This document shows, in pieces, positions 1 to 64,000 of a stretch of DNA of 64,000 nucleotides (position 1 is the first letter of the stretch; each line of letters starts with the position of its first letter). The stretch comes from an uncultured Gammaproteobacteria bacterium (lineage in GTDB: Bacteria; Patescibacteriota; Microgenomatia; UBA8517), in the NCBI GenBank assembly GCA_964617045.1, contig CAZTVZ010000001.1:24521-88520 (forward strand). Direction: 5' to 3'. The position numbers and the translations under genes are program-made. Below the pieces are notes generated by a model that did no database searches, was not told the DNA's origin, and worked only from the letters and a program-made list of their open reading frames with translations.

Positions 1-407
1 TACTTATCGCCTCTGAACACTTGGTGGGCAGTATCCATGCATATAAAAACCAATTAAATGAAAACTCGAAAACCTTTTCTCTTTCATTTGATATTCCGGA
101 ACTTAACCATCATTTAATGGAAGGTTTGAGATTTCCTCCTCAATTAAAGGAAAATTTGCTTTTTGTGTTTATCAATTCCGATTTGTATTCCGAAGATATT
201 AAAAAAAGATATCCCTTAACCCAAGATGTTGTTGGAAAAAACGAGATTCCCAGCATTAACATATATTTGACCGGGAAAACAAAACTGGAACAAATATATG
301 AAATATTGGTTCTTGGTAGTTTTGTAAGTTTTTACATTGCAGTGTTGTATGGCATCGATCCAACTCCCATTCCTTGGGTTGGCTATTTCAAATCAAAGCT
401 TTCGTAA
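1..407 (+). CDS. C-terminal fragment of a SIS-domain sugar isomerase (bifunctional phosphoglucose/phosphomannose isomerase-like). The 5' end lies outside the window.
   Basis: The frame is open from the window start. The C-terminal motif ...LYGIDPTPIPWVGYFK resembles PGI/PMI family C-termini. Its position ahead of ppsA-eno-gpmI fits a glycolytic cluster. Confidence 0.4.
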   Translation, partial: LIASEHLVGSIHAYKNQLNENSKTFSLSFDIPELNHHLMEGLRFPPQLKENLLFVFINSDLYSEDIKKRYPLTQDVVGKNEIPSINIYLTGKTKLEQIYEILVLGSFVSFYIAVLYGIDPTPIPWVGYFKSKLS

Positions 408-437
408 TTGCTGTTCTGCGTGGTATATTTAATCAGT

Positions 438-2714
438 ATGCCTGTCCATCCCCTAATACTGCCTTTTTCAAAAGTTGATAAACACGACACGGAGATTGTT
501 GGCGGAAAAAGTGCCAACATGGGTGAAATGATCAAGACCGGACTTCCTGTTCCTCCCGGTTTTGCCACAACAACATATGCCTACGACATTTTCTTAAAAG
601 ATAATAATATTGATAAAAATATCTACGAGATACTAAATTCAACTGATGTTGATAATTCTGCGGAGTTGGAAAACGCTTCAAGAAAAATTCATAAAATGAT
701 TGAGAATTCCAAAGTTCCCAAGGAGGTGGCCGAAGAGATAAGGAGTAATTATAAAAAGCTTTCCGGGTTTATGAAAAAAGCCCACGTTGCGGTTAGATCT
801 TCTGCAACCGCTGAAGACATGCCCGGAACTTCTTTTGCTGGTCAACAAGCAACTTTCCTTAATGTTAAAGGAGATAACAGTGTTATAGAAGCCGTTAAAG
901 AGTGTTGGGCATCATTATTTACTCCAAGATCAATATTTTACCGCGTACAAAATAAAATACCCCATGAAAAAGTGAAAATATCTGTCATTGTTCAAAAAAT
1001 GATCCAATCCGTTGTCTCTGGAGTTATGTTTACAGTTGATCCTGTCACAAACGACAAAGAAAAGATTGTAATCGAATCAGTATGGGGTTTGGGAGAGATG
1101 ATTGTTCAAGGTGCAGTTGTACCGGATCACTATGTTGTTCAAAAAGACACCTTTTCGATATTAAGCAAAGTTATTTCAGATCAAAGTAAACAACTTGTCA
1201 GGTCGGGAAATGACAACAGAGAAATTCCCGTTCCGCAAAAATTAATTGGAATTCAAAAGATATCCGACGAATGTATCGTAAAATTGGCTAAATATGCAGA
1301 CAAACTTCAAAAACATTATTATTTTCCACAAGATGCGGAATGGGCATATGATGGAAAAGATCTATTTATTGTTCAAACAAGACCGATAACGACTCTTAAA
1401 GACAAAAAAGAAGTAAAGATCGAAAAGACTGAAAACGGTCAGGAAATCGCACTGACCTCTGTATTAACGGGTTCGCCGGCATCTCCCGGCATAGGATCTG
1501 GTCCAGTAAAAATTGTTAAGTCGCCGAAGGAAATTGGAAGAGTTGAAGCTGGGGATATTTTGGTATCGGTAATGACCTCTCCAGATTTTGTGCCAGCAAT
1601 GAAAAAAGCGTCAGCGATAGTTACAGATCAGGGCGGACAAACATCTCATGCAGCAATTGTCTCAAGAGAGCTTGGTATTCCTTGTGTTGTCGGTACTAAA
1701 ATGGCAACGACTTCCCTCAAAGAGGGTTCTGTTGTTACGGTTGATGGTACGACTGGTCAGGTTTACCTGGGTAGTAAGTTGGAAAAAATAGAAAATATAA
1801 ATGAAACCGAAGAAAAAGTTGTAAGAACAAAAACTGCGACCAAGGTGTATGTAAACTTGGGAGAAACAGAAAGAATCAAAGAAATATCTTCAATGAATGT
1901 TGATGGAGTCGGTCTTTTGAGGGCCGAATTCATGATAGCCAATATCGGTATTCATCCCAAAGAAGCTATCAAAAATAAAGAACAAGGAGATTTTATAAAC
2001 AAGCTCGCCAACAATCTTGCCAAGTTTTGCGATGCATTTGACGGAAAGCCAATTGTATATAGAGCAACTGATTTTAAAACCAATGAATACAGGGCCCTTC
2101 CCGGAGGTAAAGCGTGGGAACCAGAAGAACCCAACCCTTTAATGGGTTATCGAGGAGCATTCAGATATGTTGCCAGTCCTGATGTGTTCAACCTTGAGCT
2201 CCAAGCAATTAAAAAAGTACGAGAAAAATACAGAAATCTTTGGTTGATGATTCCATATGTAAGGTCACCCGAAGAGTTAATGATGGTGCGAAGGATTGTT
2301 GCCGCGGAAGGTTTGTTTGAAAGTCCAACATTTAAATTTTGGATGATGGTTGAGATTCCGACCAATGTGATACAAATTGAAGATTTTATAAAGGTGGGAA
2401 TTGACGGAGTATCTATCGGTTCCAATGATTTAACAATGTTAATAACAGGAACCGACAGAGACAATCCTGAAGTTGCCAAGGCTTTTAACGAAAGATCTCC
2501 CTCGGTTTACTGGGCTTTAAGAAGAGTTATTAAAAAATGTAATAAGAACGGTGTAACTGCTTCTATTTGTGGTCAAGCACCTTCCACTTATGAAGACATG
2601 GTTAGAAAACTGGTCAAATATGGGATAACGAGTATTTCGGTTAATCCCGATGCGGTAAATCGAGTTAGGGGTGTTATCGCAGATGCCGAAAAGGAGCTCA
2701 TACGAAATGGCTAA
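438..2714 (+). CDS. ppsA: Phosphoenolpyruvate synthase (pyruvate, water dikinase)
   Basis: N-terminal ATP-grasp motif GGKSANMGEM. Central PEP-utilising mobile domain GGQTSHAAIVSRELGIPCVVG. C-terminal PEP/pyruvate-binding TIM-barrel motifs (GSNDLTM). About 760 aa. The start is placed at MPVHP; an upstream ATG at 408 is possible. Confidence 0.85.
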   Translation: MPVHPLILPFSKVDKHDTEIVGGKSANMGEMIKTGLPVPPGFATTTYAYDIFLKDNNIDKNIYEILNSTDVDNSAELENASRKIHKMIENSKVPKEVAEEIRSNYKKLSGFMKKAHVAVRSSATAEDMPGTSFAGQQATFLNVKGDNSVIEAVKECWASLFTPRSIFYRVQNKIPHEKVKISVIVQKMIQSVVSGVMFTVDPVTNDKEKIVIESVWGLGEMIVQGAVVPDHYVVQKDTFSILSKVISDQSKQLVRSGNDNREIPVPQKLIGIQKISDECIVKLAKYADKLQKHYYFPQDAEWAYDGKDLFIVQTRPITTLKDKKEVKIEKTENGQEIALTSVLTGSPASPGIGSGPVKIVKSPKEIGRVEAGDILVSVMTSPDFVPAMKKASAIVTDQGGQTSHAAIVSRELGIPCVVGTKMATTSLKEGSVVTVDGTTGQVYLGSKLEKIENINETEEKVVRTKTATKVYVNLGETERIKEISSMNVDGVGLLRAEFMIANIGIHPKEAIKNKEQGDFINKLANNLAKFCDAFDGKPIVYRATDFKTNEYRALPGGKAWEPEEPNPLMGYRGAFRYVASPDVFNLELQAIKKVREKYRNLWLMIPYVRSPEELMMVRRIVAAEGLFESPTFKFWMMVEIPTNVIQIEDFIKVGIDGVSIGSNDLTMLITGTDRDNPEVAKAFNERSPSVYWALRRVIKKCNKNGVTASICGQAPSTYEDMVRKLVKYGITSISVNPDAVNRVRGVIADAEKELIRNG

Positions 2715-3978
2715 GATTGCAAAAGTGTGGGCTAGAGAGATTCTAGATTCAAGAGGTACTCCAACCGTTGAAGGTGCAGTCCTGCTCGATTCTGGACAAG
2801 CGACCGTTGCTTCAGTCCCAGCAGGTGCGTCTACCGGAACACACGAAGCCTTGGAATTGAGGGATAACGAAAACCCTAGATATTTGGGTAAAGGAGTGTG
2901 GAAAGCTGTGAACAATGTTAATACAATTCTGGGCCCTGCGATTATTGGAATGGATCCAATGGATATATTCAAAATCGATCAGAAGTTAATATCTCTTGAT
3001 GGAACTGAAAACAAATCAAAACTGGGAGCAAATGCAATTCTTTCTGTTTCGATGGCTGTTGCAAAGGCTGGTGCTTTAGCTGCTCAAAAAGATTTATATG
3101 TCTGGATTTATTATTTGGCACAACAACTAGGAATGAAGAATTCGGTGAAAGTACCGATACCTTTATTTAACATGATAAACGGTGGATTGCACGGGGCGGG
3201 AAACCTGGACTTTCAGGAGTTTCATATCATTCCAGCTTCGAATAAATCTTTTGCCCATAGTATTCAGATGGGAGTGGAAATATATCACACGATTGGGGAA
3301 AACCTTAAACGTAGAGGTGCTATTCATTCGGTTGGTGACGAAGGTGGGTATGCACCAAATTTATTTACAAATGCAGATGCGCTCGAGGTATTTGTTGAAT
3401 CCATTAAACAAACACAATATTCATTGGGTCGCGACGTGTTTTTGGGTTTGGATGTTGCCGCAAATTCTTTCTATAGTGGTGGTGAATATCAAATCAGGGA
3501 CAAATCGGCACCAATGGACACCACTCATATCCTTGAATTTTATAAGGCTTTAAACGACCAATATCATTTGGCGATATTGGAAGACCCTTTATTTGAAGAT
3601 GCCTTCGAAGAATGGGCAAAGTTAAACGAACTTTTAGGTCAACAAGTGATAATTGTAGGTGATGATTTGTTGGCGACAAATCCGAAAAGGTTGGAAAAAG
3701 CCATTGCTCAAAAATCCTGCAATGCAATATTGATTAAACCCAACCAAATAGGAACTGTATCTGAAACCCTAAAAGTAATTAAGATGGCGAGGGATGCCAA
3801 TTATAAAATTGTTGTTTCTCATAGATCAGGTGAAACAAACGATTGGTTTATTGCCGATTTTGCAACTGGAGTGGGAGCAGATTATTGCAAATTCGGCGCA
3901 CCGGCAAGAGGGGAAAGAGTTGCCAAATACAACAGATTATCATCAATAGAAATCGAACTTTTAAGGTATCAAAAATGA
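2707..3978 (+). CDS. eno: Enolase
   Basis: MAKIAKVWAREILDSRGTPTVE... and SHRSGETED-like motif (SHRSGETNDWFIADFA). 423 aa. The start overlaps the ppsA stop. Confidence 0.95.
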   Translation: MAKIAKVWAREILDSRGTPTVEGAVLLDSGQATVASVPAGASTGTHEALELRDNENPRYLGKGVWKAVNNVNTILGPAIIGMDPMDIFKIDQKLISLDGTENKSKLGANAILSVSMAVAKAGALAAQKDLYVWIYYLAQQLGMKNSVKVPIPLFNMINGGLHGAGNLDFQEFHIIPASNKSFAHSIQMGVEIYHTIGENLKRRGAIHSVGDEGGYAPNLFTNADALEVFVESIKQTQYSLGRDVFLGLDVAANSFYSGGEYQIRDKSAPMDTTHILEFYKALNDQYHLAILEDPLFEDAFEEWAKLNELLGQQVIIVGDDLLATNPKRLEKAIAQKSCNAILIKPNQIGTVSETLKVIKMARDANYKIVVSHRSGETNDWFIADFATGVGADYCKFGAPARGERVAKYNRLSSIEIELLRYQK

Positions 3979-5639
3979 ATCCCGGTAACGAAACCAAACT
4001 TGTATGCCTTCTAATTTTGGACGGTTGGGGTTTGTCCCCGGCTTCAGCTGGTAATGCAATTTCATTAGCTGCTACACCAAACATAAACAGATTCAAATTA
4101 TCCTATCCATATACCCAGCTTACTGCCTCAGGAGAAGCTGTAGGTTTGCCGAAAGGAGAATCCGGTAATACCGAAACAGGACATTTGAATATCGGAGCTG
4201 GAAGAATTGTGTATCAGGATTTGGCGAGAATAAATATGTCTATTGCAGATGGAACGTTTGTGCAAAATCAGGTATTTATTGATGCAATAAATCATGCCAA
4301 GAAGTACGGCTCAAACCTCCATCTAATGGGACTTGTGGGTGCTGGAGGAGTACATTCAAACATTGAGCATTTATTGGCTCTGATCTCTCTTGCCAAAAAA
4401 CAAAATTTCAGCCGTGTGTATTTACATTTGTTTACCGATGGAAGAGATTCTCCCCAAACATCGGCAAAGATATATATTCAACAAATTAAGCAAGAGTTGC
4501 AAAGAAACGGAATAGGAAAAATTGCGTCGATTATGGGTAGATATTGGGCAATGGATAGAGATTTTCGTTGGGATAGGACCGCAAAAGCATATTTTGCACT
4601 TACAAAGGCTCAAGGAAAAGGATTTAGAACTGTCGAGGAAGCCGTAGATGCTTCATATAATCTTGGCAAAACGGATGAATTTATTGAGCCATCGATTATG
4701 ACTGATGAATCGGGTAGAGCTTTAACAACCATAAAAGATAACGATTCGGTAATATTTTTCAATTTCCGGGTTGATAGACCAAGACAACTAACAAGCGCAT
4801 TTATACTTCCTGATTTTGATGTTACCAAAATATCTTGGGAATTTGATCCTTATTCTGATAAATATTTGAAAACACATTTGGTTAAGCCAAAAACACCCGA
4901 AACCACATTTGAAAGAGGAGAACCCTTAAAAAACTTGTATTTTTGTACGATGACTGAATACGCCAAACCCCTGGTTCAATCGGGGTGTAAAGTTGCATTC
5001 AAACCAACAACTATAGAAATGCCTTTGGGAAGAGTAATTGCGGAACATGGATTAAAACAATTACGAGTTGCAGAATCGGAGAAAGAGAGATTTGTTACAT
5101 ATTATTTCAATGGTATGCAGGAAATGGTATTTCCAGGTGAAGAAAGAATGATTATTCCTTCACCAAAAGTACCAACATATGATTTAAAACCGGAAATGAG
5201 TGCCAGAGAATTAACTGAAGGTTTATTGACCAAACTAAGAAGTGCTTCAGATTATTCTTTTATCGTTGTTAATTTTGCAAATCCGGACATGGTGGCTCAT
5301 ACGGGTAATATCGGTGCCGCGACAAAAGCAATAGAAACAGTAGACGAATGTGTCGGAAAGATAGCCAATTTTGTACTCGCTTATGAAGGTGTTGTCTTAA
5401 TTACAGCCGATCATGGAAATGTAGAGGAAATGATTAATCCGCATACTGGGGAAATTGATACGGAACACAACGGAAGTCCCGTTCCATTTATTTTCGTATC
5501 CAGAAATTTCATTGGAAAAAATATTACTCTCCCTGACGGAATATTGGCGGATATTGCGCCAACGGTATTATCTCTTTTGGGAATTACTCCTCCAGCTGAT
5601 ATGACGGGAAGAAATCTACTTGAATCACTTCAGATTTAG
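3975..5639 (+). CDS. gpmI: 2,3-bisphosphoglycerate-independent phosphoglycerate mutase
   Basis: N-terminus LLILDGWG, metal-binding ADHGN motif (ITADHGNVEE), about 555 aa. ATGA start/stop overlap with eno. Confidence 0.9.
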   Translation: MNPGNETKLVCLLILDGWGLSPASAGNAISLAATPNINRFKLSYPYTQLTASGEAVGLPKGESGNTETGHLNIGAGRIVYQDLARINMSIADGTFVQNQVFIDAINHAKKYGSNLHLMGLVGAGGVHSNIEHLLALISLAKKQNFSRVYLHLFTDGRDSPQTSAKIYIQQIKQELQRNGIGKIASIMGRYWAMDRDFRWDRTAKAYFALTKAQGKGFRTVEEAVDASYNLGKTDEFIEPSIMTDESGRALTTIKDNDSVIFFNFRVDRPRQLTSAFILPDFDVTKISWEFDPYSDKYLKTHLVKPKTPETTFERGEPLKNLYFCTMTEYAKPLVQSGCKVAFKPTTIEMPLGRVIAEHGLKQLRVAESEKERFVTYYFNGMQEMVFPGEERMIIPSPKVPTYDLKPEMSARELTEGLLTKLRSASDYSFIVVNFANPDMVAHTGNIGAATKAIETVDECVGKIANFVLAYEGVVLITADHGNVEEMINPHTGEIDTEHNGSPVPFIFVSRNFIGKNITLPDGILADIAPTVLSLLGITPPADMTGRNLLESLQI

Positions 5640-5653
5640 CCTTACTATTAGGT

Positions 5654-6304
5654 GTGAATCCAATATTATTTTTAATTGATTTTATTCTTCATATAGATGT
5701 TCATCTGGGAGAGCTTATTTCAATGTACGGGTTTGCAACGTATGCAATTTTATTCGTAATTATTTTTATTGAAACTGGACTTGTTTTTACTCCATTTTTG
5801 CCGGGAGATTCACTTCTTTTTGCAGCAGGAGCATTTGCAGCGCTTGGATCCTTAAACATATTTGTTGTTATTGGTCTTCTTATTGTTGCGGCAGTATTGG
5901 GAGATACATGTAATTATTGGATTGGCCACTTTTTTGGTCAAAAATTGGTTGACAATCCGAAAGTTCCGATTAAAAAAGAGCATATCGAGGAAACTCAAAA
6001 GTTTTTTGAAAAACACGGTGGAAAAACAATTATTTTGGCTAGATTTGTACCAATTGTGAGGACTTTTGCTCCGTTTGTTGCCGGAATAGGAAAGATGCAT
6101 TACGGCAATTTTATTTCATATAACGTAATTGGAGGTATTACCTGGGTTGTTATTGCCTCGGTTGCTGGCTATTTCTTTGGAAATATTCCTCTCGTAAAAG
6201 AAAACTTCTCAGTTGTTATTATTGCAATTGTATTAATATCTGTCATACCCATGCTTATACCTGTTGTTAAAAAGTGGGTTAAGAAATTGATGAAGAAAAA
6301 TTAA
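5654..6304 (+). CDS. DedA/VTT (SNARE-associated) family membrane protein
   Basis: GDSLLFAAGAF...NYWIGHFFG motif, multiple TM segments, 216 aa. Confidence 0.75.
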   Translation: MNPILFLIDFILHIDVHLGELISMYGFATYAILFVIIFIETGLVFTPFLPGDSLLFAAGAFAALGSLNIFVVIGLLIVAAVLGDTCNYWIGHFFGQKLVDNPKVPIKKEHIEETQKFFEKHGGKTIILARFVPIVRTFAPFVAGIGKMHYGNFISYNVIGGITWVVIASVAGYFFGNIPLVKENFSVVIIAIVLISVIPMLIPVVKKWVKKLMKKN

Positions 6305-6924
6305 TTTCTATAGTATCTTCTGATTAGCCCGACTACTTTTCCTTGAATTTTTACGTTTTTAACAAAGATAGGGGACATTTTAGCGTTCGCAGGTTCCAGT
6401 CTTATTCTCGTGGCCTCTTTGAAAAAGCGTTTTAAAGTAGCCATTCCGTTTTCAAGAAGAGCAACGACGATTTCCCCATTATTGGCGTTGTCTGTTTGTT
6501 CAACAACAACATAATCACCGTCTCTGATTTGTTCTTCTATCATCGATTCTCCCCTGACTTGGAGTACGTAAACTCTTTTTTTGCCGCTTACAAACGGTGC
6601 TGGGATAGACATGGTTGCGTTTGGATCTGTATAGGGTTCGATTGGAGCTCCGGCCGCAATAAACCCAAGAATTGGAACATCCATTCCGCTATTTTCAAAA
6701 TCGATGTTTGTTTGTGTTAAATTAATTGCTCTGGTTTTTCCGAGTTTTCTTTTTATTAAACCTTTTTCTTCAAGAGTTTGTAAGTGTTCATGTACCGTAG
6801 CCAAGGAAGACACCCCAATTGCGGTTGCAATTTGTTTCAAAGTGGGAGCAGAGCCCGTTGATTGAATGTGTTGCTTTATAAAGTCCAATATTTGAGATTG
6901 CCTTTTGTAAATTATCGGTGCCAT
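6301..6924 (-). CDS. lexA: LexA repressor (S24 autopeptidase)
   Basis: N-terminal wHTH (LKQIATAIGVSSLATVHEHLQTLEEKGLI). C-terminal S24 domain with the RGESM catalytic Ser motif (VRGESMIEEQIRDGD) and K in ATLKRF. 207 aa. Confidence 0.85.
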   Translation of the reverse strand: MAPIIYKRQSQILDFIKQHIQSTGSAPTLKQIATAIGVSSLATVHEHLQTLEEKGLIKRKLGKTRAINLTQTNIDFENSGMDVPILGFIAAGAPIEPYTDPNATMSIPAPFVSGKKRVYVLQVRGESMIEEQIRDGDYVVVEQTDNANNGEIVVALLENGMATLKRFFKEATRIRLEPANAKMSPIFVKNVKIQGKVVGLIRRYYRN

Positions 6925-7022
6925 ATTAGATAAAAGATACTAATAAAACCCGAAAGTGTCAACTATATCTTTTATAGTCAAAACCCAAAGTTATACCGAA
7001 AAATGTGCTACAATATTTTGGT

Positions 7023-9044
7023 ATGGATTTTAAAATAAACACAAATTTCACTCCAATTCCGGACCAGAAAAATGCAATAGAAAAACTGGTTCAAGGAGTT
7101 AATGGAAACGATAAATATCAAGTACTTTTGGGGGTTACCGGGTCAGGAAAAACATTTACGATGGCCAATGTAATTGAAAAGTTGAACCGTCCAACTCTTA
7201 TTATTTGTCACAATAAAACATTGGCAGGCCAGTTGTACCAAGAAATGAGAGATTTATTTCCCGAAAATGCCGTAAGCTATTTCGTCTCATATTACGATTA
7301 TTACCAGCCGGAAGCATACATTCCCCAAACAGATACTTATATAGAAAAAGATGCCGATATCAATGAATTAATAGATAAATTAAGACTTGCAGCAACAGCC
7401 AACATATTAACCAGGAAAGACACTATCGTTGTTGCCTCGGTCTCTTGTATTTATAACATTGGATCGCCGAAAGAATACGGTAAATTCGTTTTTGAATTTC
7501 GGGAAGGAGTAAAAATATCACGACAACAAATAATCGATAGGCTTGTTGATTTGCAATACGAAAGAGCCGAATTTGGATTTCATAGAGGAACTTTTCGCGT
7601 TAGGGGGGACGCAATTGATGTTTATCCTGCTTACCAAGATGACGGTATTCGTATTGAATTGGACGAAGAAAAAATTGTCAAAGTAACGTTAATCGATTCG
7701 GCAACCGGTGAAGAGAAGAAAGATGATAAATATGACGGTGATGTATTTACACTTTATCCGGCCAAACACTTCATTACAGATCCAAGAGAGAACGAGGATA
7801 AATACAAACAAATATTAAATGATTTGAACAAAAGAGTTGAGGAATTTAAATCTCAAGGGAAAGATATTGAAGCTCATAGATTGAAGCAAAAAGTTTCATA
7901 TGATCTTGATATGCTCAAAGAATTCGGCTTTGTAAAGGGGATCGAAAATTATTCGAGATATTTTGACGGGAGAGAGCCCGGTGAAGCACCCTATTCTTTA
8001 TTGGATTATTTTAAAGAAGCTTCAAACGGTGAATATTTGGTAATCATCGATGAAAGCCACATGACGTTTCCTCAGATCAGGGGTATGTATAACGGTGACC
8101 AGGCAAGGAAACAAATACTAATTGATTATGGATTCAGATTGCCGTCAGCCATAGATAATCGGCCTCTTAAGTTTGATGAATTTATGCGAAGAATTCCTAA
8201 TTTTATTGCTTGTTCAGCAACACCTAATGAGTGGGAAATTAATCTTTCGGAAGGCAAGGTCATAGAACAGTTGTTAAGACCCACCGGAATACCAGATCCT
8301 GAAGTGGAAATAAGACCAACCGAAAAGCAGGTAAAAGACGTAATTGGTGAAATATCGAAGCAAGTAAAAAAAGGACAACGGACATTGGTCACAACACTTA
8401 CCAAAAAAACTGCAGAAGACTTATCAGGATATTTAAACGAACAAGGTTTCAAGGTACATTATCTACATTCAGATGTAAAAACTTTAGACAGAGGAGATAT
8501 TTTAGATGATTTAAGAAGAGGGAATTATGACGTACTTGTTGGAATCAATCTTTTAAGAGAAGGATTGGATTTGCCTGAAGTTTCCTTGGTTGCAATTCTG
8601 GATGCCGATAAAGAAGGGTTTTTACGTTCCGATGTAACCCTTATCCAAACAATGGGCAGGGCGGCAAGACATGCCGAGGGGAGAGTCATTATGTATGCGG
8701 ACAAAATAACAGGATCTATGGACAGGGCATTGAAAGAAGTAAGACGCAGAAGAGAATATCAAATTAAAGAGAATAAAAAAATGGGAATCGTTCCAAAAAC
8801 GGTTGTAAAACCAATAAGAGAAAAATTGATTGAGAGAGATGCTGAAAATGAGATTGAAAAGCAAATATTCGGTCATGAACCTCTTTATTATTCCCTGCCT
8901 ATGATAGACGTTGACGCATATACTCCGATGGAAAAAAGAAGACTAATTGCCAATCTTAAAAAAGAGATGAGAATTGCTGCACAAGATCTTAATTTTGAGT
9001 TGGCTGCAGAGATTAGAGACAAGATAGCGGAGTTGGATAAATAA
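7023..9044 (+). CDS. uvrB: Excinuclease ABC subunit B
   Basis: Walker A GVTGSGKTFT, beta-hairpin region YYDYYQPEAY, helicase motifs, C-terminal UvrB/UvrC interaction helix. ATG at 7023 chosen over GTG at 7005. Confidence 0.95.
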   Translation: MDFKINTNFTPIPDQKNAIEKLVQGVNGNDKYQVLLGVTGSGKTFTMANVIEKLNRPTLIICHNKTLAGQLYQEMRDLFPENAVSYFVSYYDYYQPEAYIPQTDTYIEKDADINELIDKLRLAATANILTRKDTIVVASVSCIYNIGSPKEYGKFVFEFREGVKISRQQIIDRLVDLQYERAEFGFHRGTFRVRGDAIDVYPAYQDDGIRIELDEEKIVKVTLIDSATGEEKKDDKYDGDVFTLYPAKHFITDPRENEDKYKQILNDLNKRVEEFKSQGKDIEAHRLKQKVSYDLDMLKEFGFVKGIENYSRYFDGREPGEAPYSLLDYFKEASNGEYLVIIDESHMTFPQIRGMYNGDQARKQILIDYGFRLPSAIDNRPLKFDEFMRRIPNFIACSATPNEWEINLSEGKVIEQLLRPTGIPDPEVEIRPTEKQVKDVIGEISKQVKKGQRTLVTTLTKKTAEDLSGYLNEQGFKVHYLHSDVKTLDRGDILDDLRRGNYDVLVGINLLREGLDLPEVSLVAILDADKEGFLRSDVTLIQTMGRAARHAEGRVIMYADKITGSMDRALKEVRRRREYQIKENKKMGIVPKTVVKPIREKLIERDAENEIEKQIFGHEPLYYSLPMIDVDAYTPMEKRRLIANLKKEMRIAAQDLNFELAAEIRDKIAELDK

Positions 9045-9046
9045 GA

Positions 9047-9436
9047 TTATCTGATTCTTGTATTGAAATCTTCCAGTTCGGAAATAAATTTAATATTGTG
9101 TTTTTCTTCCAGCCTAAAAATTGCATGGAATTGATATGCGTAGGTTACGGCAGGAGAGTTGTAGGATTGAATGATTCCGTACCCATATTCTTTATTGTTG
9201 TTTTCGGTTATTTGATCGTAACAGTGATCAAACAGACCCAGCATTGACTTGTTGTTCATAATACCCCTGAATTCAAACATTGATATTTTTCCTGAAGAAA
9301 CGAGATTGTTGAAATTGATTAGATGCCTTGAAATTTCTTCCCTAAGCTCGTCCGCTTCATAGATACTTAAACCATGATTTTTGTAAAAGTCTTCTGCTTC
9401 TTGCAAACTAGGTTCTTTGGGCGTGAATTCGACCAT
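9047..9436 (-). CDS. Hypothetical protein (129 aa), antisense-oriented between uvrB and uvrA
   Basis: Clean ORF filling the uvrB-uvrA gap. No motif recognised. Confidence 0.35.
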   Translation of the reverse strand: MVEFTPKEPSLQEAEDFYKNHGLSIYEADELREEISRHLINFNNLVSSGKISMFEFRGIMNNKSMLGLFDHCYDQITENNNKEYGYGIIQSYNSPAVTYAYQFHAIFRLEEKHNIKFISELEDFNTRIR

Positions 9437-9501
9437 ATCGGTATTTTAACAAAATTGATGATATACTCAAGTGTCCGTCGGAAAACCGATGGAGCTTTTG
9501 T

Positions 9502-12423
9502 ATGGAAAACACAATCAAAATACGCGGTGCAAAACAGCATAACTTAAAAAATGTTGATGTCGATATTCCAAAAAACAAACTCGTGGTATTGACCGGTGTG
9601 TCCGGTAGCGGTAAAAGTTCTTTGGCTTTCGATACGTTATATGCGGAAGGCCAAAGAAGATACGTTGAATCTCTTTCAACATATGCCAGACAATTTTTAG
9701 GTGTAATGGAAAAACCAGATGTTGATTATATCGAAGGGTTGTCTCCGGCGATATCTATCGATCAAAAAACCACATCCAGAAATCCACGATCAACTGTGGG
9801 TACTGTTACTGAAATATATGATTATCTCAGACTTCTGTTTGCTAAAATCGGACATCCTCATTGTCCAGTTTGTGGAAGAGAAATATCACAGCAAAGCGTG
9901 GATCAAATTGTTGAAGAAGCCTTATCGTTGATCAAATCAACGGTGACAAATGAAAAAAGAGGATGGTTTCTTGTTTTGTCTCCGGTTGTAAGAGACAGAA
10001 AGGGTGAATATTCTTCGCTTTTCGACAATTTAAAAGCAAAGGGTTATAGGAGGGTAAGAGTGGATGGATACATCAAAGACCTTTCGGAAGATTTTGTTCT
10101 CATAAAAACGAACAAGCATTCTATAGATGTTCAGGTGGATAAATTAAGTCTTACGGAAAAGAATTTAAAAGATCAAAAATATGTTGAAGATCTTAGAAAA
10201 AGATTGTCCGATTCTATCCAGCAGGCATTAAATTTATCTGAGGGAAATGTTATTTTTGCGAAGATTGATGATCAGGGCTTCATTATGCCCGAAGTGCCCA
10301 AAAAGTTCCAAGATACTTTGTTTTCTGAAAGATTTGCATGCCCTGTAGATAATATTCAAATTTCCGAAATCGAACCAAGATCTTTTTCTTTTAATTCTCC
10401 TCAGGGTGCATGTCCATCGTGTACCGGTTTGGGGAAAATTTTGAAAGTAGAACCTTCACTAATTTTCAATGACAATTTGACCATAAGAGAAGGGGGCATT
10501 ACTCCTTTTGCCGCAATGTTTGAAAATGATACTTGGTATTCCAGAATTATTATTGGAGTCTGTGAAGGAAATGGAATCGATTCTAGAAAGCCTTTAAGTG
10601 AAATAACAGATAAAGAAAAACAATTACTTCTCTATGGTACTGGTGACAGGGTTTACAAAATCGAAGGGACAAACAAATCAGGGAAAATGACAAATATATG
10701 GGAGGAATATCATGGAATCGTGGACGAACTAGAAAAAAAATATCAACAGACCGACTCGGATTGGGTCAGAAAAGAAATTGAAAAGTACATGAGAGAACAA
10801 GTATGTGAAGAGTGTAAAGGGGCAAGGCTAAAACAAGAGGTTTTAAGTGTTACCGTTGCCGGTCTTTCGATATCCGAAGTAACCAATTTCTCAATTTCAG
10901 ACGCAATTATCTGGATAAAAGAGCTTGGAGAAAATAAACAAATATTAAATTCAAGGGAAAAAAGAATAGGTGATTTAATTATCAAAGAAATTGCGGACAG
11001 ATTGGGTTTTTTAAGTTCTGTTGGGCTTGAATATCTTACACTCTCGAGAGAAGCGGGAACATTATCGGGAGGAGAAGCGCAAAGAATTCGTTTGGCTTCT
11101 CAGATAGGATCGGGGCTTACAGGAGTTCTTTACGTACTTGATGAACCTACGATCGGTTTACATCAAAAAGATAACAGAAAACTAATAGATACTCTTAAAA
11201 GACTAAGAGATTTGGGTAATACGGTTGTTGTTGTTGAACACGACAAAGAAATGATTGAATCCGCTGATTATGTAATAGATTTCGGTCCTGGTGCTGGTAA
11301 ATTAGGCGGCATGATGGTTTCAGCGGGCACACCGGAACAAATAAAAAAAGATGAAAAATCTCTTACTGGAAAATATCTATCAGGAAAAAGAGATATCGAT
11401 ATTAAAAGAAATAGCCTGGTTGATTTGAAAAACAATAATCTGACAATTAAAGGTTGCTCACAATTTAATCTAAAAAATGTTGATGTTACCTTCCCCCTCG
11501 GTAAATTAATTGCATTAACAGGTTTGTCTGGTTCGGGAAAATCAACATTACTTGTCGAAACAATGTATCCCGCACTAATGAATGAACTTAATCCTCTTTA
11601 TAAACACGAGACTGGGGCTTACAAACATCTTGAAGGAATCGAAAATATTGACAAGGTTATTCTAATCGACCAGTCTCCTATAGGAAGAACACCAAGAAGC
11701 AACCCCGCAACATATACAGGAGTATTTGATCCGATTAGAGATGTCTTTTCCAATACACACGAAGCAAAAGCTTTGGGATTCAAAAAAAGCAGATTCTCTT
11801 TTAACTTAAAGGGAGGAAGATGCGAAGCGTGTGAAGGTCAAGGTCAAACAAAAATTGAAATGCAGTTTATGAGCGATATATGGGTTCCCTGCGAAATATG
11901 TAAAGGTAAAAGATATAACGCACAAACACTTGATGTTACTTATAAAGGTAAGGATATATCTGAAGTTTTGGGCATGACCGTAAGTGAAGCCAAGGAATAT
12001 TTTGTTAATAATCCACACATAATCGATAAACTTGAAACCCTTGAACAAGTAGGCCTTGGATATATTGAATTGGGACAACCGGCAACTACTCTCTCGGGAG
12101 GAGAAGCCCAAAGGGTAAAATTGGCTTCGGAATTATCACGTAAGGCAACCGGTAAAACAGTATATATTTTAGACGAACCTACAACCGGACTTCACTTTGC
12201 GGATGTCGATAGACTATTGAAGGTACTAAGAATATTGGTTGACAAAGGAAACACTGTTATATTAATCGAGCACAATTTGGATGTTATAAAAAATGCCGAC
12301 TACATCATAGATTTGGGACCTGAAGGTGGAGATAAAGGTGGAAAAATTGTTGCTTCAGGTAAAGTAGAAGATATAAAAAAGGTAAAAGAATCATACACAG
12401 GCTTTTACTTAAAATCTCTCTAA
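9502..12423 (+). CDS. uvrA: Excinuclease ABC subunit A
   Basis: Two ABC ATPase modules (GVSGSGKSSLAFDTLYAEGQRRY; GLSGSGKSTL), zinc-finger Cys clusters (CPVCG, CEACEGQG, CEIC), LSGGEAQR signatures. 973 aa. Confidence 0.95.
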   Translation: MENTIKIRGAKQHNLKNVDVDIPKNKLVVLTGVSGSGKSSLAFDTLYAEGQRRYVESLSTYARQFLGVMEKPDVDYIEGLSPAISIDQKTTSRNPRSTVGTVTEIYDYLRLLFAKIGHPHCPVCGREISQQSVDQIVEEALSLIKSTVTNEKRGWFLVLSPVVRDRKGEYSSLFDNLKAKGYRRVRVDGYIKDLSEDFVLIKTNKHSIDVQVDKLSLTEKNLKDQKYVEDLRKRLSDSIQQALNLSEGNVIFAKIDDQGFIMPEVPKKFQDTLFSERFACPVDNIQISEIEPRSFSFNSPQGACPSCTGLGKILKVEPSLIFNDNLTIREGGITPFAAMFENDTWYSRIIIGVCEGNGIDSRKPLSEITDKEKQLLLYGTGDRVYKIEGTNKSGKMTNIWEEYHGIVDELEKKYQQTDSDWVRKEIEKYMREQVCEECKGARLKQEVLSVTVAGLSISEVTNFSISDAIIWIKELGENKQILNSREKRIGDLIIKEIADRLGFLSSVGLEYLTLSREAGTLSGGEAQRIRLASQIGSGLTGVLYVLDEPTIGLHQKDNRKLIDTLKRLRDLGNTVVVVEHDKEMIESADYVIDFGPGAGKLGGMMVSAGTPEQIKKDEKSLTGKYLSGKRDIDIKRNSLVDLKNNNLTIKGCSQFNLKNVDVTFPLGKLIALTGLSGSGKSTLLVETMYPALMNELNPLYKHETGAYKHLEGIENIDKVILIDQSPIGRTPRSNPATYTGVFDPIRDVFSNTHEAKALGFKKSRFSFNLKGGRCEACEGQGQTKIEMQFMSDIWVPCEICKGKRYNAQTLDVTYKGKDISEVLGMTVSEAKEYFVNNPHIIDKLETLEQVGLGYIELGQPATTLSGGEAQRVKLASELSRKATGKTVYILDEPTTGLHFADVDRLLKVLRILVDKGNTVILIEHNLDVIKNADYIIDLGPEGGDKGGKIVASGKVEDIKKVKESYTGFYLKSL

Positions 12424-12441
12424 AATTCGTTATACTTAAAT

Positions 12442-14340
12442 ATGTTTTTACGAAAACTACTCATTTATGTATTCTCCTTTGTGTGTTTGTTGTTATTACC
12501 GTCCAATGTTAAGGCTCAACAAGAATTTGCAACCGACATAAATGTGGAGTATCAGTTTTCAACGACAGGTACTACAAAGGTAATTCACGACGTTTCTTTG
12601 GAAAACGTTTTTTCCAATCTGTACGCGACTTCATATAAGTTATACCTAAACAATATTGATCCGATTTCGCCGAAGGCATTCCAGGACGGTACTGAACTTA
12701 ATTTGACTAAATACAAAGAAAAAGATTCCACTGTTTTAAATGTAGAATTTTCTGATGCAGTTGTAGGTAAGGGTCAAAAAAGAAATTTTAGAATTGAATT
12801 TGAAAACAATTCCTTCGCAACAAGAACCGGTGAAGTTTGGGAAGTATCAATTCCCAAGTTATCCCAAGAAAACAACTTCAGATCTTACAATGTGATACTA
12901 AATGTTCCTTCATCTTTTGGTAACGAGGCATATATTTCCCCGAAAGCAGATGAAGCCAAGAATAATGGTGATTTTAAAATATATTCTTTCTCAAAAGAAA
13001 AGCTTTTAAGTTCAGGCATAACCGCCGGTTTCGGAGCGTTTCAAGTTTTCTCTTTCAATTTCAATTACCATTTGGAAAACCCTCTCAACAGAAGTGCAAT
13101 TACCGAGATTGCTCTTCCTCCAGATACCAATTTGCAAAAAGTATATTACACGGATCTAAAACCAGAACCCGATAACGTGTATGTTGATCCGGACGGCAAC
13201 TGGATTGGTGAATATAAATTGGAACCAAGACAAAGGATCGACGTTCAGGCAAAAGGTTTCGTGCAAATATTTGCAACCGCAAGACCATTCCCAAAGTCTT
13301 CAAAGGAAGTGTTGCAGAATAATTTAAAACCTACTCAATACTGGCAAACTGAACATCCACAGATAAAAGAAATAGCTGCAAAATATAAAACTCCCAAAGA
13401 AATATATGATTTTGTTTGGCAAAATCTAACCTACGACTACAATAACGTAAAGCCAAACGTAGAGAGAAAAGGGGCAGTGCTTGCTCTAAACAACCCAAGT
13501 AGTGCCATATGTATGGAATTTACCGATTTGTTTGTTGCCATAGCCAGAGCTGCTGGGATACCCGCAAGAGAAATTAACGGTTATGCATATACTGAGAATC
13601 CACAAATTCAACCTTTATCCCTTGTTGCCGATGTGCTGCATGCCTGGCCGGAATACTGGGATGAAAAAACAGAATCTTGGATTGCAGTGGACCCAACATG
13701 GGCATCCACAACAGGTGGAGTAGATTTTTTCAGCAAACTTGATTTAAGACATTTTGCTTTTGTCATTCATGGAAACGATTCTTCAAAACCATATCCACCA
13801 GGATCTTACAAGTTGGGGTCTAACCCTCAAAAGGATGTTTTTATTTCATTTGGCCAATTACCTCAGGAAAAACAATCGGCACTGGACATAAAAGTCAGAC
13901 CCCTTGAAGGACTACCTTTCATGAATAGTAAAGTTGAAGTTACCATCAAAAATCCTGGACCATCGGCACTTTACAACCTAGAACCACAAATATTGTTTGA
14001 CGGAAAGTTCGAAACAAGCGGGTTTATCGAAATTCTACCTCCTTTCTCTACTCATAAAATGTCAGTTAGTATTCCCTTTTCGTTTTTGGGTAGTAGTACC
14101 CCAGGAAAAGTAACTGTTTTGGCCAACGGAAGAGAGGCGACAATAATTACGGACAAAAACAAAATGGTAATCTACAACATGATTATTATCAGTATTGTAT
14201 TTTTTGCTGCAATAATCCTTTTGCTGGTAAGATTGGGAAAAATTAAGTTTGGAGTTATAATTGCAAAAATTAGCAGTGTTTTTAAAGGAAAAAATGACAA
14301 GAAACCCCTTTCTCAAGACCAGGTCATACAAGATAAATAA
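12442..14340 (+). CDS. Transglutaminase-like cysteine protease-fold surface protein (signal peptide, C-terminal TM anchor)
   Basis: N-terminal signal peptide. Transglutaminase core Cys-His-Asp (SAICMEFTDLF ... HAWPEYW ... AVDPTW). Hydrophobic C-terminal anchor followed by a basic tail. Confidence 0.65.
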   Translation: MFLRKLLIYVFSFVCLLLLPSNVKAQQEFATDINVEYQFSTTGTTKVIHDVSLENVFSNLYATSYKLYLNNIDPISPKAFQDGTELNLTKYKEKDSTVLNVEFSDAVVGKGQKRNFRIEFENNSFATRTGEVWEVSIPKLSQENNFRSYNVILNVPSSFGNEAYISPKADEAKNNGDFKIYSFSKEKLLSSGITAGFGAFQVFSFNFNYHLENPLNRSAITEIALPPDTNLQKVYYTDLKPEPDNVYVDPDGNWIGEYKLEPRQRIDVQAKGFVQIFATARPFPKSSKEVLQNNLKPTQYWQTEHPQIKEIAAKYKTPKEIYDFVWQNLTYDYNNVKPNVERKGAVLALNNPSSAICMEFTDLFVAIARAAGIPAREINGYAYTENPQIQPLSLVADVLHAWPEYWDEKTESWIAVDPTWASTTGGVDFFSKLDLRHFAFVIHGNDSSKPYPPGSYKLGSNPQKDVFISFGQLPQEKQSALDIKVRPLEGLPFMNSKVEVTIKNPGPSALYNLEPQILFDGKFETSGFIEILPPFSTHKMSVSIPFSFLGSSTPGKVTVLANGREATIITDKNKMVIYNMIIISIVFFAAIILLLVRLGKIKFGVIIAKISSVFKGKNDKKPLSQDQVIQDK

Positions 14341-15610
14341 ATCCGCATTTTCAAAATTACCGGATAGGCCTGGTGTGTATTCATTTCTCAAGCATAAAAG
14401 ACCTGTATATATTGGAAAAGCCGTAAACCTCAAATCACGAATCAAAAGCTATTTAGGAATCGAACTGCTACCTAAAACCAGAAAAATGGTTGAAGAATCA
14501 GACGAACTTCGTGTAATAAAAGTCGATAGTGAATTGGAATCTCTTCTTCTGGAAACGGAACTCATTAGAAAATACCAACCCATCTATAACATTATTTCCA
14601 AAGACGACAAGCATGCGCTTTATATCAGAATAACAAAAGAAAAATACCCCAGAGTTATTACAGCAAGAAAAATTGAAGTAGGTAAGAAGGATAACATTGC
14701 AGTATTTGGTCCATTTCCGTCTTCCGGCAATGTTAAATCGGTTTTAAAAATGATCAGAAAAATATTTCCGTATTCAGATCATAAATTGGGTAAAAAAGTA
14801 TGTTTGGAAAATCAAATAGGTCTTTGTAATCCATGTCCGAATCATATCGAAGCAATTTCAAATATAAATGAGAAAAGCAAAATGTTAACAGAATATTTAA
14901 ACAATATTAGAATGATAAAAAAAATTTTGAGTAGAAAAAGTAATCTTGTAAAAAATGCTCTTAGTAAAAGAATGAGCAAGTTGTCTAAGGATTTGAAATA
15001 CGAGGAAGCATCCAAAATCAGGGACCAAATAAGAAAGCTCGAATATATCCAACAACCGATCAATAGTGAGATAAGCTTTATAGAAAATCCGAACCTCCTT
15101 GAAGATATCAGGAAAGATGAACTGATTAATCTGGAAAAAATAATAGAAAAGTATTACGGCAAAAAGATTACAATATCGAGAATCGAGTGCTTTGATATCG
15201 CACACATATCGGGAGAAAACACCACCGCATCAATGGTTACTTTTATATCCGGTGAGCCTGCCAAAGAATATTATCGTAGAATAAAAATTAGGAAAACGGA
15301 TGGAGTAAACGATATTCAATCTATGGAAGAAGTTGCTCAAATACGTAAAAACAAGCTGGGTAATTGGGGAAAACCAGACTTGATTATTGTTGACGGAGGG
15401 AAAGCTCAAGTCAATGCCTTTAAAAAATATATTGAAGACATCCCGGTAATCGGATTGGCAAAAAGAACCGATAGAATATTGATCGAAGGAAAATATTTGG
15501 ATTTAAGTAAACAAAAATCGTTTAACCTGATCAAGAGAATTGATGACGAAGCCCATCGTTTTGCAAGGAGATATCATCATCTTTTGGTCAAAAAGATGCT
15601 CTTTTCTTGA
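14294..15610 (+). CDS. uvrC: Excinuclease ABC subunit C, short form (GIY-YIG + UvrBC + endonuclease domains; no C-terminal HhH)
   Basis: GIY-YIG motif PGVYSF...VYIGKAVNLKSRIKSY. UvrB-interacting EEASKIRDQIRKLEYI. C-terminal endonuclease IECFDIAHISGENTTASMV. The start is uncertain and overlaps the upstream gene; ATG 14294 or 14261. Confidence 0.8.
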   Translation: MTRNPFLKTRSYKINKSAFSKLPDRPGVYSFLKHKRPVYIGKAVNLKSRIKSYLGIELLPKTRKMVEESDELRVIKVDSELESLLLETELIRKYQPIYNIISKDDKHALYIRITKEKYPRVITARKIEVGKKDNIAVFGPFPSSGNVKSVLKMIRKIFPYSDHKLGKKVCLENQIGLCNPCPNHIEAISNINEKSKMLTEYLNNIRMIKKILSRKSNLVKNALSKRMSKLSKDLKYEEASKIRDQIRKLEYIQQPINSEISFIENPNLLEDIRKDELINLEKIIEKYYGKKITISRIECFDIAHISGENTTASMVTFISGEPAKEYYRRIKIRKTDGVNDIQSMEEVAQIRKNKLGNWGKPDLIIVDGGKAQVNAFKKYIEDIPVIGLAKRTDRILIEGKYLDLSKQKSFNLIKRIDDEAHRFARRYHHLLVKKMLFS

Positions 15611-15642
15611 CATTGGAATATTCACGTTAAATACTTAACTAA

Positions 15643-16044
15643 ATGAAAACACTGCTCAGACATTATATTGTTGACACATTCACATTGTATCTGGTGTCTA
15701 CTGTTGCTTCGGGAATAATATTTCAAGATGGATTGAAGACGTTGTTTCTTGCCGGAGTAGGTTTAATGGTCGCCTCTATGCTTATTAAGCCAATAATTAA
15801 TATCCTTCTGCTTCCGATTAATCTGGTTACTTTTGGACTTTTCAAATGGCTTTCGTCTGCAGTTGCTTTGTATTTGGTTGCCCTGGTTATACCTGGACTT
15901 AAAATCGAGCGATTTTTCTACCCAGGTCTTACCACAACTTGGATTGATATACCCCAAATATCTTTCGATGGATTGATGGCCTTTGTGGCTTTTTCTCTTC
16001 TTATTTCCTTCGTAACCTCAATCTTTCACTGGTTGATCAAGTAA
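15643..16044 (+). CDS. DUF360 / 'phage holin 4_2'-family 4-TM membrane protein
   Basis: Pattern LIKPIINILLLPINLVTFGLF...VALYLVALVIPGLKI is typical of PF04020-like proteins. Paralog at 34908. Confidence 0.55.
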   Translation: MKTLLRHYIVDTFTLYLVSTVASGIIFQDGLKTLFLAGVGLMVASMLIKPIINILLLPINLVTFGLFKWLSSAVALYLVALVIPGLKIERFFYPGLTTTWIDIPQISFDGLMAFVAFSLLISFVTSIFHWLIK

Positions 16045-16061
16045 TTTGATATAATTGTACG

Positions 16062-16274
16062 ATGAAAGATTTTTTGATCGTAATTCAGATGCTCGCGGCA
16101 GTTATCCTGGTTGTTTTGATTTTGATGCAGGCCAAGGGCACAGGATTCGGAAGCTCGTGGGGTGGGGGAGGATCTTCTTTTACGCGAAGAGGCTTGGAAA
16201 AACTGGTCTTTAAGATGACATTCGTTGTTACCGCTATTTTTCTTTTGGTTTCGTTTATAAACATTCTTATTTAA
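16062..16274 (+). CDS. secG: Preprotein translocase subunit SecG
   Basis: 70 aa, two TM. LILMQAKGTGFGSSWGGGGSSFTRRGLEKL matches the SecG Gly-rich loop. Confidence 0.8.
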   Translation: MKDFLIVIQMLAAVILVVLILMQAKGTGFGSSWGGGGSSFTRRGLEKLVFKMTFVVTAIFLLVSFINILI

Positions 16275-17596
16275 TGCGCAATCTGCGATATTACTACAGA
16301 CTGGTCGGAGCATTTCTTTCGCGTTTCAAGGCAATTATCATACTGGGTACAATTATCGGAATTGTTGGATTTGTTTTAATTTCTCTTTTTGGATCAACAA
16401 TCTTTTTAACGACTACCCAAACCATCGGATATGTTGGTAAATACCGAATCGATACTCTTCCTCAAGAAATTCTTTCACAAATTAGTGTCGGATTGACGAC
16501 TGTTGATGAAAGCGGAGCCGTACTTCCGGGAATTGCAGAATCCTGGGAAAGTACCGATGGAGGAAAATCTTGGACATTTAAAATTGCCAAAGACATGAAA
16601 TGGCAAGACGACAAAGAAATTACCTCAGATACAATTAATTACACTTTTTCTGACGCTCAGGTTGAAAAGCCTGATGATTATTCTATTACGTTTAAGCTGC
16701 AAAGTCCTTTTGCACCCTTCCCTTCTGTTGTATCTGAACCTTTATTCAAAAAGGGACTTTTAGGTACCGGGGAATGGAAAGTGTCAAAAGCTTCTGTAGT
16801 AGGAAATTATGTACAAAGGCTTACCCTTACAAACGAGCAGGGTGAAAAAAAGATATATAAGTTTTACCCAACCGAAGAAAGAGCAAAACTTGCATACAAA
16901 CTTGGATCTGTTGATAAATTGGAAGGATTGTTTACGAATGACCCGTTTATAAATTGGAGAAACACAACAATTGAAGAAAACATCAGCACATATCGTTATG
17001 CCGCAATATTTTTTAATTTGGCCAATCCTGTTTTGGGCGAAAAAACGATGAGACAAGCCTTGAACTACGCAATAGATAAAGAGGCATTTAACGGTGTCAG
17101 AGCGTTTGGGCCGATATCTCCCGATTCGTGGGCATACAATCCTCAAGTAAAGCCTTACACGTATGACGAAAAACGTGCCGTTGAACTATATGAAGGCTTG
17201 CCTAAAGAATTAAAGGAAAATAAAGATGTAAAAATTAGTACCAGTGTTGTTTTGTTGTCTTCAGCTGAAAAAATTGCTGAATATTGGAGGAAATTGGGAT
17301 TAAATGTCAATGTTGAGGTTGTATCCGGTGTTCCTGCGGAATATCAGGTTTTACTTGCCATTATCGATATTCCGATAGATCCCGATCAATATGCCTTATG
17401 GCACTCTACCCAAGGTCAGACAAATATTACCAAATATTCGAGCCCCAGAATCGACAAGCTTTTGGAAGACGGAAGAATCGAGGTTGATGTTGAACAAAGA
17501 AAAAAAATATACCTGGATTTTCAAAGGTTTTTAGTTGAGGATTCACCAGCAATATTTTTGTACCACCCCATTACTTATACCATTTTAAGGCAATAA
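16274..17596 (+). CDS. Extracellular solute-binding protein, family 5-like (peptide/nickel type), membrane-anchored, no cognate permease nearby
   Basis: N-terminal TM. VDESGAVLPGIAESWESTDGGKSWTFKI and later family-5 SBP-like segments. Shorter than canonical, at about 440 aa. Confidence 0.55.
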   Translation: MRNLRYYYRLVGAFLSRFKAIIILGTIIGIVGFVLISLFGSTIFLTTTQTIGYVGKYRIDTLPQEILSQISVGLTTVDESGAVLPGIAESWESTDGGKSWTFKIAKDMKWQDDKEITSDTINYTFSDAQVEKPDDYSITFKLQSPFAPFPSVVSEPLFKKGLLGTGEWKVSKASVVGNYVQRLTLTNEQGEKKIYKFYPTEERAKLAYKLGSVDKLEGLFTNDPFINWRNTTIEENISTYRYAAIFFNLANPVLGEKTMRQALNYAIDKEAFNGVRAFGPISPDSWAYNPQVKPYTYDEKRAVELYEGLPKELKENKDVKISTSVVLLSSAEKIAEYWRKLGLNVNVEVVSGVPAEYQVLLAIIDIPIDPDQYALWHSTQGQTNITKYSSPRIDKLLEDGRIEVDVEQRKKIYLDFQRFLVEDSPAIFLYHPITYTILRQ

Positions 17597-17598
17597 AA

Positions 17599-17646
17599 AA
17601 CTAACGGTGTTTTTGTTGATGCCTGGGTAAGCATTCACCGTTAGTT
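17599..17646. terminator. Bidirectional intrinsic-terminator-like hairpin between convergent genes
   Basis: Perfect 11-bp inverted repeat AACTAACGGTG ... CACCGTTAGTT, flanked by an A-run upstream and T-rich sequence inside. Confidence 0.45.
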
Positions 17647-17653
17647 ATCCCAA

Positions 17654-18085
17654 TTATGTATGGATTTCAATATTGGAAGAAAACAAGCACTTCCGCAAGG
17701 AAATCGTTTGTGGATTTCGAGTTACGGGAAGACTATCTTTTACATAATATAAAATCTTCTCGCAAACCTCTTGGAATGCCGATATTGAATAATCAGATCT
17801 AACATCCTCCGTGGGATATATAAACAGTTCGATATCGCTTTGTTTGACGGTCTTGCGATCCGTGATGTCGAAAAGTATATCCGCAGCAATTTTCTTTTCT
17901 GCCTGGTTGATTTTGAGTTTTCTAAGAAAATCATCAAGCCAACCCGGTGGGTACTGCAAAAACGTTGTTTTTTTGAAATTGACTACAATCGTTAATTGCA
18001 TTCTTCCTCCTTTGAAATGTGCTAACTCACTGAACATATTATAGGACTTGGGCACAAAATAGTCAAGTTTGCTATACTTAGGCAT
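17654..18085 (-). CDS. Hypothetical protein (143 aa)
   Basis: ORF only. No motif recognised. Confidence 0.3.
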   Translation of the reverse strand: MPKYSKLDYFVPKSYNMFSELAHFKGGRMQLTIVVNFKKTTFLQYPPGWLDDFLRKLKINQAEKKIAADILFDITDRKTVKQSDIELFIYPTEDVRSDYSISAFQEVCEKILYYVKDSLPVTRNPQTISLRKCLFSSNIEIHT

Positions 18086-18941
18086 GGTTGTTGATATTGC
18101 AAATAGTTGGGAAAATTATGAACTTTTAGATTCCGGAAACGGTAAGCGGATGGAAAGGTTTGGGTCATATACACTTGTAAGACCAGACCCGCAAGCAATA
18201 TGGAAACCGCTTCTTCCACTTCACAAATGGGAACAGGTTGATGCATTTTACTCAAAAAAGGGAAGTTTTGAGGGATGGACAAAAAGTAACGATTTTCCCG
18301 AGAAATGGGAAATAAAATACGACGATTTAACTATTTACGCCAAATTGACACCTTTTAAACATACAGGTATTTTCCCTGAACAATCCGTTCAATGGGAATG
18401 GATGAAAAATAAAATAGGGAAAGCCAGCAGGGAAATTAATGTACTGAATCTATTTGGCTATACGGGAATTGCGTCTCTTATATGTGCAAAGGCGGGTGCA
18501 AAAGTAACGCATATCGATGCTTCTAAACCTGCAATTACATGGGCAAGAGAAAATCAAAAATTATCTGGCCTTGATAATTTACCAATCAGATGGATTCCTG
18601 AGGATTCATTGAAGTTTGTGGAAAGAGAAATCAGAAGGGGTAACAAATATGATGCAATAATTATGGATCCTCCTGCATATGGACACGGTCCTACTGGTGA
18701 GATATGGGATTTCTACAAACACTTTCCGATTCTTCTTGAAAACTGTAAACGATTGTTGTCGGATGACCCTTTGTTTATCATCGTAAATGCATACGCAATA
18801 TCTGCTTCCTCGCTGATGTTGAAAAATATGCTTCTTGAGGTAGGTAGTGAAGAATGTATTGAAGTGGGCGAGTTGGCACTTAGAGAAAGTGGATCTGGAA
18901 GACTTCTTTCAACCGGTATTTTCGGTCGCGCCTCTTTTTAA
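18069..18941 (+). CDS. Class I SAM-dependent methyltransferase (RlmI/YccW-like rRNA methyltransferase C-terminal module)
   Basis: SAM-binding motif VLNLFGYTGIASLICAKAGAKVTHIDAS and post-II motif AIIMDPPAYG. Confidence 0.7.
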   Translation: MLYLGMVVDIANSWENYELLDSGNGKRMERFGSYTLVRPDPQAIWKPLLPLHKWEQVDAFYSKKGSFEGWTKSNDFPEKWEIKYDDLTIYAKLTPFKHTGIFPEQSVQWEWMKNKIGKASREINVLNLFGYTGIASLICAKAGAKVTHIDASKPAITWARENQKLSGLDNLPIRWIPEDSLKFVEREIRRGNKYDAIIMDPPAYGHGPTGEIWDFYKHFPILLENCKRLLSDDPLFIIVNAYAISASSLMLKNMLLEVGSEECIEVGELALRESGSGRLLSTGIFGRASF

Positions 18942-18947
18942 GCAATA

Positions 18948-19922
18948 TCAATTCTCTTTAATTTCCTTGGATTTTACAAGCCTGTTTTTGATTATTCTTA
19001 TATCAATTAATATTATCCCCACGGCAAATAACAATGACAAACTGGCAAGAATGAAATGTTTCCTGATAACATAATCTACATTAAAGAATAAGGGAGCAGG
19101 AACTTGCACTACGACATATTTGCCTATCCAATTACCATGAACGATTACTTTTTTGTATACATATATCGTTTTGTTGAGACTAGATCCTTTTTCAATATAA
19201 CCTTCGGGTTTATCCTCCGAAAGAACCTGTTCTTTAATGGAGTTGTCGAGCGTTTTTTCCTTTTCTTGTTCAGGAGAATGAAGTGTGACAACATCTTTAT
19301 CCTTTGCTATTAAATAAAACGATGACTGAGGCAAGAAGGAAGCCTTGTCAACCAGGTCGGTGAAATAATTAACATCCACAATAGCCCACATAACGGCACG
19401 TAATTTTCCTACTTCGTCATAATTTGGATATCCGAAATTAAAACCCGGTTTGTTGGTTATCTTCCCAATAAGAAAATCACTCATGGCCAGATGTTTTGTT
19501 TTGATTGCGTCTTGAAAATAATCTCTTTCGGAAGCGTTTACGGATTCTGTAAAAGGAATTGCACTGCATATGGCATTTCCGTCAGCATCAAGTAGTCCGA
19601 TATTTAACACTCCTTCGAGTTCAGGTAGAATAACGGCATATAAACGATTGCATTTGTTAGAATAAAATCCTTCGATAAATGGTGTTTTCGAAAGAAGCTC
19701 CATTGATAAATCAATATGTTCTACGTAGTGTTCAAAGTCTCTTGTTAAATTATTACTGTATTTAACAATATGTTCTTTGGAGTATTCTTCCAAAAAGGCT
19801 TTATCCGTAAAATAGTTGTAAATGGACACTGCAAAGATAACAAGCATGCAGTGAACAAGAACAATAAGAAAAACATGGTTGTAGGATTTAATATGAATTA
19901 GATTGAAGAATATTTTTTTCAA
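18948..19922 (-). CDS. Cache-like extracytoplasmic sensor domain protein with two TM segments and no output domain
   Basis: N-terminal TM, roughly 250-aa extracellular region with Cache-like features, second TM, then a 9-aa tail. Confidence 0.45.
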   Translation of the reverse strand: MKKIFFNLIHIKSYNHVFLIVLVHCMLVIFAVSIYNYFTDKAFLEEYSKEHIVKYSNNLTRDFEHYVEHIDLSMELLSKTPFIEGFYSNKCNRLYAVILPELEGVLNIGLLDADGNAICSAIPFTESVNASERDYFQDAIKTKHLAMSDFLIGKITNKPGFNFGYPNYDEVGKLRAVMWAIVDVNYFTDLVDKASFLPQSSFYLIAKDKDVVTLHSPEQEKEKTLDNSIKEQVLSEDKPEGYIEKGSSLNKTIYVYKKVIVHGNWIGKYVVVQVPAPLFFNVDYVIRKHFILASLSLLFAVGIILIDIRIIKNRLVKSKEIKEN

Positions 19923-19986
19923 GATAACCCATGTTAGTAAATATTCGTTTGAAAAGCAAAATCCGGAGAAATATGCTTGATTTATG

Positions 19987-20060
19987 GGTGGCTGAGCGGG
20001 ATCGAACCGCCAACCTCCTGCTCCACAGGCAGGCGCTCTAACCGTTGAGCTACAGCCACC
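19987..20060 (-). tRNA. tRNA-His (GTG)
   Basis: Cloverleaf with anticodon loop CTGTGGA. Encoded G-1 pairing with C73, diagnostic for bacterial tRNA-His. Confidence 0.85.
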
Positions 20061-20161
20061 ATTTAGGGGTACGCTCGTATTATATTATTTTCAGGATTTT
20101 TAGTCCATTATTGGCCCCTTGCAATTAAATTTTAATAAGTTAATAATGAATGTAGACGTTC

Positions 20162-21355
20162 ATGAAAAACAAATTATTTTCTTCATTAATAGCTTCAATT
20201 TTTACGTTTTTACTTTCTGGTTTGATTCAACCTCTTTATGCTGCCGGTCCTGCCGACCAGTTTTGCAGAACAGGTCTTACACCAGCATGGGTAACCATAA
20301 CAAACAGGTCAGATCACCTTTGGCAAAGCTTTACCCCTGTGCAGAATAGGTTAAGCAGGGTTGTTTTGGATGTTAATGGTGACGGAATTGGACAAATTAA
20401 ACTAAAAATTTCAACATTTTTGGTATCCGAGGAAAATTCTAATGGATGGGTGCAAGAACCTAATGGTAGAGGTTATGTTGAATTCTTATTTAACGACATT
20501 GCGCTTGTTCCAGGACTTAAATATGCACTTACTCCGATTGCATCAGATAATTCAGTGTTAACGTGGAATTACAAAACGGATTGTTACAGCGACGGCGAAG
20601 GTTTTATGGGTTCAACCGCTAAAACCTACGATTATGGTTTTGAGACGTATGGATTTACGGATGAGGCATTGATTGCAACCCCAACACAGCAACCCGAACA
20701 ATCTGTCACAAGTACTCCAACCTCCGTAATTACTACAGCCCAACAAAACGTTACTGCAACAACAAGTCCTACAAGCAATTTGCCAAAAGATAATAGTTTG
20801 GTGCCACCAAAGCTGTTGTATGCGATTAAAAACTTCGAAACAGTATCTGATGTCAATGAAAGTGTGAACGTAAAGTCCGGCGATGTTATTACACTTTACG
20901 GAGAAGGAACCACGGGATCCCAAATAATGATATCGATGGGAGATTTATCAACCGTTTCCGATGTTGACAAGCAAGGAAAATGGAGCTCTCAAATAGTGGT
21001 TAACGAAAACAGTTCTGGTGATTATACGATTTTTGGTAAAACCATTAGTTTGGGCAAATCAAGTGAAGAGATAGAGCTTCTTAAGTTAAACTACGGCAGT
21101 CCTTTAATAGAAATTGCAGATGACAATAGCTTTATCGAAAAGTACGCCTTTTATGTTATGGCAACCGCATTGATACTGATAGGCATCGCTTCTTATATGC
21201 TGTGGTACTTCATTAATAAATCAAAAAAAAGTAAAACCGTTGATGTAAAAACTGAAAATACGACTGAGTCTGATAAAAATGAGGGTAGCGGTGAAAATCC
21301 TAAAGATGAAGTCGGTAACGATAAAAAAGAAGAGCAAAATGTTGAAACAAAATAA
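20162..21355 (+). CDS. Type I membrane-anchored surface protein with Thr/Ser/Pro-rich linker
   Basis: Signal peptide, linker TPTQQPEQSVTSTPTSVITT..., C-terminal TM plus charged cytoplasmic tail. Confidence 0.5.
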   Translation: MKNKLFSSLIASIFTFLLSGLIQPLYAAGPADQFCRTGLTPAWVTITNRSDHLWQSFTPVQNRLSRVVLDVNGDGIGQIKLKISTFLVSEENSNGWVQEPNGRGYVEFLFNDIALVPGLKYALTPIASDNSVLTWNYKTDCYSDGEGFMGSTAKTYDYGFETYGFTDEALIATPTQQPEQSVTSTPTSVITTAQQNVTATTSPTSNLPKDNSLVPPKLLYAIKNFETVSDVNESVNVKSGDVITLYGEGTTGSQIMISMGDLSTVSDVDKQGKWSSQIVVNENSSGDYTIFGKTISLGKSSEEIELLKLNYGSPLIEIADDNSFIEKYAFYVMATALILIGIASYMLWYFINKSKKSKTVDVKTENTTESDKNEGSGENPKDEVGNDKKEEQNVETK

Positions 21356-22400
21356 TAAAGGATCATCTTCTTTGTTGGTAATTGCAATTATTGCAGCAGT
21401 TCTTCTTGTTGCCGGCTACTTTTTAGTTACATATTTTAAAATCCCCATTCCCTTTTTGGATAAAGCGATTGACGGTCTTTCTCAAAATTCAATGCTTTGG
21501 AAAAAATATACTGATGAGAAAGCCGGATTTAGTTTTAAATATCCAAGTAATGTGACCTTGGGTGAATTAAATAGAGAGGCCGAAGGTATGACCCTATCGG
21601 TTAGTGCTCAAAAAATTGCCGATATCCCGGAAAATCTTCCTTCGTTGATGGGGAGAAAGGACGTACTTCTTGAAAAGGCAATGCTCGAGAAAGGTGACGT
21701 TGACTCTTCTGTTAAGATCGGGTCTTTGAAAGGTATAGTTCGTGATAATCTCTCCCAATTCGAAGTATGTAGTGTAATTTTAACGAGGTCTTTCACTTTT
21801 TATCCTAGTGATTACAAGGTAGTAATTACCCTGCAAGGCCCTGTCGCATCTATTATGGAAAGTATGCCTGAGTTCTTCACTGTTGATCCAAAAAATTGTG
21901 GACAAAACAAAATGTGGAATCTCGATAACAAATTGAATTTTATTCCCACTCTTGAGGCAGGAAAAGGTAACGGAATAGCTCAGCAATGGTATGACACCTT
22001 TAATGAAATCGTTAAAACAATAGAAATAAATGAAATTTCACAAAAAGATACCAACAATTTGGTGACCAGTACCCCAACTGTATTCCCAAGTAACTTGGCA
22101 ACATATAAAAACGATACCTACGATTTCGAGATAAGTTATCCGAAGGAATATGATCTTTTAACATCCAAGGATGATCTTTATGGTTATCCCAATGGAATAC
22201 TGCTTCTCTATAACGGAGGTCAAGCTTATGACGTTGTTGTCGAAGTTTGGAATACCAAAGAAGAGATTGAGAATGCATACTCCTTTATGATGCAAAACGT
22301 TACTATCTACGAGGTCAACGGTAAATTTATTTCGTTACTAATAAATAGCGATAACGCTGAGACTCAAGCAATCAAAAATAGTTTCAAGATTAATAATTAA
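21339..22400 (+). CDS. N-terminally anchored extracytoplasmic protein (hypothetical)
   Basis: MLKQNNKGSSSLLVIAIIAAVLLVAGYF signal anchor. Start overlaps the previous gene by 17 nt. Confidence 0.45.
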   Translation: MLKQNNKGSSSLLVIAIIAAVLLVAGYFLVTYFKIPIPFLDKAIDGLSQNSMLWKKYTDEKAGFSFKYPSNVTLGELNREAEGMTLSVSAQKIADIPENLPSLMGRKDVLLEKAMLEKGDVDSSVKIGSLKGIVRDNLSQFEVCSVILTRSFTFYPSDYKVVITLQGPVASIMESMPEFFTVDPKNCGQNKMWNLDNKLNFIPTLEAGKGNGIAQQWYDTFNEIVKTIEINEISQKDTNNLVTSTPTVFPSNLATYKNDTYDFEISYPKEYDLLTSKDDLYGYPNGILLLYNGGQAYDVVVEVWNTKEEIENAYSFMMQNVTIYEVNGKFISLLINSDNAETQAIKNSFKINN

Positions 22401-23038
22401 TCGACTATCTCGTCGTAGAAAGCGTAAAGTATTAGTGTTCCGAAAACGGTGAAACCTCCAACTAAGGCAAAAAGAAAATCAAATCCGTAGTGCTCTGCAA
22501 TAATTGCTCCCAAACCTGCCGAGACCGCAGCTCCGAGCTCTGTGGGGGTCGTATGTAAACTCCAGACAAAAGACTCTTTTCCTTTCTCCATATTTCGGGT
22601 AAAAAGACCCATCCAAGCGGGATACATCATAGCCGAACCGATGGCGAATATAAATGAAATTATATATATATGAACTGGAGTCGATGCAAATATGTATGCA
22701 AAAATACACGCAGCTTCAATCAATGAACCGCTAAAGACCAGCCAAAAATCAATTTTTTCTCCTTTTGTTCTGTCAATCAATATTCCAATTGGTATTTGTA
22801 AAATAGATTTAACTAAAAGATATATTGTTTCGGCTATTCCAACGACAATTAGCGACCCTCCGATGATATTGTCGGTCAAAAATACGGCAAAAATAGGGGA
22901 CATTAGACCGTAAGCCGATAAAATAATTACGTCAGATATGACAAGGGTCCTCAGGATCTTGTTGATCTTGAAGTATCGTTTTAAGCCTCTCGACAGTCGT
23001 CTGGCCTCAGAATGTAGAAATGCAAACTTTTCCGACAT
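22397..23038 (-). CDS. Half-size (6-TM) MFS-like transporter
   Basis: Six TM segments and an MFS motif-A-like loop GILIDRTKGEK between TM2 and TM3. No second half adjacent. Confidence 0.45.
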   Translation of the reverse strand: MSEKFAFLHSEARRLSRGLKRYFKINKILRTLVISDVIILSAYGLMSPIFAVFLTDNIIGGSLIVVGIAETIYLLVKSILQIPIGILIDRTKGEKIDFWLVFSGSLIEAACIFAYIFASTPVHIYIISFIFAIGSAMMYPAWMGLFTRNMEKGKESFVWSLHTTPTELGAAVSAGLGAIIAEHYGFDFLFALVGGFTVFGTLILYAFYDEIVD

Positions 23039-23152
23039 CGTTTTCTCCCTGGGATAAACGGAAGTATAACACGGGCAGTAAGCTCAAAATAACCCCCATT
23101 TTCTTTATTCTGATTTTACCGGCTATTTGGTAACATTAAAGAAGCGTAAAAA

Positions 23153-24115
23153 ATGTTACAACACATCGTCATATACATACTTTCATTTGTAGGAATTTGG
23201 ATAGGATCTGGGCTCATTGTTAAAGCTGTAGAAAGAATTTCAAGCTCTCTAAAAACATCGTCTTTTATGGTTTCATTTTTACTTCTTGGTTTTTTTACTT
23301 CAATAAGCGAACTCTCGGTCGGAGTGAACTCAATAATTATTAACGATCCGGAAATATTTGTAGGCAACCTTATTGGAGCATCATTGGTTCTTTTTATGTT
23401 AATAATCCCTCTTTTGGCAATTCTCGGTAATTCAATACATATAACACCGGAATTAAGAGGGTTTAATCTTCCCGCATCGCTTATTGTAGTTGCTTTGCCA
23501 GTTATTCTTGCGATAGACGGTGAGATCACAAAACTTGATAGCTATATTTCACTTGCAGCCTTCGCTTTCCTGATGATTAGTATCCAATCGAGAAAGGGAA
23601 TTCTGGACAAAATAAAGGATATGAATTCCAAAGCTACATTCAAGTTTGGCAAAGAAGTGATCAAAATAATTATCGGAGTAGCTGTAATTTTTATTGCAAG
23701 TCGTTTTGTTGTTGAGCAAACGATATTTTTTTCCGAATATCTTGGCGTATCCCCCTTTTTGGTCAGTTTATTATTGGTTGCAATCGGAACAAACGTACCT
23801 GAGTTATCTATTGCCGTTCGATCATTGTTTATGAGAAACCATCAAGTGGCATTTGGGGACTATGTAGGGTCAGCAGTTTTTAATACCTTTCTTCTTGGTG
23901 TTCTTACTCTAATTTACGGTGGTACAGTATCTCTCACCAACAGCTACGTAGTTAGCTTGCTGTTTTTAATTGTCGGCTTGCTTGCCTTTTATTATTTTGC
24001 TAAAACTAAAAATACAATATCAAGATTGGAAGCTGTGGTTCTTTTTGTTATATATATAATGTTTATAGTCACAGAGATACTGCTTCATAAAAGCTTGTTA
24101 TTTTGGATACAGTAA
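23153..24115 (+). CDS. Na+/Ca2+ exchanger family (CaCA, YrbG-like) membrane protein
   Basis: Two alpha-repeat motifs (GNLIGASLVLF...; GTNVPELSIAV). About 10 TM. Confidence 0.75.
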   Translation: MLQHIVIYILSFVGIWIGSGLIVKAVERISSSLKTSSFMVSFLLLGFFTSISELSVGVNSIIINDPEIFVGNLIGASLVLFMLIIPLLAILGNSIHITPELRGFNLPASLIVVALPVILAIDGEITKLDSYISLAAFAFLMISIQSRKGILDKIKDMNSKATFKFGKEVIKIIIGVAVIFIASRFVVEQTIFFSEYLGVSPFLVSLLLVAIGTNVPELSIAVRSLFMRNHQVAFGDYVGSAVFNTFLLGVLTLIYGGTVSLTNSYVVSLLFLIVGLLAFYYFAKTKNTISRLEAVVLFVIYIMFIVTEILLHKSLLFWIQ

Positions 24116-25774
24116 ATGGACAACATAATTACACAACTGGCAATTATTTTAACTACATCTTCGCTTTTGGGATTAATTGCGTTTAAGTTAAAGCTTCCTC
24201 TTATTGTTTCCTACATGCTTACTGGAATTGTAATTTCTATCGTTAGCGTATTTGATGTATCAAATTCATTAGTTCTTCACAATCTTCCGGAATTGGGAAT
24301 TGCCTTTGTCCTATTCCTTATTGGAATGGAGCTGGATCTGAGGGAGATTAAAGTGTTGGGGCTACCGATTATTGTTTCTGCGTTAGGTCAAATTCTTATA
24401 ACAACCGGTGTCGGGTTTTATATTTCAACACTGCTTGGATTTAATACTGTCGAAAGCTTGTTCCTGGGATTAGGCTTAGGATTTTCGTCAACCGTTGTCG
24501 TTGTCAAAATGCTCATCGAAAAGCAGGATCTTACTTCTTTATATGGGAAATTGTCTATCGGCATACTTCTTGTTGAGGATTTGATTGCGGTTATTGCCTT
24601 AATGGTTATTTCTATTAGCAGTTCTGCTTTAAATGTAGGGCTTCAAAATAGTTTCCCAGTTATCGCTCTGGTTTTAAAAGCAATTGGTCTTTTTGTTCTT
24701 ACATTTATCTTATCGAAATATGTTCTACAAAAATTATTTTCGTTTGCGGCCAAGTCAGTGGAACTTCTTTTCTTTACTGCTATTACTTGGTGTTTTGCAT
24801 TTACCGCTCTTGCCATGATGGTTGGTTTTTCGGTGGAGATAGGAGCATTTCTGGCAGGAGTTGCACTTGCCTCGTCACCGTATAGATTGCAAATTCAAAG
24901 CAAGATTAAACCTTTGAGGGATTTTTTCCTCACGTTGTTCTTTATCTATCTTGGTTCGCAAGTAAAAGTGAATTATTTGTTAAATGTACTTCCGATAATA
25001 ATAATCTTCACATTAGTTGCACTTATTTTAAAACCTATTGTGTATATGTTTATTTTACGTTTCTTCGGATTTAGGAAACATACAATCTTTCAGACCGCAC
25101 TAAATCTTTCTCAGATATCTGAATTCTCATTGATTGTTTTGATGTTGGGTGTCAGTGTGGGAATAGTTGGGCAAACATCATTGTCAATAATGGCAACGGT
25201 GACTGTGCTTTCAATCGTATTTTCTTCAATTTCAATACAACTATCAAAAAGAATGTACAGGTTATTTGTTCCTTTGATTAATATAATGAAGAGTAGGGGA
25301 AAGGTTCACTTTTTAGAATCCAACGCGGGAACGGATCTTAATGAACACATCATCATTGTTGGAGCCCATCGCGTAGGTGGACCGGTTGTTAAATATTTAA
25401 TGAAAGCAAAAATACCCTTTCTCGTTATGGACTTCGACCCGTATGTTGTGAGGGATTTGAGGGAAAAAGACATAAACGCATTTTATGGAGATATTGGAGA
25501 CCCTGATGTTTTGGAAAGTCTGCATATCGAAAAAGCCAAATTGATTATTTCGACAGCTGCTTCGATGGACGACAATGAACTCTTGCTTGAAGAATGCAAA
25601 AAAAGAAAGTCCCAAGCAGTAACAATTATTAGAGCCGAAGATAAATCTCACGGTACTGCCCTAAAAGCATTGGGTGCAGATTACATATTGCTTCCCGAAA
25701 AAGTAACTGGACTTCATTTGGCAAACCAGATTAAACACCATTGGCCAAGAACTCAATTTGCGGGGTTAGATTAA
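24116..25774 (+). CDS. CPA2 monovalent cation:proton antiporter (KefB/KefC-like) with C-terminal RCK/TrkA-N domain
   Basis: Na+/H+-exchanger-fold TM domain plus Rossmann GxGxxG HIIIVGAHRVGGPVVKYL in a C-terminal TrkA-N domain. Confidence 0.8.
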   Translation: MDNIITQLAIILTTSSLLGLIAFKLKLPLIVSYMLTGIVISIVSVFDVSNSLVLHNLPELGIAFVLFLIGMELDLREIKVLGLPIIVSALGQILITTGVGFYISTLLGFNTVESLFLGLGLGFSSTVVVVKMLIEKQDLTSLYGKLSIGILLVEDLIAVIALMVISISSSALNVGLQNSFPVIALVLKAIGLFVLTFILSKYVLQKLFSFAAKSVELLFFTAITWCFAFTALAMMVGFSVEIGAFLAGVALASSPYRLQIQSKIKPLRDFFLTLFFIYLGSQVKVNYLLNVLPIIIIFTLVALILKPIVYMFILRFFGFRKHTIFQTALNLSQISEFSLIVLMLGVSVGIVGQTSLSIMATVTVLSIVFSSISIQLSKRMYRLFVPLINIMKSRGKVHFLESNAGTDLNEHIIIVGAHRVGGPVVKYLMKAKIPFLVMDFDPYVVRDLREKDINAFYGDIGDPDVLESLHIEKAKLIISTAASMDDNELLLEECKKRKSQAVTIIRAEDKSHGTALKALGADYILLPEKVTGLHLANQIKHHWPRTQFAGLD

Positions 25775-25802
25775 AACTTCAAACAATACGAAGAAAAAAA
25801 GG

Positions 25803-25873
25803 AGCGGGATACGGGAGTCGAACCCGTCTTCTCAGCTTGGAAAGCTGATGTTGAGCCGATCAACTAATCCCGC
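25803..25873 (-). tRNA. tRNA-Gly (TCC)
   Basis: Cloverleaf. Anticodon loop TTTCCAA. T-loop TTCGACT. Confidence 0.85.
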
Positions 25874-25916
25874 GGAACGTCTTTGATTATAGCAAACTGG
25901 GCCCACCAAGTGAAGT

Positions 25917-26981
25917 CTAAAGCCCGTATCTGGCCACAGCTGAGCAGATAATGGTTTGCAAAAGCTGATCGTATTCAATTCCGGCTGTTCTGGCTGCCAA
26001 GGGAAGATAGCTGGTCTTGGATATTTCCGGAGGAATGAGTCCGGGTGGAGTATTTACTTCCAATACATATAGATTGCCAACTTCGTCACATCTGGTGTCC
26101 ATTCTGCAAAGATCTTTAATTTCAAGTGCGTTCCATACATTAATTGCTGTATCTTCAATTGTTTTTTTGAGTTCCGGATCGACATTTGCCGGACACATCA
26201 AATGACCTTCAACTTCTTCTTCGTACAACCATTTAACCTCCAATGAATCGATGGGCGCATATCCTGATGGAAGTTTTTTTAGATTCGGTTCGATGATGGG
26301 AAGAATCGTGGGTGGGTTTCCTATCATTGCAACGGAAAACTCCCTGCCGGTCAATAATGGTTCGACAATTGCATGATCTTTAAAGTTTGTTATTACTTCG
26401 TTAAGTTGTACACGCAACTCTTTTTCGTTGTTAACAACACTTTTGTTGGTAATACCCGCAGATGAACCTTGTCCTATCGGTTTGACAATAAGAGGATAGT
26501 GCAGTTTGGGGTCTAGTGGTTCATTGGGATCAACAAATATTTGATCGGGTAGGACAGGAATACCATGTTTTCTCATCTCAATTTTTGCATTACCTTTATT
26601 TCTTACGAGTACTTGGGTTCTATCGGATGAACCTGTATGGGGAATGCCATGTTTTTCGCATATCGAGGTTATCTGAGTCTTTCTTCCGTTTTCCAAAACA
26701 ACTTCCGAATAGTTAAAAACAAGTGCAATCGAATCTTTGTTTTCCACAAGTGTTTTCTCAAAATTTTGATCAGCCTCTATAGGGAGAATGTCAAAACCGG
26801 CCGAAACAAGATGTTTTTTAAATGCCTCAATGGTTTCAGGATCGTCGTAATCAGTTTCCAAAAAAGTTCTTGGATCATTTGGGTCCGGATAGCTGTGTCT
26901 GACGTTGTAGGCAAAAGCAAGTTTTTTGTCTGCTTCTTTAAAGGAGAGAAGGCATTTAGAAAAATTATTTTCCATTAACAT
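25917..26981 (-). CDS. ddl: D-alanine--D-alanine ligase (ATP-grasp)
   Basis: HGIPHTGS motif, ATP-grasp segments LIVKPIGQGSSAGI and EFSVAMIG, C-terminal LYVLEVNTPPG. Confidence 0.8.
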   Translation of the reverse strand: MLMENNFSKCLLSFKEADKKLAFAYNVRHSYPDPNDPRTFLETDYDDPETIEAFKKHLVSAGFDILPIEADQNFEKTLVENKDSIALVFNYSEVVLENGRKTQITSICEKHGIPHTGSSDRTQVLVRNKGNAKIEMRKHGIPVLPDQIFVDPNEPLDPKLHYPLIVKPIGQGSSAGITNKSVVNNEKELRVQLNEVITNFKDHAIVEPLLTGREFSVAMIGNPPTILPIIEPNLKKLPSGYAPIDSLEVKWLYEEEVEGHLMCPANVDPELKKTIEDTAINVWNALEIKDLCRMDTRCDEVGNLYVLEVNTPPGLIPPEISKTSYLPLAARTAGIEYDQLLQTIICSAVARYGL

Positions 26982-27023
26982 CCATTTTTAAATATATGGA
27001 AAATATGTCAAGTAGAAAATGAG

Positions 27024-27096
27024 TCGGAGTGCCCGGATTCGAACCGGGGACCTCCGCGTCCCAAACGCGGCGCTCTACCAACTGAGCCACACTCCG
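27024..27096 (-). tRNA. tRNA-Pro (TGG)
   Basis: Cloverleaf. Anticodon loop TTTGGGA. Confidence 0.85.
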
Positions 27097-27101
27097 TAAT
27101 G

Positions 27102-27186
27102 TGCCGAGGGTGGGACTCGAACCCACACGTCGCTAATGCAACACAGGATTTTAAGTCCTGAGCGTCTGCCATTCCGCCACCCCGGC
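27102..27186 (-). tRNA. tRNA-Leu (TAA)
   Basis: Long variable arm. Anticodon loop CTTAAAA. Confidence 0.85.
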
Positions 27187-27273
27187 AAATATTCAATCTC
27201 TAATTTTACATTTTTTGGCCTGATTTGACAAAGCGTGAAAATATCTCTAATTTCTAATTAATACAGTAGGGAG

Positions 27274-27648
27274 GTGATTAGATTGAAAAAACTAAAAAAT
27301 ATATTAATTTACACGATACATAATTCAATATTTTTGTATTTTTCTTACATTTTCTTTCCGTCAAAATTTGTTCTTGGTAATGCAAAATTGTCATTTTGGG
27401 CGGCCGTATTCGTATCGGGATTTGTCTGGACATTAATCTTAAAAAGACTTCTTCTTACCATTCAAACAAGAAGTCGTTTTGTCAGATTTGTCTTAAGCTG
27501 GATATTTAACTTTGTTGCCTTATGGATAGTTGCCAGAATAGCCCCTTATTCGGGATTTGGCGTTGTTAAATTTACCTGGTTAATTGGTCTTGCCTTTATA
27601 GCAAATATTGTTCAACAAAACTTTTACGAAGAAAACGTAGGAAAGTGA
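27274..27648 (+). CDS. Small multi-TM membrane protein (hypothetical)
   Basis: GTG start preceded by AGGGAGG Shine-Dalgarno. 124 aa, 3-4 TM. Confidence 0.4.
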   Translation: MIRLKKLKNILIYTIHNSIFLYFSYIFFPSKFVLGNAKLSFWAAVFVSGFVWTLILKRLLLTIQTRSRFVRFVLSWIFNFVALWIVARIAPYSGFGVVKFTWLIGLAFIANIVQQNFYEENVGK

Positions 27649-27717
27649 GCCTGGAAGGATTCGAACCTTCAACCTCTTCCTTAAGAGGGAATTGCTCTAC
27701 CGTTGAGCTACAGGCCC
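27646..27717 (-). tRNA. tRNA-Lys (CTT)
   Basis: Cloverleaf. Anticodon loop CTCTTAA with U33/A37. One A.G mismatch at pair 27:43. Confidence 0.7.
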
Positions 27718-29108
27718 AGGAAGGACCTTATTTTATCAAATATCCACTCAACTTTCATTTCTACGGTTTTGAGGGTATTTAGTTTGACTTCTATTGGCTG
27801 GGTTAAATCTTCACCCTTTTTGTATACGGTAAATGAATAGTAATCGCTTTCCTTGTTACCGGGTATTACAAGTGAATATGATATTGCTCCGGTAGAAAAA
27901 GGTTTTAGTTCATCAAAAGAAGAACCTGTTTTTAATGAATAAAATTCATCCAACGGCCTTAGTGCAATATCTTTACTGGATATAATCGATTGACCGATAT
28001 TCTCAATTATTAAAATACCTGTATATTTCCCGTCGTTATTCGGGAAAGGGAATACATAATTTGATCTTACTTTAAGACTTTCAATAATCCTGGGTTGTCC
28101 TTCAATCTTTGAAAGAGATCGTACTTTTTCGTAATAGCTGTAAAAACCAAACTCGTTCTTCCAGGAAAAGACATCAAACGGTTCATGGGTGTAATTGAGT
28201 AGAAAAGGAGTAATTACAACAATATCGGGATCAATCCAAACTTTAGTAAAAGCGTCAATATAATTGTTTGCAATTTGCTCCTCGGACAAAAGCCTTGTGT
28301 TTTTTGTTGTTTTTTTATCGTATTTAGCCCATCCTGTTTCGGTAATAAATATCGGATAATTTTTGACTATTCCTAAAGATTTTAAATAACCTTGTTCCCA
28401 TTTGTAACCTTCGATACTTCTTTTCCCCATGTCAAATACATTTCCTGTAAAGTCAGGGTTTGGGTAGGAATGTGATGTCCATCCGTCAATTGAGTTGAAG
28501 AATTCCGGACTGGATGAATGAATTCTTCTCAAAAATATTTCGGCATCCATTGTTTGAAGGGTATTGCCGGCAGATAGATCCAGTCCAGCAGGCAAGACAA
28601 AAAAATCGGTATTAGCAGTCTTTAATTTTTTTGAAAACGTAACCAAGTAATCAGCATATTCTTCAGGTGAAATGGAGTTGCCCCATTCTTTCGCGTGATT
28701 TGGCTCGTTACCGACAATAATATATCTGTTTTCCGTAACCCAATTTAGAGAGTTCAAAAAACTTACCCAATGATCTATCTCTGTAACATTTGGTTTTTCC
28801 CAATAGTCCTTATTTGGTTGAGTAGCAATCCTTACAAGAGGAATTAAATGCATTTGCCTTAATTCATCGAAAATATATTGCCAATAATCTTTGTTTCTGT
28901 CACCGCTTTGAATAACAAACGTAACATAACCCCAATCTCCTCCGGAAGAATTAACCAAAGTTTGGGCATCTCTAAGATCATTCATTGAGGCAACATGGAT
29001 TCCATATTTATTGTTAGGCTGTTCAAGAGGATTGTTGATTGCCTGAATAATCGAATTATTAAACAGGAAAAGTATTGCTGCAAGCAATACTCCAAAGAAT
29101 GTCTTCAT
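27708..29108 (-). CDS. Secreted glycoside hydrolase, clan GH-A (GH5-like TIM barrel)
   Basis: Signal peptide. Catalytic acid/base motif VGNEPN and nucleophile motif IFITETGW. The 3' end overlaps tRNA-Lys by about 10 nt. Confidence 0.55.
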   Translation of the reverse strand: MKTFFGVLLAAILFLFNNSIIQAINNPLEQPNNKYGIHVASMNDLRDAQTLVNSSGGDWGYVTFVIQSGDRNKDYWQYIFDELRQMHLIPLVRIATQPNKDYWEKPNVTEIDHWVSFLNSLNWVTENRYIIVGNEPNHAKEWGNSISPEEYADYLVTFSKKLKTANTDFFVLPAGLDLSAGNTLQTMDAEIFLRRIHSSSPEFFNSIDGWTSHSYPNPDFTGNVFDMGKRSIEGYKWEQGYLKSLGIVKNYPIFITETGWAKYDKKTTKNTRLLSEEQIANNYIDAFTKVWIDPDIVVITPFLLNYTHEPFDVFSWKNEFGFYSYYEKVRSLSKIEGQPRIIESLKVRSNYVFPFPNNDGKYTGILIIENIGQSIISSKDIALRPLDEFYSLKTGSSFDELKPFSTGAISYSLVIPGNKESDYYSFTVYKKGEDLTQPIEVKLNTLKTVEMKVEWIFDKIRSFLGL

Positions 29109-29130
29109 AACCAATTCTAACAAATGAATG

Positions 29131-29202
29131 TGCGCCTGGGGGGAATCGAACCCTCATCCTCGGTTCCGAAGACCGATGCTCTATCCGTTGAGCTACAGGC
29201 GC
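29131..29202 (-). tRNA. tRNA-Arg (TCG)
   Basis: Perfect acceptor and anticodon stems. Loop CTTCGGA. One mismatch in the T-stem. Confidence 0.75.
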
Positions 29203-29248
29203 ATAACTTTAGACTTTATGCCTAAAGCACTGTAAAATTATACAACAA

Positions 29249-30340
29249 ATGACTGATTTTACCCAAACAATCGAGGATATTGAAAAAGAAATTAGAGAAA
29301 CCCCTTACCATAAAGGGACAGAGCATCATATCGGAAAATTGAGAGCACGCTTGGCCAAACTAAAGGATAAGCAAATTGAAGGTTATATAAAAGCAAAAGG
29401 TACCGGAGGGGGTGGAGGCGGATATGCAGTTAAAAAACACGGAGATGCAACAGTTGTTTTAATAGGGCCTCCTTCCGCAGGAAAATCTACTTTAATCAAT
29501 AAAATTACGAACGCCGAAAGCAAGGTGGCAGCATATGCTTTTACTACGGTATCGGTAGTTCCGGGAATGCTTAAATACAATGATGCATATATTCAAATAT
29601 TTGATTTACCCGGACTAATTCAAGGAGCAGGTCTTGGTAAAGGAAGAGGAAAAGAGGTTTTATCAGTAGCCAGAACAAGTGATCTTTTGGTCATCATCTC
29701 TGATGTAGATAGACCTGAAGTTCTGATAAATATTCAAGACGAACTGGAAAAAACCGGAATCAGAATAAACAAAATCAGACCGAATATTAAATTTGTCAAA
29801 AGAATCGAAGGTGGAATTGAAGTTAAAACAAATATAAAACAGGATATATCCAAAGATCTGGTTAGAGATATTGCTTCCGAGTTCGGATACAAAAATGGAG
29901 AAATAACGCTTAATCAAAGAATCACTGTTGAGGATCTTATTGATACTTTTTCAAGCAACAGATCGTACATAAATGCCATATTCGTATTAAACAAGATAGA
30001 TAAAAAGAAACCTAACCCTATAAACCTTCCAGAAAATACATTATTTATATCTGCTGACAAGGAAATCGGTATTGAGGAATTTAAAGAAGCTTTATGGAAC
30101 AGTTTGAGATTGGTTAAAGTTTATTTAATTGAACCGGATGAAGAACCTAATACTAATCACCCCATTATTATGAGGGAGGGTGATACATTAATGGATATTG
30201 CCATGACCATTGGTGATGATTTTGCTTCGGATAAAAAGCTTGCTAAAATCTGGGGAAAGAAAGCTCATTATCAAGGACAAGAGGTACCTTTAACCACTAC
30301 TGTTGAAGAAGGATTGATGGTTAGATTTCTTCAAGCTTAA
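29249..30340 (+). CDS. Obg-superfamily GTPase of the DRG/Rbg type with C-terminal TGS domain
   Basis: G1 GPPSAGKST, G3 DLPG, TGS-like C-terminus (VYLIEPDEE...MREGDTLMDIA). Unusual GTGGGGGGY insert. Confidence 0.75.
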   Translation: MTDFTQTIEDIEKEIRETPYHKGTEHHIGKLRARLAKLKDKQIEGYIKAKGTGGGGGGYAVKKHGDATVVLIGPPSAGKSTLINKITNAESKVAAYAFTTVSVVPGMLKYNDAYIQIFDLPGLIQGAGLGKGRGKEVLSVARTSDLLVIISDVDRPEVLINIQDELEKTGIRINKIRPNIKFVKRIEGGIEVKTNIKQDISKDLVRDIASEFGYKNGEITLNQRITVEDLIDTFSSNRSYINAIFVLNKIDKKKPNPINLPENTLFISADKEIGIEEFKEALWNSLRLVKVYLIEPDEEPNTNHPIIMREGDTLMDIAMTIGDDFASDKKLAKIWGKKAHYQGQEVPLTTTVEEGLMVRFLQA

Positions 30341-30372
30341 TTTGATATAATAACTACGCACTTTTTAAATAA

Positions 30373-30462
30373 GCCGAGGTGCTGAAATTGGTAGACAGGC
30401 AGGTTTCAGGAACCTGTGCTCCTTATACGAGCGTGAGGGTTCAAGTCCCTCCCTCGGCACCA
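30373..30462 (+). tRNA. tRNA-Leu (CAG), CCA encoded
   Basis: Long variable arm. Anticodon loop TTCAGGA. Confidence 0.85.
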
Positions 30463-30472
30463 AAGCGTATTC

Positions 30473-30554
30473 GCGGGGATGGCGAAATTGGTAGACGCGC
30501 AGTCTTGAGGAGGCTGTGGAGAAATCCTTGGAGGTTCAAGTCCTCTTCCCCGCA
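30473..30554 (+). tRNA. tRNA-Leu (GAG)
   Basis: Long variable arm. Anticodon loop TTGAGGA. Confidence 0.8.
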
Positions 30555-30571
30555 CAAAGTCGTGTATAATT

Positions 30572-30648
30572 GGATGCTTAGCTCAGCTGGTTAGAGCACT
30601 TCGTTTACATCGAAGGGGTCGGGGGTTCGAATCCCTCAGCATCCACCA
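30572..30648 (+). tRNA. tRNA-Val (TAC), CCA encoded
   Basis: Anticodon loop TTTACAT. T-loop TTCGAAT. Confidence 0.9.
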
Positions 30649-30651
30649 TAT

Positions 30652-30724
30652 GCCGAGATAGCCAAGGTGGTCACGGCGGGCGCCTGAAGAGCGTCAGATG
30701 TGTGTTCGACTCACACTCTCGGCA
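30652..30724 (+). tRNA. tRNA-Phe (GAA)
   Basis: Anticodon loop CTGAAGA. Acceptor GCCGAGA/TCTCGGC. Confidence 0.7.
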
Positions 30725-30736
30725 CAAAGCGAAGAT

Positions 30737-30811
30737 GCGGGAATAGCTCAGTGGTAGAGCGTCTCCTTGCCAAGGAGAAGGCCGCGGGTTCAAGTCCCGT
30801 TTCCCGCTCCA
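30737..30811 (+). tRNA. tRNA-Gly (GCC), CCA encoded
   Basis: Anticodon loop TTGCCAA. Canonical D and T arms. Confidence 0.9.
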
Positions 30812-30812
30812 A

Positions 30813-30884
30813 GCCCCCATAGCTCAACGGATAGAGCGCGCCCCTTCTAAGGGTGAAATGAAAGTTCGATTCTTTCTGGGGGCA
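30813..30884 (+). tRNA. tRNA-Arg (TCT)
   Basis: Anticodon loop CTTCTAA. T-arm GAAAG/TTCGATT/CTTTC. Confidence 0.85.
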
Positions 30885-30961
30885 CCCTTTTCACAAACTT
30901 GACTTTAATCCTCAAAATGTGTCATCCTGATACTCAATAACGGCTAAGCTGTTGTTGTATT

Positions 30962-31579
30962 ATGGTTATCGAGCAAGAAACTTTTACATTCTGGAAAAAC
31001 CTGCTTTTAACAAGCGTATTTTTTATCGTTACACCAATATTAATCGGAATAAGCATCTTCTCTTTATATTCCTTCAGAAATACCGAAATTTTAGAAAAAC
31101 AAATGCATATAAGCAGCGGAAATCCATTATCTGGTGTTAGAGTCTTTGCATCTCTTCCTGCGCTTACACCTTCGGTGTACGGAGCTGTTGAAGCAAAAGA
31201 TGCCAGGCCTGAGATTATCCGTGGTTATCTTGAATATTATAAATCTCCTTTAGTTCCTCACGCAGAATTCATTGTTGAAACAGCCGACAAATATGAACTC
31301 GATTTTAGATTGATTACCGCAATAGCCCAGCAAGAATCTAACCTTTGCAAAATTATTCCTCCAAATACATACAACTGTTGGGGATGGGGAATTCACAGCA
31401 GGGGTACACTGGGTTTTGAATCGTATGAGCAGGGTATAGAAACCGTATCAAAAGGGTTGAAGGAAGAATACATCAACAAAGGATACTTAACACCCGAACA
31501 AATAATGAGCAAATATACTCCAATGTCCAATGGTTCATGGGCAAGAGGCGTGAATCAATTTATGTCCGAAATGGAATAG
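30962..31579 (+). CDS. Membrane-anchored lysozyme-like peptidoglycan hydrolase (SLT / lytic-transglycosylase-like)
   Basis: N-terminal TM. ITAIAQQESNLC resembles the SLT catalytic E-S motif. Start position uncertain. Confidence 0.45.
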   Translation: MVIEQETFTFWKNLLLTSVFFIVTPILIGISIFSLYSFRNTEILEKQMHISSGNPLSGVRVFASLPALTPSVYGAVEAKDARPEIIRGYLEYYKSPLVPHAEFIVETADKYELDFRLITAIAQQESNLCKIIPPNTYNCWGWGIHSRGTLGFESYEQGIETVSKGLKEEYINKGYLTPEQIMSKYTPMSNGSWARGVNQFMSEME

Positions 31580-31623
31580 CTTTGACTTTGGATTAATTTA
31601 AAGCTATTCTTGTTGCTTGCAAA

Positions 31624-32382
31624 ATGCCAGCCGCATATGACACATATGATTATCCATCTTATTGGGTGGGGAGAGAATATGAGCATAGATGTGAATTGAT
31701 AGCCGTAAAGGCTCTTCTTCAGAAAATTCCCCGGATAGATACCTTAATTGAAGTTGGAGCCGGATTCGGGAGGATTACTCCAGTATACAAATACAGAGCG
31801 AAAAAAATATTTCTCACTGACCCGTCGGGAAAATTGTTAAGCCTTGCTCGGGATTCATTTAAAAGAAAAGGGTTATATTTCGTACATTCGAGGCTGGAAA
31901 GGTTGGATAAAAAAATCAAAAGAAGATCCGCTGATCTGATAATTATGGTTCGAGTTCTCCACCACATAAAGGATGTCGACCAGGCATTTAAGATTCTGTC
32001 CAAACTAACAAAAAAAGGCGGTTATTTAATATTGGAATTTGCCAACAAGAGCAATTTTAAAAACATGGTTAAAGAGTTTTTAAGGGGGAATTTTGTATTT
32101 CCAATGGAAATTGATACGGTTGATAAAAGAAGCAAAAAGAATATTAAGAAAAATACTATTCCTTTTAACAATTATCACGTTGATTACATCAAAGACAGAC
32201 TGTCTGAAGCAGGGTACAAAATAATTGAAAAACGCTCTGTATCGAACATTAGAAACTCGTTTGTGAAAAACTTGTTTCCAACCAGTTTTTTTCTTTCTCT
32301 TGCCAACCTTGTTCAGCCTTTACTGGGATACATAAACTTTGGTCCATCAATATTTATATTGGCCAAAAAGATAGAGGAATAG
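31624..32382 (+). CDS. Class I SAM-dependent methyltransferase
   Basis: Motif I LIEVGAGFGRIT, acidic motif II FLTDPS. Confidence 0.7.
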   Translation: MPAAYDTYDYPSYWVGREYEHRCELIAVKALLQKIPRIDTLIEVGAGFGRITPVYKYRAKKIFLTDPSGKLLSLARDSFKRKGLYFVHSRLERLDKKIKRRSADLIIMVRVLHHIKDVDQAFKILSKLTKKGGYLILEFANKSNFKNMVKEFLRGNFVFPMEIDTVDKRSKKNIKKNTIPFNNYHVDYIKDRLSEAGYKIIEKRSVSNIRNSFVKNLFPTSFFLSLANLVQPLLGYINFGPSIFILAKKIEE

Positions 32383-32473
32383 GGGATCTTGACAGACCTG
32401 TAGTCTAATGCTATAGTACCACTAGATCTTGAGGCAAGATGGTTTTTACCATTCGAGCGTTGAGATATTTTTT

Positions 32474-32500
32474 GGGGCCCCCGCAAGGGGGCTCCTTTTT
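32474..32500 (+). terminator. Rho-independent terminator (9-bp GC-rich stem, GCAA tetraloop, T5)
   Basis: GGGGCCCCC-GCAA-GGGGGCTCC followed by TTTTT. Confidence 0.8.
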
Positions 32501-32520
32501 GTTATAATATGCCTGTGAAT

Positions 32521-32604
32521 GCCGGGGTGGCGGAATGGTAGACGCGCATGGTTTAGGACCATGTGAGTTAATAACTCGTGGGGGTTCAAGTCCCTTCCTC
32601 GGCA
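32521..32604 (+). tRNA. tRNA-Leu (TAG)
   Basis: Long variable arm. Anticodon loop TTTAGGA. Preceded by TATAAT at 32503-32508. Confidence 0.85.
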
Positions 32605-32810
32605 CAAGAAATGCTATAATGAGCCATGGAAGATGAACTGATAAACATCATACCCGTCAGAAATACACACAATCTCAATTTATTGCTTCTTCTGATACCG
32701 ATAATCTCGTTTATATTAATACTGGCCCTACTTTCTACCAATCTGGATAAAGGAGAAGTTGCTGGAATGTCTGATAGTAGAGATGTTTCCAAAGCTGAAC
32801 AAAATATAAA

Positions 32811-33302
32811 ATGAAACAGCTTTTTCTTCCGATTCTTGGTGCTGCTGCGTTCATAATCATTGTTGGTCTCATGTACAACAACAAACTCCCGTTAAAAAGC
32901 CCTGAAAGCAATAAGGACAGCTCAAAAAATAATATTGTAATAATTTCTGACAACCATATTGAGGTAGAAATTGCCGATTCGTCAGACGAGAGATCAAAAG
33001 GCCTTTCGGGAAGAGACAATCTTGATGAGGGAAAAGGAATGCTCTTTGTCTTAGACCAAAAAAACACACGTCCGGGGTTCTGGATGAAAGGAATGAAAAT
33101 GCCGATAGATATAATTTGGATTAATGATGAAAAGATTATTCAAATTGATTCGGAAGTGCCGTATCCCGATGAAAATGCAAATGAATTTCCAAGCTATTTT
33201 CCCAAGTCCGACATAGATTATGTTTTGGAAGTTCCTTCCGGTTATTCCAATAAAGTTGGTATCAAAGAAGGAGACCAGGTTAAACTTCCTTCACCCTACT
33301 AA
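32811..33302 (+). CDS. DUF192 (COG1430) family secreted protein
   Basis: N-terminal TM/signal. Core ERSKGLSGRDNLDEGKGMLFV ... FWMKGMKMPIDIIWIN matches the DUF192 pattern. Confidence 0.7.
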   Translation: MKQLFLPILGAAAFIIIVGLMYNNKLPLKSPESNKDSSKNNIVIISDNHIEVEIADSSDERSKGLSGRDNLDEGKGMLFVLDQKNTRPGFWMKGMKMPIDIIWINDEKIIQIDSEVPYPDENANEFPSYFPKSDIDYVLEVPSGYSNKVGIKEGDQVKLPSPY

Positions 33303-34558
33303 CCGCTTAAAGTAAACTCCTCTAATTCTTTTACTCCACCGAAAGCAATTCTGTCGGGAACCAGCTCTCTGGTATTAATCATCTTAAGAGGTGCAATTAC
33401 AAACGACCCCCATTTTTCGTTGATATTATCTTGAGCTTTTGTAACTTTTTCTTTTCGTGGTAAGTCTTCAAAAAAATTAAGCTGTAACTCATTTTTTTTG
33501 AGAAGTTCATATACCGAAACCGCTATTTCTCGTACCGGTTTTTTGTATGGTGTTTTATTGAGTAGCTTAAACATTCCCTTGTATATATCCCTGGAATCGT
33601 AAACAGGTTCTTGTAGTTTCTTTGATTGGTGCCAAAAAGACCCGTCTTTATACGAAATTGCCAAATGAATACCTTTTGCTTTGTATCCTGCTTTACGAAG
33701 TCTAAATCCTGTTTTTTGAGAAAGTTTGGTAATTATCGGAGAAAGATCTTCGACTTCGGAAAGCGGTCTCGGAAGCGCAAATGAATTACCATAACTTTTC
33801 CTGGCAAAAACAACATCGTCAATTTCCCAACCTCTAATTCTCAAATACCAATAATACCCAAGTACCGAATGAAATGCCGCTTTTAATTTCCAATACGGTG
33901 CATTGTAGAAATCAAGGACGGTGTGTATTCCAACCCCAGACAGTCTGATTGCATTTTTAATCTTAATCCCGGGCAAATCAGTTATTTTTAATTGAGAGAA
34001 AACCTTTTTGTAATTTCTATAATTTATTTCATCTAAACCGTCGGGTTTCTTGAGTTCCGCTCCCAATTTTGCCAAAAATCTGTTTGGAGCAATTCCGATG
34101 GAAACCGTTAACCATTCTCCGATTTCATTTTTTATCCTTTCTTTGATTTCTTTGGCTATATTGGCAATTCCTTTTTGGAAAGATGGATATCCCTCGAGAT
34201 TCAGAACAAATTCGTCAATACTTTTAGGGGAATAGTCATTTGTGTAATCGGAAATTATTTTACCCAGTTCAATGTGTACAAAACGATACTTCCACGGATC
34301 TGGGCTCAAAACTATTAGCTCGGGGCAAATTAATTTACCTTCTTTAACTCTCATTCCCACTCGTACACCGAGCCTTTTTGCTTCAACGGAAGGTGCAATG
34401 ATACATCCTCCGGGTGAATCGTACGCAGAAACGGCAATGGGTTTTCCTCTTAATAGAGGGTTTGCCTGTTGTTCTATTGTTGCAAAGCAGGAATTGAGAT
34501 CAATGTGTAATATTGTCGAATTCTTTTTGTTAAAAGATATTTCAGTCAGGATTTCCAT
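33299..34558 (-). CDS. Y-family translesion DNA polymerase (DinB/UmuC-like)
   Basis: ILHIDLNSCFATIEQQANPLLRGKPIAV (catalytic Asp region) and the SIDE acidic motif. 419 aa. Confidence 0.8.
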   Translation of the reverse strand: MEILTEISFNKKNSTILHIDLNSCFATIEQQANPLLRGKPIAVSAYDSPGGCIIAPSVEAKRLGVRVGMRVKEGKLICPELIVLSPDPWKYRFVHIELGKIISDYTNDYSPKSIDEFVLNLEGYPSFQKGIANIAKEIKERIKNEIGEWLTVSIGIAPNRFLAKLGAELKKPDGLDEINYRNYKKVFSQLKITDLPGIKIKNAIRLSGVGIHTVLDFYNAPYWKLKAAFHSVLGYYWYLRIRGWEIDDVVFARKSYGNSFALPRPLSEVEDLSPIITKLSQKTGFRLRKAGYKAKGIHLAISYKDGSFWHQSKKLQEPVYDSRDIYKGMFKLLNKTPYKKPVREIAVSVYELLKKNELQLNFFEDLPRKEKVTKAQDNINEKWGSFVIAPLKMINTRELVPDRIAFGGVKELEEFTLSG

Positions 34559-34802
34559 CGGATATTTGTTCCAATCTCCATGTAAGGTTCTCCGTGTTGA
34601 AAACCAGCCTCATAAAAAGCGTTTCACTTGCAACCGAAAAAACATGCATCAAAGATCGGCCATCCCTATATGAATGGTGAAGACCTATTTTCTCTATTTT
34701 GTGGGATCTTCCTTCCCAAAGCACGTAAGTTGGTGTAAATTTACGAACCTTATGGTTGTAGATCGTAGCAACTGTAATGGGAGCCGATATTTTTTCTATC
34801 AT
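34542..34802 (-). CDS. Small hypothetical protein (86 aa) translationally coupled upstream of the Y-family polymerase
   Basis: Its stop overlaps the polymerase start by 17 nt on the same strand. Confidence 0.3.
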   Translation of the reverse strand: MIEKISAPITVATIYNHKVRKFTPTYVLWEGRSHKIEKIGLHHSYRDGRSLMHVFSVASETLFMRLVFNTENLTWRLEQISDGNPD

Positions 34803-34907
34803 TCCAAAATAAACCCGAAACTTTATATCTATTTATATATCCAAATAAAACCCGAAATCAATACCTAATTTCTTGACATTCGGAAGTAATAATATAAAAA
34901 TATACCT

Positions 34908-35246
34908 ATGAAGTTATTAATAAGACTTGCAATAAATGTTTTTGCTTTATTCGTCGTTGACTATTTGGTTCCCGGATTCGAGCTGGGTGGAATCGAAACC
35001 GCTGTTGTGGCAGCTATCGTAATTGGAATAGTAAACACCTTAATCAAACCTGTTTTGCAACTAATTGCATTGCCGATATCGATACTTACATTCGGAATAG
35101 CAGCTTTTTTTATCAATGTTACATTGCTTTACCTGTCAAGCAAATTGGTTCCAGGATTTATAATTGATACATATGTCACAGCCATAATTGCATCTTTGGT
35201 GTTGTCACTAACCTCATGGTTTTTGAATAAATTGGCCAAAGAATAA
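34908..35246 (+). CDS. DUF360 / 'phage holin 4_2'-family membrane protein (paralog of 15643..16044)
   Basis: LIKPVLQLIALPISILTFGIAAFFINV...LVPGFIID has the same architecture as the first copy. Confidence 0.55.
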   Translation: MKLLIRLAINVFALFVVDYLVPGFELGGIETAVVAAIVIGIVNTLIKPVLQLIALPISILTFGIAAFFINVTLLYLSSKLVPGFIIDTYVTAIIASLVLSLTSWFLNKLAKE

Positions 35247-35421
35247 TATGAAGCCTCAAATTAAGAATCAGTCAAAATTCAGTTTCAGATCTTCAGATTT
35301 CCTAAAAGGAAGTAAATTTTCAGGAGGATCAAACAAAAACAGTGTAAAATTTAATCCTTCACAGTTCAAAACACAACATAAAGGAAGTTAGCCTCGTTTT
35401 GTGTTATAATTCCTCATTGCT

Positions 35422-36270
35422 ATGGCAAAAGAAATAACAAATTCCATTGCCCGGGAAGAAGACGGAACATTACAGGTAACGTTTATGTTGCCTTGGGAGA
35501 TTGTTGAAAAAGCCCAACTTGATGCCTACAAAAAGTATGCCAAGGATATTACCGTCAAAGGTTTCCGAAAAGGAATGGCTCCTGTCGAAAAAGCCAAAGA
35601 ACATATAGCTTTGGATAAGGTAATTAGGTCTGTCATAGCCGAGATTCTTCCTCCTGCTTTGGGCAAAGCATTTGAAGAACACAAAATTCAAGCCATGATG
35701 TACCCCAGAATTGAAGTAGTGTCTGTTGAAGAAGGTAAGGATTGGCAAATTAGAGCCGTTACATGCGAATTACCCTCGTTTGAACTCGGTAACTATAAAG
35801 ATGCCATAACAAATCTCTCAAAATCATTAAAAAAGGATAAAAAAGAATTAACCGTAGAAGAAAAGCAAAGAAATATTGTGGAGCTTCTGGAAAAATCGAT
35901 AACCCTTAAAGTTCCTCATGTATTGGTTGAGGAAGAGGTTGAAGGAAGACTAACAAGCCTCCTGGATAGAATAGATAAGTTGGGACTTAACTTGGAAAGC
36001 TATCTTTCATCACTTGGTAAAACTCCGGAAAAATTGAGAGAAGAATATGTCGAACAGGCAAAATCCTCTATCGCGATGGAACTTATTTTGGAAAAGATTG
36101 CCAAAGAAGAAAAAATTGAAATTAAAGATGAAGAAATTGAAGCCGTAATTAAGGCCAGCGAAGCTGACAGGTCATTATCCGAAAGACTTAGCTCACCCGA
36201 ACAAAGATCCGTAATCAAATCAATCTTAAGAAAAAGAAAGTGTCTTGACGCTTTATCTGCCTTGCTGTAA
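35422..36270 (+). CDS. tig: Trigger factor, short form lacking the PPIase domain
   Basis: N-terminal ribosome-binding signature GFRKGMAP, then a C-terminal helical-arm-like region. 282 aa versus about 430 canonical. Confidence 0.7.
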   Translation: MAKEITNSIAREEDGTLQVTFMLPWEIVEKAQLDAYKKYAKDITVKGFRKGMAPVEKAKEHIALDKVIRSVIAEILPPALGKAFEEHKIQAMMYPRIEVVSVEEGKDWQIRAVTCELPSFELGNYKDAITNLSKSLKKDKKELTVEEKQRNIVELLEKSITLKVPHVLVEEEVEGRLTSLLDRIDKLGLNLESYLSSLGKTPEKLREEYVEQAKSSIAMELILEKIAKEEKIEIKDEEIEAVIKASEADRSLSERLSSPEQRSVIKSILRKRKCLDALSALL

Positions 36271-36282
36271 TCTGGGCTTGAA

Positions 36283-36912
36283 ATGGATAAAACTCAAAAA
36301 CAAAAGGTAATCAAAAATCTTCAAAGAAAAAATATCCTTGAATCCATTAAAGATATTGGAGAATCGACAACTCAATCTATCACTTCCGACCTTGTTGAAC
36401 AGTCGACAAAAGACTTTTTAAAAGAACTTCTGGGAATAAATAGCACCAACAAATCAGGGGAAATATTCGCAGGACAGGAAATTGCAATGAAAGAGGTGTT
36501 TGATGGTAAAGCCAAGGAAAAAGAAAACGAATATAAACAAACCAGATTTGAAAACACTCTTATAAGAGAAGAAAAAGAACGAATTGAACACAAATCCAAC
36601 GAACTAAAACTCCACCTGCATGCTTTAATGCAGGAAATCTATTCTTTGGCTAAGACTACTCAAAACCTGGGACAAGAGGTAGAGGTAGCCACTATGCAGG
36701 CCCCAGCAAATCCAGGTATATATCATGTCGTTTTTTTTGAAAAAATGATTGAATATATCAGAGATTTTCGGAAAAAAATTGAAGATTCTTCTGTCTGGCT
36801 CTCTTCATCCAATAAAAGAGCTGAGAAAAAGAACTACTGGTCCATGTACAAGAAAAAGGGGAGCTCATTCCTATTGGCTCCTGATCATTATTTACAAAGA
36901 TCGGTTGGATAA
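36283..36912 (+). CDS. Hypothetical coiled-coil protein (209 aa)
   Basis: ORF only. Confidence 0.35.
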   Translation: MDKTQKQKVIKNLQRKNILESIKDIGESTTQSITSDLVEQSTKDFLKELLGINSTNKSGEIFAGQEIAMKEVFDGKAKEKENEYKQTRFENTLIREEKERIEHKSNELKLHLHALMQEIYSLAKTTQNLGQEVEVATMQAPANPGIYHVVFFEKMIEYIRDFRKKIEDSSVWLSSSNKRAEKKNYWSMYKKKGSSFLLAPDHYLQRSVG

Positions 36913-37190
36913 TGTCTCCAGAAATTGGCCATTTTTATCAGCATTTACAAAAATTGGGTATTCATCGAAAAGTTCTTCTTGCGAGGGAAGAGGATCTCGG
37001 TGGGTATCTAATGGAAATATATTCTTTACCTCTTAACAAATACGTACTATGTGACAACAACTGCAATAATCCTGCTTCAATCATGATTTATTCAAAATCT
37101 CATGATGGCAAAAAAGCGCTTGATTTGTTTTGTGATATGCATGCCGGCGACAACCTGATTAAGCTTCGGGACAATAAATTATTTGATTAA
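36912..37190 (+). CDS. Hypothetical protein (92 aa)
   Basis: ORF only, Cys-containing. Start coincides with the upstream stop. Confidence 0.3.
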   Translation: MSPEIGHFYQHLQKLGIHRKVLLAREEDLGGYLMEIYSLPLNKYVLCDNNCNNPASIMIYSKSHDGKKALDLFCDMHAGDNLIKLRDNKLFD

Positions 37191-37231
37191 TTAGTCAATC
37201 TTTAACCCGTTTGGTATAATTAGCGTTACCT

Positions 37232-37305
37232 GGACGCTTAGCTCAGTTGGCTAGAGCGCTTTCTTGACGTGAAAGAGGTCGGGGGTTCAAGTCCCTCAGC
37301 GTCCA
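37232..37305 (+). tRNA. tRNA-Val (GAC)
   Basis: Anticodon loop TTGACGT. Preceded by TATAAT at 37215-37220. Confidence 0.9.
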
Positions 37306-37311
37306 CATATC

Positions 37312-37384
37312 GGGCTCGTAGCTCAATGGCTAGAGCACCTGGCTGGCAGTCAGGGGGTTAGGGGTTCGACTCCCCTCGAGTCCA
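37312..37384 (+). tRNA. tRNA-Ala (GGC)
   Basis: Anticodon loop CTGGCAG. G3:U70 identity pair in the acceptor stem. Confidence 0.9.
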
Positions 37385-37429
37385 CAAAACTTGCATTAAC
37401 AATCAATAAAGTACTAATATTTTATAAGG

Positions 37430-37927
37430 ATGAATCGTAAACTGCTCATTGTAATTGCAATCGTAATTCTTGTTATTGTTGCCCTGCTTTCGATAAAAAT
37501 ATTTTTTCCTGAAAACAATTTCGTTGATAAAGGAATTTACTGGATAAGTGGAACTGATCAATCAAATCAAAGTCAAAGTATCTTTAACATCAACCAGAAT
37601 AATGCAAAAATGCGCACTTCTGATGGAAGTATAAAATTAACGTCTCCCGCTCCAAACTCTAAGGTTAAACCCGGATTTGTTGTTTCCGGAACTGCAAGAG
37701 TAGCTGAGAACATAATAAGCTGGAAATTAATTTCAAGCGAAAACGAGATTCTCGGACAAGGATATGTTTCTGTTGAAGTTAATGAAGAAATTAATGTTTC
37801 ACTATTCGATTTTCAAGCTATTTATCCAGAAGGGACAAATGGAAATGGATTCTTGGAAATATTTGACTACTCTCTGAAAGATGGATCTTTATACGAAAAA
37901 ATTCAGATTCCCCTCATATTCGATTAA
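37430..37927 (+). CDS. Membrane-anchored extracytoplasmic protein, Ig-like (Gmad2-like) domain
   Basis: N-terminal TM, Asn/Gln-rich linker, beta-rich C-terminal domain. Confidence 0.4.
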   Translation: MNRKLLIVIAIVILVIVALLSIKIFFPENNFVDKGIYWISGTDQSNQSQSIFNINQNNAKMRTSDGSIKLTSPAPNSKVKPGFVVSGTARVAENIISWKLISSENEILGQGYVSVEVNEEINVSLFDFQAIYPEGTNGNGFLEIFDYSLKDGSLYEKIQIPLIFD

Positions 37928-37957
37928 CATCTCTCCATAAATGAGTTAAAATAAGCC

Positions 37958-39715
37958 ATGAGTAACGAACTTGAGCATTTGAGACATTCTACGGCACACT
38001 TGCTTGCTGCAGCCGTAACTTCGTTGTGGCCTAACGCCAAACCAACAATCGGACCCGTTATCGAACATGGTTTCTATTACGATTTTGACATGGGAGATGA
38101 AAAGATTACCAATGGGGATTTACCAAAGATTGAAGAAAAAATGAGAGAAATTATCTCTTCATGGAAGTCTATCGATGGGGAAGAGATCTCTGTCGAAAAA
38201 GCCAAAGACATTTTCAAAGACAATGAATACAAAATTGAATTGATTGAAGAATTTGAATCTGAAAAACTACCAATAACAATATACAAGTCAGGTGATTTTA
38301 TTGATTTATGCAGAGGGGGTCATGTTGATAATCCCCAGGAAATTAAACATTTTAAACTCATGTCTGTAGCCGGAGCGTATTGGAGAGGAAACGAGAAAAA
38401 CAAAATGCTTACCCGTATTTATGGAGTTTCCTTTTCAAGTAACGATGACTTGGAAAATCACTTACAAAGTCTGGAAGAAGCATCCGAATTTGATCACCGA
38501 AAAATTGGCAAGGATCTTAATTTATTTGTCTTTTCTGACATTATCGGCAAAGGTCTTCCCATGCTTACACCTCAAGGAGCGACAATCAGAAGAGTTTTGG
38601 AAAGATTTATTGTTGATGAAGAAATTAGAAGAGGATATCAACATGTTTACACCCCTCCTCTTGCAAAAACCGAACTATACAAAAAATCGGGACATTATCC
38701 TTATTACAAAAACACAATGTATCCTGTTATGAAAGTCGACGAGGAGGAGCTTATTCTTAGGCCCATGACGTGTCCTCATCACTTTATGCTCTATAAATCC
38801 GACTTACATAGCTACAAAGAACTTCCTTTAAGGATTGCCGAGATAGCTCCACAATTTAGATACGAAAAAAGTGGAGAGCTTACCGGACTTATAAGAGTAA
38901 GGATGTTCCATCTTGCCGATGCCCATATCTTTACATCACAAGAACAAGCCAAAGATGAAATAAAAAATGTTTTGGAACTTATTGATTTTGTAAATTCCAA
39001 AATGGGTCTCAAAAAGGGTGAAGATTATCGTTACAGGCTTTCTTTGGGTGATCGATCGGACAAAAACGAAAAATATTACAAGGATGATGAAGCTTGGGAA
39101 TATGCCGAAAATGTATTAAGGGAAGTATTAAGTGAATCCGATGTGCCATCCTTTGAAGCAAAAGGAGAAGCCGCATTTTACGGTCCGAAAATTGACGTTC
39201 AGGTAAAAAAGATAACTGGAAAGGAAGAAACAGCATTTACGGTACAGTATGACTTTGTAATGCCAAAGCGATTTGATCTTAAATATACCTCTGAAGACGG
39301 TAGCGAAAAGGAAGTTGTTGTTATCCATAGGGCCTCGATAGGTTGTCTGGAAAGAACAATTGCCTTCTTGCTCGAAAAATATCATGGAGCACTCCCTCTA
39401 TGGATGTCTCCAACACAAGTAGCCATTTTACCGATATCTGAAAAGCATACCAAGTATGCAATCCTTGTAAAGGAAAAGTTGGATGAAGTCGGTATTCGAT
39501 CTTTCTTTGACGACAGAAGCGAAACTTTACAAGCTAAAATAAGATCGGCGCAAATGAAAAAAATACCCTACATGTTAGTATTGGGTGACAGGGAGATGGA
39601 AGCACAAAAAGTTGCACCCAGGCACAGAATAAAAGGAAATCTGGATACAATGTCTATTGAAGAATTTGTGACTAAAATTGACAAGGAAAATAAGGAGATG
39701 TTGATAGAGGAATGA
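37958..39715 (+). CDS. thrS: Threonyl-tRNA synthetase (no N-terminal TGS domain)
   Basis: Editing-domain HxxxH (HSTAHLLAAAV), class II motifs (HRKIGKDLNLF; RPMTCPHH), C-terminal anticodon-binding domain. Confidence 0.95.
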   Translation: MSNELEHLRHSTAHLLAAAVTSLWPNAKPTIGPVIEHGFYYDFDMGDEKITNGDLPKIEEKMREIISSWKSIDGEEISVEKAKDIFKDNEYKIELIEEFESEKLPITIYKSGDFIDLCRGGHVDNPQEIKHFKLMSVAGAYWRGNEKNKMLTRIYGVSFSSNDDLENHLQSLEEASEFDHRKIGKDLNLFVFSDIIGKGLPMLTPQGATIRRVLERFIVDEEIRRGYQHVYTPPLAKTELYKKSGHYPYYKNTMYPVMKVDEEELILRPMTCPHHFMLYKSDLHSYKELPLRIAEIAPQFRYEKSGELTGLIRVRMFHLADAHIFTSQEQAKDEIKNVLELIDFVNSKMGLKKGEDYRYRLSLGDRSDKNEKYYKDDEAWEYAENVLREVLSESDVPSFEAKGEAAFYGPKIDVQVKKITGKEETAFTVQYDFVMPKRFDLKYTSEDGSEKEVVVIHRASIGCLERTIAFLLEKYHGALPLWMSPTQVAILPISEKHTKYAILVKEKLDEVGIRSFFDDRSETLQAKIRSAQMKKIPYMLVLGDREMEAQKVAPRHRIKGNLDTMSIEEFVTKIDKENKEMLIEE

Positions 39716-39761
39716 TTCTCTTGAGCTCAAGGTCATATTCGGGTATAATTTACATCGTAAA

Positions 39762-40292
39762 TTGAAAACAGGAAACTTGAATTGGCGTGTAGACAGTGAA
39801 ATCCGTGCCCCGGAAGTCCGAGTAATCGACTCCGAAGGGAATCAACTGGGAGTAATGAAAACTCCAGATGCCATCAAGAAAGCCAACGAAACCGGGCTAA
39901 ATCTGGTCGAGATTGCACCAAATGCCGTTCCACCTGTAACTAAAATTATCGAAGTCGGTAAGTTTAAGTATCAGGAAGAAAAAAAGCAGAGGATGCAACA
40001 AAAAAAGGTAAAGGGAGGGGACGTAAAAGAAATAAGATTCTCTCCGTTTATCGCGGAAAACGACTTTAATACAAGAATGGAGCGTGTTAAGGAGTTTATC
40101 GACAACAGAGACAAGGTTAGGTTGGTTGTTGTTTTCAGAAGACAACAGTTGGGAAGCAAACAGTTTGGATATGATCTGTTTAAAAAGATTCTAACCGAAC
40201 TTGGAGACACGGTTTCCGTTGACATGGAACCCAAGTTTCTTGGAAAGAATTTAATAATGGGAATATCCCCATTAAGCAAGAAAAATGCCTAA
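39762..40292 (+). CDS. infC: Translation initiation factor IF-3
   Basis: [20 protein letters not shown]..., C-terminal domain [21 protein letters not shown]. Non-ATG (TTG) start; in-frame ATA at 39735 is an alternative. Confidence 0.85.
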
Positions 40293-40479
40293 ATCAAAAA
40301 CAAGAAAATCAGTTATAAGAAGATTCAAAGTCACACCTACAGGAAAGGTGCTACACAGACATGCTTTCAGAAGACATTTGAAAGCCAATAAAACCAAAAA
40401 ACAACTTGGCAATCTTAAAAGAGTTGCCGAGATGAAAGGCCAATTTGCTAAAAGAATAAGAAAGGCATTGGGAAAATAA
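40285..40479 (+). CDS. rpmI: 50S ribosomal protein L35
   Basis: [22 protein letters not shown]... Confidence 0.9.
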
Positions 40480-40480
40480 A

Positions 40481-40822
40481 ATGGCAAGAGTAAAATCACC
40501 ATCAGCAATTAAACACAGAAAAATTCTTAAACAGGTTAAGGGTTTTAAGCAAAGCAGGAGAAAGAGAATCCAAACAGCCATGGAGGCAAGACTTCATTCA
40601 ATGCAGTATGCATATGAAGGAAGAAAACTCAAGAAAAGAGACTTGAGAGCCTTATGGATTATTAGAATAAATGCTGCAGTCAGAAAGTTTGATCTATCAT
40701 ATTCTAAATTTATCAAGCTACTTAAAGAGTCCAAAGTTGAAATCGATAGGAAAATATTGTCTGATATTGCCGCCAAGGACCCATCTACTTTCGAAAAAGT
40801 AGTTAATTCAGTAAAGAAATGA
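40481..40822 (+). CDS. rplT: 50S ribosomal protein L20
   Basis: [22 protein letters not shown]... Confidence 0.95.
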
Positions 40823-40910
40823 TAACCTTTTTCTCCGGACTTAAATTCTTTAGAATAGAATAAGTTTGTGGAGAAATAATTTTATTAGCTCTCCACAGGA
40901 GAGCTTTTTT
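40819..40910 (+). promoter_or_regulatory. pheST transcription attenuator: 14-codon Phe-rich leader peptide plus alternative antiterminator/terminator hairpins
   Basis: Leader ORF 40819-40863 ([14 protein letters not shown], four Phe codons) starts inside the rplT stop (aATGA). Region 1 TTTCTCC (40830-36) pairs with region 2 GGAGAAA (40870-76). Antiterminator TGTGGAGA (40867-74) pairs with TCTCCACA (40890-97). Terminator GCTCTCC-ACA-GGAGAGC (40888-40904) plus TTTTTT (40905-10). pheS ATG at 40916. Confidence 0.65.
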
Positions 40911-40915
40911 CGTAT

Positions 40916-41941
40916 ATGAGAGAAGAATTAATAAATATTAAAAATGAGGCAATGGCTCAAATTATGGAAGCAAAGTCTTCCCAGGAGCTGGAAACATTAA
41001 GGATCAACTATCTCGGAAGAAACGGGAAGATAAATGAAATACTTAAAAATATTAAGGATGTTAAACCTGAAGATAGAGTAGAGATAGGCAAACTTGTTAA
41101 TGAAGTAAAAAATACTATATCGCTTCTTCTCGCAGAGCAAGATAATAAATTCACCGAAAGCGTAAGGGATTGGTTCGACACATCGGTGCCCGGTATCAAA
41201 CCCAAAATTGGAAAAATCCATTTGGTAACAAAAGCAATTAGAGAAATATCTAAATTATTTGAGGATATTGGATTCGTAAGATCCCGATACCCGGAGGTTG
41301 AATGGGATTATTTTGCTTTTTCTGCATTAAACATGCCCAAAGAACATGCGGCCAGGGACGAATGGGAAACTTTTTTTGTGGATGTTAAGGAAAATCCAAA
41401 ATACGGAAAGATGGTTTTAACTCCCCACACATCTTCCGGACAAATCAGGGAAATGTTTAGAGTAAAAAAACCTCCGATAAGAATGATAAACATTGCAAAA
41501 ACTTACAGAAGGCAACTGGACGTGTCTCATAACCAAATGTTCCATCAATTTGAAGGGCTTGTCGTTGACGAAGGAATCAACATAACCCACCTTAAAGGGA
41601 CACTGGATTATTTTGCCAAGAACTTTTTTGGTGAAAAAAGAACTACGCGACTTAGACCTTATCATTTCCAATTTACCGAACCGTCATTTGAAGTTGATAT
41701 CTCCTGCGGACTATGTGACGGAAAGGGGTGCAAATTTTGCAAATCCGGTTGGCTGGAGCTTGGTGGCGCTGGTATGGTTCACCCTAATGTTTTAAAAGAA
41801 TGCGGAATTGACCCAAACAAATACTCGGGTTTTGCATTTGGTTGGGGAGTGGAAAGAACCTTTATGATGAAATCGGGGCTTAAGATCGATGATATAAGAA
41901 AATTATATGGTGCTGATATTAGATTCCTAAAACAATTTTAA
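40916..41941 (+). CDS. pheS: Phenylalanyl-tRNA synthetase alpha subunit
   Basis: Class II motifs FQFTEPSFEVD, GWLELGGAGMVHPNVL. Confidence 0.95.
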   Translation: MREELINIKNEAMAQIMEAKSSQELETLRINYLGRNGKINEILKNIKDVKPEDRVEIGKLVNEVKNTISLLLAEQDNKFTESVRDWFDTSVPGIKPKIGKIHLVTKAIREISKLFEDIGFVRSRYPEVEWDYFAFSALNMPKEHAARDEWETFFVDVKENPKYGKMVLTPHTSSGQIREMFRVKKPPIRMINIAKTYRRQLDVSHNQMFHQFEGLVVDEGINITHLKGTLDYFAKNFFGEKRTTRLRPYHFQFTEPSFEVDISCGLCDGKGCKFCKSGWLELGGAGMVHPNVLKECGIDPNKYSGFAFGWGVERTFMMKSGLKIDDIRKLYGADIRFLKQF

Positions 41942-41942
41942 T

Positions 41943-43886
41943 ATGGACATAAAAATTCCTGACAAATGGTTAAGAGAGCATCTTGAAACAAACGCCAAGC
42001 CGGATGATATTGCAAGATGTTTGTCTCTATGCGGCCCTTCTGTAGAAAAGGTTGATGAAACAAAACATGGAATTGTATATAACATTGAAGTTACGGGGAA
42101 TAGAATTGATTCAGCGTCCGTATATGGAATAGCAAGAGAGGCGGCTGTAATACTTCCCAGATTTGGTTACAAAGCTAAACTTAAACCTCTTCCTAAAATA
42201 AAGATAAAGACATCTAAAAAAGTAGATTATCTTACCACTATTGTAAACTCCAGACTTTGCCCAAGGTTTAGCATGATACTAATTAAGGACGTAAAAATAT
42301 CCGATTCGCCGCCTGATATGGTAGAAATGATTTCCGCTTGCGGTGGAAGGGGAATCAATAATGTCGTTGATATTAGCAACTACTTAATGTTTGAATACGG
42401 CCAACCCCTACACACATTCGATTACGACAAGATTAAGGATTCTTTGATGATGCTTAGAGAAAGCAAAAAGGGAGAAAGCATTTTTACTCTCGATGGAGTA
42501 AAACGAACTCTTCCCGGAGGAGATATGGTAATCGAAGACGGGTCGGGCAAGTTGATTGATCTTTGCGGAATCATGGGTGGTAAGCTGTCAGCAGTCGATA
42601 AAAACACAAAAAATGTACTTATATATGTACAGTCATATAATCCATCCTATGTAAGGAGGACTTCCATGTCTCTAGCCCACAGAACTGATGCTTCTGTGTT
42701 GTTTGAAAAAGGACTTAATCCCGAATCGGTTACTCTAACCATTCAGGAATCCATTAGATTATTTGAAAAGTTTACTGGCGGTAAAGCAGATCCTAGTATT
42801 CTTGATGTTTATCCTAATCCGTGGAAAGCAAAATCGATAAGACTTAGGTTTGATAAGGTGCAAAAAGTACTCGGAATTGATATTGAAGAAAGACAGATTA
42901 AATCAATTTTAGAAAGCCTAGGATTTAGCATTTCGGGTAGTAATCCCATGGATGTAAAAATTCCTTCGTACCGTGATAACGATATATCTATCGAAGAAGA
43001 TTTGATTGAGGAAATTGCCAGAATTTACGGTTACCATAATATCTCCAGTCAGTTAATGCATACTGCAATACCCACAGAAAATCGAAATGGCATATTTGCT
43101 TTTGAGAATTATGTAAAGGATATTATTAAAGGGTACGGTGGAATTGAGGTATACACATTAACTTTAGTTTCCGAAAAGGATGTTGTTGGTAAAGCATACA
43201 AACTCAAAAATCCTCTTGGTAAAGACGCTGAATACTTAAGAACTTCAATGTTGCCCTCTTTGATGTTGGCAAAAAAAGAAAACCGTAATATTAATGACGA
43301 GTATCACTTGTTTGAAATTTCAAATATTTATTTACCTGTTGAAAGCGAACTGCCTCAAGAAAAATCTGTTCTTGCCGGAATAATTGAAAATTCTGAATAC
43401 CGTCACGCAAAGGGAATTATCGAAGCCTTACTTACAGAATTAAATATTTCATACGAATTCATTGAGGAAGAAATGCCGCTATTTGCACCTGGTATGGGTT
43501 TAAAAATAATGTGCGGAAAAGAAAAACTAGGTATTTTCGGTATAACCGAGCAAGGTGACTTCTATTACGAGTTTGACACTAAAACATTATTTAACAATTA
43601 TTCGCTTGTTGGAAAATATTCACCGAACTCAAAGTTCCCATCACAGATTGAGGATATTACTTTTACCTTACCGGAAAAAACAAGGATCGGTGATGTCATT
43701 ACTCAAATATCTCAACGCGCAAAAGAAATTGTTTCAGTTGTACTAAAAGAAGTATACGAAAACTCGTTTACGTTTAGAGTCGAATACCAGAGCATGGAAA
43801 AAACTTTGGAAAACAAAGATGTTGAAAAAATCAGAAGCAATATCATATCAGCAATAGAAAAAAAGTTCGGTGGCAAAGTAAAATAA
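41943..43886 (+). CDS. pheT: Phenylalanyl-tRNA synthetase beta subunit (short, no N-terminal tRNA-binding domain)
   Basis: B3/B4, B5 and C-terminal catalytic-like/anticodon-binding modules. 647 aa. Confidence 0.9.
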   Translation: MDIKIPDKWLREHLETNAKPDDIARCLSLCGPSVEKVDETKHGIVYNIEVTGNRIDSASVYGIAREAAVILPRFGYKAKLKPLPKIKIKTSKKVDYLTTIVNSRLCPRFSMILIKDVKISDSPPDMVEMISACGGRGINNVVDISNYLMFEYGQPLHTFDYDKIKDSLMMLRESKKGESIFTLDGVKRTLPGGDMVIEDGSGKLIDLCGIMGGKLSAVDKNTKNVLIYVQSYNPSYVRRTSMSLAHRTDASVLFEKGLNPESVTLTIQESIRLFEKFTGGKADPSILDVYPNPWKAKSIRLRFDKVQKVLGIDIEERQIKSILESLGFSISGSNPMDVKIPSYRDNDISIEEDLIEEIARIYGYHNISSQLMHTAIPTENRNGIFAFENYVKDIIKGYGGIEVYTLTLVSEKDVVGKAYKLKNPLGKDAEYLRTSMLPSLMLAKKENRNINDEYHLFEISNIYLPVESELPQEKSVLAGIIENSEYRHAKGIIEALLTELNISYEFIEEEMPLFAPGMGLKIMCGKEKLGIFGITEQGDFYYEFDTKTLFNNYSLVGKYSPNSKFPSQIEDITFTLPEKTRIGDVITQISQRAKEIVSVVLKEVYENSFTFRVEYQSMEKTLENKDVEKIRSNIISAIEKKFGGKVK

Positions 43887-46445
43887 TTAAGGAGTGGGGG
43901 TAGGAGTTGGTGTAATATCCCATGCTACGTTAACACCAATTCTAATCATACTTTCAGCCTCATGGTTATCTTTATCCCATGCTTTTACTTTTAACTGATG
44001 TGCTCCATCACTAACCCCAGAAAAACTATGTTCAAAAGGTGGTCCGTCAAAACTTCTAACTTTACTATTGTCCAAATACAATTCGACTTTTGTTACATCT
44101 GATGTCGAATCTGCAAAAAACTTGGCTGTGAAATTATTGCCGAGGTTTGATGTCTGATCTGTCGGATTGGAAAAACCGGTGTTTAAGGGATTTTGAGTAC
44201 CACAATATTCGCTTGGAGGCTTATACCTGGAATCGGATTGGGTATTAATCCAATTCAGTATTCCTTCCTGCCATCTGTTTGGCTTACCCGCACCTGCCGT
44301 AGGATCTTCCTCTTTAAAGACAAAATATTCTTTCTCTTCATAGTCACCTCTGTTGATATCTGCAGGTGTGGCTAGTTTTCCGTCTTGTTTACAAACCTTG
44401 AGCTTTACGTGCACAGGATCGTTACCCGGCTCTGTGCCTTGAATAAACTTTTCAGTTCTTGCGGCAAACCCGTCGTGCGCTCGATATCCGGATACGGAAT
44501 CAACAGAAGCAGTTATTATCCTTCCTGGTGTTTCAAATCCAATGTTTGGTTTACCTGATAATGCCTCAACGGTTATTCTTCTCCAGATAGGGGATGCTCC
44601 CGAGATACCGGAGGCAACTGATTTCATCGGAGAGTTGTCGTTGTTTCCAACCCAAACTCCAACAACAATCTGTGTGTTTCCACCTATTGCCCAGTTATCT
44701 CTGCGGTCATTGGTTGTACCGGTTTTAACACCCACCGTTCTTCCGGGAATATTAAGGAGTGAATTGGGTCCGAAGACTGTTTCTCTGGCTTTATTATCAG
44801 AGAGAATGTCGGCCATTAAATAAGCTTGTTCTTCAGTTAGAACTCTCTTTTTCTTTTCTGGTTTAACTTCTTCAAGTACTTTTCCGTCGGCATCTTCGAC
44901 CTTAAGTATCGCTGTGGGTTCAATCCGATAACCTTTGTTAAAGAATGCCGCATATGCAGCTGTTATCTCGGACAGCTTAACCTCACCACCACCCAGCGTT
45001 AACGACAACCCTACACGGCTTAACGTTTCCTGTGTTGGAGGTAGAGAATTTATACCAAGATCGTATGCAGTTTGAAGGGTATCCTTTATTCCTACAAGAG
45101 CGAGCATTTTAACAGCAGGTATGTTTAGAGAATTGCCCAATGCATATCTTAATTGAACCGGACCCCTGTATTTCCCGTCGTAATTAACTGGTTTGTAATC
45201 CGGTTGGCCCGCACCTCCGGGGAAGACAGTCTCGACATCCATAATTAAAGTCGATGGTGTGTATCCTTCTTTAAGTGCCGTTACATATGTAATTGGCTTA
45301 AAAGACGATCCGGGCTGTCTTAATGATTGAGTTACATTTACTTGCCCATCGTAATCATCGGCGGCAAAGTTTTTGGATCCAACCATTGCAAGAATTTCTC
45401 CTGTTTGAGGGTCGTATGCAATTGCTGCACCATTTGTAATATTTTGAGATTCGACTTTGGCAATTTCTTCTGAAACTATAGATTGTGCTTTTTCCTGCAA
45501 TTCCAAATCGAGAGTTGTTGTTACTTTTAAACCTCCTTGTTCTATCGCTGCTTCTCCGTACCTTTCCTCAAGTATTCCTTGTACATATTGGACAAAATGT
45601 GGTGCTTTGAAAGAAGCTCCTTTTGGTTGAAAAACAACCGTATCCAATTCACTTTTTGCCTGTTCTTCCTGTTCTTTCGTTATATAGTCATCCTCACGCA
45701 TTCTTCTTAAGACCTCTTGAGTTCTTCCGATATATGCCTTTGGATTACTGGAATAGGGAGAATAATAGGAGGGTCTTTGAGGCATTCCCGCAAGTATGGC
45801 CGACTCAACAAGTGTCAGATCTTTTGCACTTTTTCCAAAATAGGTTTCGGCTGCAGTTTCAACACCCCATGCCGTTCCTCCATAGGGAGCTTCGTTTAGG
45901 TACATTTGCAGTATTTCGTCTTTGGTATATTTTCTTTCTATTTGGACTGCCAAAATGAATTCTTTTGCTTTTCTTATCAATGATCGTTCGGATGTAAGCA
46001 GAACATTTTTAACAAGTTGCTGGGTAAGCGTTGATCCACCCTGAGCTCTTCCCGCAGTAAAAAGTCGGGTGAATCCACGAATTATTCCCAGTGGATCAAA
46101 ACCTTGATGTGAATAGAAATTTTTATCTTCTATCGCAATCGTTGCTTGTCTCAAATAAACGGGTATTTCTGTAAGTGGTATTGCAGTTCTTCTTTGGTCG
46201 ATAAAAATGTCGTATAAGACTTTTCCGTTACGATCAAGGATCTTGGTGGAAAAACCCTCTCTTCTAACTACATTGTCCGGAGTGGGAAGGTTAAAAGACA
46301 TTAAAGGAACAACAACAAATGAAGCGATAATTAGTACGATTACTCCGATAAAGCCGTACTTTGCTAATTTGAATATGAGTTGACTATTCTTAAATCCCGG
46401 TCTTCGTGCGATTATCCTTCGTCTTCTGTATTTATCCCTCCACAT
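43887..46445 (-). CDS. Class A penicillin-binding protein (PBP1A: GT51 transglycosylase + transpeptidase) with C-terminal beta-rich extension and PT repeat
   Basis: N-terminal TM. GT51 motifs (ATIAIEDKNFYSHQGFD; RAQGGSTLTQQ). Transpeptidase SxxK, SxN, KTG motifs. Confidence 0.9.
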   Translation of the reverse strand: MWRDKYRRRRIIARRPGFKNSQLIFKLAKYGFIGVIVLIIASFVVVPLMSFNLPTPDNVVRREGFSTKILDRNGKVLYDIFIDQRRTAIPLTEIPVYLRQATIAIEDKNFYSHQGFDPLGIIRGFTRLFTAGRAQGGSTLTQQLVKNVLLTSERSLIRKAKEFILAVQIERKYTKDEILQMYLNEAPYGGTAWGVETAAETYFGKSAKDLTLVESAILAGMPQRPSYYSPYSSNPKAYIGRTQEVLRRMREDDYITKEQEEQAKSELDTVVFQPKGASFKAPHFVQYVQGILEERYGEAAIEQGGLKVTTTLDLELQEKAQSIVSEEIAKVESQNITNGAAIAYDPQTGEILAMVGSKNFAADDYDGQVNVTQSLRQPGSSFKPITYVTALKEGYTPSTLIMDVETVFPGGAGQPDYKPVNYDGKYRGPVQLRYALGNSLNIPAVKMLALVGIKDTLQTAYDLGINSLPPTQETLSRVGLSLTLGGGEVKLSEITAAYAAFFNKGYRIEPTAILKVEDADGKVLEEVKPEKKKRVLTEEQAYLMADILSDNKARETVFGPNSLLNIPGRTVGVKTGTTNDRRDNWAIGGNTQIVVGVWVGNNDNSPMKSVASGISGASPIWRRITVEALSGKPNIGFETPGRIITASVDSVSGYRAHDGFAARTEKFIQGTEPGNDPVHVKLKVCKQDGKLATPADINRGDYEEKEYFVFKEEDPTAGAGKPNRWQEGILNWINTQSDSRYKPPSEYCGTQNPLNTGFSNPTDQTSNLGNNFTAKFFADSTSDVTKVELYLDNSKVRSFDGPPFEHSFSGVSDGAHQLKVKAWDKDNHEAESMIRIGVNVAWDITPTPTPTP

Positions 46446-46491
46446 ACTTACTTGTCATTGTATCAAAACAAGCCTAAAATGTGTAATAAGA

Positions 46492-47646
46492 ATGAATAAT
46501 ATTGACGAAATACTAACAAGAGGGGTGGAAATGATTATGCCTTCGAAAGACGGCCTTAAATCATTAATGGAGAAGGGGAAAATTAAACTTTACCAAGGCT
46601 TCGATCCTTCAATGCCCAGCTTACATTTGGGTAATTTTGTTGGGTTAATGAAATTAAGACAATTTCAAAAATTAGGTCACGAAGTTATATTCCTCGTCGG
46701 TGATTTTACCGGAATGATCGGAGATCCTACAGACAAAGCTTCCGCAAGAAAACAGTTAACCAGAGAGGATGTTTTGAAAAACTGTGAATCATGGAAAGCA
46801 CAAGCCGGTAAAATATTGGATTTTCAAGGTGATAATCCTGCAAAAATACTATTCAACTCCGAATGGTCGGACAAGGTAAGCTTCAAAGATTTAATTGAAA
46901 TTACTTCAAACTTTACTGTTCAACAAATGATTGAGAGAGATATGTTCCAGGAGAGAATAAAAAATAAAAAACCTATCTATCTACATGAATTTTTATATCC
47001 TGTTGCTCAAGGATATGATTCGGTTGTAATGGATGTAGATCTTGAAGTGGGGGGGTCGGATCAAATGTTCAATATGATGGCGGGAAGGGATTTGATGAAA
47101 TCAATGAAAGGAAAAGAGAAATTTGTTTTAGGCACCAAGCTTCTTGTCGATAAAGATGGAAACAAAGTTGGAAAAACAACCGGAAATGCTCTCTTTCTTG
47201 ATTCTACTCCCGAAAAGTTTTTTGCAGGAATTATGTCTTTTCCTGACGAAGTGCTACTTATTTCTTACGAGCTCTTGACCGAGCTCCCCATGGAAGGAAT
47301 AAAGGAAAAAATTAGTAATGATCCAATGAAAGCAAAGAAAGATCTTGCTTTTGAAATTGTAAAGTTTCTCTGGGGCGAAGAAGCTGCAGTAAAGGGACAG
47401 AATTATTTTCAAAAAACCTTCCAGGACAAAATGCCTTCTTTTGATATAAGAGTCACATCCGGAGGATCAATCGCTTCGACAATAGCACCATTTACTTCAA
47501 ATTCAAGCATGAGCGAAGCAAAAAGATTGATTGCTCAAGGAGCAGTAGATATAAATGGTTTAACGGTAAATGATCATTCAACCATAATTAATAAGGGCGA
47601 TGAGATTAAGGTTGGAAAAACAACTTTTCTGAAAGCAACAAAATGA
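46492..47646 (+). CDS. tyrS: Tyrosyl-tRNA synthetase
   Basis: HIGH-type SLHLGNFVGL. KFGKS-type KVGKT loop. C-terminal S4-like domain. Confidence 0.9.
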   Translation: MNNIDEILTRGVEMIMPSKDGLKSLMEKGKIKLYQGFDPSMPSLHLGNFVGLMKLRQFQKLGHEVIFLVGDFTGMIGDPTDKASARKQLTREDVLKNCESWKAQAGKILDFQGDNPAKILFNSEWSDKVSFKDLIEITSNFTVQQMIERDMFQERIKNKKPIYLHEFLYPVAQGYDSVVMDVDLEVGGSDQMFNMMAGRDLMKSMKGKEKFVLGTKLLVDKDGNKVGKTTGNALFLDSTPEKFFAGIMSFPDEVLLISYELLTELPMEGIKEKISNDPMKAKKDLAFEIVKFLWGEEAAVKGQNYFQKTFQDKMPSFDIRVTSGGSIASTIAPFTSNSSMSEAKRLIAQGAVDINGLTVNDHSTIINKGDEIKVGKTTFLKATK

Positions 47647-47744
47647 TACTTACAAGAAAGCAAAAGAAATTTGTCACTATCGTAATTATGATTGCAGGAA
47701 TTGCTCTTGTTTTAAGTTCTTTCCTTCCCTTCCTTATATACTAA
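47643..47744 (+). CDS. Candidate 33-aa single-TM small protein, translationally coupled to tyrS (not in ORF track)
   Basis: ATG overlaps the tyrS stop (aATGA). MILTRKQKKFVTIVIMIAGIALVLSSFLPFLIY is a basic N-terminus followed by one TM. Confidence 0.25.
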   Translation: MILTRKQKKFVTIVIMIAGIALVLSSFLPFLIY

Positions 47745-47747
47745 ACA

Positions 47748-49775
47748 ATGTTCAAAGATGCTCCAGTGGAAAATTTGCCACAAATCGGACCTTCGTATGC
47801 AACAAAACTTAATCGCTTGGGAATAGAAACGATATCCGATCTGTTTTTTCACATACCGACTCGGTATTTAGACTTCCGAAACACAAGAAAAATTAAAGAC
47901 CTGCGGGCAGGAGACATTGTTGTCGTAAACGCAACCGTAAAATACATCAAAAACCAATACACAAAATCGGGTAAATTTATGCAAATTGCTCAAGTCGAAG
48001 ACGAATCCGGTACATTAACTGTCGTCTGGTTCAATCAACGATTTTTATCAAGAATTTTATATCCCGGAATTACAGTTTCTTTAGCAGGAACCGTAAAATG
48101 GTTTGGTAGGACAATTACATTAACCTCACCGGATTTTGAAATAATCAAAGAAGAAAAAGACATCATTCACACAAAAGGACTTGTTCCAATCTATTCCGAG
48201 ACATCGGGACTAAATTCAAAATGGTTTCGCAACAGAATCCACGAAAATATTAAATTACTTGAGGGCTACAAAGAATATCTTCCTGATAATGTTTTAAAAA
48301 TGTATAAGTTAAGTAAAATCGGTGAATCTTTAGTTAATATTCATAATCCCAAAAGCAATACCGATCTGGGTTATTATTTTAAACGTTTAATATTTGAAGA
48401 ATTGATTTCGTTTCAACTTGCATCTATCACTAACAAACACAATTTTAAAGCTTATAAAACGTACAACCTCAACCACACCAAAAAAGAGCTTGCAACACTA
48501 TATGAAGGCTTACCTTTCAAACTAACAAATTCCCAGAAAGAGGTTGTTGACGAAATACTTGATGACATTTCCAAAGATCAGCCAATGAATAGACTGTTGG
48601 AAGGAGATGTGGGTTCGGGCAAAACTATTGTCGCCCTGATTGCAACATTCGTTGCATTTCTTAACGGATATCAAACCGTAATCATGGCTCCAACTCAAAT
48701 TCTCGCCGAGCAACACTTTAAAACGATAGGAAAAATATTTTCAAAATTTAAAATTAGGCTTCGTTTCGTGACCGGGAAAATCGACAAATCTGATATCGGG
48801 AAAACAGATGTCTTTATCGGAACCCATGCATTAATCAATAAAAAGGAATTGTTTAACAATGTTGCTTTGGTCGTTATTGACGAACAGCATAAGTTCGGAG
48901 TAAACCAAAGGCAACGATTGCTTAGAAACGTTGCTCGGAATAAACACATACCACATCTTTTAACCATGACTGCGACACCTATTCCAAGAACAATTGCACT
49001 AACAGCCTATGGTGACATGGACCTGAGTGTCATCAACGAACTTCCTAAAGGAAGACAAGAAATCAAAACCTGGATTATAGAAAAAGGTAAACGTGATAAG
49101 GCATACGAGTGGGTTGAAAATGAAATCAAAAATAAAAGTGTTCAAGCATATGTTGTGTGTCCGTTAATTGAAGAATCCGAAATTGAAACACTTAAAAGTA
49201 TTAAGTCAGTTAAGGCGGAATACGAAAGACTAAAAAGCATAATGAAACCGCTTAAGCTTGGTCTTTTGCATGGAAAAATGAAATCTGATGAAAAAGAACA
49301 AATAATTGATCAGTTTTCTAAAGGGAAAATTGATATTTTGGTTTCAACTCCGGTTGTGGAAGTAGGAATAGATGTTCCCAATGCCTGCATTATGGTCGTC
49401 GAGGGATCGGAAAGATTCGGACTATCGAGTCTTCATCAATTAAGAGGAAGAGTGGGGCGAGGGGTTAAACAGTCCTACTGTCTATTAATGACGGATAGCC
49501 CCTCCAAAAATCCTTTGGCGAGGTTGCAGGCCATGGAAAAGAACCATTCTGGATTCGAACTGGCAGAGATAGACTTGAAGCTCAGAGGCCCGGGTGAAAT
49601 ATTCGGAGTAAAACAGCACGGAATACCTGAGCTAAAAATCGCGACATGGCAGGATTTCGATAATATCAAATATTCGAAACGCCTTTCCGAAGAGATTTTC
49701 CAAAACAAAGAACTTCTGGCCAAAGTTTACCGCTCAAACCATTTCATCCTTGCGGGTATGCCTAAATTGGTTTAA
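47748..49775 (+). CDS. recG: ATP-dependent DNA helicase RecG
   Basis: Wedge/OB N-domain. Helicase motifs (GDVGSGKT, DEQHKFG, TATPIPRT). C-terminal TRG motif region (QLRGRVGRG). Confidence 0.9.
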   Translation: MFKDAPVENLPQIGPSYATKLNRLGIETISDLFFHIPTRYLDFRNTRKIKDLRAGDIVVVNATVKYIKNQYTKSGKFMQIAQVEDESGTLTVVWFNQRFLSRILYPGITVSLAGTVKWFGRTITLTSPDFEIIKEEKDIIHTKGLVPIYSETSGLNSKWFRNRIHENIKLLEGYKEYLPDNVLKMYKLSKIGESLVNIHNPKSNTDLGYYFKRLIFEELISFQLASITNKHNFKAYKTYNLNHTKKELATLYEGLPFKLTNSQKEVVDEILDDISKDQPMNRLLEGDVGSGKTIVALIATFVAFLNGYQTVIMAPTQILAEQHFKTIGKIFSKFKIRLRFVTGKIDKSDIGKTDVFIGTHALINKKELFNNVALVVIDEQHKFGVNQRQRLLRNVARNKHIPHLLTMTATPIPRTIALTAYGDMDLSVINELPKGRQEIKTWIIEKGKRDKAYEWVENEIKNKSVQAYVVCPLIEESEIETLKSIKSVKAEYERLKSIMKPLKLGLLHGKMKSDEKEQIIDQFSKGKIDILVSTPVVEVGIDVPNACIMVVEGSERFGLSSLHQLRGRVGRGVKQSYCLLMTDSPSKNPLARLQAMEKNHSGFELAEIDLKLRGPGEIFGVKQHGIPELKIATWQDFDNIKYSKRLSEEIFQNKELLAKVYRSNHFILAGMPKLV

Positions 49776-49788
49776 AATTAGCGCTGTT

Positions 49789-49956
49789 ATGACACCATTA
49801 CCGAAGAAAAAACATACAAGATCAAGATCCAACCAAAGAAGAAGCGCCGTAACCAGAATTTCCCTGGGAACATTGGCTAAGTGTGCTTCGTGTGGAAAAC
49901 TAAAAGAACCACACAAGACTTGCAAGCACTGTGGCGCACACCACCTCAAAAAATAA
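49789..49956 (+). CDS. rpmF: 50S ribosomal protein L32
   Basis: MTPLPKKKHTRSRSNQRRS... with C-x2-C...C-x2-C zinc ribbon. Confidence 0.8.
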   Translation: MTPLPKKKHTRSRSNQRRSAVTRISLGTLAKCASCGKLKEPHKTCKHCGAHHLKK

Positions 49957-49958
49957 TA

Positions 49959-50396
49959 ATGAAGACTGCTCATGACCCCCGCCATATAAAAAGAAGAGAA
50001 ATCGTAAAGACATTATTTGCTGAATCTTTCACCCACCAGGATCAAGTTCCTGCAACGGACCTTGAAGACGATGGTCTGGGAGAAATCGAATTTAACGAAC
50101 TCGACAAATCCGAAATATTGGAGGAAGTAGCGGATATTGTCAAAATACAAGCAAAAATAGACGATTACATAAAAGAATCCGCGACCGAATGGCCGATAGA
50201 CAAACTGAATAAAATTGACCTATCCATTCTCAGACTGGCAATATATGAACTTCTGAATAAGGGAGAATCAACACCTCCCAAAGTTGTAATAGACGAAGCA
50301 GTTGAGCTATCCAAGGAGTTTGGAAGTGAAACCACATCCTCTTTTGTAAATGGTGTATTGGGAAGTGTCCTTAAAAAAATTGACGATGGAAAATAA
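49959..50396 (+). CDS. nusB: Transcription antitermination factor NusB
   Basis: RREIVKTLF..., ILRLAIYELLN, VVIDEAVELSKEFG...FVNGVLGSVLKK. Confidence 0.8.
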   Translation: MKTAHDPRHIKRREIVKTLFAESFTHQDQVPATDLEDDGLGEIEFNELDKSEILEEVADIVKIQAKIDDYIKESATEWPIDKLNKIDLSILRLAIYELLNKGESTPPKVVIDEAVELSKEFGSETTSSFVNGVLGSVLKKIDDGK

Positions 50397-50619
50397 TATT
50401 GAACAATTAATAATAAGTACAATTTCAGAAATTTCAGGAGCAGATATATCGGATATTAAATCGGAAGATTTTTTGATTGATGATCTTCATCTTGGACCCA
50501 CCGAAATGACCGATTTACTGGAAAAATTATCGGAAAAAGGATGCGACACGTCCAAATTAGAAAATATTCAGGAAATGACGGTTTCTGATTTGACAGAAGA
50601 ATTGACTTTAAGTTCATAA
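50386..50619 (+). CDS. Acyl-carrier-protein-like small acidic protein lacking the phosphopantetheine-attachment Ser
   Basis: Four-helix ACP-like pattern. The DSL position reads LGPTE (DDLHLGPTEMTDLLEKL). Sits immediately upstream of rnc, as acpP/acpA does in many bacteria. Confidence 0.45.
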   Translation: MENNIEQLIISTISEISGADISDIKSEDFLIDDLHLGPTEMTDLLEKLSEKGCDTSKLENIQEMTVSDLTEELTLSS

Positions 50620-50621
50620 GT

Positions 50622-51296
50622 ATGGACAACATCGACAAACTAGTAACTTTTTTTAAAAACCAAGAACTATTGGATCAGGCTTTGACCCATAAATCTTGGG
50701 TTAACGAGAACCTGGGGGTTAGGGGATCTAATGAAAGATTGGAGTTTCTTGGGGATGCTGTTCTTGAATTTGTAATTTCCGCCGAAATATTCAGGAAGTT
50801 CCCGGACAAAGAAGAAGGTTTTTTAACAGCCTTGCGATCTAGCTTGGTTAATACGGAAAATCTTGCTTCGGTTGCCATTAAACTTAATGTCGGTGAAAAG
50901 ATTTATCTATCCAAAGGCGAAGAAGAAAGTGGGGGAAGAACCAATAGTTCACTTCTTGCAGATACTGTTGAGGCGATTATAGGGGCTCTTTATATGGATC
51001 AAGGGCTCGAATATGCTACAAAATTTATCATGGACAATATCGCAGCAGAAATACCCGAAAAAATTGAACAACCTTTAAAGGATCCGAAAAGCAGACTTCA
51101 GGAATATGTCCAAAGTATGAGTTTCCCAACACCCAATTATCGCGTGGTTGAAGAAACAGGCCCCGATCACAGTAAACATTTTGAAATAGAGGTATTTGTG
51201 AATGGAGATTCATGGGGTAAGGGTGAAGGGAAAAGCAAAAGCCTGGCTGAACAGGCAGCAGCCAAAAACGCTTTGGACAACCACCTTGAGAAATAG
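50622..51296 (+). CDS. rnc: Ribonuclease III
   Basis: RNase III signature ERLEFLGDAVLEFVIS. C-terminal dsRBD. Confidence 0.9.
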   Translation: MDNIDKLVTFFKNQELLDQALTHKSWVNENLGVRGSNERLEFLGDAVLEFVISAEIFRKFPDKEEGFLTALRSSLVNTENLASVAIKLNVGEKIYLSKGEEESGGRTNSSLLADTVEAIIGALYMDQGLEYATKFIMDNIAAEIPEKIEQPLKDPKSRLQEYVQSMSFPTPNYRVVEETGPDHSKHFEIEVFVNGDSWGKGEGKSKSLAEQAAAKNALDNHLEK

Positions 51297-51325
51297 CCTC
51301 AATTAAGATATAATTCTTCACTGAC

Positions 51326-51547
51326 ATGGTAAAAATACGATTAGCCAGACTAGGAACCAAGAAAAAGCCGTTCTACCGAATTGTCGCCATAGACGAGAGA
51401 CAAAAGGGAACTGGTGAGGCATTGGATATTGTAGGATATTGGCATCCAGCACAAAAAAAGACTGAAATAGACACGGCAAAAGTTGAAGAGTGGGTCAAAA
51501 AAGGTGCAATTATTACTCCCGCGGTCAAAAAACTCATCGAAAAATGA
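51326..51547 (+). CDS. rpsP: 30S ribosomal protein S16
   Basis: MVKIRLARLGTKKKPFYRIVAIDERQKG... Confidence 0.95.
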   Translation: MVKIRLARLGTKKKPFYRIVAIDERQKGTGEALDIVGYWHPAQKKTEIDTAKVEEWVKKGAIITPAVKKLIEK

Positions 51548-51777
51548 CAGATTTAATCAAGTACATCATTAAAAACATCACTGGATCGGATGATTTCGAG
51601 GTTGTTGAAAACGAAATTGGTGAAGGAAGATTGGAATATGTAGTCAAAGTACCCAAAGAATTAATGGGTATAGTAATCGGGAAGGGTGGCAGCATAGTCA
51701 AATCAATAAGAAATCTTGTTAAAGTTAAGGCTACAATAGAAAAGAAATCCGTAAATATCTTCGTTGAAGAACGTTAA
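51544..51777 (+). CDS. khpA: KH-domain RNA-binding protein (KhpA/YlqC-like)
   Basis: VIGKGGSIVKSIRNL matches the KH GxxG loop. ATGA overlap with rpsP. Confidence 0.8.
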   Translation: MTDLIKYIIKNITGSDDFEVVENEIGEGRLEYVVKVPKELMGIVIGKGGSIVKSIRNLVKVKATIEKKSVNIFVEER

Positions 51778-52454
51778 TTAAAAGGATCCTGTCTTATTCC
51801 TGGCTGTTGAGGTGTCAAATTCACTTGAATTGGTGTTCTTAACAGCAATATTTTTGCCAGAGAATCTTTTTCTGCAGCCGTTAAATCTTTCAGAGGGTCG
51901 TTTATCGGTGGTAGCTTGGTGGGATAAGGACCGAAATATGTTCTGACAACGACATCCGCTCTCGTTAAACCGGTTGACTGCGAAAACTTTGCTTTTTCAA
52001 TATTCGAGACAGGGGATACGTTTTCAAAGGATTTCAAATAATCTAGAAGTGTAAGCATGGGACCATCTACGGTAAAAGTAATGTCGACACTGTTTACTGA
52101 ACCCTGTAAAGCTTCCGTTCCGCCTTTTAAATCGGTAATTGTCAAGCCTTTTTCCAATGCCAACATTTTTATTTGCGATATCATGGAAAAACCGGAGTAT
52201 CTTTCCGGCATTGCGAATGTAATTGCATTGGCATATTTATCCATTTCTCCCGAAAGATCGGATAGTATTCGTTCTTTTTCCTTCAAGACATTTTCAATTT
52301 TTTGATTTCTTTCAAGCTCGTCTTTTTGTTCGGTTATTTTTCCGAATCCAACCTTAACTGCAACCGTAAACACGACGGTAATAAGAAGAATCATACCAAT
52401 AGGCATTAAAAGAGCTTTTATGTTTGGTGAACTGATATTTAAATTTGTTTTCAT
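51774..52454 (-). CDS. pilO: Type IV pilus assembly protein PilO-like (bitopic)
   Basis: One TM, coiled coil, periplasmic-type domain. Downstream of pilM-pilN. Confidence 0.55.
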   Translation of the reverse strand: MKTNLNISSPNIKALLMPIGMILLITVVFTVAVKVGFGKITEQKDELERNQKIENVLKEKERILSDLSGEMDKYANAITFAMPERYSGFSMISQIKMLALEKGLTITDLKGGTEALQGSVNSVDITFTVDGPMLTLLDYLKSFENVSPVSNIEKAKFSQSTGLTRADVVVRTYFGPYPTKLPPINDPLKDLTAAEKDSLAKILLLRTPIQVNLTPQQPGIRQDPFN

Positions 52455-52993
52455 TTCTTTGTTACAGTCCCGTTGGAAAATTTGACACTAACAATGTATC
52501 CGACACTAGAATTAAAACTAAAACTCAACAAATCGATTCTTTTATATTCCGTAATAGTTGCCACAGTAGACATAAGTTTTACCAAACTTAATGAATTATT
52601 GGCAAGATAGGTCATCTCAATCGACTCTTTTCCCAGAATGGATTCCGTAACTACAATGTCCGGAGGAATAATTGTTGTAATATCGTATAGGGACGCAATT
52701 TCTTTCTCCACGTTTTGTTTCTTTTCAATTTCTGCAATTTTTGCCAATCTGTCTTTAACCAATATCAAGCTTTGTTCTGTTTGCTCCAATGCTTTGATAT
52801 TGCCTTTTAAGGCCTCCTGGGCTTCCTGAGATTTTTTCAAGGCGATTGAATTGAAGGAAAAATAAGCAACCAATCCTATTAGGGATACAACAAGAATCAT
52901 TGCCAACCCTGTTGCTGCCGATCGCAAATATCCAGATATTTTCTGTATACGAGGATCGGGAGTTAGGTCTTTGGGGAGTAGGTTAATACCCAT
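52451..52993 (-). CDS. pilN: Type IV pilus assembly protein PilN
   Basis: N-terminal INLLP motif, one TM, coiled coil. Confidence 0.7.
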   Translation of the reverse strand: MGINLLPKDLTPDPRIQKISGYLRSAATGLAMILVVSLIGLVAYFSFNSIALKKSQEAQEALKGNIKALEQTEQSLILVKDRLAKIAEIEKKQNVEKEIASLYDITTIIPPDIVVTESILGKESIEMTYLANNSLSLVKLMSTVATITEYKRIDLLSFSFNSSVGYIVSVKFSNGTVTKK

Positions 52994-52999
52994 TGCAGT

Positions 53000-54016
53000 T
53001 TATGCTCCTCTCAAAGCCAATCCAACGGCAATAGAATATAATGGCGCATACGGAGCGATTGTTTTTAGAGCCTGTTGATCAACACTTATTCTGGAGAATG
53101 GATTTCCGATTATTACTTCAATCCCTATTGCTTTGGAAATTAGAGGAAGTGCTTGAGGCATTCCGGAAGTGCCGCCGGATAAGATGATAGTTTTGGGCAT
53201 ATCACCTTTTTCTTCGGACTGATAAAAATGAATGGCTTTTTTGATTTCGTCTATAACAATATTAAATACCGGATCCAGTGCGCCCTTTATCTTTCCTTCC
53301 AATTGAGCCCCTTCCAATCCGTAAGTCCTTTTGTATTCTTCAGCTTGCTGCAATTCTATCCCGAGTGTTTGAGCAACAGCTCTCGTAAATGCCTCACCTG
53401 CAGTAGGGATACTTCTCGAGAAAGACAATTGCCCATTTTTGGCAATGGCGATATCGGTTGACTTGGCACCAAAATCGGCAATTAAAACCGTTTGATTAAT
53501 AGGTGCAAGACCTCTTGTCAAAGACATTAATTCCGTTTCAACACCGACAACATTAAGTCCTGCCAGCTGAACAGCTTTAACATATGTTTCAACTAATTTT
53601 CTGGGTGCGGCAACGAGTAGAACCAAGACTTCCGGAGGAGTAATGTTTTGCCTTCGTTCAATTATCTGATGTTGAACGATAGCTTCGTTGATTGGAATTG
53701 GAACATATTGTTCCGCTTCCCATTTTACTGCACTTGCAATTTCTTGGTCTGTTAAGGGAGGGAATTTAATGGTTCTGGTAAAAACCAGCGGTTCAGGTAG
53801 GGAAATAGAGACATCCTTGGAAGATATTCTTGCTTCGGTGTGAAGTTTTTTAATTACTTGCGCTATAGAAGCAAGATCTCTTTCGTCTTTTGCTTGATCA
53901 GGGGGAACTCCTTGATAACCAATAACACCCGAGCCGTTTAATTTCCAAACATTACCGGCAGGGACTAATTCGACAATTTTTATTGTCTTTGATCCGATAT
54001 CTATGCCAACACTCAC
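53000..54016 (-). CDS. pilM: Type IV pilus assembly ATPase-fold protein PilM (actin-like)
   Basis: VGIDIGSKTIKIVEL start, FtsA/actin-like fold motifs, 338 aa. Confidence 0.85.
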   Translation of the reverse strand: MSVGIDIGSKTIKIVELVPAGNVWKLNGSGVIGYQGVPPDQAKDERDLASIAQVIKKLHTEARISSKDVSISLPEPLVFTRTIKFPPLTDQEIASAVKWEAEQYVPIPINEAIVQHQIIERRQNITPPEVLVLLVAAPRKLVETYVKAVQLAGLNVVGVETELMSLTRGLAPINQTVLIADFGAKSTDIAIAKNGQLSFSRSIPTAGEAFTRAVAQTLGIELQQAEEYKRTYGLEGAQLEGKIKGALDPVFNIVIDEIKKAIHFYQSEEKGDMPKTIILSGGTSGMPQALPLISKAIGIEVIIGNPFSRISVDQQALKTIAPYAPLYSIAVGLALRGA

Positions 54017-54930
54017 TTTGTTATACCTCCAAGAGAAAAGATGGCCGAATCAAATACCGAGGGCAATTCACCATAACCTTGAAAAACATCAATCTTCCTG
54101 TTGGATGCACCCGAGATTCCTGTTGATGTAATTTTTACTCCTTGAGAGGGTAGAGTTCCGTTTCCTGAATAGTTTGTAGAAATTCCTGCTGTATGGGTTT
54201 CTGTGGTGTTATAAAGCATTTTAATTTTTAAAAACTGTAATCCGTTCTGGGTGGAATATACTCCGGATCCAATATTCATAGTAGATAAATCAAATGTTTT
54301 TTGGAACGCATAACGTTCACCTGTTGATAAATCACATGTGCCTGAATCGGGAGCGGAAAACCCATTCGAAGCCCTTCTCGTTTCGTTTGGGTCAATTGCG
54401 GCTCTGGCAATTCTTGCAGTACCGATACTACCGGGTGTATTTAAATAATAGACAGATGCTTCAATAGCAGGAGTAGTATCTGTATTACCCGCAGTTCCTT
54501 CTTTCCCCCAGCAAATTTTAATTTGATTCCCGGTGAAACAAGGTCTTTCCGCACTGCAAATCAAGTCGCCGTCATCATCGTGGGCAACAAACCAAAAAGT
54601 AATTGATTCTCCCGAAAAAATTCCAATCGGATTCCCAAATTCGTAATCGTTGGTGTTTGCAACTGCAATTGATGTTGAAAAAGATGCGTTATCGGAATAT
54701 TCGGAATTGGCAATAATGCTTCCAATATTTCCAGAAATTAATGCTTCTTCAACTCCTGCTTCGGCAGCGGAAAAGGCACGTAATGCTTCTTCTTCTTTTG
54801 TTGAAACACTTACATCGGTAATTGATCTGGATAAAATGGAAAGCACAACCGTCAAAACAACTGCCATAGAAAGAAGAACCAGAAGCAATGCTTGACCACT
54901 CTGTCCAACATTTTTTGGCAGATTTTTCAT
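54013..54930 (-). CDS. PilX-N-domain-like minor pilus component
   Basis: N-terminus GQSGQALLLVLLSMAVVLTVVLS resembles the PilX_N hydrophobic segment. Large variable C-terminal domain. Confidence 0.5.
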   Translation of the reverse strand: MKNLPKNVGQSGQALLLVLLSMAVVLTVVLSILSRSITDVSVSTKEEEALRAFSAAEAGVEEALISGNIGSIIANSEYSDNASFSTSIAVANTNDYEFGNPIGIFSGESITFWFVAHDDDGDLICSAERPCFTGNQIKICWGKEGTAGNTDTTPAIEASVYYLNTPGSIGTARIARAAIDPNETRRASNGFSAPDSGTCDLSTGERYAFQKTFDLSTMNIGSGVYSTQNGLQFLKIKMLYNTTETHTAGISTNYSGNGTLPSQGVKITSTGISGASNRKIDVFQGYGELPSVFDSAIFSLGGITK

Positions 54931-54972
54931 AACAATTCAGTTTAGCAATGTAACCTTATCAGGTCAATTATG

Positions 54973-55485
54973 TTAGTAAGATCTTAATAGTATCTTTGTA
55001 CTCGTTGAGACGACAGCATTATCAATATCCCCCGAATTTGTCTCACTTGCCGTCAGGTCGATAATTACGGATGGGGGAACGACCCCTGCTTCGGGTATGC
55101 AGGTGAACGAACAGGAATTTATTTTTACATCGGTTCCCGTCAATCTTGCCGATCCGGATGCAACATAGCTTTCGTCCGTTCCTGTTCCCACACACGAGAA
55201 AGAAGAAGCAAGGCCTCCATTCGCAATATAATCAATTCTGGTGGGATCAATATTTGGACAAGGCGATACCTTGTCTGCATTTCTTATATTCCTTTCCATA
55301 ATCGCAATTGCGTAATCCAAATTCTCCCTTACTTTAACAACATCATCGCTTTTGTTTGATCCTCTTAAGGTAAGAATTGTAATTCTGCTAATCAAAACAC
55401 CTAATACGGCAAAAACGGCAACAACAACCAATATTTCGATAAAGGAAATCCCTTTTATTTCTTTCATCTTTGTAAATCTCTCCAA
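54973..55485 (-). CDS. Minor (pseudo)pilin with prepilin-type N-terminus
   Basis: KG|ISFIEILVVVAVFAVLG class III signal. Confidence 0.6.
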   Translation of the reverse strand: MERFTKMKEIKGISFIEILVVVAVFAVLGVLISRITILTLRGSNKSDDVVKVRENLDYAIAIMERNIRNADKVSPCPNIDPTRIDYIANGGLASSFSCVGTGTDESYVASGSARLTGTDVKINSCSFTCIPEAGVVPPSVIIDLTASETNSGDIDNAVVSTSTKILLRSY

Positions 55486-55937
55486 TCGCTGAATCGGGTT
55501 GTCGAACTAACCTGATGTTCTCCCTGGCTATCTACCCAGTACACTTTTACAAAAGCATCAACATATTGCTTTGGAACCCCCGAAACGTCAATTGTACCTG
55601 CTGTAAATACTACCTCACGATAAAAAAAAGTATCCGGAATAAACTCGTTATCCGAGCAATTTGGTTTGGCATTTGAAATGGTCCAATCAAGTTCTGTCAT
55701 ACACCAGCTTGGAGTTGCAGAGGCAACGGCATAAAAATCATTCCAATTAATATCTCTTTCGCTTCTTAACCATTCCATTGTCTGCTGGGCGTATCTTGTT
55801 GCAACAGTATTGTTTCTCGAATATGAGCTGTTTCTAATCGATGTCGAAGCAAGGGCTACAATTGCAACAATAATTAAAGTTGATACTGCCAGGGCAACGA
55901 CAATTTCAAAAAGAGATTGGCCTTTTTCGTTTTTCAA
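55464..55937 (-). CDS. Minor pilin with prepilin-type N-terminus
   Basis: G|QSLFEIVVALAV with E at +5. Confidence 0.6.
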   Translation of the reverse strand: MKNEKGQSLFEIVVALAVSTLIIVAIVALASTSIRNSSYSRNNTVATRYAQQTMEWLRSERDINWNDFYAVASATPSWCMTELDWTISNAKPNCSDNEFIPDTFFYREVVFTAGTIDVSGVPKQYVDAFVKVYWVDSQGEHQVSSTTRFSDWRDLQR

Positions 55938-56419
55938 TTAATTTCTCCTCCTTGAGTAACAGTTACAGAAATTATTTTACCGGTCGATATTTGTGTAACG
56001 GATACAATTTCCGACGGATTGGGAATATTAGTTCCGTGTCCCAGAGGCTTAAATATGATTGGATTAATTCCAGTAGAAATAATTAAATCATTTGAATTTA
56101 ACTCTTTTGTTTTTACTTCAACGCTCCCTCCCGTACACAATGCATTAATCCTGTAGGTATTGGAATTAATAACAAGAAATTCATAACCGTTAAGTAAATT
56201 TGACCCTTGGCAGTTTGGACTATCAGGCTTTTCTCCGGCAAGAGCTTTGCTTTGTGCCAATCTTAGATCACTTTTGATAAATCTAGCGGTCGAAGTAAGA
56301 AGTTGTCTTCTTGAAAATTCTCTAAAACCAACATATCCAACACCGAAAATCAATCCGATTATGGTTAATCCGACAAGTATTTCGATAAGGGTATAACCGT
56401 TGTTGTTTTTTTCATTCAT
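55934..56419 (-). CDS. Minor pilin, GspH/FimT-like
   Basis: NG|YTLIEILVGLTIIGLI, then the GspH-like segment ARFIKSDLRLAQSKA. Confidence 0.6.
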   Translation of the reverse strand: MNEKNNNGYTLIEILVGLTIIGLIFGVGYVGFREFSRRQLLTSTARFIKSDLRLAQSKALAGEKPDSPNCQGSNLLNGYEFLVINSNTYRINALCTGGSVEVKTKELNSNDLIISTGINPIIFKPLGHGTNIPNPSEIVSVTQISTGKIISVTVTQGGEIN

Positions 56420-56886
56420 TAGGGGCTGGTTACTTTATAATTACACTCAACGTCTGTCCCACAACTATCTATTCCACCATCTCCGTCACAATCGACACCT
56501 GCAAGCTCATCTTCCAAGGCAGTACAAAGAGAGTAGGACGATCCCGTTTCGGAGTAGTATCTGTAAAATCTCCCAGTAGTTGAAATTGGTTCCGAAGGGC
56601 TTACAAAATATTGATTGGAAGACGAACAGCTGGTGGGTGTATCGTCACCGTTAAGTGTTGCCGGCCAATTTGTTGTGTATGTTTCCGCCGGATAATTGCC
56701 ACAGTCGGAATGATATATCTCAAGTCCGGACCTTATCAGCTCAAGATCTGCTTTTCTTCGGGCGTCACGAGAGTCTTTCCTGGCTTCCTGAAGTCCAAAC
56801 ACGGATACAGCCATCAATATTCCGACTATCGAGATAACAACAAGAAGTTCGATTAATGTAAAACCTTTTCTCATGGCAGGGGACAA
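56419..56886 (-). CDS. Type IV pilin paralog 1
   Basis: KG|FTLIELLVVISIVG, conserved RDARRKADL...YP module, Cys-rich variable C-terminus. Confidence 0.75.
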   Translation of the reverse strand: MSPAMRKGFTLIELLVVISIVGILMAVSVFGLQEARKDSRDARRKADLELIRSGLEIYHSDCGNYPAETYTTNWPATLNGDDTPTSCSSSNQYFVSPSEPISTTGRFYRYYSETGSSYSLCTALEDELAGVDCDGDGGIDSCGTDVECNYKVTSP

Positions 56887-57338
56887 GTGCCTCCCGATTG
56901 TTCCTCGGATACATATCCTTCTCCGACTTTTCCATTACTGCAAATTATGTAATGCCTGTCAGAAGTGTTTTCTATTAATGCCCACAAAACATACATTGTT
57001 GCCCCCGGATCTCCGGAATTGTCGACATTAGATTGATAGTTGTAGACAAAAGCATTGTTGGAAACATATTTTACATCTTCAGGGCAACCACTTTGACCCA
57101 AGTCGGTACAGAGAGTGGAGGACGCTCTTGCTGTTACGTTTCTTTTTGGATAAAGTCCTTCGTTTTTATTGGCATAAACCTCAAGCATGTTTTGATATTG
57201 CCTAAGATCCGACTTTCTTTTTGAATCATTTGCCTGTTTTTGTGATCCTCCGAAAGAAACCAGAGACACTGCAGCAAGCACACCAATAATCGATATTACA
57301 ACCAACAATTCTACAAGTGTAAATCCTTTCTTATTCAT
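56871..57338 (-). CDS. Type IV pilin paralog 2
   Basis: KG|FTLVELLVVISIIG, KRKSDL...YP module. Confidence 0.75.
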   Translation of the reverse strand: MNKKGFTLVELLVVISIIGVLAAVSLVSFGGSQKQANDSKRKSDLRQYQNMLEVYANKNEGLYPKRNVTARASSTLCTDLGQSGCPEDVKYVSNNAFVYNYQSNVDNSGDPGATMYVLWALIENTSDRHYIICSNGKVGEGYVSEEQSGGTCPLP

Positions 57339-57805
57339 GGTCTTACTTGATACATAACATCATTTGGACAATCTGTATTTTCAACACCTTTTTCATCGCT
57401 TGGATTTTCCAGACATGCAGTCAACGTATAGCTATCAGCATTGGGATCATAAACATACGAATAGGATTGGTCTGGAAGTGGATCGGCAGGAAGCATGGTC
57501 ATTATTACACGGTTATCGGATGACCACACTTGACCCCATTCGCAATCTGCAAAACCTTGTTGTACACGACCACAACCGTGGATCTTTCCATCGGCAGATG
57601 CCGTCGGATAATAGTTATGATCGTTATAAAAAAGTCTGAGTGCTGTTTGAATGTTCCTTAAATCAGATTTTCTCTGTGCATCTCTTGCACGTTCCCTGGC
57701 CGAATTAAAATTGGCAAGAAGAAGTGCAGAAATTATACCGATAATGGATATAGCAACAAGAAGTTCAATTAGAGTGAATCCTTTTTTCGTGGCAGAATTG
57801 AACAT
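57335..57805 (-). CDS. Type IV pilin paralog 3
   Basis: KG|FTLIELLVAISIIG, RDAQRKSDL...YP module. Confidence 0.75.
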   Translation of the reverse strand: MFNSATKKGFTLIELLVAISIIGIISALLLANFNSARERARDAQRKSDLRNIQTALRLFYNDHNYYPTASADGKIHGCGRVQQGFADCEWGQVWSSDNRVIMTMLPADPLPDQSYSYVYDPNADSYTLTACLENPSDEKGVENTDCPNDVMYQVRP

Positions 57806-57816
57806 AATTTATTATA

Positions 57817-58350
57817 TCAGTCAAAAACTTCAAATACAGTTGTATTGGTCGAAGTTAATCCGTAATTACAGATATTTGTCCCGCCACAAGTAACAACAAC
57901 AGGGTTTATGCAATTGGGGGTGCCACCTTGAACACCGTTCGTTCCTTTAATACAATTTTTATCTTGTTGATTTTCCAGTCGGGCGAAAAGTTTATATTTA
58001 CTCCTCGCAGTGTTTACATAATATTGATATATCGTTGATTCCGAAGGGTCAGATGGAAGAGTTTTGAAATACACCGTTTGACCATCGGTAAAATCGTCAT
58101 AACCCCAGTCACAGTTTCCTTCTGTGGTAGAAGGACATCCAGCAATCATTGTCCCGGAAGCACCAGGATATTGCCTGTGATCCTGATAGTACAATTCAAG
58201 TGCGTTTACAATCTGTTTTAAATCGCTTTTTCTCTGAGCATCCCTTCCTTTCATTTGAGAAGATCGAAAAGCTCCTACTCCAACAACGGCAAGTATTCCA
58301 AGAATTGCAATTACTACAAGTAGCTCAATTAAAGTAAAACCTTTTTTCAT
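57817..58350 (-). CDS. Type IV pilin paralog 4
   Basis: KG|FTLIELLVVIAILG, RDAQRKSDL...YP module. Confidence 0.75.
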   Translation of the reverse strand: MKKGFTLIELLVVIAILGILAVVGVGAFRSSQMKGRDAQRKSDLKQIVNALELYYQDHRQYPGASGTMIAGCPSTTEGNCDWGYDDFTDGQTVYFKTLPSDPSESTIYQYYVNTARSKYKLFARLENQQDKNCIKGTNGVQGGTPNCINPVVVTCGGTNICNYGLTSTNTTVFEVFD

Positions 58351-58964
58351 GGCATCAATTTATTTTCGTACTCTTTCAGGGACATATCAAGCGGAGTGCC
58401 TCTCGAAGCTTTTCCAAAATTGCAGATATCACTACCGCAGGATATGTTTCTTTGCTCGATTTTAGTAGAATAATCTAGAACACTTTTCCCTTCAAAGGAT
58501 CCGAATATTTGATAATGGTCTCCTGTAGAAAAATATCGATAACTTCTTCCCTTCGAAGATTCCATGTCTTGAGGAACATGGGAAAGATATGGTTCTTTTC
58601 CTTCGACGGTAAAATCTTCGAAAACACTTTCTCCCCATATGCACGGAGCAAATGTTTGAAACATCTTTTCCCTGTTTTCCAATGGCCTTCCTGCAAGTAA
58701 ATATTTCATGTCTTCCCTTTCCCAACCTTCAGGTAGGCATGCAATAATTTCTCCTTCATCGGAAGCTAAAGGGTACCTGTCAAAATCATTGTAAAAAGCT
58801 TCAAGTGCCGATTGAACAGCGGTTAGATCGTTTCTTCTTTGGATATCCCTTGCTTTTTCAAGACTAACCAGGTAGTTCCAGTAGGAATAAAAATAAATAC
58901 CTATAAGGATAATGACAAGTCCGACAATTTCTTTTTTGTATTCTTTGAGATTGATCATTCCCAT
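58347..58964 (-). CDS. Pilin-like paralog lacking the prepilin peptidase cleavage motif
   Basis: Has the conserved ARDIQRRNDL...FYNDFDRYP pilin module behind an uncleavable-looking TM (no G-F-T-L-I-E). Confidence 0.5.
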   Translation of the reverse strand: MGMINLKEYKKEIVGLVIILIGIYFYSYWNYLVSLEKARDIQRRNDLTAVQSALEAFYNDFDRYPLASDEGEIIACLPEGWEREDMKYLLAGRPLENREKMFQTFAPCIWGESVFEDFTVEGKEPYLSHVPQDMESSKGRSYRYFSTGDHYQIFGSFEGKSVLDYSTKIEQRNISCGSDICNFGKASRGTPLDMSLKEYENKLMP

Positions 58965-59590
58965 GGTTCACATTCATTTATTGGTTCACCGCTCGAAGGA
59001 GCCGTACACTGAGAGTAGCATGTCTGAGATAGAAAGTTGGGGTCACATTCAGGACCGGGCCTGCTAACATCCCAACCGATAGGAACACAAGAACCGGCTC
59101 GACAACCATAAAAGTCGGATGATGTTATGTTTGCATGAGGGGCATTGGGACTGGAGGTGTAATAATTAAATGCCCCATCGGGACCCAGACCACCCATTAT
59201 GTCCGTGTCAGCGTCATTCTCCAGAGTGGCATAAAGCTTAAACCAATCAGGACAAGTATCGGCATCCGGTATTTCATAAAGATAATCGGATCCTGTTCTG
59301 GGATCACAGGGAATTTTATCAAGGTATGGCCTTAGTCCAGTTCCCGGATTGCAATAGAGAAGATCTCTTGGGGGATAACAATCGTGATCTTTTTCGTATT
59401 CCTCAACGGCTGTTCTGATTTTATGAAGATCAGCTTTTCTTCTTGCGTCAAACCCTTTCCAGATTTGGGTTCGATATGCCCATATGGCAACAACAATCAA
59501 AAGCGCCATAACAACGACAACTATCATTACCTCCATCAAAGTAAAGCCCAATATTCTTTTTTTACTTATTGTGCTTTTTATATTATTCAT
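58955..59590 (-). CDS. Type IV pilin paralog 6 (Cys-rich C-terminal domain)
   Basis: LG|FTLMEVMIVVVV, FDARRKADL...YPP module, 12 Cys in the C-terminal half. Confidence 0.7.
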   Translation of the reverse strand: MNNIKSTISKKRILGFTLMEVMIVVVVMALLIVVAIWAYRTQIWKGFDARRKADLHKIRTAVEEYEKDHDCYPPRDLLYCNPGTGLRPYLDKIPCDPRTGSDYLYEIPDADTCPDWFKLYATLENDADTDIMGGLGPDGAFNYYTSSPNAPHANITSSDFYGCRAGSCVPIGWDVSRPGPECDPNFLSQTCYSQCTAPSSGEPINECEPWE

Positions 59591-60378
59591 AGCGGCATTA
59601 TTAATCTTAACAAAGTATTGCCCCATAGAAAAACCAAGATGAAAGCTGCGACCAAAAATGGCCCAAACGGTATTTCATCTTTCCTTTTGGCCTTTTTCAA
59701 CATCAAGAGAACTATTGCAACGATAGCTCCCAAAATGAACGATAGAAATATCCAGAGTGGGGTATACGGATAACCCAACAATAATCCTATGGGAACCGCC
59801 AGTTTAACGTCTCCCAAACCCATACCCCGTCCTTTTGTTAGTAAATTAATGGATAACAAGAAAAATGACGCTGCGAATGCGCTAACAATATGCAAATAGA
59901 TATTGGAATAATCAAGAATTATAAAAGTTGTAATAATTAGAGTGGATAGAAAAACAATTGTTTCGTCTGGGATAATCTTATTTTCCCAATCAATAATCAA
60001 AATAAGATAACAAAGGAAAAATACAATTAGGGTGAATATTAGGCCCATAAAACCCAATTCGTTTCGAAACAAAGACAGCAGTGCACTGTCGGAGAAATAG
60101 AAAGCCAAATAAGTAGCAACGAAAATAAATCCCGAGAAAACCTCAATCAAAGGATACCTGCAAGAAATCTTTTCTCTGCAAAAGCGACATTTGCCCCACA
60201 GAAATAAATATGAAAGAAGTGGAATATTGTCGTACCACTTTAGTTTTTTGCGGCACTTAGTACATTCGGATCTTTCGGTTTTCCAATTTATACCTCTGGG
60301 AATCCGATAACTAAGTGCCGTGGCAAAGGAACCAAAAATTAATCCTGCCAAAAACAATACCAATAACCAAGTTATCAC
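59587..60378 (-). CDS. pilD: Prepilin peptidase (A24 family)
   Basis: N-terminal CxxC...CxxC zinc motif (CTKCRKK...CRFCRE), 8 TM, catalytic Asp regions. Confidence 0.9.
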   Translation of the reverse strand: MITWLLVLFLAGLIFGSFATALSYRIPRGINWKTERSECTKCRKKLKWYDNIPLLSYLFLWGKCRFCREKISCRYPLIEVFSGFIFVATYLAFYFSDSALLSLFRNELGFMGLIFTLIVFFLCYLILIIDWENKIIPDETIVFLSTLIITTFIILDYSNIYLHIVSAFAASFFLLSINLLTKGRGMGLGDVKLAVPIGLLLGYPYTPLWIFLSFILGAIVAIVLLMLKKAKRKDEIPFGPFLVAAFILVFLWGNTLLRLIMPL

Positions 60379-60379
60379 T

Positions 60380-60979
60380 TTATTCGGGTAAACAGACTAC
60401 ACATGATGTAGCCATATCAGCATATGTTCTAGTCGCACAGTCAGCAACGTTTTCCGTAATTTCGCTATCAGCGATACTTATGGATCTGCTTGCTTTTTTC
60501 TGTTCAGACTTGGATTTTGGTACATAACAAGCGTATACGGATGCAGCAACACCTGCTGTTCCGTCACTCTTTCCAATGTAAAGTAAGTCGTTCCATGCGG
60601 AAGTCGATCTTACAAAATCTCTTTTCGTAAACTCCGTTTTGAGTTCGTTATTGGTAATAAGTAAACCAGGGTCGTTTGGACAACCATTTTGACCCGGTGC
60701 TACATCACATATTCCAATTGTCGTGTCCCTAGCGTCGGTGAAATTAACAGCGTCTTCGTCATCAGTAACCCCGGCTTCATACCAGGGGAAATGTCCGATT
60801 GCCACGTAATATCTATCTATTGCCGCTAAAAGTTGTGATGCGTCCGATTTCATTCTTGAATCCCTTGAACGATTTGCTTGTTCAAGCGGATTAATCGCTG
60901 CTAAAACCGCTGTGGCCAAAACTCCGAGAAGTGCGATAACAATCAAAAGTTCAACTAACGTAAAACCTTTTTTATTCAT
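60380..60979 (-). CDS. pilA: Type IV pilin (candidate major pilin, adjacent to pilC)
   Basis: KG|FTLVELLIVIALLGVLA, strong AAGGAGG Shine-Dalgarno upstream, 199 aa. Confidence 0.8.
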   Translation of the reverse strand: MNKKGFTLVELLIVIALLGVLATAVLAAINPLEQANRSRDSRMKSDASQLLAAIDRYYVAIGHFPWYEAGVTDDEDAVNFTDARDTTIGICDVAPGQNGCPNDPGLLITNNELKTEFTKRDFVRSTSAWNDLLYIGKSDGTAGVAASVYACYVPKSKSEQKKASRSISIADSEITENVADCATRTYADMATSCVVCLPE

Positions 60980-61066
60980 TTTAGGCAGAATTAATTTTGT
61001 TCACCTCCTTTAAATATTAAAACAACTGTAATCAGTATGAAAAATCCCCACTGCTATGTCAATAGC

Positions 61067-62272
61067 TTAGAAACTACTGGTCAAATTATAGATCGGTAAA
61101 ATAATTGCGATAACCAAAAATCCGACACCAAGTCCCAACAAAATCATTACCAACGGTTCAACGGCAGAGGTTAAAGTTTTTACTTTTTCTTCACTCTCTA
61201 TCTCAAAAACATGGCTTACCTTGGAAAGAACTTCTTCCATTTTTCCGGTTTCTTCTCCAACCGCAATCATTTGGGAAAGGATAAACGGAAAAGCTTCGGG
61301 GTGTTTTGAAAACGAATAAGCAATGGGGAATCCTTTTTCTACTTGTTTTGCAGCATCTTTTAAAGCCTCGGATATTACAACGTTATCGGTAACACCGGAT
61401 GTAATTGTTAAACTTTCAAGGATAGAGACTCCAGCACCGGTCATCAAGCTCATTGTTCTTGTAAGTTCCGTAAGCATTACTTCTTTTTGCATCGGCCCGA
61501 TAATAGGAATCTTAAAATAGAGCTCGTCGGTTTTTCTTCTTCCCAAAGGAGTCTTTCTGTATTGAATAAACGCAAACACACCGATTACTCCAATCATCAA
61601 AACAATGGGCCAGAACTTTACTGCGGCATTCGAAATCGTAATTAATATTTTTGTTGCGACAGGAAGGTTGGCATTAAATTCGGTATATAAAGACATTAAT
61701 CGGGGGATAACAAAGATCATCATTACAATCGCAACTGCAACCATACCAATAACGATAATTGCAGGATAAATAAGGGCTCCTTTTACTTTTCCTGAAAATT
61801 CCTGCTGTTTTTCGAGATTGTCCGCAAGTCTATTTAAAACTTGATCGATAACACCTCCCAATTCTCCTGATTTAACAAGAGCAATGTAGGTTGGGGAGAA
61901 TACTTTAGGATGTTTTTGCAAAGCAACCGAAAGAGACTGTCCGCCTTCAACATCGTTAAGAATTTGAGAAACAACTTTTTGCATACCTCCTTTTGTTTGT
62001 GATCTGAGAATAAGAAGTGACTCGGTAATAGGAAGTCCGGCATTAACCATTGTTGCCATTTGTCTTGTAAAAGTAGTAACGTCTCTCCCGGTGATTTTAT
62101 TTCTTAGATTGGTAATTATTGACGCTATGCTCTCTGTCGCGGGGGATACGGAGATTACAACAAGTCCTTTGTCTCTCACCAGTTTTGCGGCAACACTAAT
62201 AGAGGACGCCTCAACTTCACCGGTTACCAACTTTCCCGTTTTATCTTTTGCTTTGTAAAAAAACCTTTTCAT
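61067..62272 (-). CDS. pilC: Type IV pilus platform protein PilC (GspF family)
   Basis: Two GspF repeats, three TM, 401 aa. Confidence 0.9.
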   Translation of the reverse strand: MKRFFYKAKDKTGKLVTGEVEASSISVAAKLVRDKGLVVISVSPATESIASIITNLRNKITGRDVTTFTRQMATMVNAGLPITESLLILRSQTKGGMQKVVSQILNDVEGGQSLSVALQKHPKVFSPTYIALVKSGELGGVIDQVLNRLADNLEKQQEFSGKVKGALIYPAIIVIGMVAVAIVMMIFVIPRLMSLYTEFNANLPVATKILITISNAAVKFWPIVLMIGVIGVFAFIQYRKTPLGRRKTDELYFKIPIIGPMQKEVMLTELTRTMSLMTGAGVSILESLTITSGVTDNVVISEALKDAAKQVEKGFPIAYSFSKHPEAFPFILSQMIAVGEETGKMEEVLSKVSHVFEIESEEKVKTLTSAVEPLVMILLGLGVGFLVIAIILPIYNLTSSF

Positions 62273-62279
62273 TTAAACG

Positions 62280-63353
62280 TTAGTACATTCCGTCTTGAGG
62301 AGAGCGAACAAGTCTGGTAAGTTGCTCGGGCCTCATTGACCAACTTTGGGCTACATCCAAAGAAATTTTACCGGCCTTTACCAGTGCGGCAAGTGAATTC
62401 TCCAGTGTATACATTCCCACTTCTTGTGAGGTTTGGAGTATTGAATCAATTTGATGAGTTTTTCCTTCTCTGATAGCTGTTCTAATTGCTGTCGTTCCAA
62501 GCATTACTTCGGAGGCAACCATTCTTCCACCTGTAATAGATGGTACAAGTCTTTGCGAGAATACCGCCTCAATAACATTTGACAGTTGAAGTCTTACTTG
62601 TCCTTGTTGTTCTTCCGGAAAAACATCGACAATTCTATCAATTGTTTGTGCAGCCGAATTGGTGTGCAATGTTGCCAAAACCAAATGTCCGGTCTCTGCA
62701 ACGGTGAGCGCAGCGGCTATTGTTTCGTAATCTCTCATCTCTCCAACAAGTACAACATCCGGATCCTCACGCAGGGTTGATCTTAGCGCAACCTGCCAAG
62801 AATGAGTATCGGACTTCATTTCCCTTTGAGAAATAATCGACTTTATCGGTTTAAACATAAATTCTATCGGGTCTTCAATGGTAACAATGTGGGCAGCTCT
62901 GTTGTTGTTTATTTCATTGATCATTGAGGCAAGAGTCGTTGATTTACCATGTCCTGTTGGTCCCGTAACAAGAACAAATCCTTGTTTCAGGTTGGTGAAG
63001 TTGTGAATTATTTTGGGTAATCCCAATGCGTCAACTGCTGGTATTTCCAAGGGAATTCTTCTGAATGCCGCCGCAAGGGTCCCTCTTTGGGTATATGCGT
63101 TAACACGGAATCTTGCTTTTTCGGAAAACGCCAAAGAAAAATCGATTTCCTTGTTAACGGTAAGTCTTTCAAGTTGTTCTGAGGTCAAAGCTTCTTTTAA
63201 AAAGGCGGCAACGGAGTCGGGGGTAAGAACTGCTTCGTTGGGTACAGGCATCAGATTTCCTTCGACTCTAATCGTAGGAGCAATACCTGAAATGACATGC
63301 AAGTCCGATGCATTTCTGTCTACTGTTAATTGTAATAATTCTTTTACTCCCAT
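62280..63353 (-). CDS. pilT: Type IV pilus retraction ATPase PilT
   Basis: Walker A GPTGHGKSTT, Asp box, His box (ATLHTNSAA), AIRE(G)-like motif. 357 aa. Confidence 0.9.
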   Translation of the reverse strand: MGVKELLQLTVDRNASDLHVISGIAPTIRVEGNLMPVPNEAVLTPDSVAAFLKEALTSEQLERLTVNKEIDFSLAFSEKARFRVNAYTQRGTLAAAFRRIPLEIPAVDALGLPKIIHNFTNLKQGFVLVTGPTGHGKSTTLASMINEINNNRAAHIVTIEDPIEFMFKPIKSIISQREMKSDTHSWQVALRSTLREDPDVVLVGEMRDYETIAAALTVAETGHLVLATLHTNSAAQTIDRIVDVFPEEQQGQVRLQLSNVIEAVFSQRLVPSITGGRMVASEVMLGTTAIRTAIREGKTHQIDSILQTSQEVGMYTLENSLAALVKAGKISLDVAQSWSMRPEQLTRLVRSPQDGMY

Positions 63354-64000
63354 TATTCTTGAGCAACTCTCAATATTTCTTCTATTGTAGTTGTTCCCTC
63401 CAATACTTTTAAGTATCCGTCCTGCTTCATTGTTATTAGTCCATCCAACTTGGCTTGCTTTTCTATTTCGCTGGCTGGTGATCGTTGCAAAATAAGATTT
63501 TGTACTTTTTCCGTTACCGGAATAACTTCAAATATTCCGACTCTTCCTTGATAACCGGAATTGCCGCAATCCTGATCACCTTGGCCCTTATACAATTGAA
63601 CTTGCTTGTTTTGGGGATAAAAGTTTCCCAGAACCTGCTTCATGTCTTCCAATATCTTTGGATCGGGATTATATGCAACCTTACATTTGTCGTGAATTTT
63701 TCTGACGACCCTTTGTGCAACAATGGCTGTCATTGAAGAGGCAAGAAGATAAGGTTCCGCACCCATATCCAAAAGTCTGGGCAAGGCACCCGATGCATCG
63801 TTGGTGTGAAGCGTAGAAAAAACCAAATGACCCGTTAGTGATGCTTGAATAGCAAGATCCGCTGTCTCTCGGTCACGAATTTCTCCAACAAGAATAATAT
63901 TGGGATCTTGTCTCAAAAAAGCTCTTAATCCGGAAGCGAATGTAAGTCCCGCGGCAGGATTAACTTGCACCTGGTTTACACCTGGCATCTTATATTCGAC
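63353..64000 (-). CDS. pilB: Type IV pilus extension ATPase PilB/GspE, C-terminal part (5' end beyond the window)
   Basis: GspE C-terminal domain: [32 protein letters not shown], and a tetracysteine-like region. Confidence 0.85.

Follow-up and report, generated by a model that had tools for sequence, protein, structure and literature searches.

Type IV pili (T4P) are thought to be central to host attachment and DNA uptake in CPR/Patescibacteria, and to our knowledge their machinery in these bacteria has barely been characterised. The window, by which we mean the whole 64,000-nucleotide stretch of DNA analysed here, encodes seven pilin-like open reading frames on the minus strand between 56419 and 60979. 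They raise two questions: whether they form a repertoire of alternative or antigenically variable subunits, as a first-pass annotation had suggested, and what the copy at 58347-58964 (ODD hereafter) does, since it indeed lacks the G↓FTLIE motif of a prepilin (the arrow marks the end of the leader). Our overall reading, which we consider probable though far from certain, is that of a fixed T4P pilin block with an uncleaved, membrane-retained ODD at the assembly platform or pilus base.

The type IV pilus operon of the window

The region 51774-64000 on the minus strand is a single tightly packed type IV pilus operon with the order pilB-pilT-pilC-A-pilD-B-ODD-P1-P2-P3-P4-M1-M2-M3-M4-pilM-pilN-pilO. 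Its components were identified by Pfam and NCBIfam matches:

63353-64000, minus strand: PilB-like extension ATPase (PF00437 T2SSE, E 1e-61), its 5' end beyond the window; the homologs of relatives have 575-580 aa with an MshEN domain
62280-63353, minus strand: PilT-like retraction ATPase (PF00437, E 7e-44), 74-83% identical to orthologs
61067-62272, minus strand: PilC platform protein (PF00482 T2SSF, E 5e-60)
60380-60979, minus strand: pilin A, 199 aa, 6 Cys (N_methyl match)
59587-60378, minus strand: PilD, bifunctional prepilin peptidase/N-methylase (PF06750, E 6e-30; PF01478, E 5e-15), probably starting at 60363; the gene call in identical contigs is 258 aa
58955-59626, minus strand: pilin B, 10 Cys (N_methyl match; GspG match below threshold), probably starting at 59590 to give 211 aa with a 14-aa leader ending LG↓FTLME
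58347-58964, minus strand: ODD, a membrane protein of pilin fold whose class III signal is degenerate (neither Gly nor Ala at -1)
57817-58350, minus strand: pilin P1, 177 aa, 6 Cys, GspG-like head (PF07963; PF08334 at 23.4 bits, cutoff 21)
57335-57805, minus strand: pilin P2, 156 aa, 4 Cys
56871-57338, minus strand: pilin P3, 155 aa, 4 Cys
56419-56886, minus strand: pilin P4, 6 Cys, probably starting at 56874 to give 151 aa
55934-56419, minus strand: M1, minor pilin, GspH/FimU-like (N_methyl match; weak GspH matches)
55464-55937, minus strand: M2, minor pilin, PilV/GspI-like (TIGR02523 and TIGR01707, both sub-threshold)
54973-55485, minus strand: M3, minor pilin, GspJ-like (TIGR01711 sub-threshold; weak N_methyl match)
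54013-54930, minus strand: M4, minor pilin, PilX/GspK-like, 305 aa (weak PilX_N match), without Glu at +5 (sequence GQALLLVLLSMAVV)
53000-54016, minus strand: PilM (PF11104, E 8e-45)
52451-52993, minus strand: PilN-like bitopic protein, assigned by position and synteny; a Pfam search gave no match
51774-52454, minus strand: PilO-like protein (weak PilO and T2SSM_b matches; synteny)

This is the pilin block of a monoderm-type T4P operon from ultrasmall, Woesebacteria-like CPR/Patescibacteria, and the named relatives of the locus are Candidatus Woesebacteria. No secretin (PilQ) was found within the operon. The genes pilD, B, ODD and P1 are chained by stop/start overlaps, with an ATGA shared between the pilD stop and B and another between the ODD stop and P1. 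The same gene order is kept in about 90 related loci from genomes and metagenomes, which fall into a 'short' and an 'expanded' operon type; the remaining contigs of the window's own population are 100% identical to it. P3 and P4 are found in both types, and B, P1 and P2 are confined to the expanded type. ODD is kept in the short type despite the loss of these three.

The pilin-like genes had been described as consecutive and as ending at 56419, and neither statement holds. The pilD gene (59587-60378) intervenes between the first and second copies, and four more pilin-like genes (GspH-, PilV/GspI-, GspJ- and PilX-like) follow at 54013-56419. These four, M1-M4, give weak matches in the order GspH, PilV/GspI, GspJ and PilX_N, all short of the family cutoffs. 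A priming set (GspH/I/J/K or FimU/PilV/W/X) is defined by four consecutive pilin-like genes, the last without Glu5, and from position and family resemblance M1-M4 would be a GspH/I/J/K-like priming or tip set.

The seven pilin genes are a fixed set of old paralogs

The class III signal that had been ascribed to all seven copies is canonical in six (KKG↓FTLVE, LG↓FTLME, KKG↓FTLIE twice, KKG↓FTLVE and RKG↓FTLIE) and absent from ODD. Pilins A, B and P1-P4 each have a leader ending in Gly/Ala and match PF07963/TIGR02532 (IPR012902) above the cutoff, and the canonical pilins of related operons have Gly/Ala at -1 in 253 of 253 cases. All seven copies do share the alpha1C module R/N/F-D-x-x-R/M-K/R-x-D...Y/F-P. 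Their C-terminal parts are 89-140 aa long and the Cys total 4-10, close to the 90-150 aa and 4-12 Cys given earlier, yet they do not 'diverge completely': profile-profile comparison shows GspG-like, mutually homologous heads in B, ODD and P1-P4. Aligned with hhalign as heads alone, pairs among these six reach 90-99% probability (E 1e-6 to 1e-19), with the exception of B-P3 at 46%. The head of A, at less than 1% probability against every other, is the sole unrelated head of the seven. Found between pilC and pilD in every locus, and with a head fold of its own, A is most likely the major pilin, an assignment by position; its orthologs are 65-84% identical in alpha1, with G14 and the INPLEQ proline. 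By position and family resemblance, B and P1-P4 would be processed, disulfide-stabilised accessory pilins.

The first-pass annotation saw here a conserved module joined to hypervariable heads, as a tip/adhesin or antigenic repertoire; on this model the heads would be exchanged or diversified from strain to strain. Within this one genome the idea is attractive: paralog heads are 16-34% identical compared with 22-53% in the signal/alpha1 module, the heads are Cys-rich and surface-exposed, and CPR bacteria rely on attachment to hosts (PMC6744442, PMC11623550). Comparison across genomes gives hypervariability no support. In relatives, every paralog is matched one-to-one by an ortholog in the corresponding place of the operon; identity is 44-80% at the same position (diagonal) versus 17-42% between different positions (off-diagonal). 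Every head has its positional ortholog, at 36-73% identity against the low values between paralog heads, and Cys number is largely conserved position by position. Divergence of the pilins is no faster than that of PilD, PilN and PilO, dN lies well below dS, and dN/dS is at most about 0.17 wherever computable.

Traces of recombination are likewise missing. The sole DNA repeat among the copies is 62 nt long at 66-79% identity and encodes the signal/TM segment; no recombination-grade repeats linking the copies, and no long identical tracts for gene conversion, were found. The copies are complete, with their own signals, and translationally coupled, and are therefore not silent cassettes. Of the hallmarks of antigenic variation (silent partial copies, long shared tracts, strain-to-strain hypervariability of heads), the first two are absent, and the heads are conserved between orthologs. 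At the between-species scale the variable-repertoire model is largely refuted; we regard it as very improbable. The seven genes are old paralogs whose identities and order are fixed.

The odd copy and its family

An in-frame stop immediately precedes the ODD reading frame, whose ATG shares bases with the stop of the gene upstream (ATGGGAATGA). Translation probably begins at the second ATG (58958), which yields 203 aa, as in the closest homolog. The protein has the shape of a pilin: about 20-25 hydrophobic residues make up alpha1N, which in pilins often carries Glu at +5, and alpha1, roughly 50 residues long, joins an alpha/beta head in the lollipop fold. The family keeps a Glu at +5 and the exact alpha1 register, in which Glu5 and the RD motif lie 27 residues apart. 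The head has two probable disulfides, followed by an added and conserved C-terminal motif and helix (CNFGKA..TPLDKS.EEYENEL). ODD gives no match to PF07963 or TIGR02532; its closest canonical relative is P1 (hhalign E 1.2e-19).

The family to which ODD belongs is conserved and descends from a P1-like pilin. It comprises more than 100 clusters at 50% identity (577 representatives at E<=1e-10, 106 cluster representatives at E<=1e-30), and about 125 of the 150 top matches have a non-canonical N-terminus. Pfam and NCBIfam hold no model for it, and sources label its members 'hypothetical' or 'PulG'. In 20 clusters at 40-72% identity, CNFG, TPLD and a near-C-terminal Glu are invariant. The upstream gene is resolved in 74 loci, and in 73 of them ODD lies just downstream of pilD (32) or pilD-B (41).

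A leader ending in Gly/Ala is missing from ODD and is not a feature of its family: bulky or charged residues replace Gly at -1, Lys/Arg replaces Leu at +3 and +4 is polar. Gly/Ala occupies -1 in 19 of 117 members (16%), so some members may be cleaved; Phe is found in 46 (39%), and the others have K, P, L, S, I or N. At +3, 109 of 117 members (93%) have K/R, compared with a hydrophobic residue in 253 of 253 canonical pilins. The rest of the signal is better kept, with F+1 in 73%, T/S+2 in 63% and E+5 in 123 of 134 aligned members, although the ODD of the window has K or E at the position equivalent to -1 and, together with its closest relative, has also lost F+1 (E or K there). In the distant members L012 and L013 the Glu is replaced or shifted, so any docking through Glu5 rests on a family trend, not on an invariant residue. 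Constraint along the protein is also reversed. In five of six ortholog comparisons the ODD head is at least as conserved as the N-part (50-71% for heads, 31-64% for N-parts), and P1-P4 and A show the opposite, with N-parts far more conserved than heads (60-91% vs 38-73%). This fits an alpha1N freed from filament-core packing.

Seen from the window alone, ODD resembles a pilin with a damaged signal peptide, and it had been suspected of being a decaying copy or a mis-called start. We rejected both on full-length homologs, a conserved motif and a fixed position, and consider the chance that either is right negligible. The homologs, represented by the 106 clusters above, share the non-canonical N-terminus as well as the invariant C-terminal motif, the place near pilD is constant, and dN to the L007 ortholog is 0.24 with dS saturated. 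No in-frame upstream start can bring back a prepilin motif, and the DNA upstream codes for the end of gene B.

The expectation that ODD escapes PilD and stays in the membrane fared better. Prepilin leader peptides 'invariably' end in Gly or Ala (PMC10191384), and from the 19 of 117 ODD members against all canonical pilins we infer that PilD would neither cleave nor N-methylate ODD, a prediction from sequence. We therefore favour a membrane-retained pilin mimic at the assembly platform or pilus base. [quoted passage not shown] Uncleaved, anchored and so engaged, it would be a non-extractable pilin mimic acting as anchor, terminator or platform subunit. In a more specific version, which we hold to be doubtful, the family would supply an uncleavable 'last subunit' that ends elongation and locks the pilus to the membrane or cell wall: ODD would dock beneath the growing pilus via Glu5 and alpha1, an unprocessed N-terminus rich in Lys would block its extraction from the membrane, and ultrasmall CPR cells would gain a built-in pilus anchor for static host attachment.

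ODD could instead be a genuine minor pilin, for example a specialised low-abundance subunit, processed by a promiscuous CPR PilD or at another site and incorporated into the filament. Non-canonical signals can be accepted by promiscuous prepilin peptidases (PMC4471445), Ala at -1 is tolerated in B orthologs, and the retained F+1, T/S+2 and E+5, the exact alpha1 register and the members with G/A at -1 all suit such a subunit. The spread of Phe and K, P, L, S, I or N at -1, on the other hand, argues that a small residue is not under selection there, Lys/Arg at +3 with a polar +4 would put charge in the hydrophobic filament core, and the weaker conservation of alpha1N than of the head runs against the pattern of P1-P4 and A. 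On balance this explanation is unlikely, though worth keeping in view. Still less probable, in our judgement, is a PilD-associated pseudosubstrate or regulator that binds the peptidase or gates pilin processing and does not act on the filament. Adjacency to pilD or pilD-B and a substrate-like F+1, T+2 and E+5 with the scissile-site Gly gone speak for it. That adjacency may merely mirror operon order, however, and B separates pilD from ODD in the expanded type; conservation moreover peaks in the extracytoplasmic head and the C-terminal motif and helix, parts that a ligand of a cytoplasmic-face peptidase would not need.

These results provide a clean T4P parts list for the lineage and remove an attractive but wrong 'antigenic repertoire' reading in favour of a fixed orthologous set with two stable architectures. 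ODD defines a widespread and at present unannotated family, a natural experiment on an unprocessable pilin in which fold and Glu5 are kept and the cleavage site is lost. Should ODD prove to be a platform subunit, anchor or terminator, bacterial type IV filament machines would gain a new component class.

Comparison with known systems

Monoderm T4Pa operons of the form pilB-pilT-pilC-pilin-pilD-...-pilMNO, without a secretin, have been described in CPR (Meheust et al. 2019, PMC6744442) and in Saccharibacteria (PMC11623550). Like the operon of the window, they combine two ATPases, PilC, PilD and PilM/N/O with several co-localised Cys-rich pilins similar to T2SS pseudopilins, and lack PilQ. The fixed 7+4 pilin architecture with short and expanded variants sets the present locus apart, and an invariant pilD-adjacent non-canonical member is not described in those two papers. 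The Saccharibacteria pilins carry other names, and a non-canonical signal is noted for PilX2 only (PMC11623550).

Against the models of the GspG/PulG/EpsG pseudopilins (PF08334, TIGR01710), the window proteins score 19-52 bits with TIGR01710 (best P1 at 52.3, ODD at 18.8) compared with an equivalog cutoff of 88.85, and their context is PilB/T/C/D/M/N/O, not the GspC/D/E/F/L/M of a GspG major pseudopilin. Where GspG has its Ca site, the window heads appear to have putative disulfides. A T2SS assignment of the operon was rejected, as PilT and PilM/N/O are present and no GspC, GspD or GspL was found in it.

As in Neisseria pilE/pilS, the pilin-related copies have a common N-terminal module and divergent heads. 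Unlike those, they are complete, expressed-looking genes in one operon; their orthologs in other species hold the same positions, and recombination-grade repeats are missing.

For ODD there is a functional analogy with FlaF/FlaG (ArlF/ArlG) of the archaellum, monotopic membrane proteins encoded within the filament operon, whose domain derives from a filament subunit and whose class III signal is gone. They lie outside the filament and are essential at its base, where FlaF binds the S-layer (PMC4425475). The 'last subunit' idea follows a logic analogous to that of FlaF/FlaG or of the basal pilins of sortase pili. ODD and FlaF are not homologous, FlaF being an archaellin-type beta-sandwich and ODD an alpha/beta GspG-like pilin fold. 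In ODD, unlike in FlaF/FlaG, the signal motif is largely intact (F1, T2, E5), with changes confined to -1, +3 and +4.

Layout of the pilus operon

All long ORFs within 51774-64000 are on the minus strand and make up one compact operon, with ODD denoting the odd pilin-like gene that lacks the usual cleavage site, A, B and P1-P4 the canonical pilins, and M1-M4 the minor pilins:

63353 to window end (-), pilB-like ATPase (T2SSE)
62280-63353 (-), pilT-like ATPase (T2SSE)
61067-62272 (-), pilC (T2SSF)
60380-60979 (-), pilin A
59587-60378 (-), pilD, bifunctional prepilin peptidase (A24_N_bact and Peptidase_A24)
58955-59626 (-), pilin B
58347-58964 (-), ODD
57817-58350 (-), pilin P1
57335-57805 (-), pilin P2
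56871-57338 (-), pilin P3
56419-56886 (-), pilin P4
55934-56419 (-), minor pilin M1 (weak GspH similarity)
55464-55937 (-), minor pilin M2 (weak PilV/GspI similarity)
54973-55485 (-), minor pilin M3 (weak GspJ similarity)
54013-54930 (-), minor pilin M4 (weak PilX_N similarity)
53000-54016 (-), pilM (PilM_2, E 8e-45)
52451-52993 (-), pilN-like
51774-52454 (-), pilO-like

The first-pass annotation had described seven consecutive pilin genes; pilD interrupts this series, and the pilin block runs on past 56419 for four further genes. The stop codon of one gene overlaps the start codon of the next at three junctions, pilD-B (ATGA), B-ODD (ATGGGAATGA) and ODD-P1 (ATGA); ODD shares its operon and translational coupling with pilD and the pilins. 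The operon contains no secretin gene, and the GC content is ~38-40%. Elsewhere in the window, an Rfam scan found 15 tRNA genes, for example at 27024-27717 (-) and 37232-37384 (+), and seven of the 15 form a tight cluster at 30373-30884 (+). An 852-aa ORF at 43887-46445 (-), judged from its sequence to be a putative class A penicillin-binding protein, has an extended C-terminal region that closes in a (TP)n repeat (...TPTPTPTPTP).

Related loci (95 in total) were collected from the contexts of ODD homologs, a scan of species-representative genomes and a scan of metagenome contigs using the 36-sequence alignment A4 as query. Most of the named relatives from genome collections are Candidatus Woesebacteria MAGs. 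With ORFs classified by phmmer against the window proteins, two stable operon types are found: a short type, pilB-T-C-A-pilD-ODD-P3-P4-M1-M4-pilMNO, and an expanded type, ...pilD-B-ODD-P1-P2-P3-P4-..., to which the window belongs. The sole locus with a deviating order is L053 (799-3359; P3-P4-M1-ODD-P1), whose M1 homolog reaches 577 aa and thus has a large additional C-terminal domain. Seven loci (L035, L038, L040, L042, L047, L066 and L080) have the A-type, putative major pilin doubled in tandem between pilC and pilD, while AbiEii-family toxin genes lie directly 3' of the pilus operon in L006 (11874-13504), in place of M4 and pilMNO. The GyrB gene beside the operon in L004 (1-3221) contains an intein (Intein_splicing Pfam match), its product being 1089 aa versus 652-655 aa in other relatives. 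Two MAGs titled 'uncultured Gammaproteobacteria', L011 (CAZDKH010000006.1) and L013 (CAZPLB010000005.1), also contain this secretin-less operon of the CPR type, with ODD in it, and their taxonomic label is probably wrong.

Conservation of the pilins and their heads

Consistent with the first-pass annotation, six of the seven pilin-like proteins have the canonical class III signal (G|FTL[IVM]E), all six scoring above the N_methyl and TIGR02532 cutoffs; ODD is the one without the cleavage motif. The alpha1C module R/N/F-D-x-x-R/M-K/R-x-D ... Y/F-P is common to all seven. The parts following the YP motif, referred to here as heads, measure 89-140 aa, and each protein has 4-10 Cys. These had been described as completely divergent. 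We cut the proteins after the YP motif and compared ortholog alignments built from ~90 loci with hhalign, which shows that the heads of B, ODD and P1-P4 are mutually homologous (probability 90-99%, E 1e-6 to 1e-19) with the exception of the B-P3 pair (46%), and that only the head of A is unrelated to the others (<1%). In addition, Pfam T2SSG alignments reach through the heads of P1, P2 and P4. Gly at position -1 is replaced by Ala in two of the seven B orthologs (AFTITE in L004, 9432-10001; AFTLIE in L007, 3-683), and further ones have Leu (two) or Ala (one) at +1, so the cognate PilD probably accepts Gly or Ala at -1 and a variable +1 residue.

The array had been read as a repertoire of alternative or variable subunits with hypervariable heads. 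In the six relatives with fully listed genes, orthology tracks position, at 44-80% identity on the diagonal and 17-42% off it; heads share 36-73% identity between orthologs versus 16-34% between paralogs, and the number of Cys per position is largely conserved (A 6, B 10, ODD 4, P2 4, P3 4, P4 6). The pilins diverge at rates similar to those of their machinery, with 40-80% identity to orthologs compared with 43-51% for PilD and 38-45% for PilN/PilO. Nei-Gojobori estimates against the closest relative, L007, gave dN of 0.08-0.36 with saturated dS, and omega was <=0.17 wherever computable. For ODD, P3 and P4, dS either was saturated or could not be calculated, and the values serve as upper-bound style evidence. 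The sole DNA repeat common to the copies is a 62-nt stretch coding for the signal and transmembrane segment, and at 66-79% identity it is too diverged for gene conversion; recombination cassettes were rejected on this basis. The only further contigs encoding an identical ODD protein, L014 and L015, come from the same population and match the window at 100% identity over 7.8-11.7 kb. Given the positional orthologs, conserved Cys counts, low dN/dS and PilD-like divergence, a variable repertoire is not supported; at the between-species scale compared here, the pilins of the array form a fixed set whose members diverged anciently and are each conserved.

The ODD family and its N-terminus

Both a mis-called start and a decaying copy had been offered to explain the unusual N-terminus of ODD. 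There is no in-frame upstream start, the upstream DNA being the 3' end of gene B, and because the ORF opens right after an in-frame stop within that end, no alternative start restores the motif, which refutes a mis-called start; homologs, when compared, point to the second ATG (58958) as the real start. Decay is refuted by the existence of a conserved family: full-length homologs with 40-72% identity form 20 clusters in a word-indexed search, all 20 with a non-canonical N-terminus and with a largely invariant C-terminal motif (consensus CNFGKASRGTPLD.SL.EYE). When 1.84 billion cluster representatives were searched with a profile, there were 577 matches at E<=1e-10, 106 of them at E<=1e-30. The same N-terminal pattern occurs in ~125 of the best 150 matches, and canonical P1-like pilins enter only from ~E 1e-27. 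No Pfam or NCBIfam model matched the family at threshold, its members are labeled 'hypothetical' or 'PulG' in their sources, and we found no description of it in the literature searched, the coverage of which was incomplete, making this absence of evidence only.

For a comparison with 253 canonical pilins of the same operons that does not depend on an alignment, each of 117 ODD representatives was anchored on its RD motif.

Residues around the prepilin cleavage position in the ODD family (117) and canonical pilins (253)
Position -1: ODD family F 46, G 17, K 9, P 8, L 6, S 6 (Gly/Ala 19); canonical G 218, A 35
Position +1: ODD family F 85; canonical F 229
Position +2: ODD family T/S 74; canonical T 251, S 2
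Position +3: ODD family K/R 109; canonical L/I/M/V 253
Position +5: ODD family E/D (anchor condition); canonical E 253

According to a review, Gly or Ala is the residue with which the prepilin leader 'invariably ends' (PMC10191384). The ODD family departs from this defining feature, lacking the small -1 residue and having a basic residue at +3, while the remaining motif is kept in register: position +5 in the ODD alignment is E in 123/134 and D in 5/134 sequences, and 27 residues separate Glu5 from the RD motif in ODD and P1 alike. Gly or Ala is found at -1 in 16% of members, F+1 is also lost in the window ODD and its closest relative, and in two distant members another residue takes the place of the Glu or the Glu is shifted. 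PilD enzymes are capable of promiscuous processing (PMC4471445). Signal peptidase I cleavage was considered and rejected: the hydrophobic stretch of ~20 residues is continuous with alpha1, and no AxA-type site exists because R, Q, L or K occupies position -3 from the conserved Ser/Ala. On this sequence evidence, ODD is a pilin-derived component with a degenerate, probably uncleavable signal.

ODD is conserved, has a pilin fold and begins with a hydrophobic helix. Its AlphaFold model, from a 20-sequence alignment, is confident (mean pLDDT 90.3); an N-terminal helix of 56 residues is followed by a small alpha/beta head and, at the C-terminus, a short helix. Foldseek and a profile search of the PDB (PulG, E 5.5e-4) are in weak agreement with this. 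Compared with the canonical P1-P4 and A pilins, ODD has its conservation the other way round: its head (50-71%) is equally or more conserved than the N-part, the signal/alpha1 side (31-64%), in five of six ortholog comparisons, whereas in P1-P4 and A the N-part (60-91%) is far above the head (38-73%). Among the 74 loci with a resolved upstream neighbor, ODD follows pilD in 32 and pilD-B in 41, and short operons without B, P1 and P2 still keep it.

Proposed role of ODD and known systems

The earlier proposal that the odd copy escapes PilD and is retained in the membrane is supported by inference, and we extend it to the conserved family. PilD would neither process nor methylate ODD, which would stay a monotopic membrane protein with its basic N-terminus inside and its head outside. 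The Glu5 of a pilin forms a pair with the N-terminal amine on a neighboring subunit (PMC10191384). The in-register alpha1 and Glu5 of ODD may contact the assembly platform or the last filament subunit, and a pilin able to dock but not to be extracted could serve as anchor, terminator or platform subunit, three candidate roles of which our results favor none over the others. The family is a concrete, testable lead for the type IV pilus biology of CPR bacteria.

Earlier work describes type IV pilus operons of CPR bacteria that encode many pilins, lack PilQ and have disulfide machinery associated with them (PMC6744442), and genetic studies of saccharibacterial pili exist (PMC11623550). Loci like this array are therefore already known, and it is ordinary for its lineage. 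The window proteins resemble GspG but fall far below its equivalog cutoff, in a type IV pilus context, and by these profile scores the window pilins are not members of the GspG family. For the logic of ODD, the best precedent is archaeal FlaF, as an analogy without homology.
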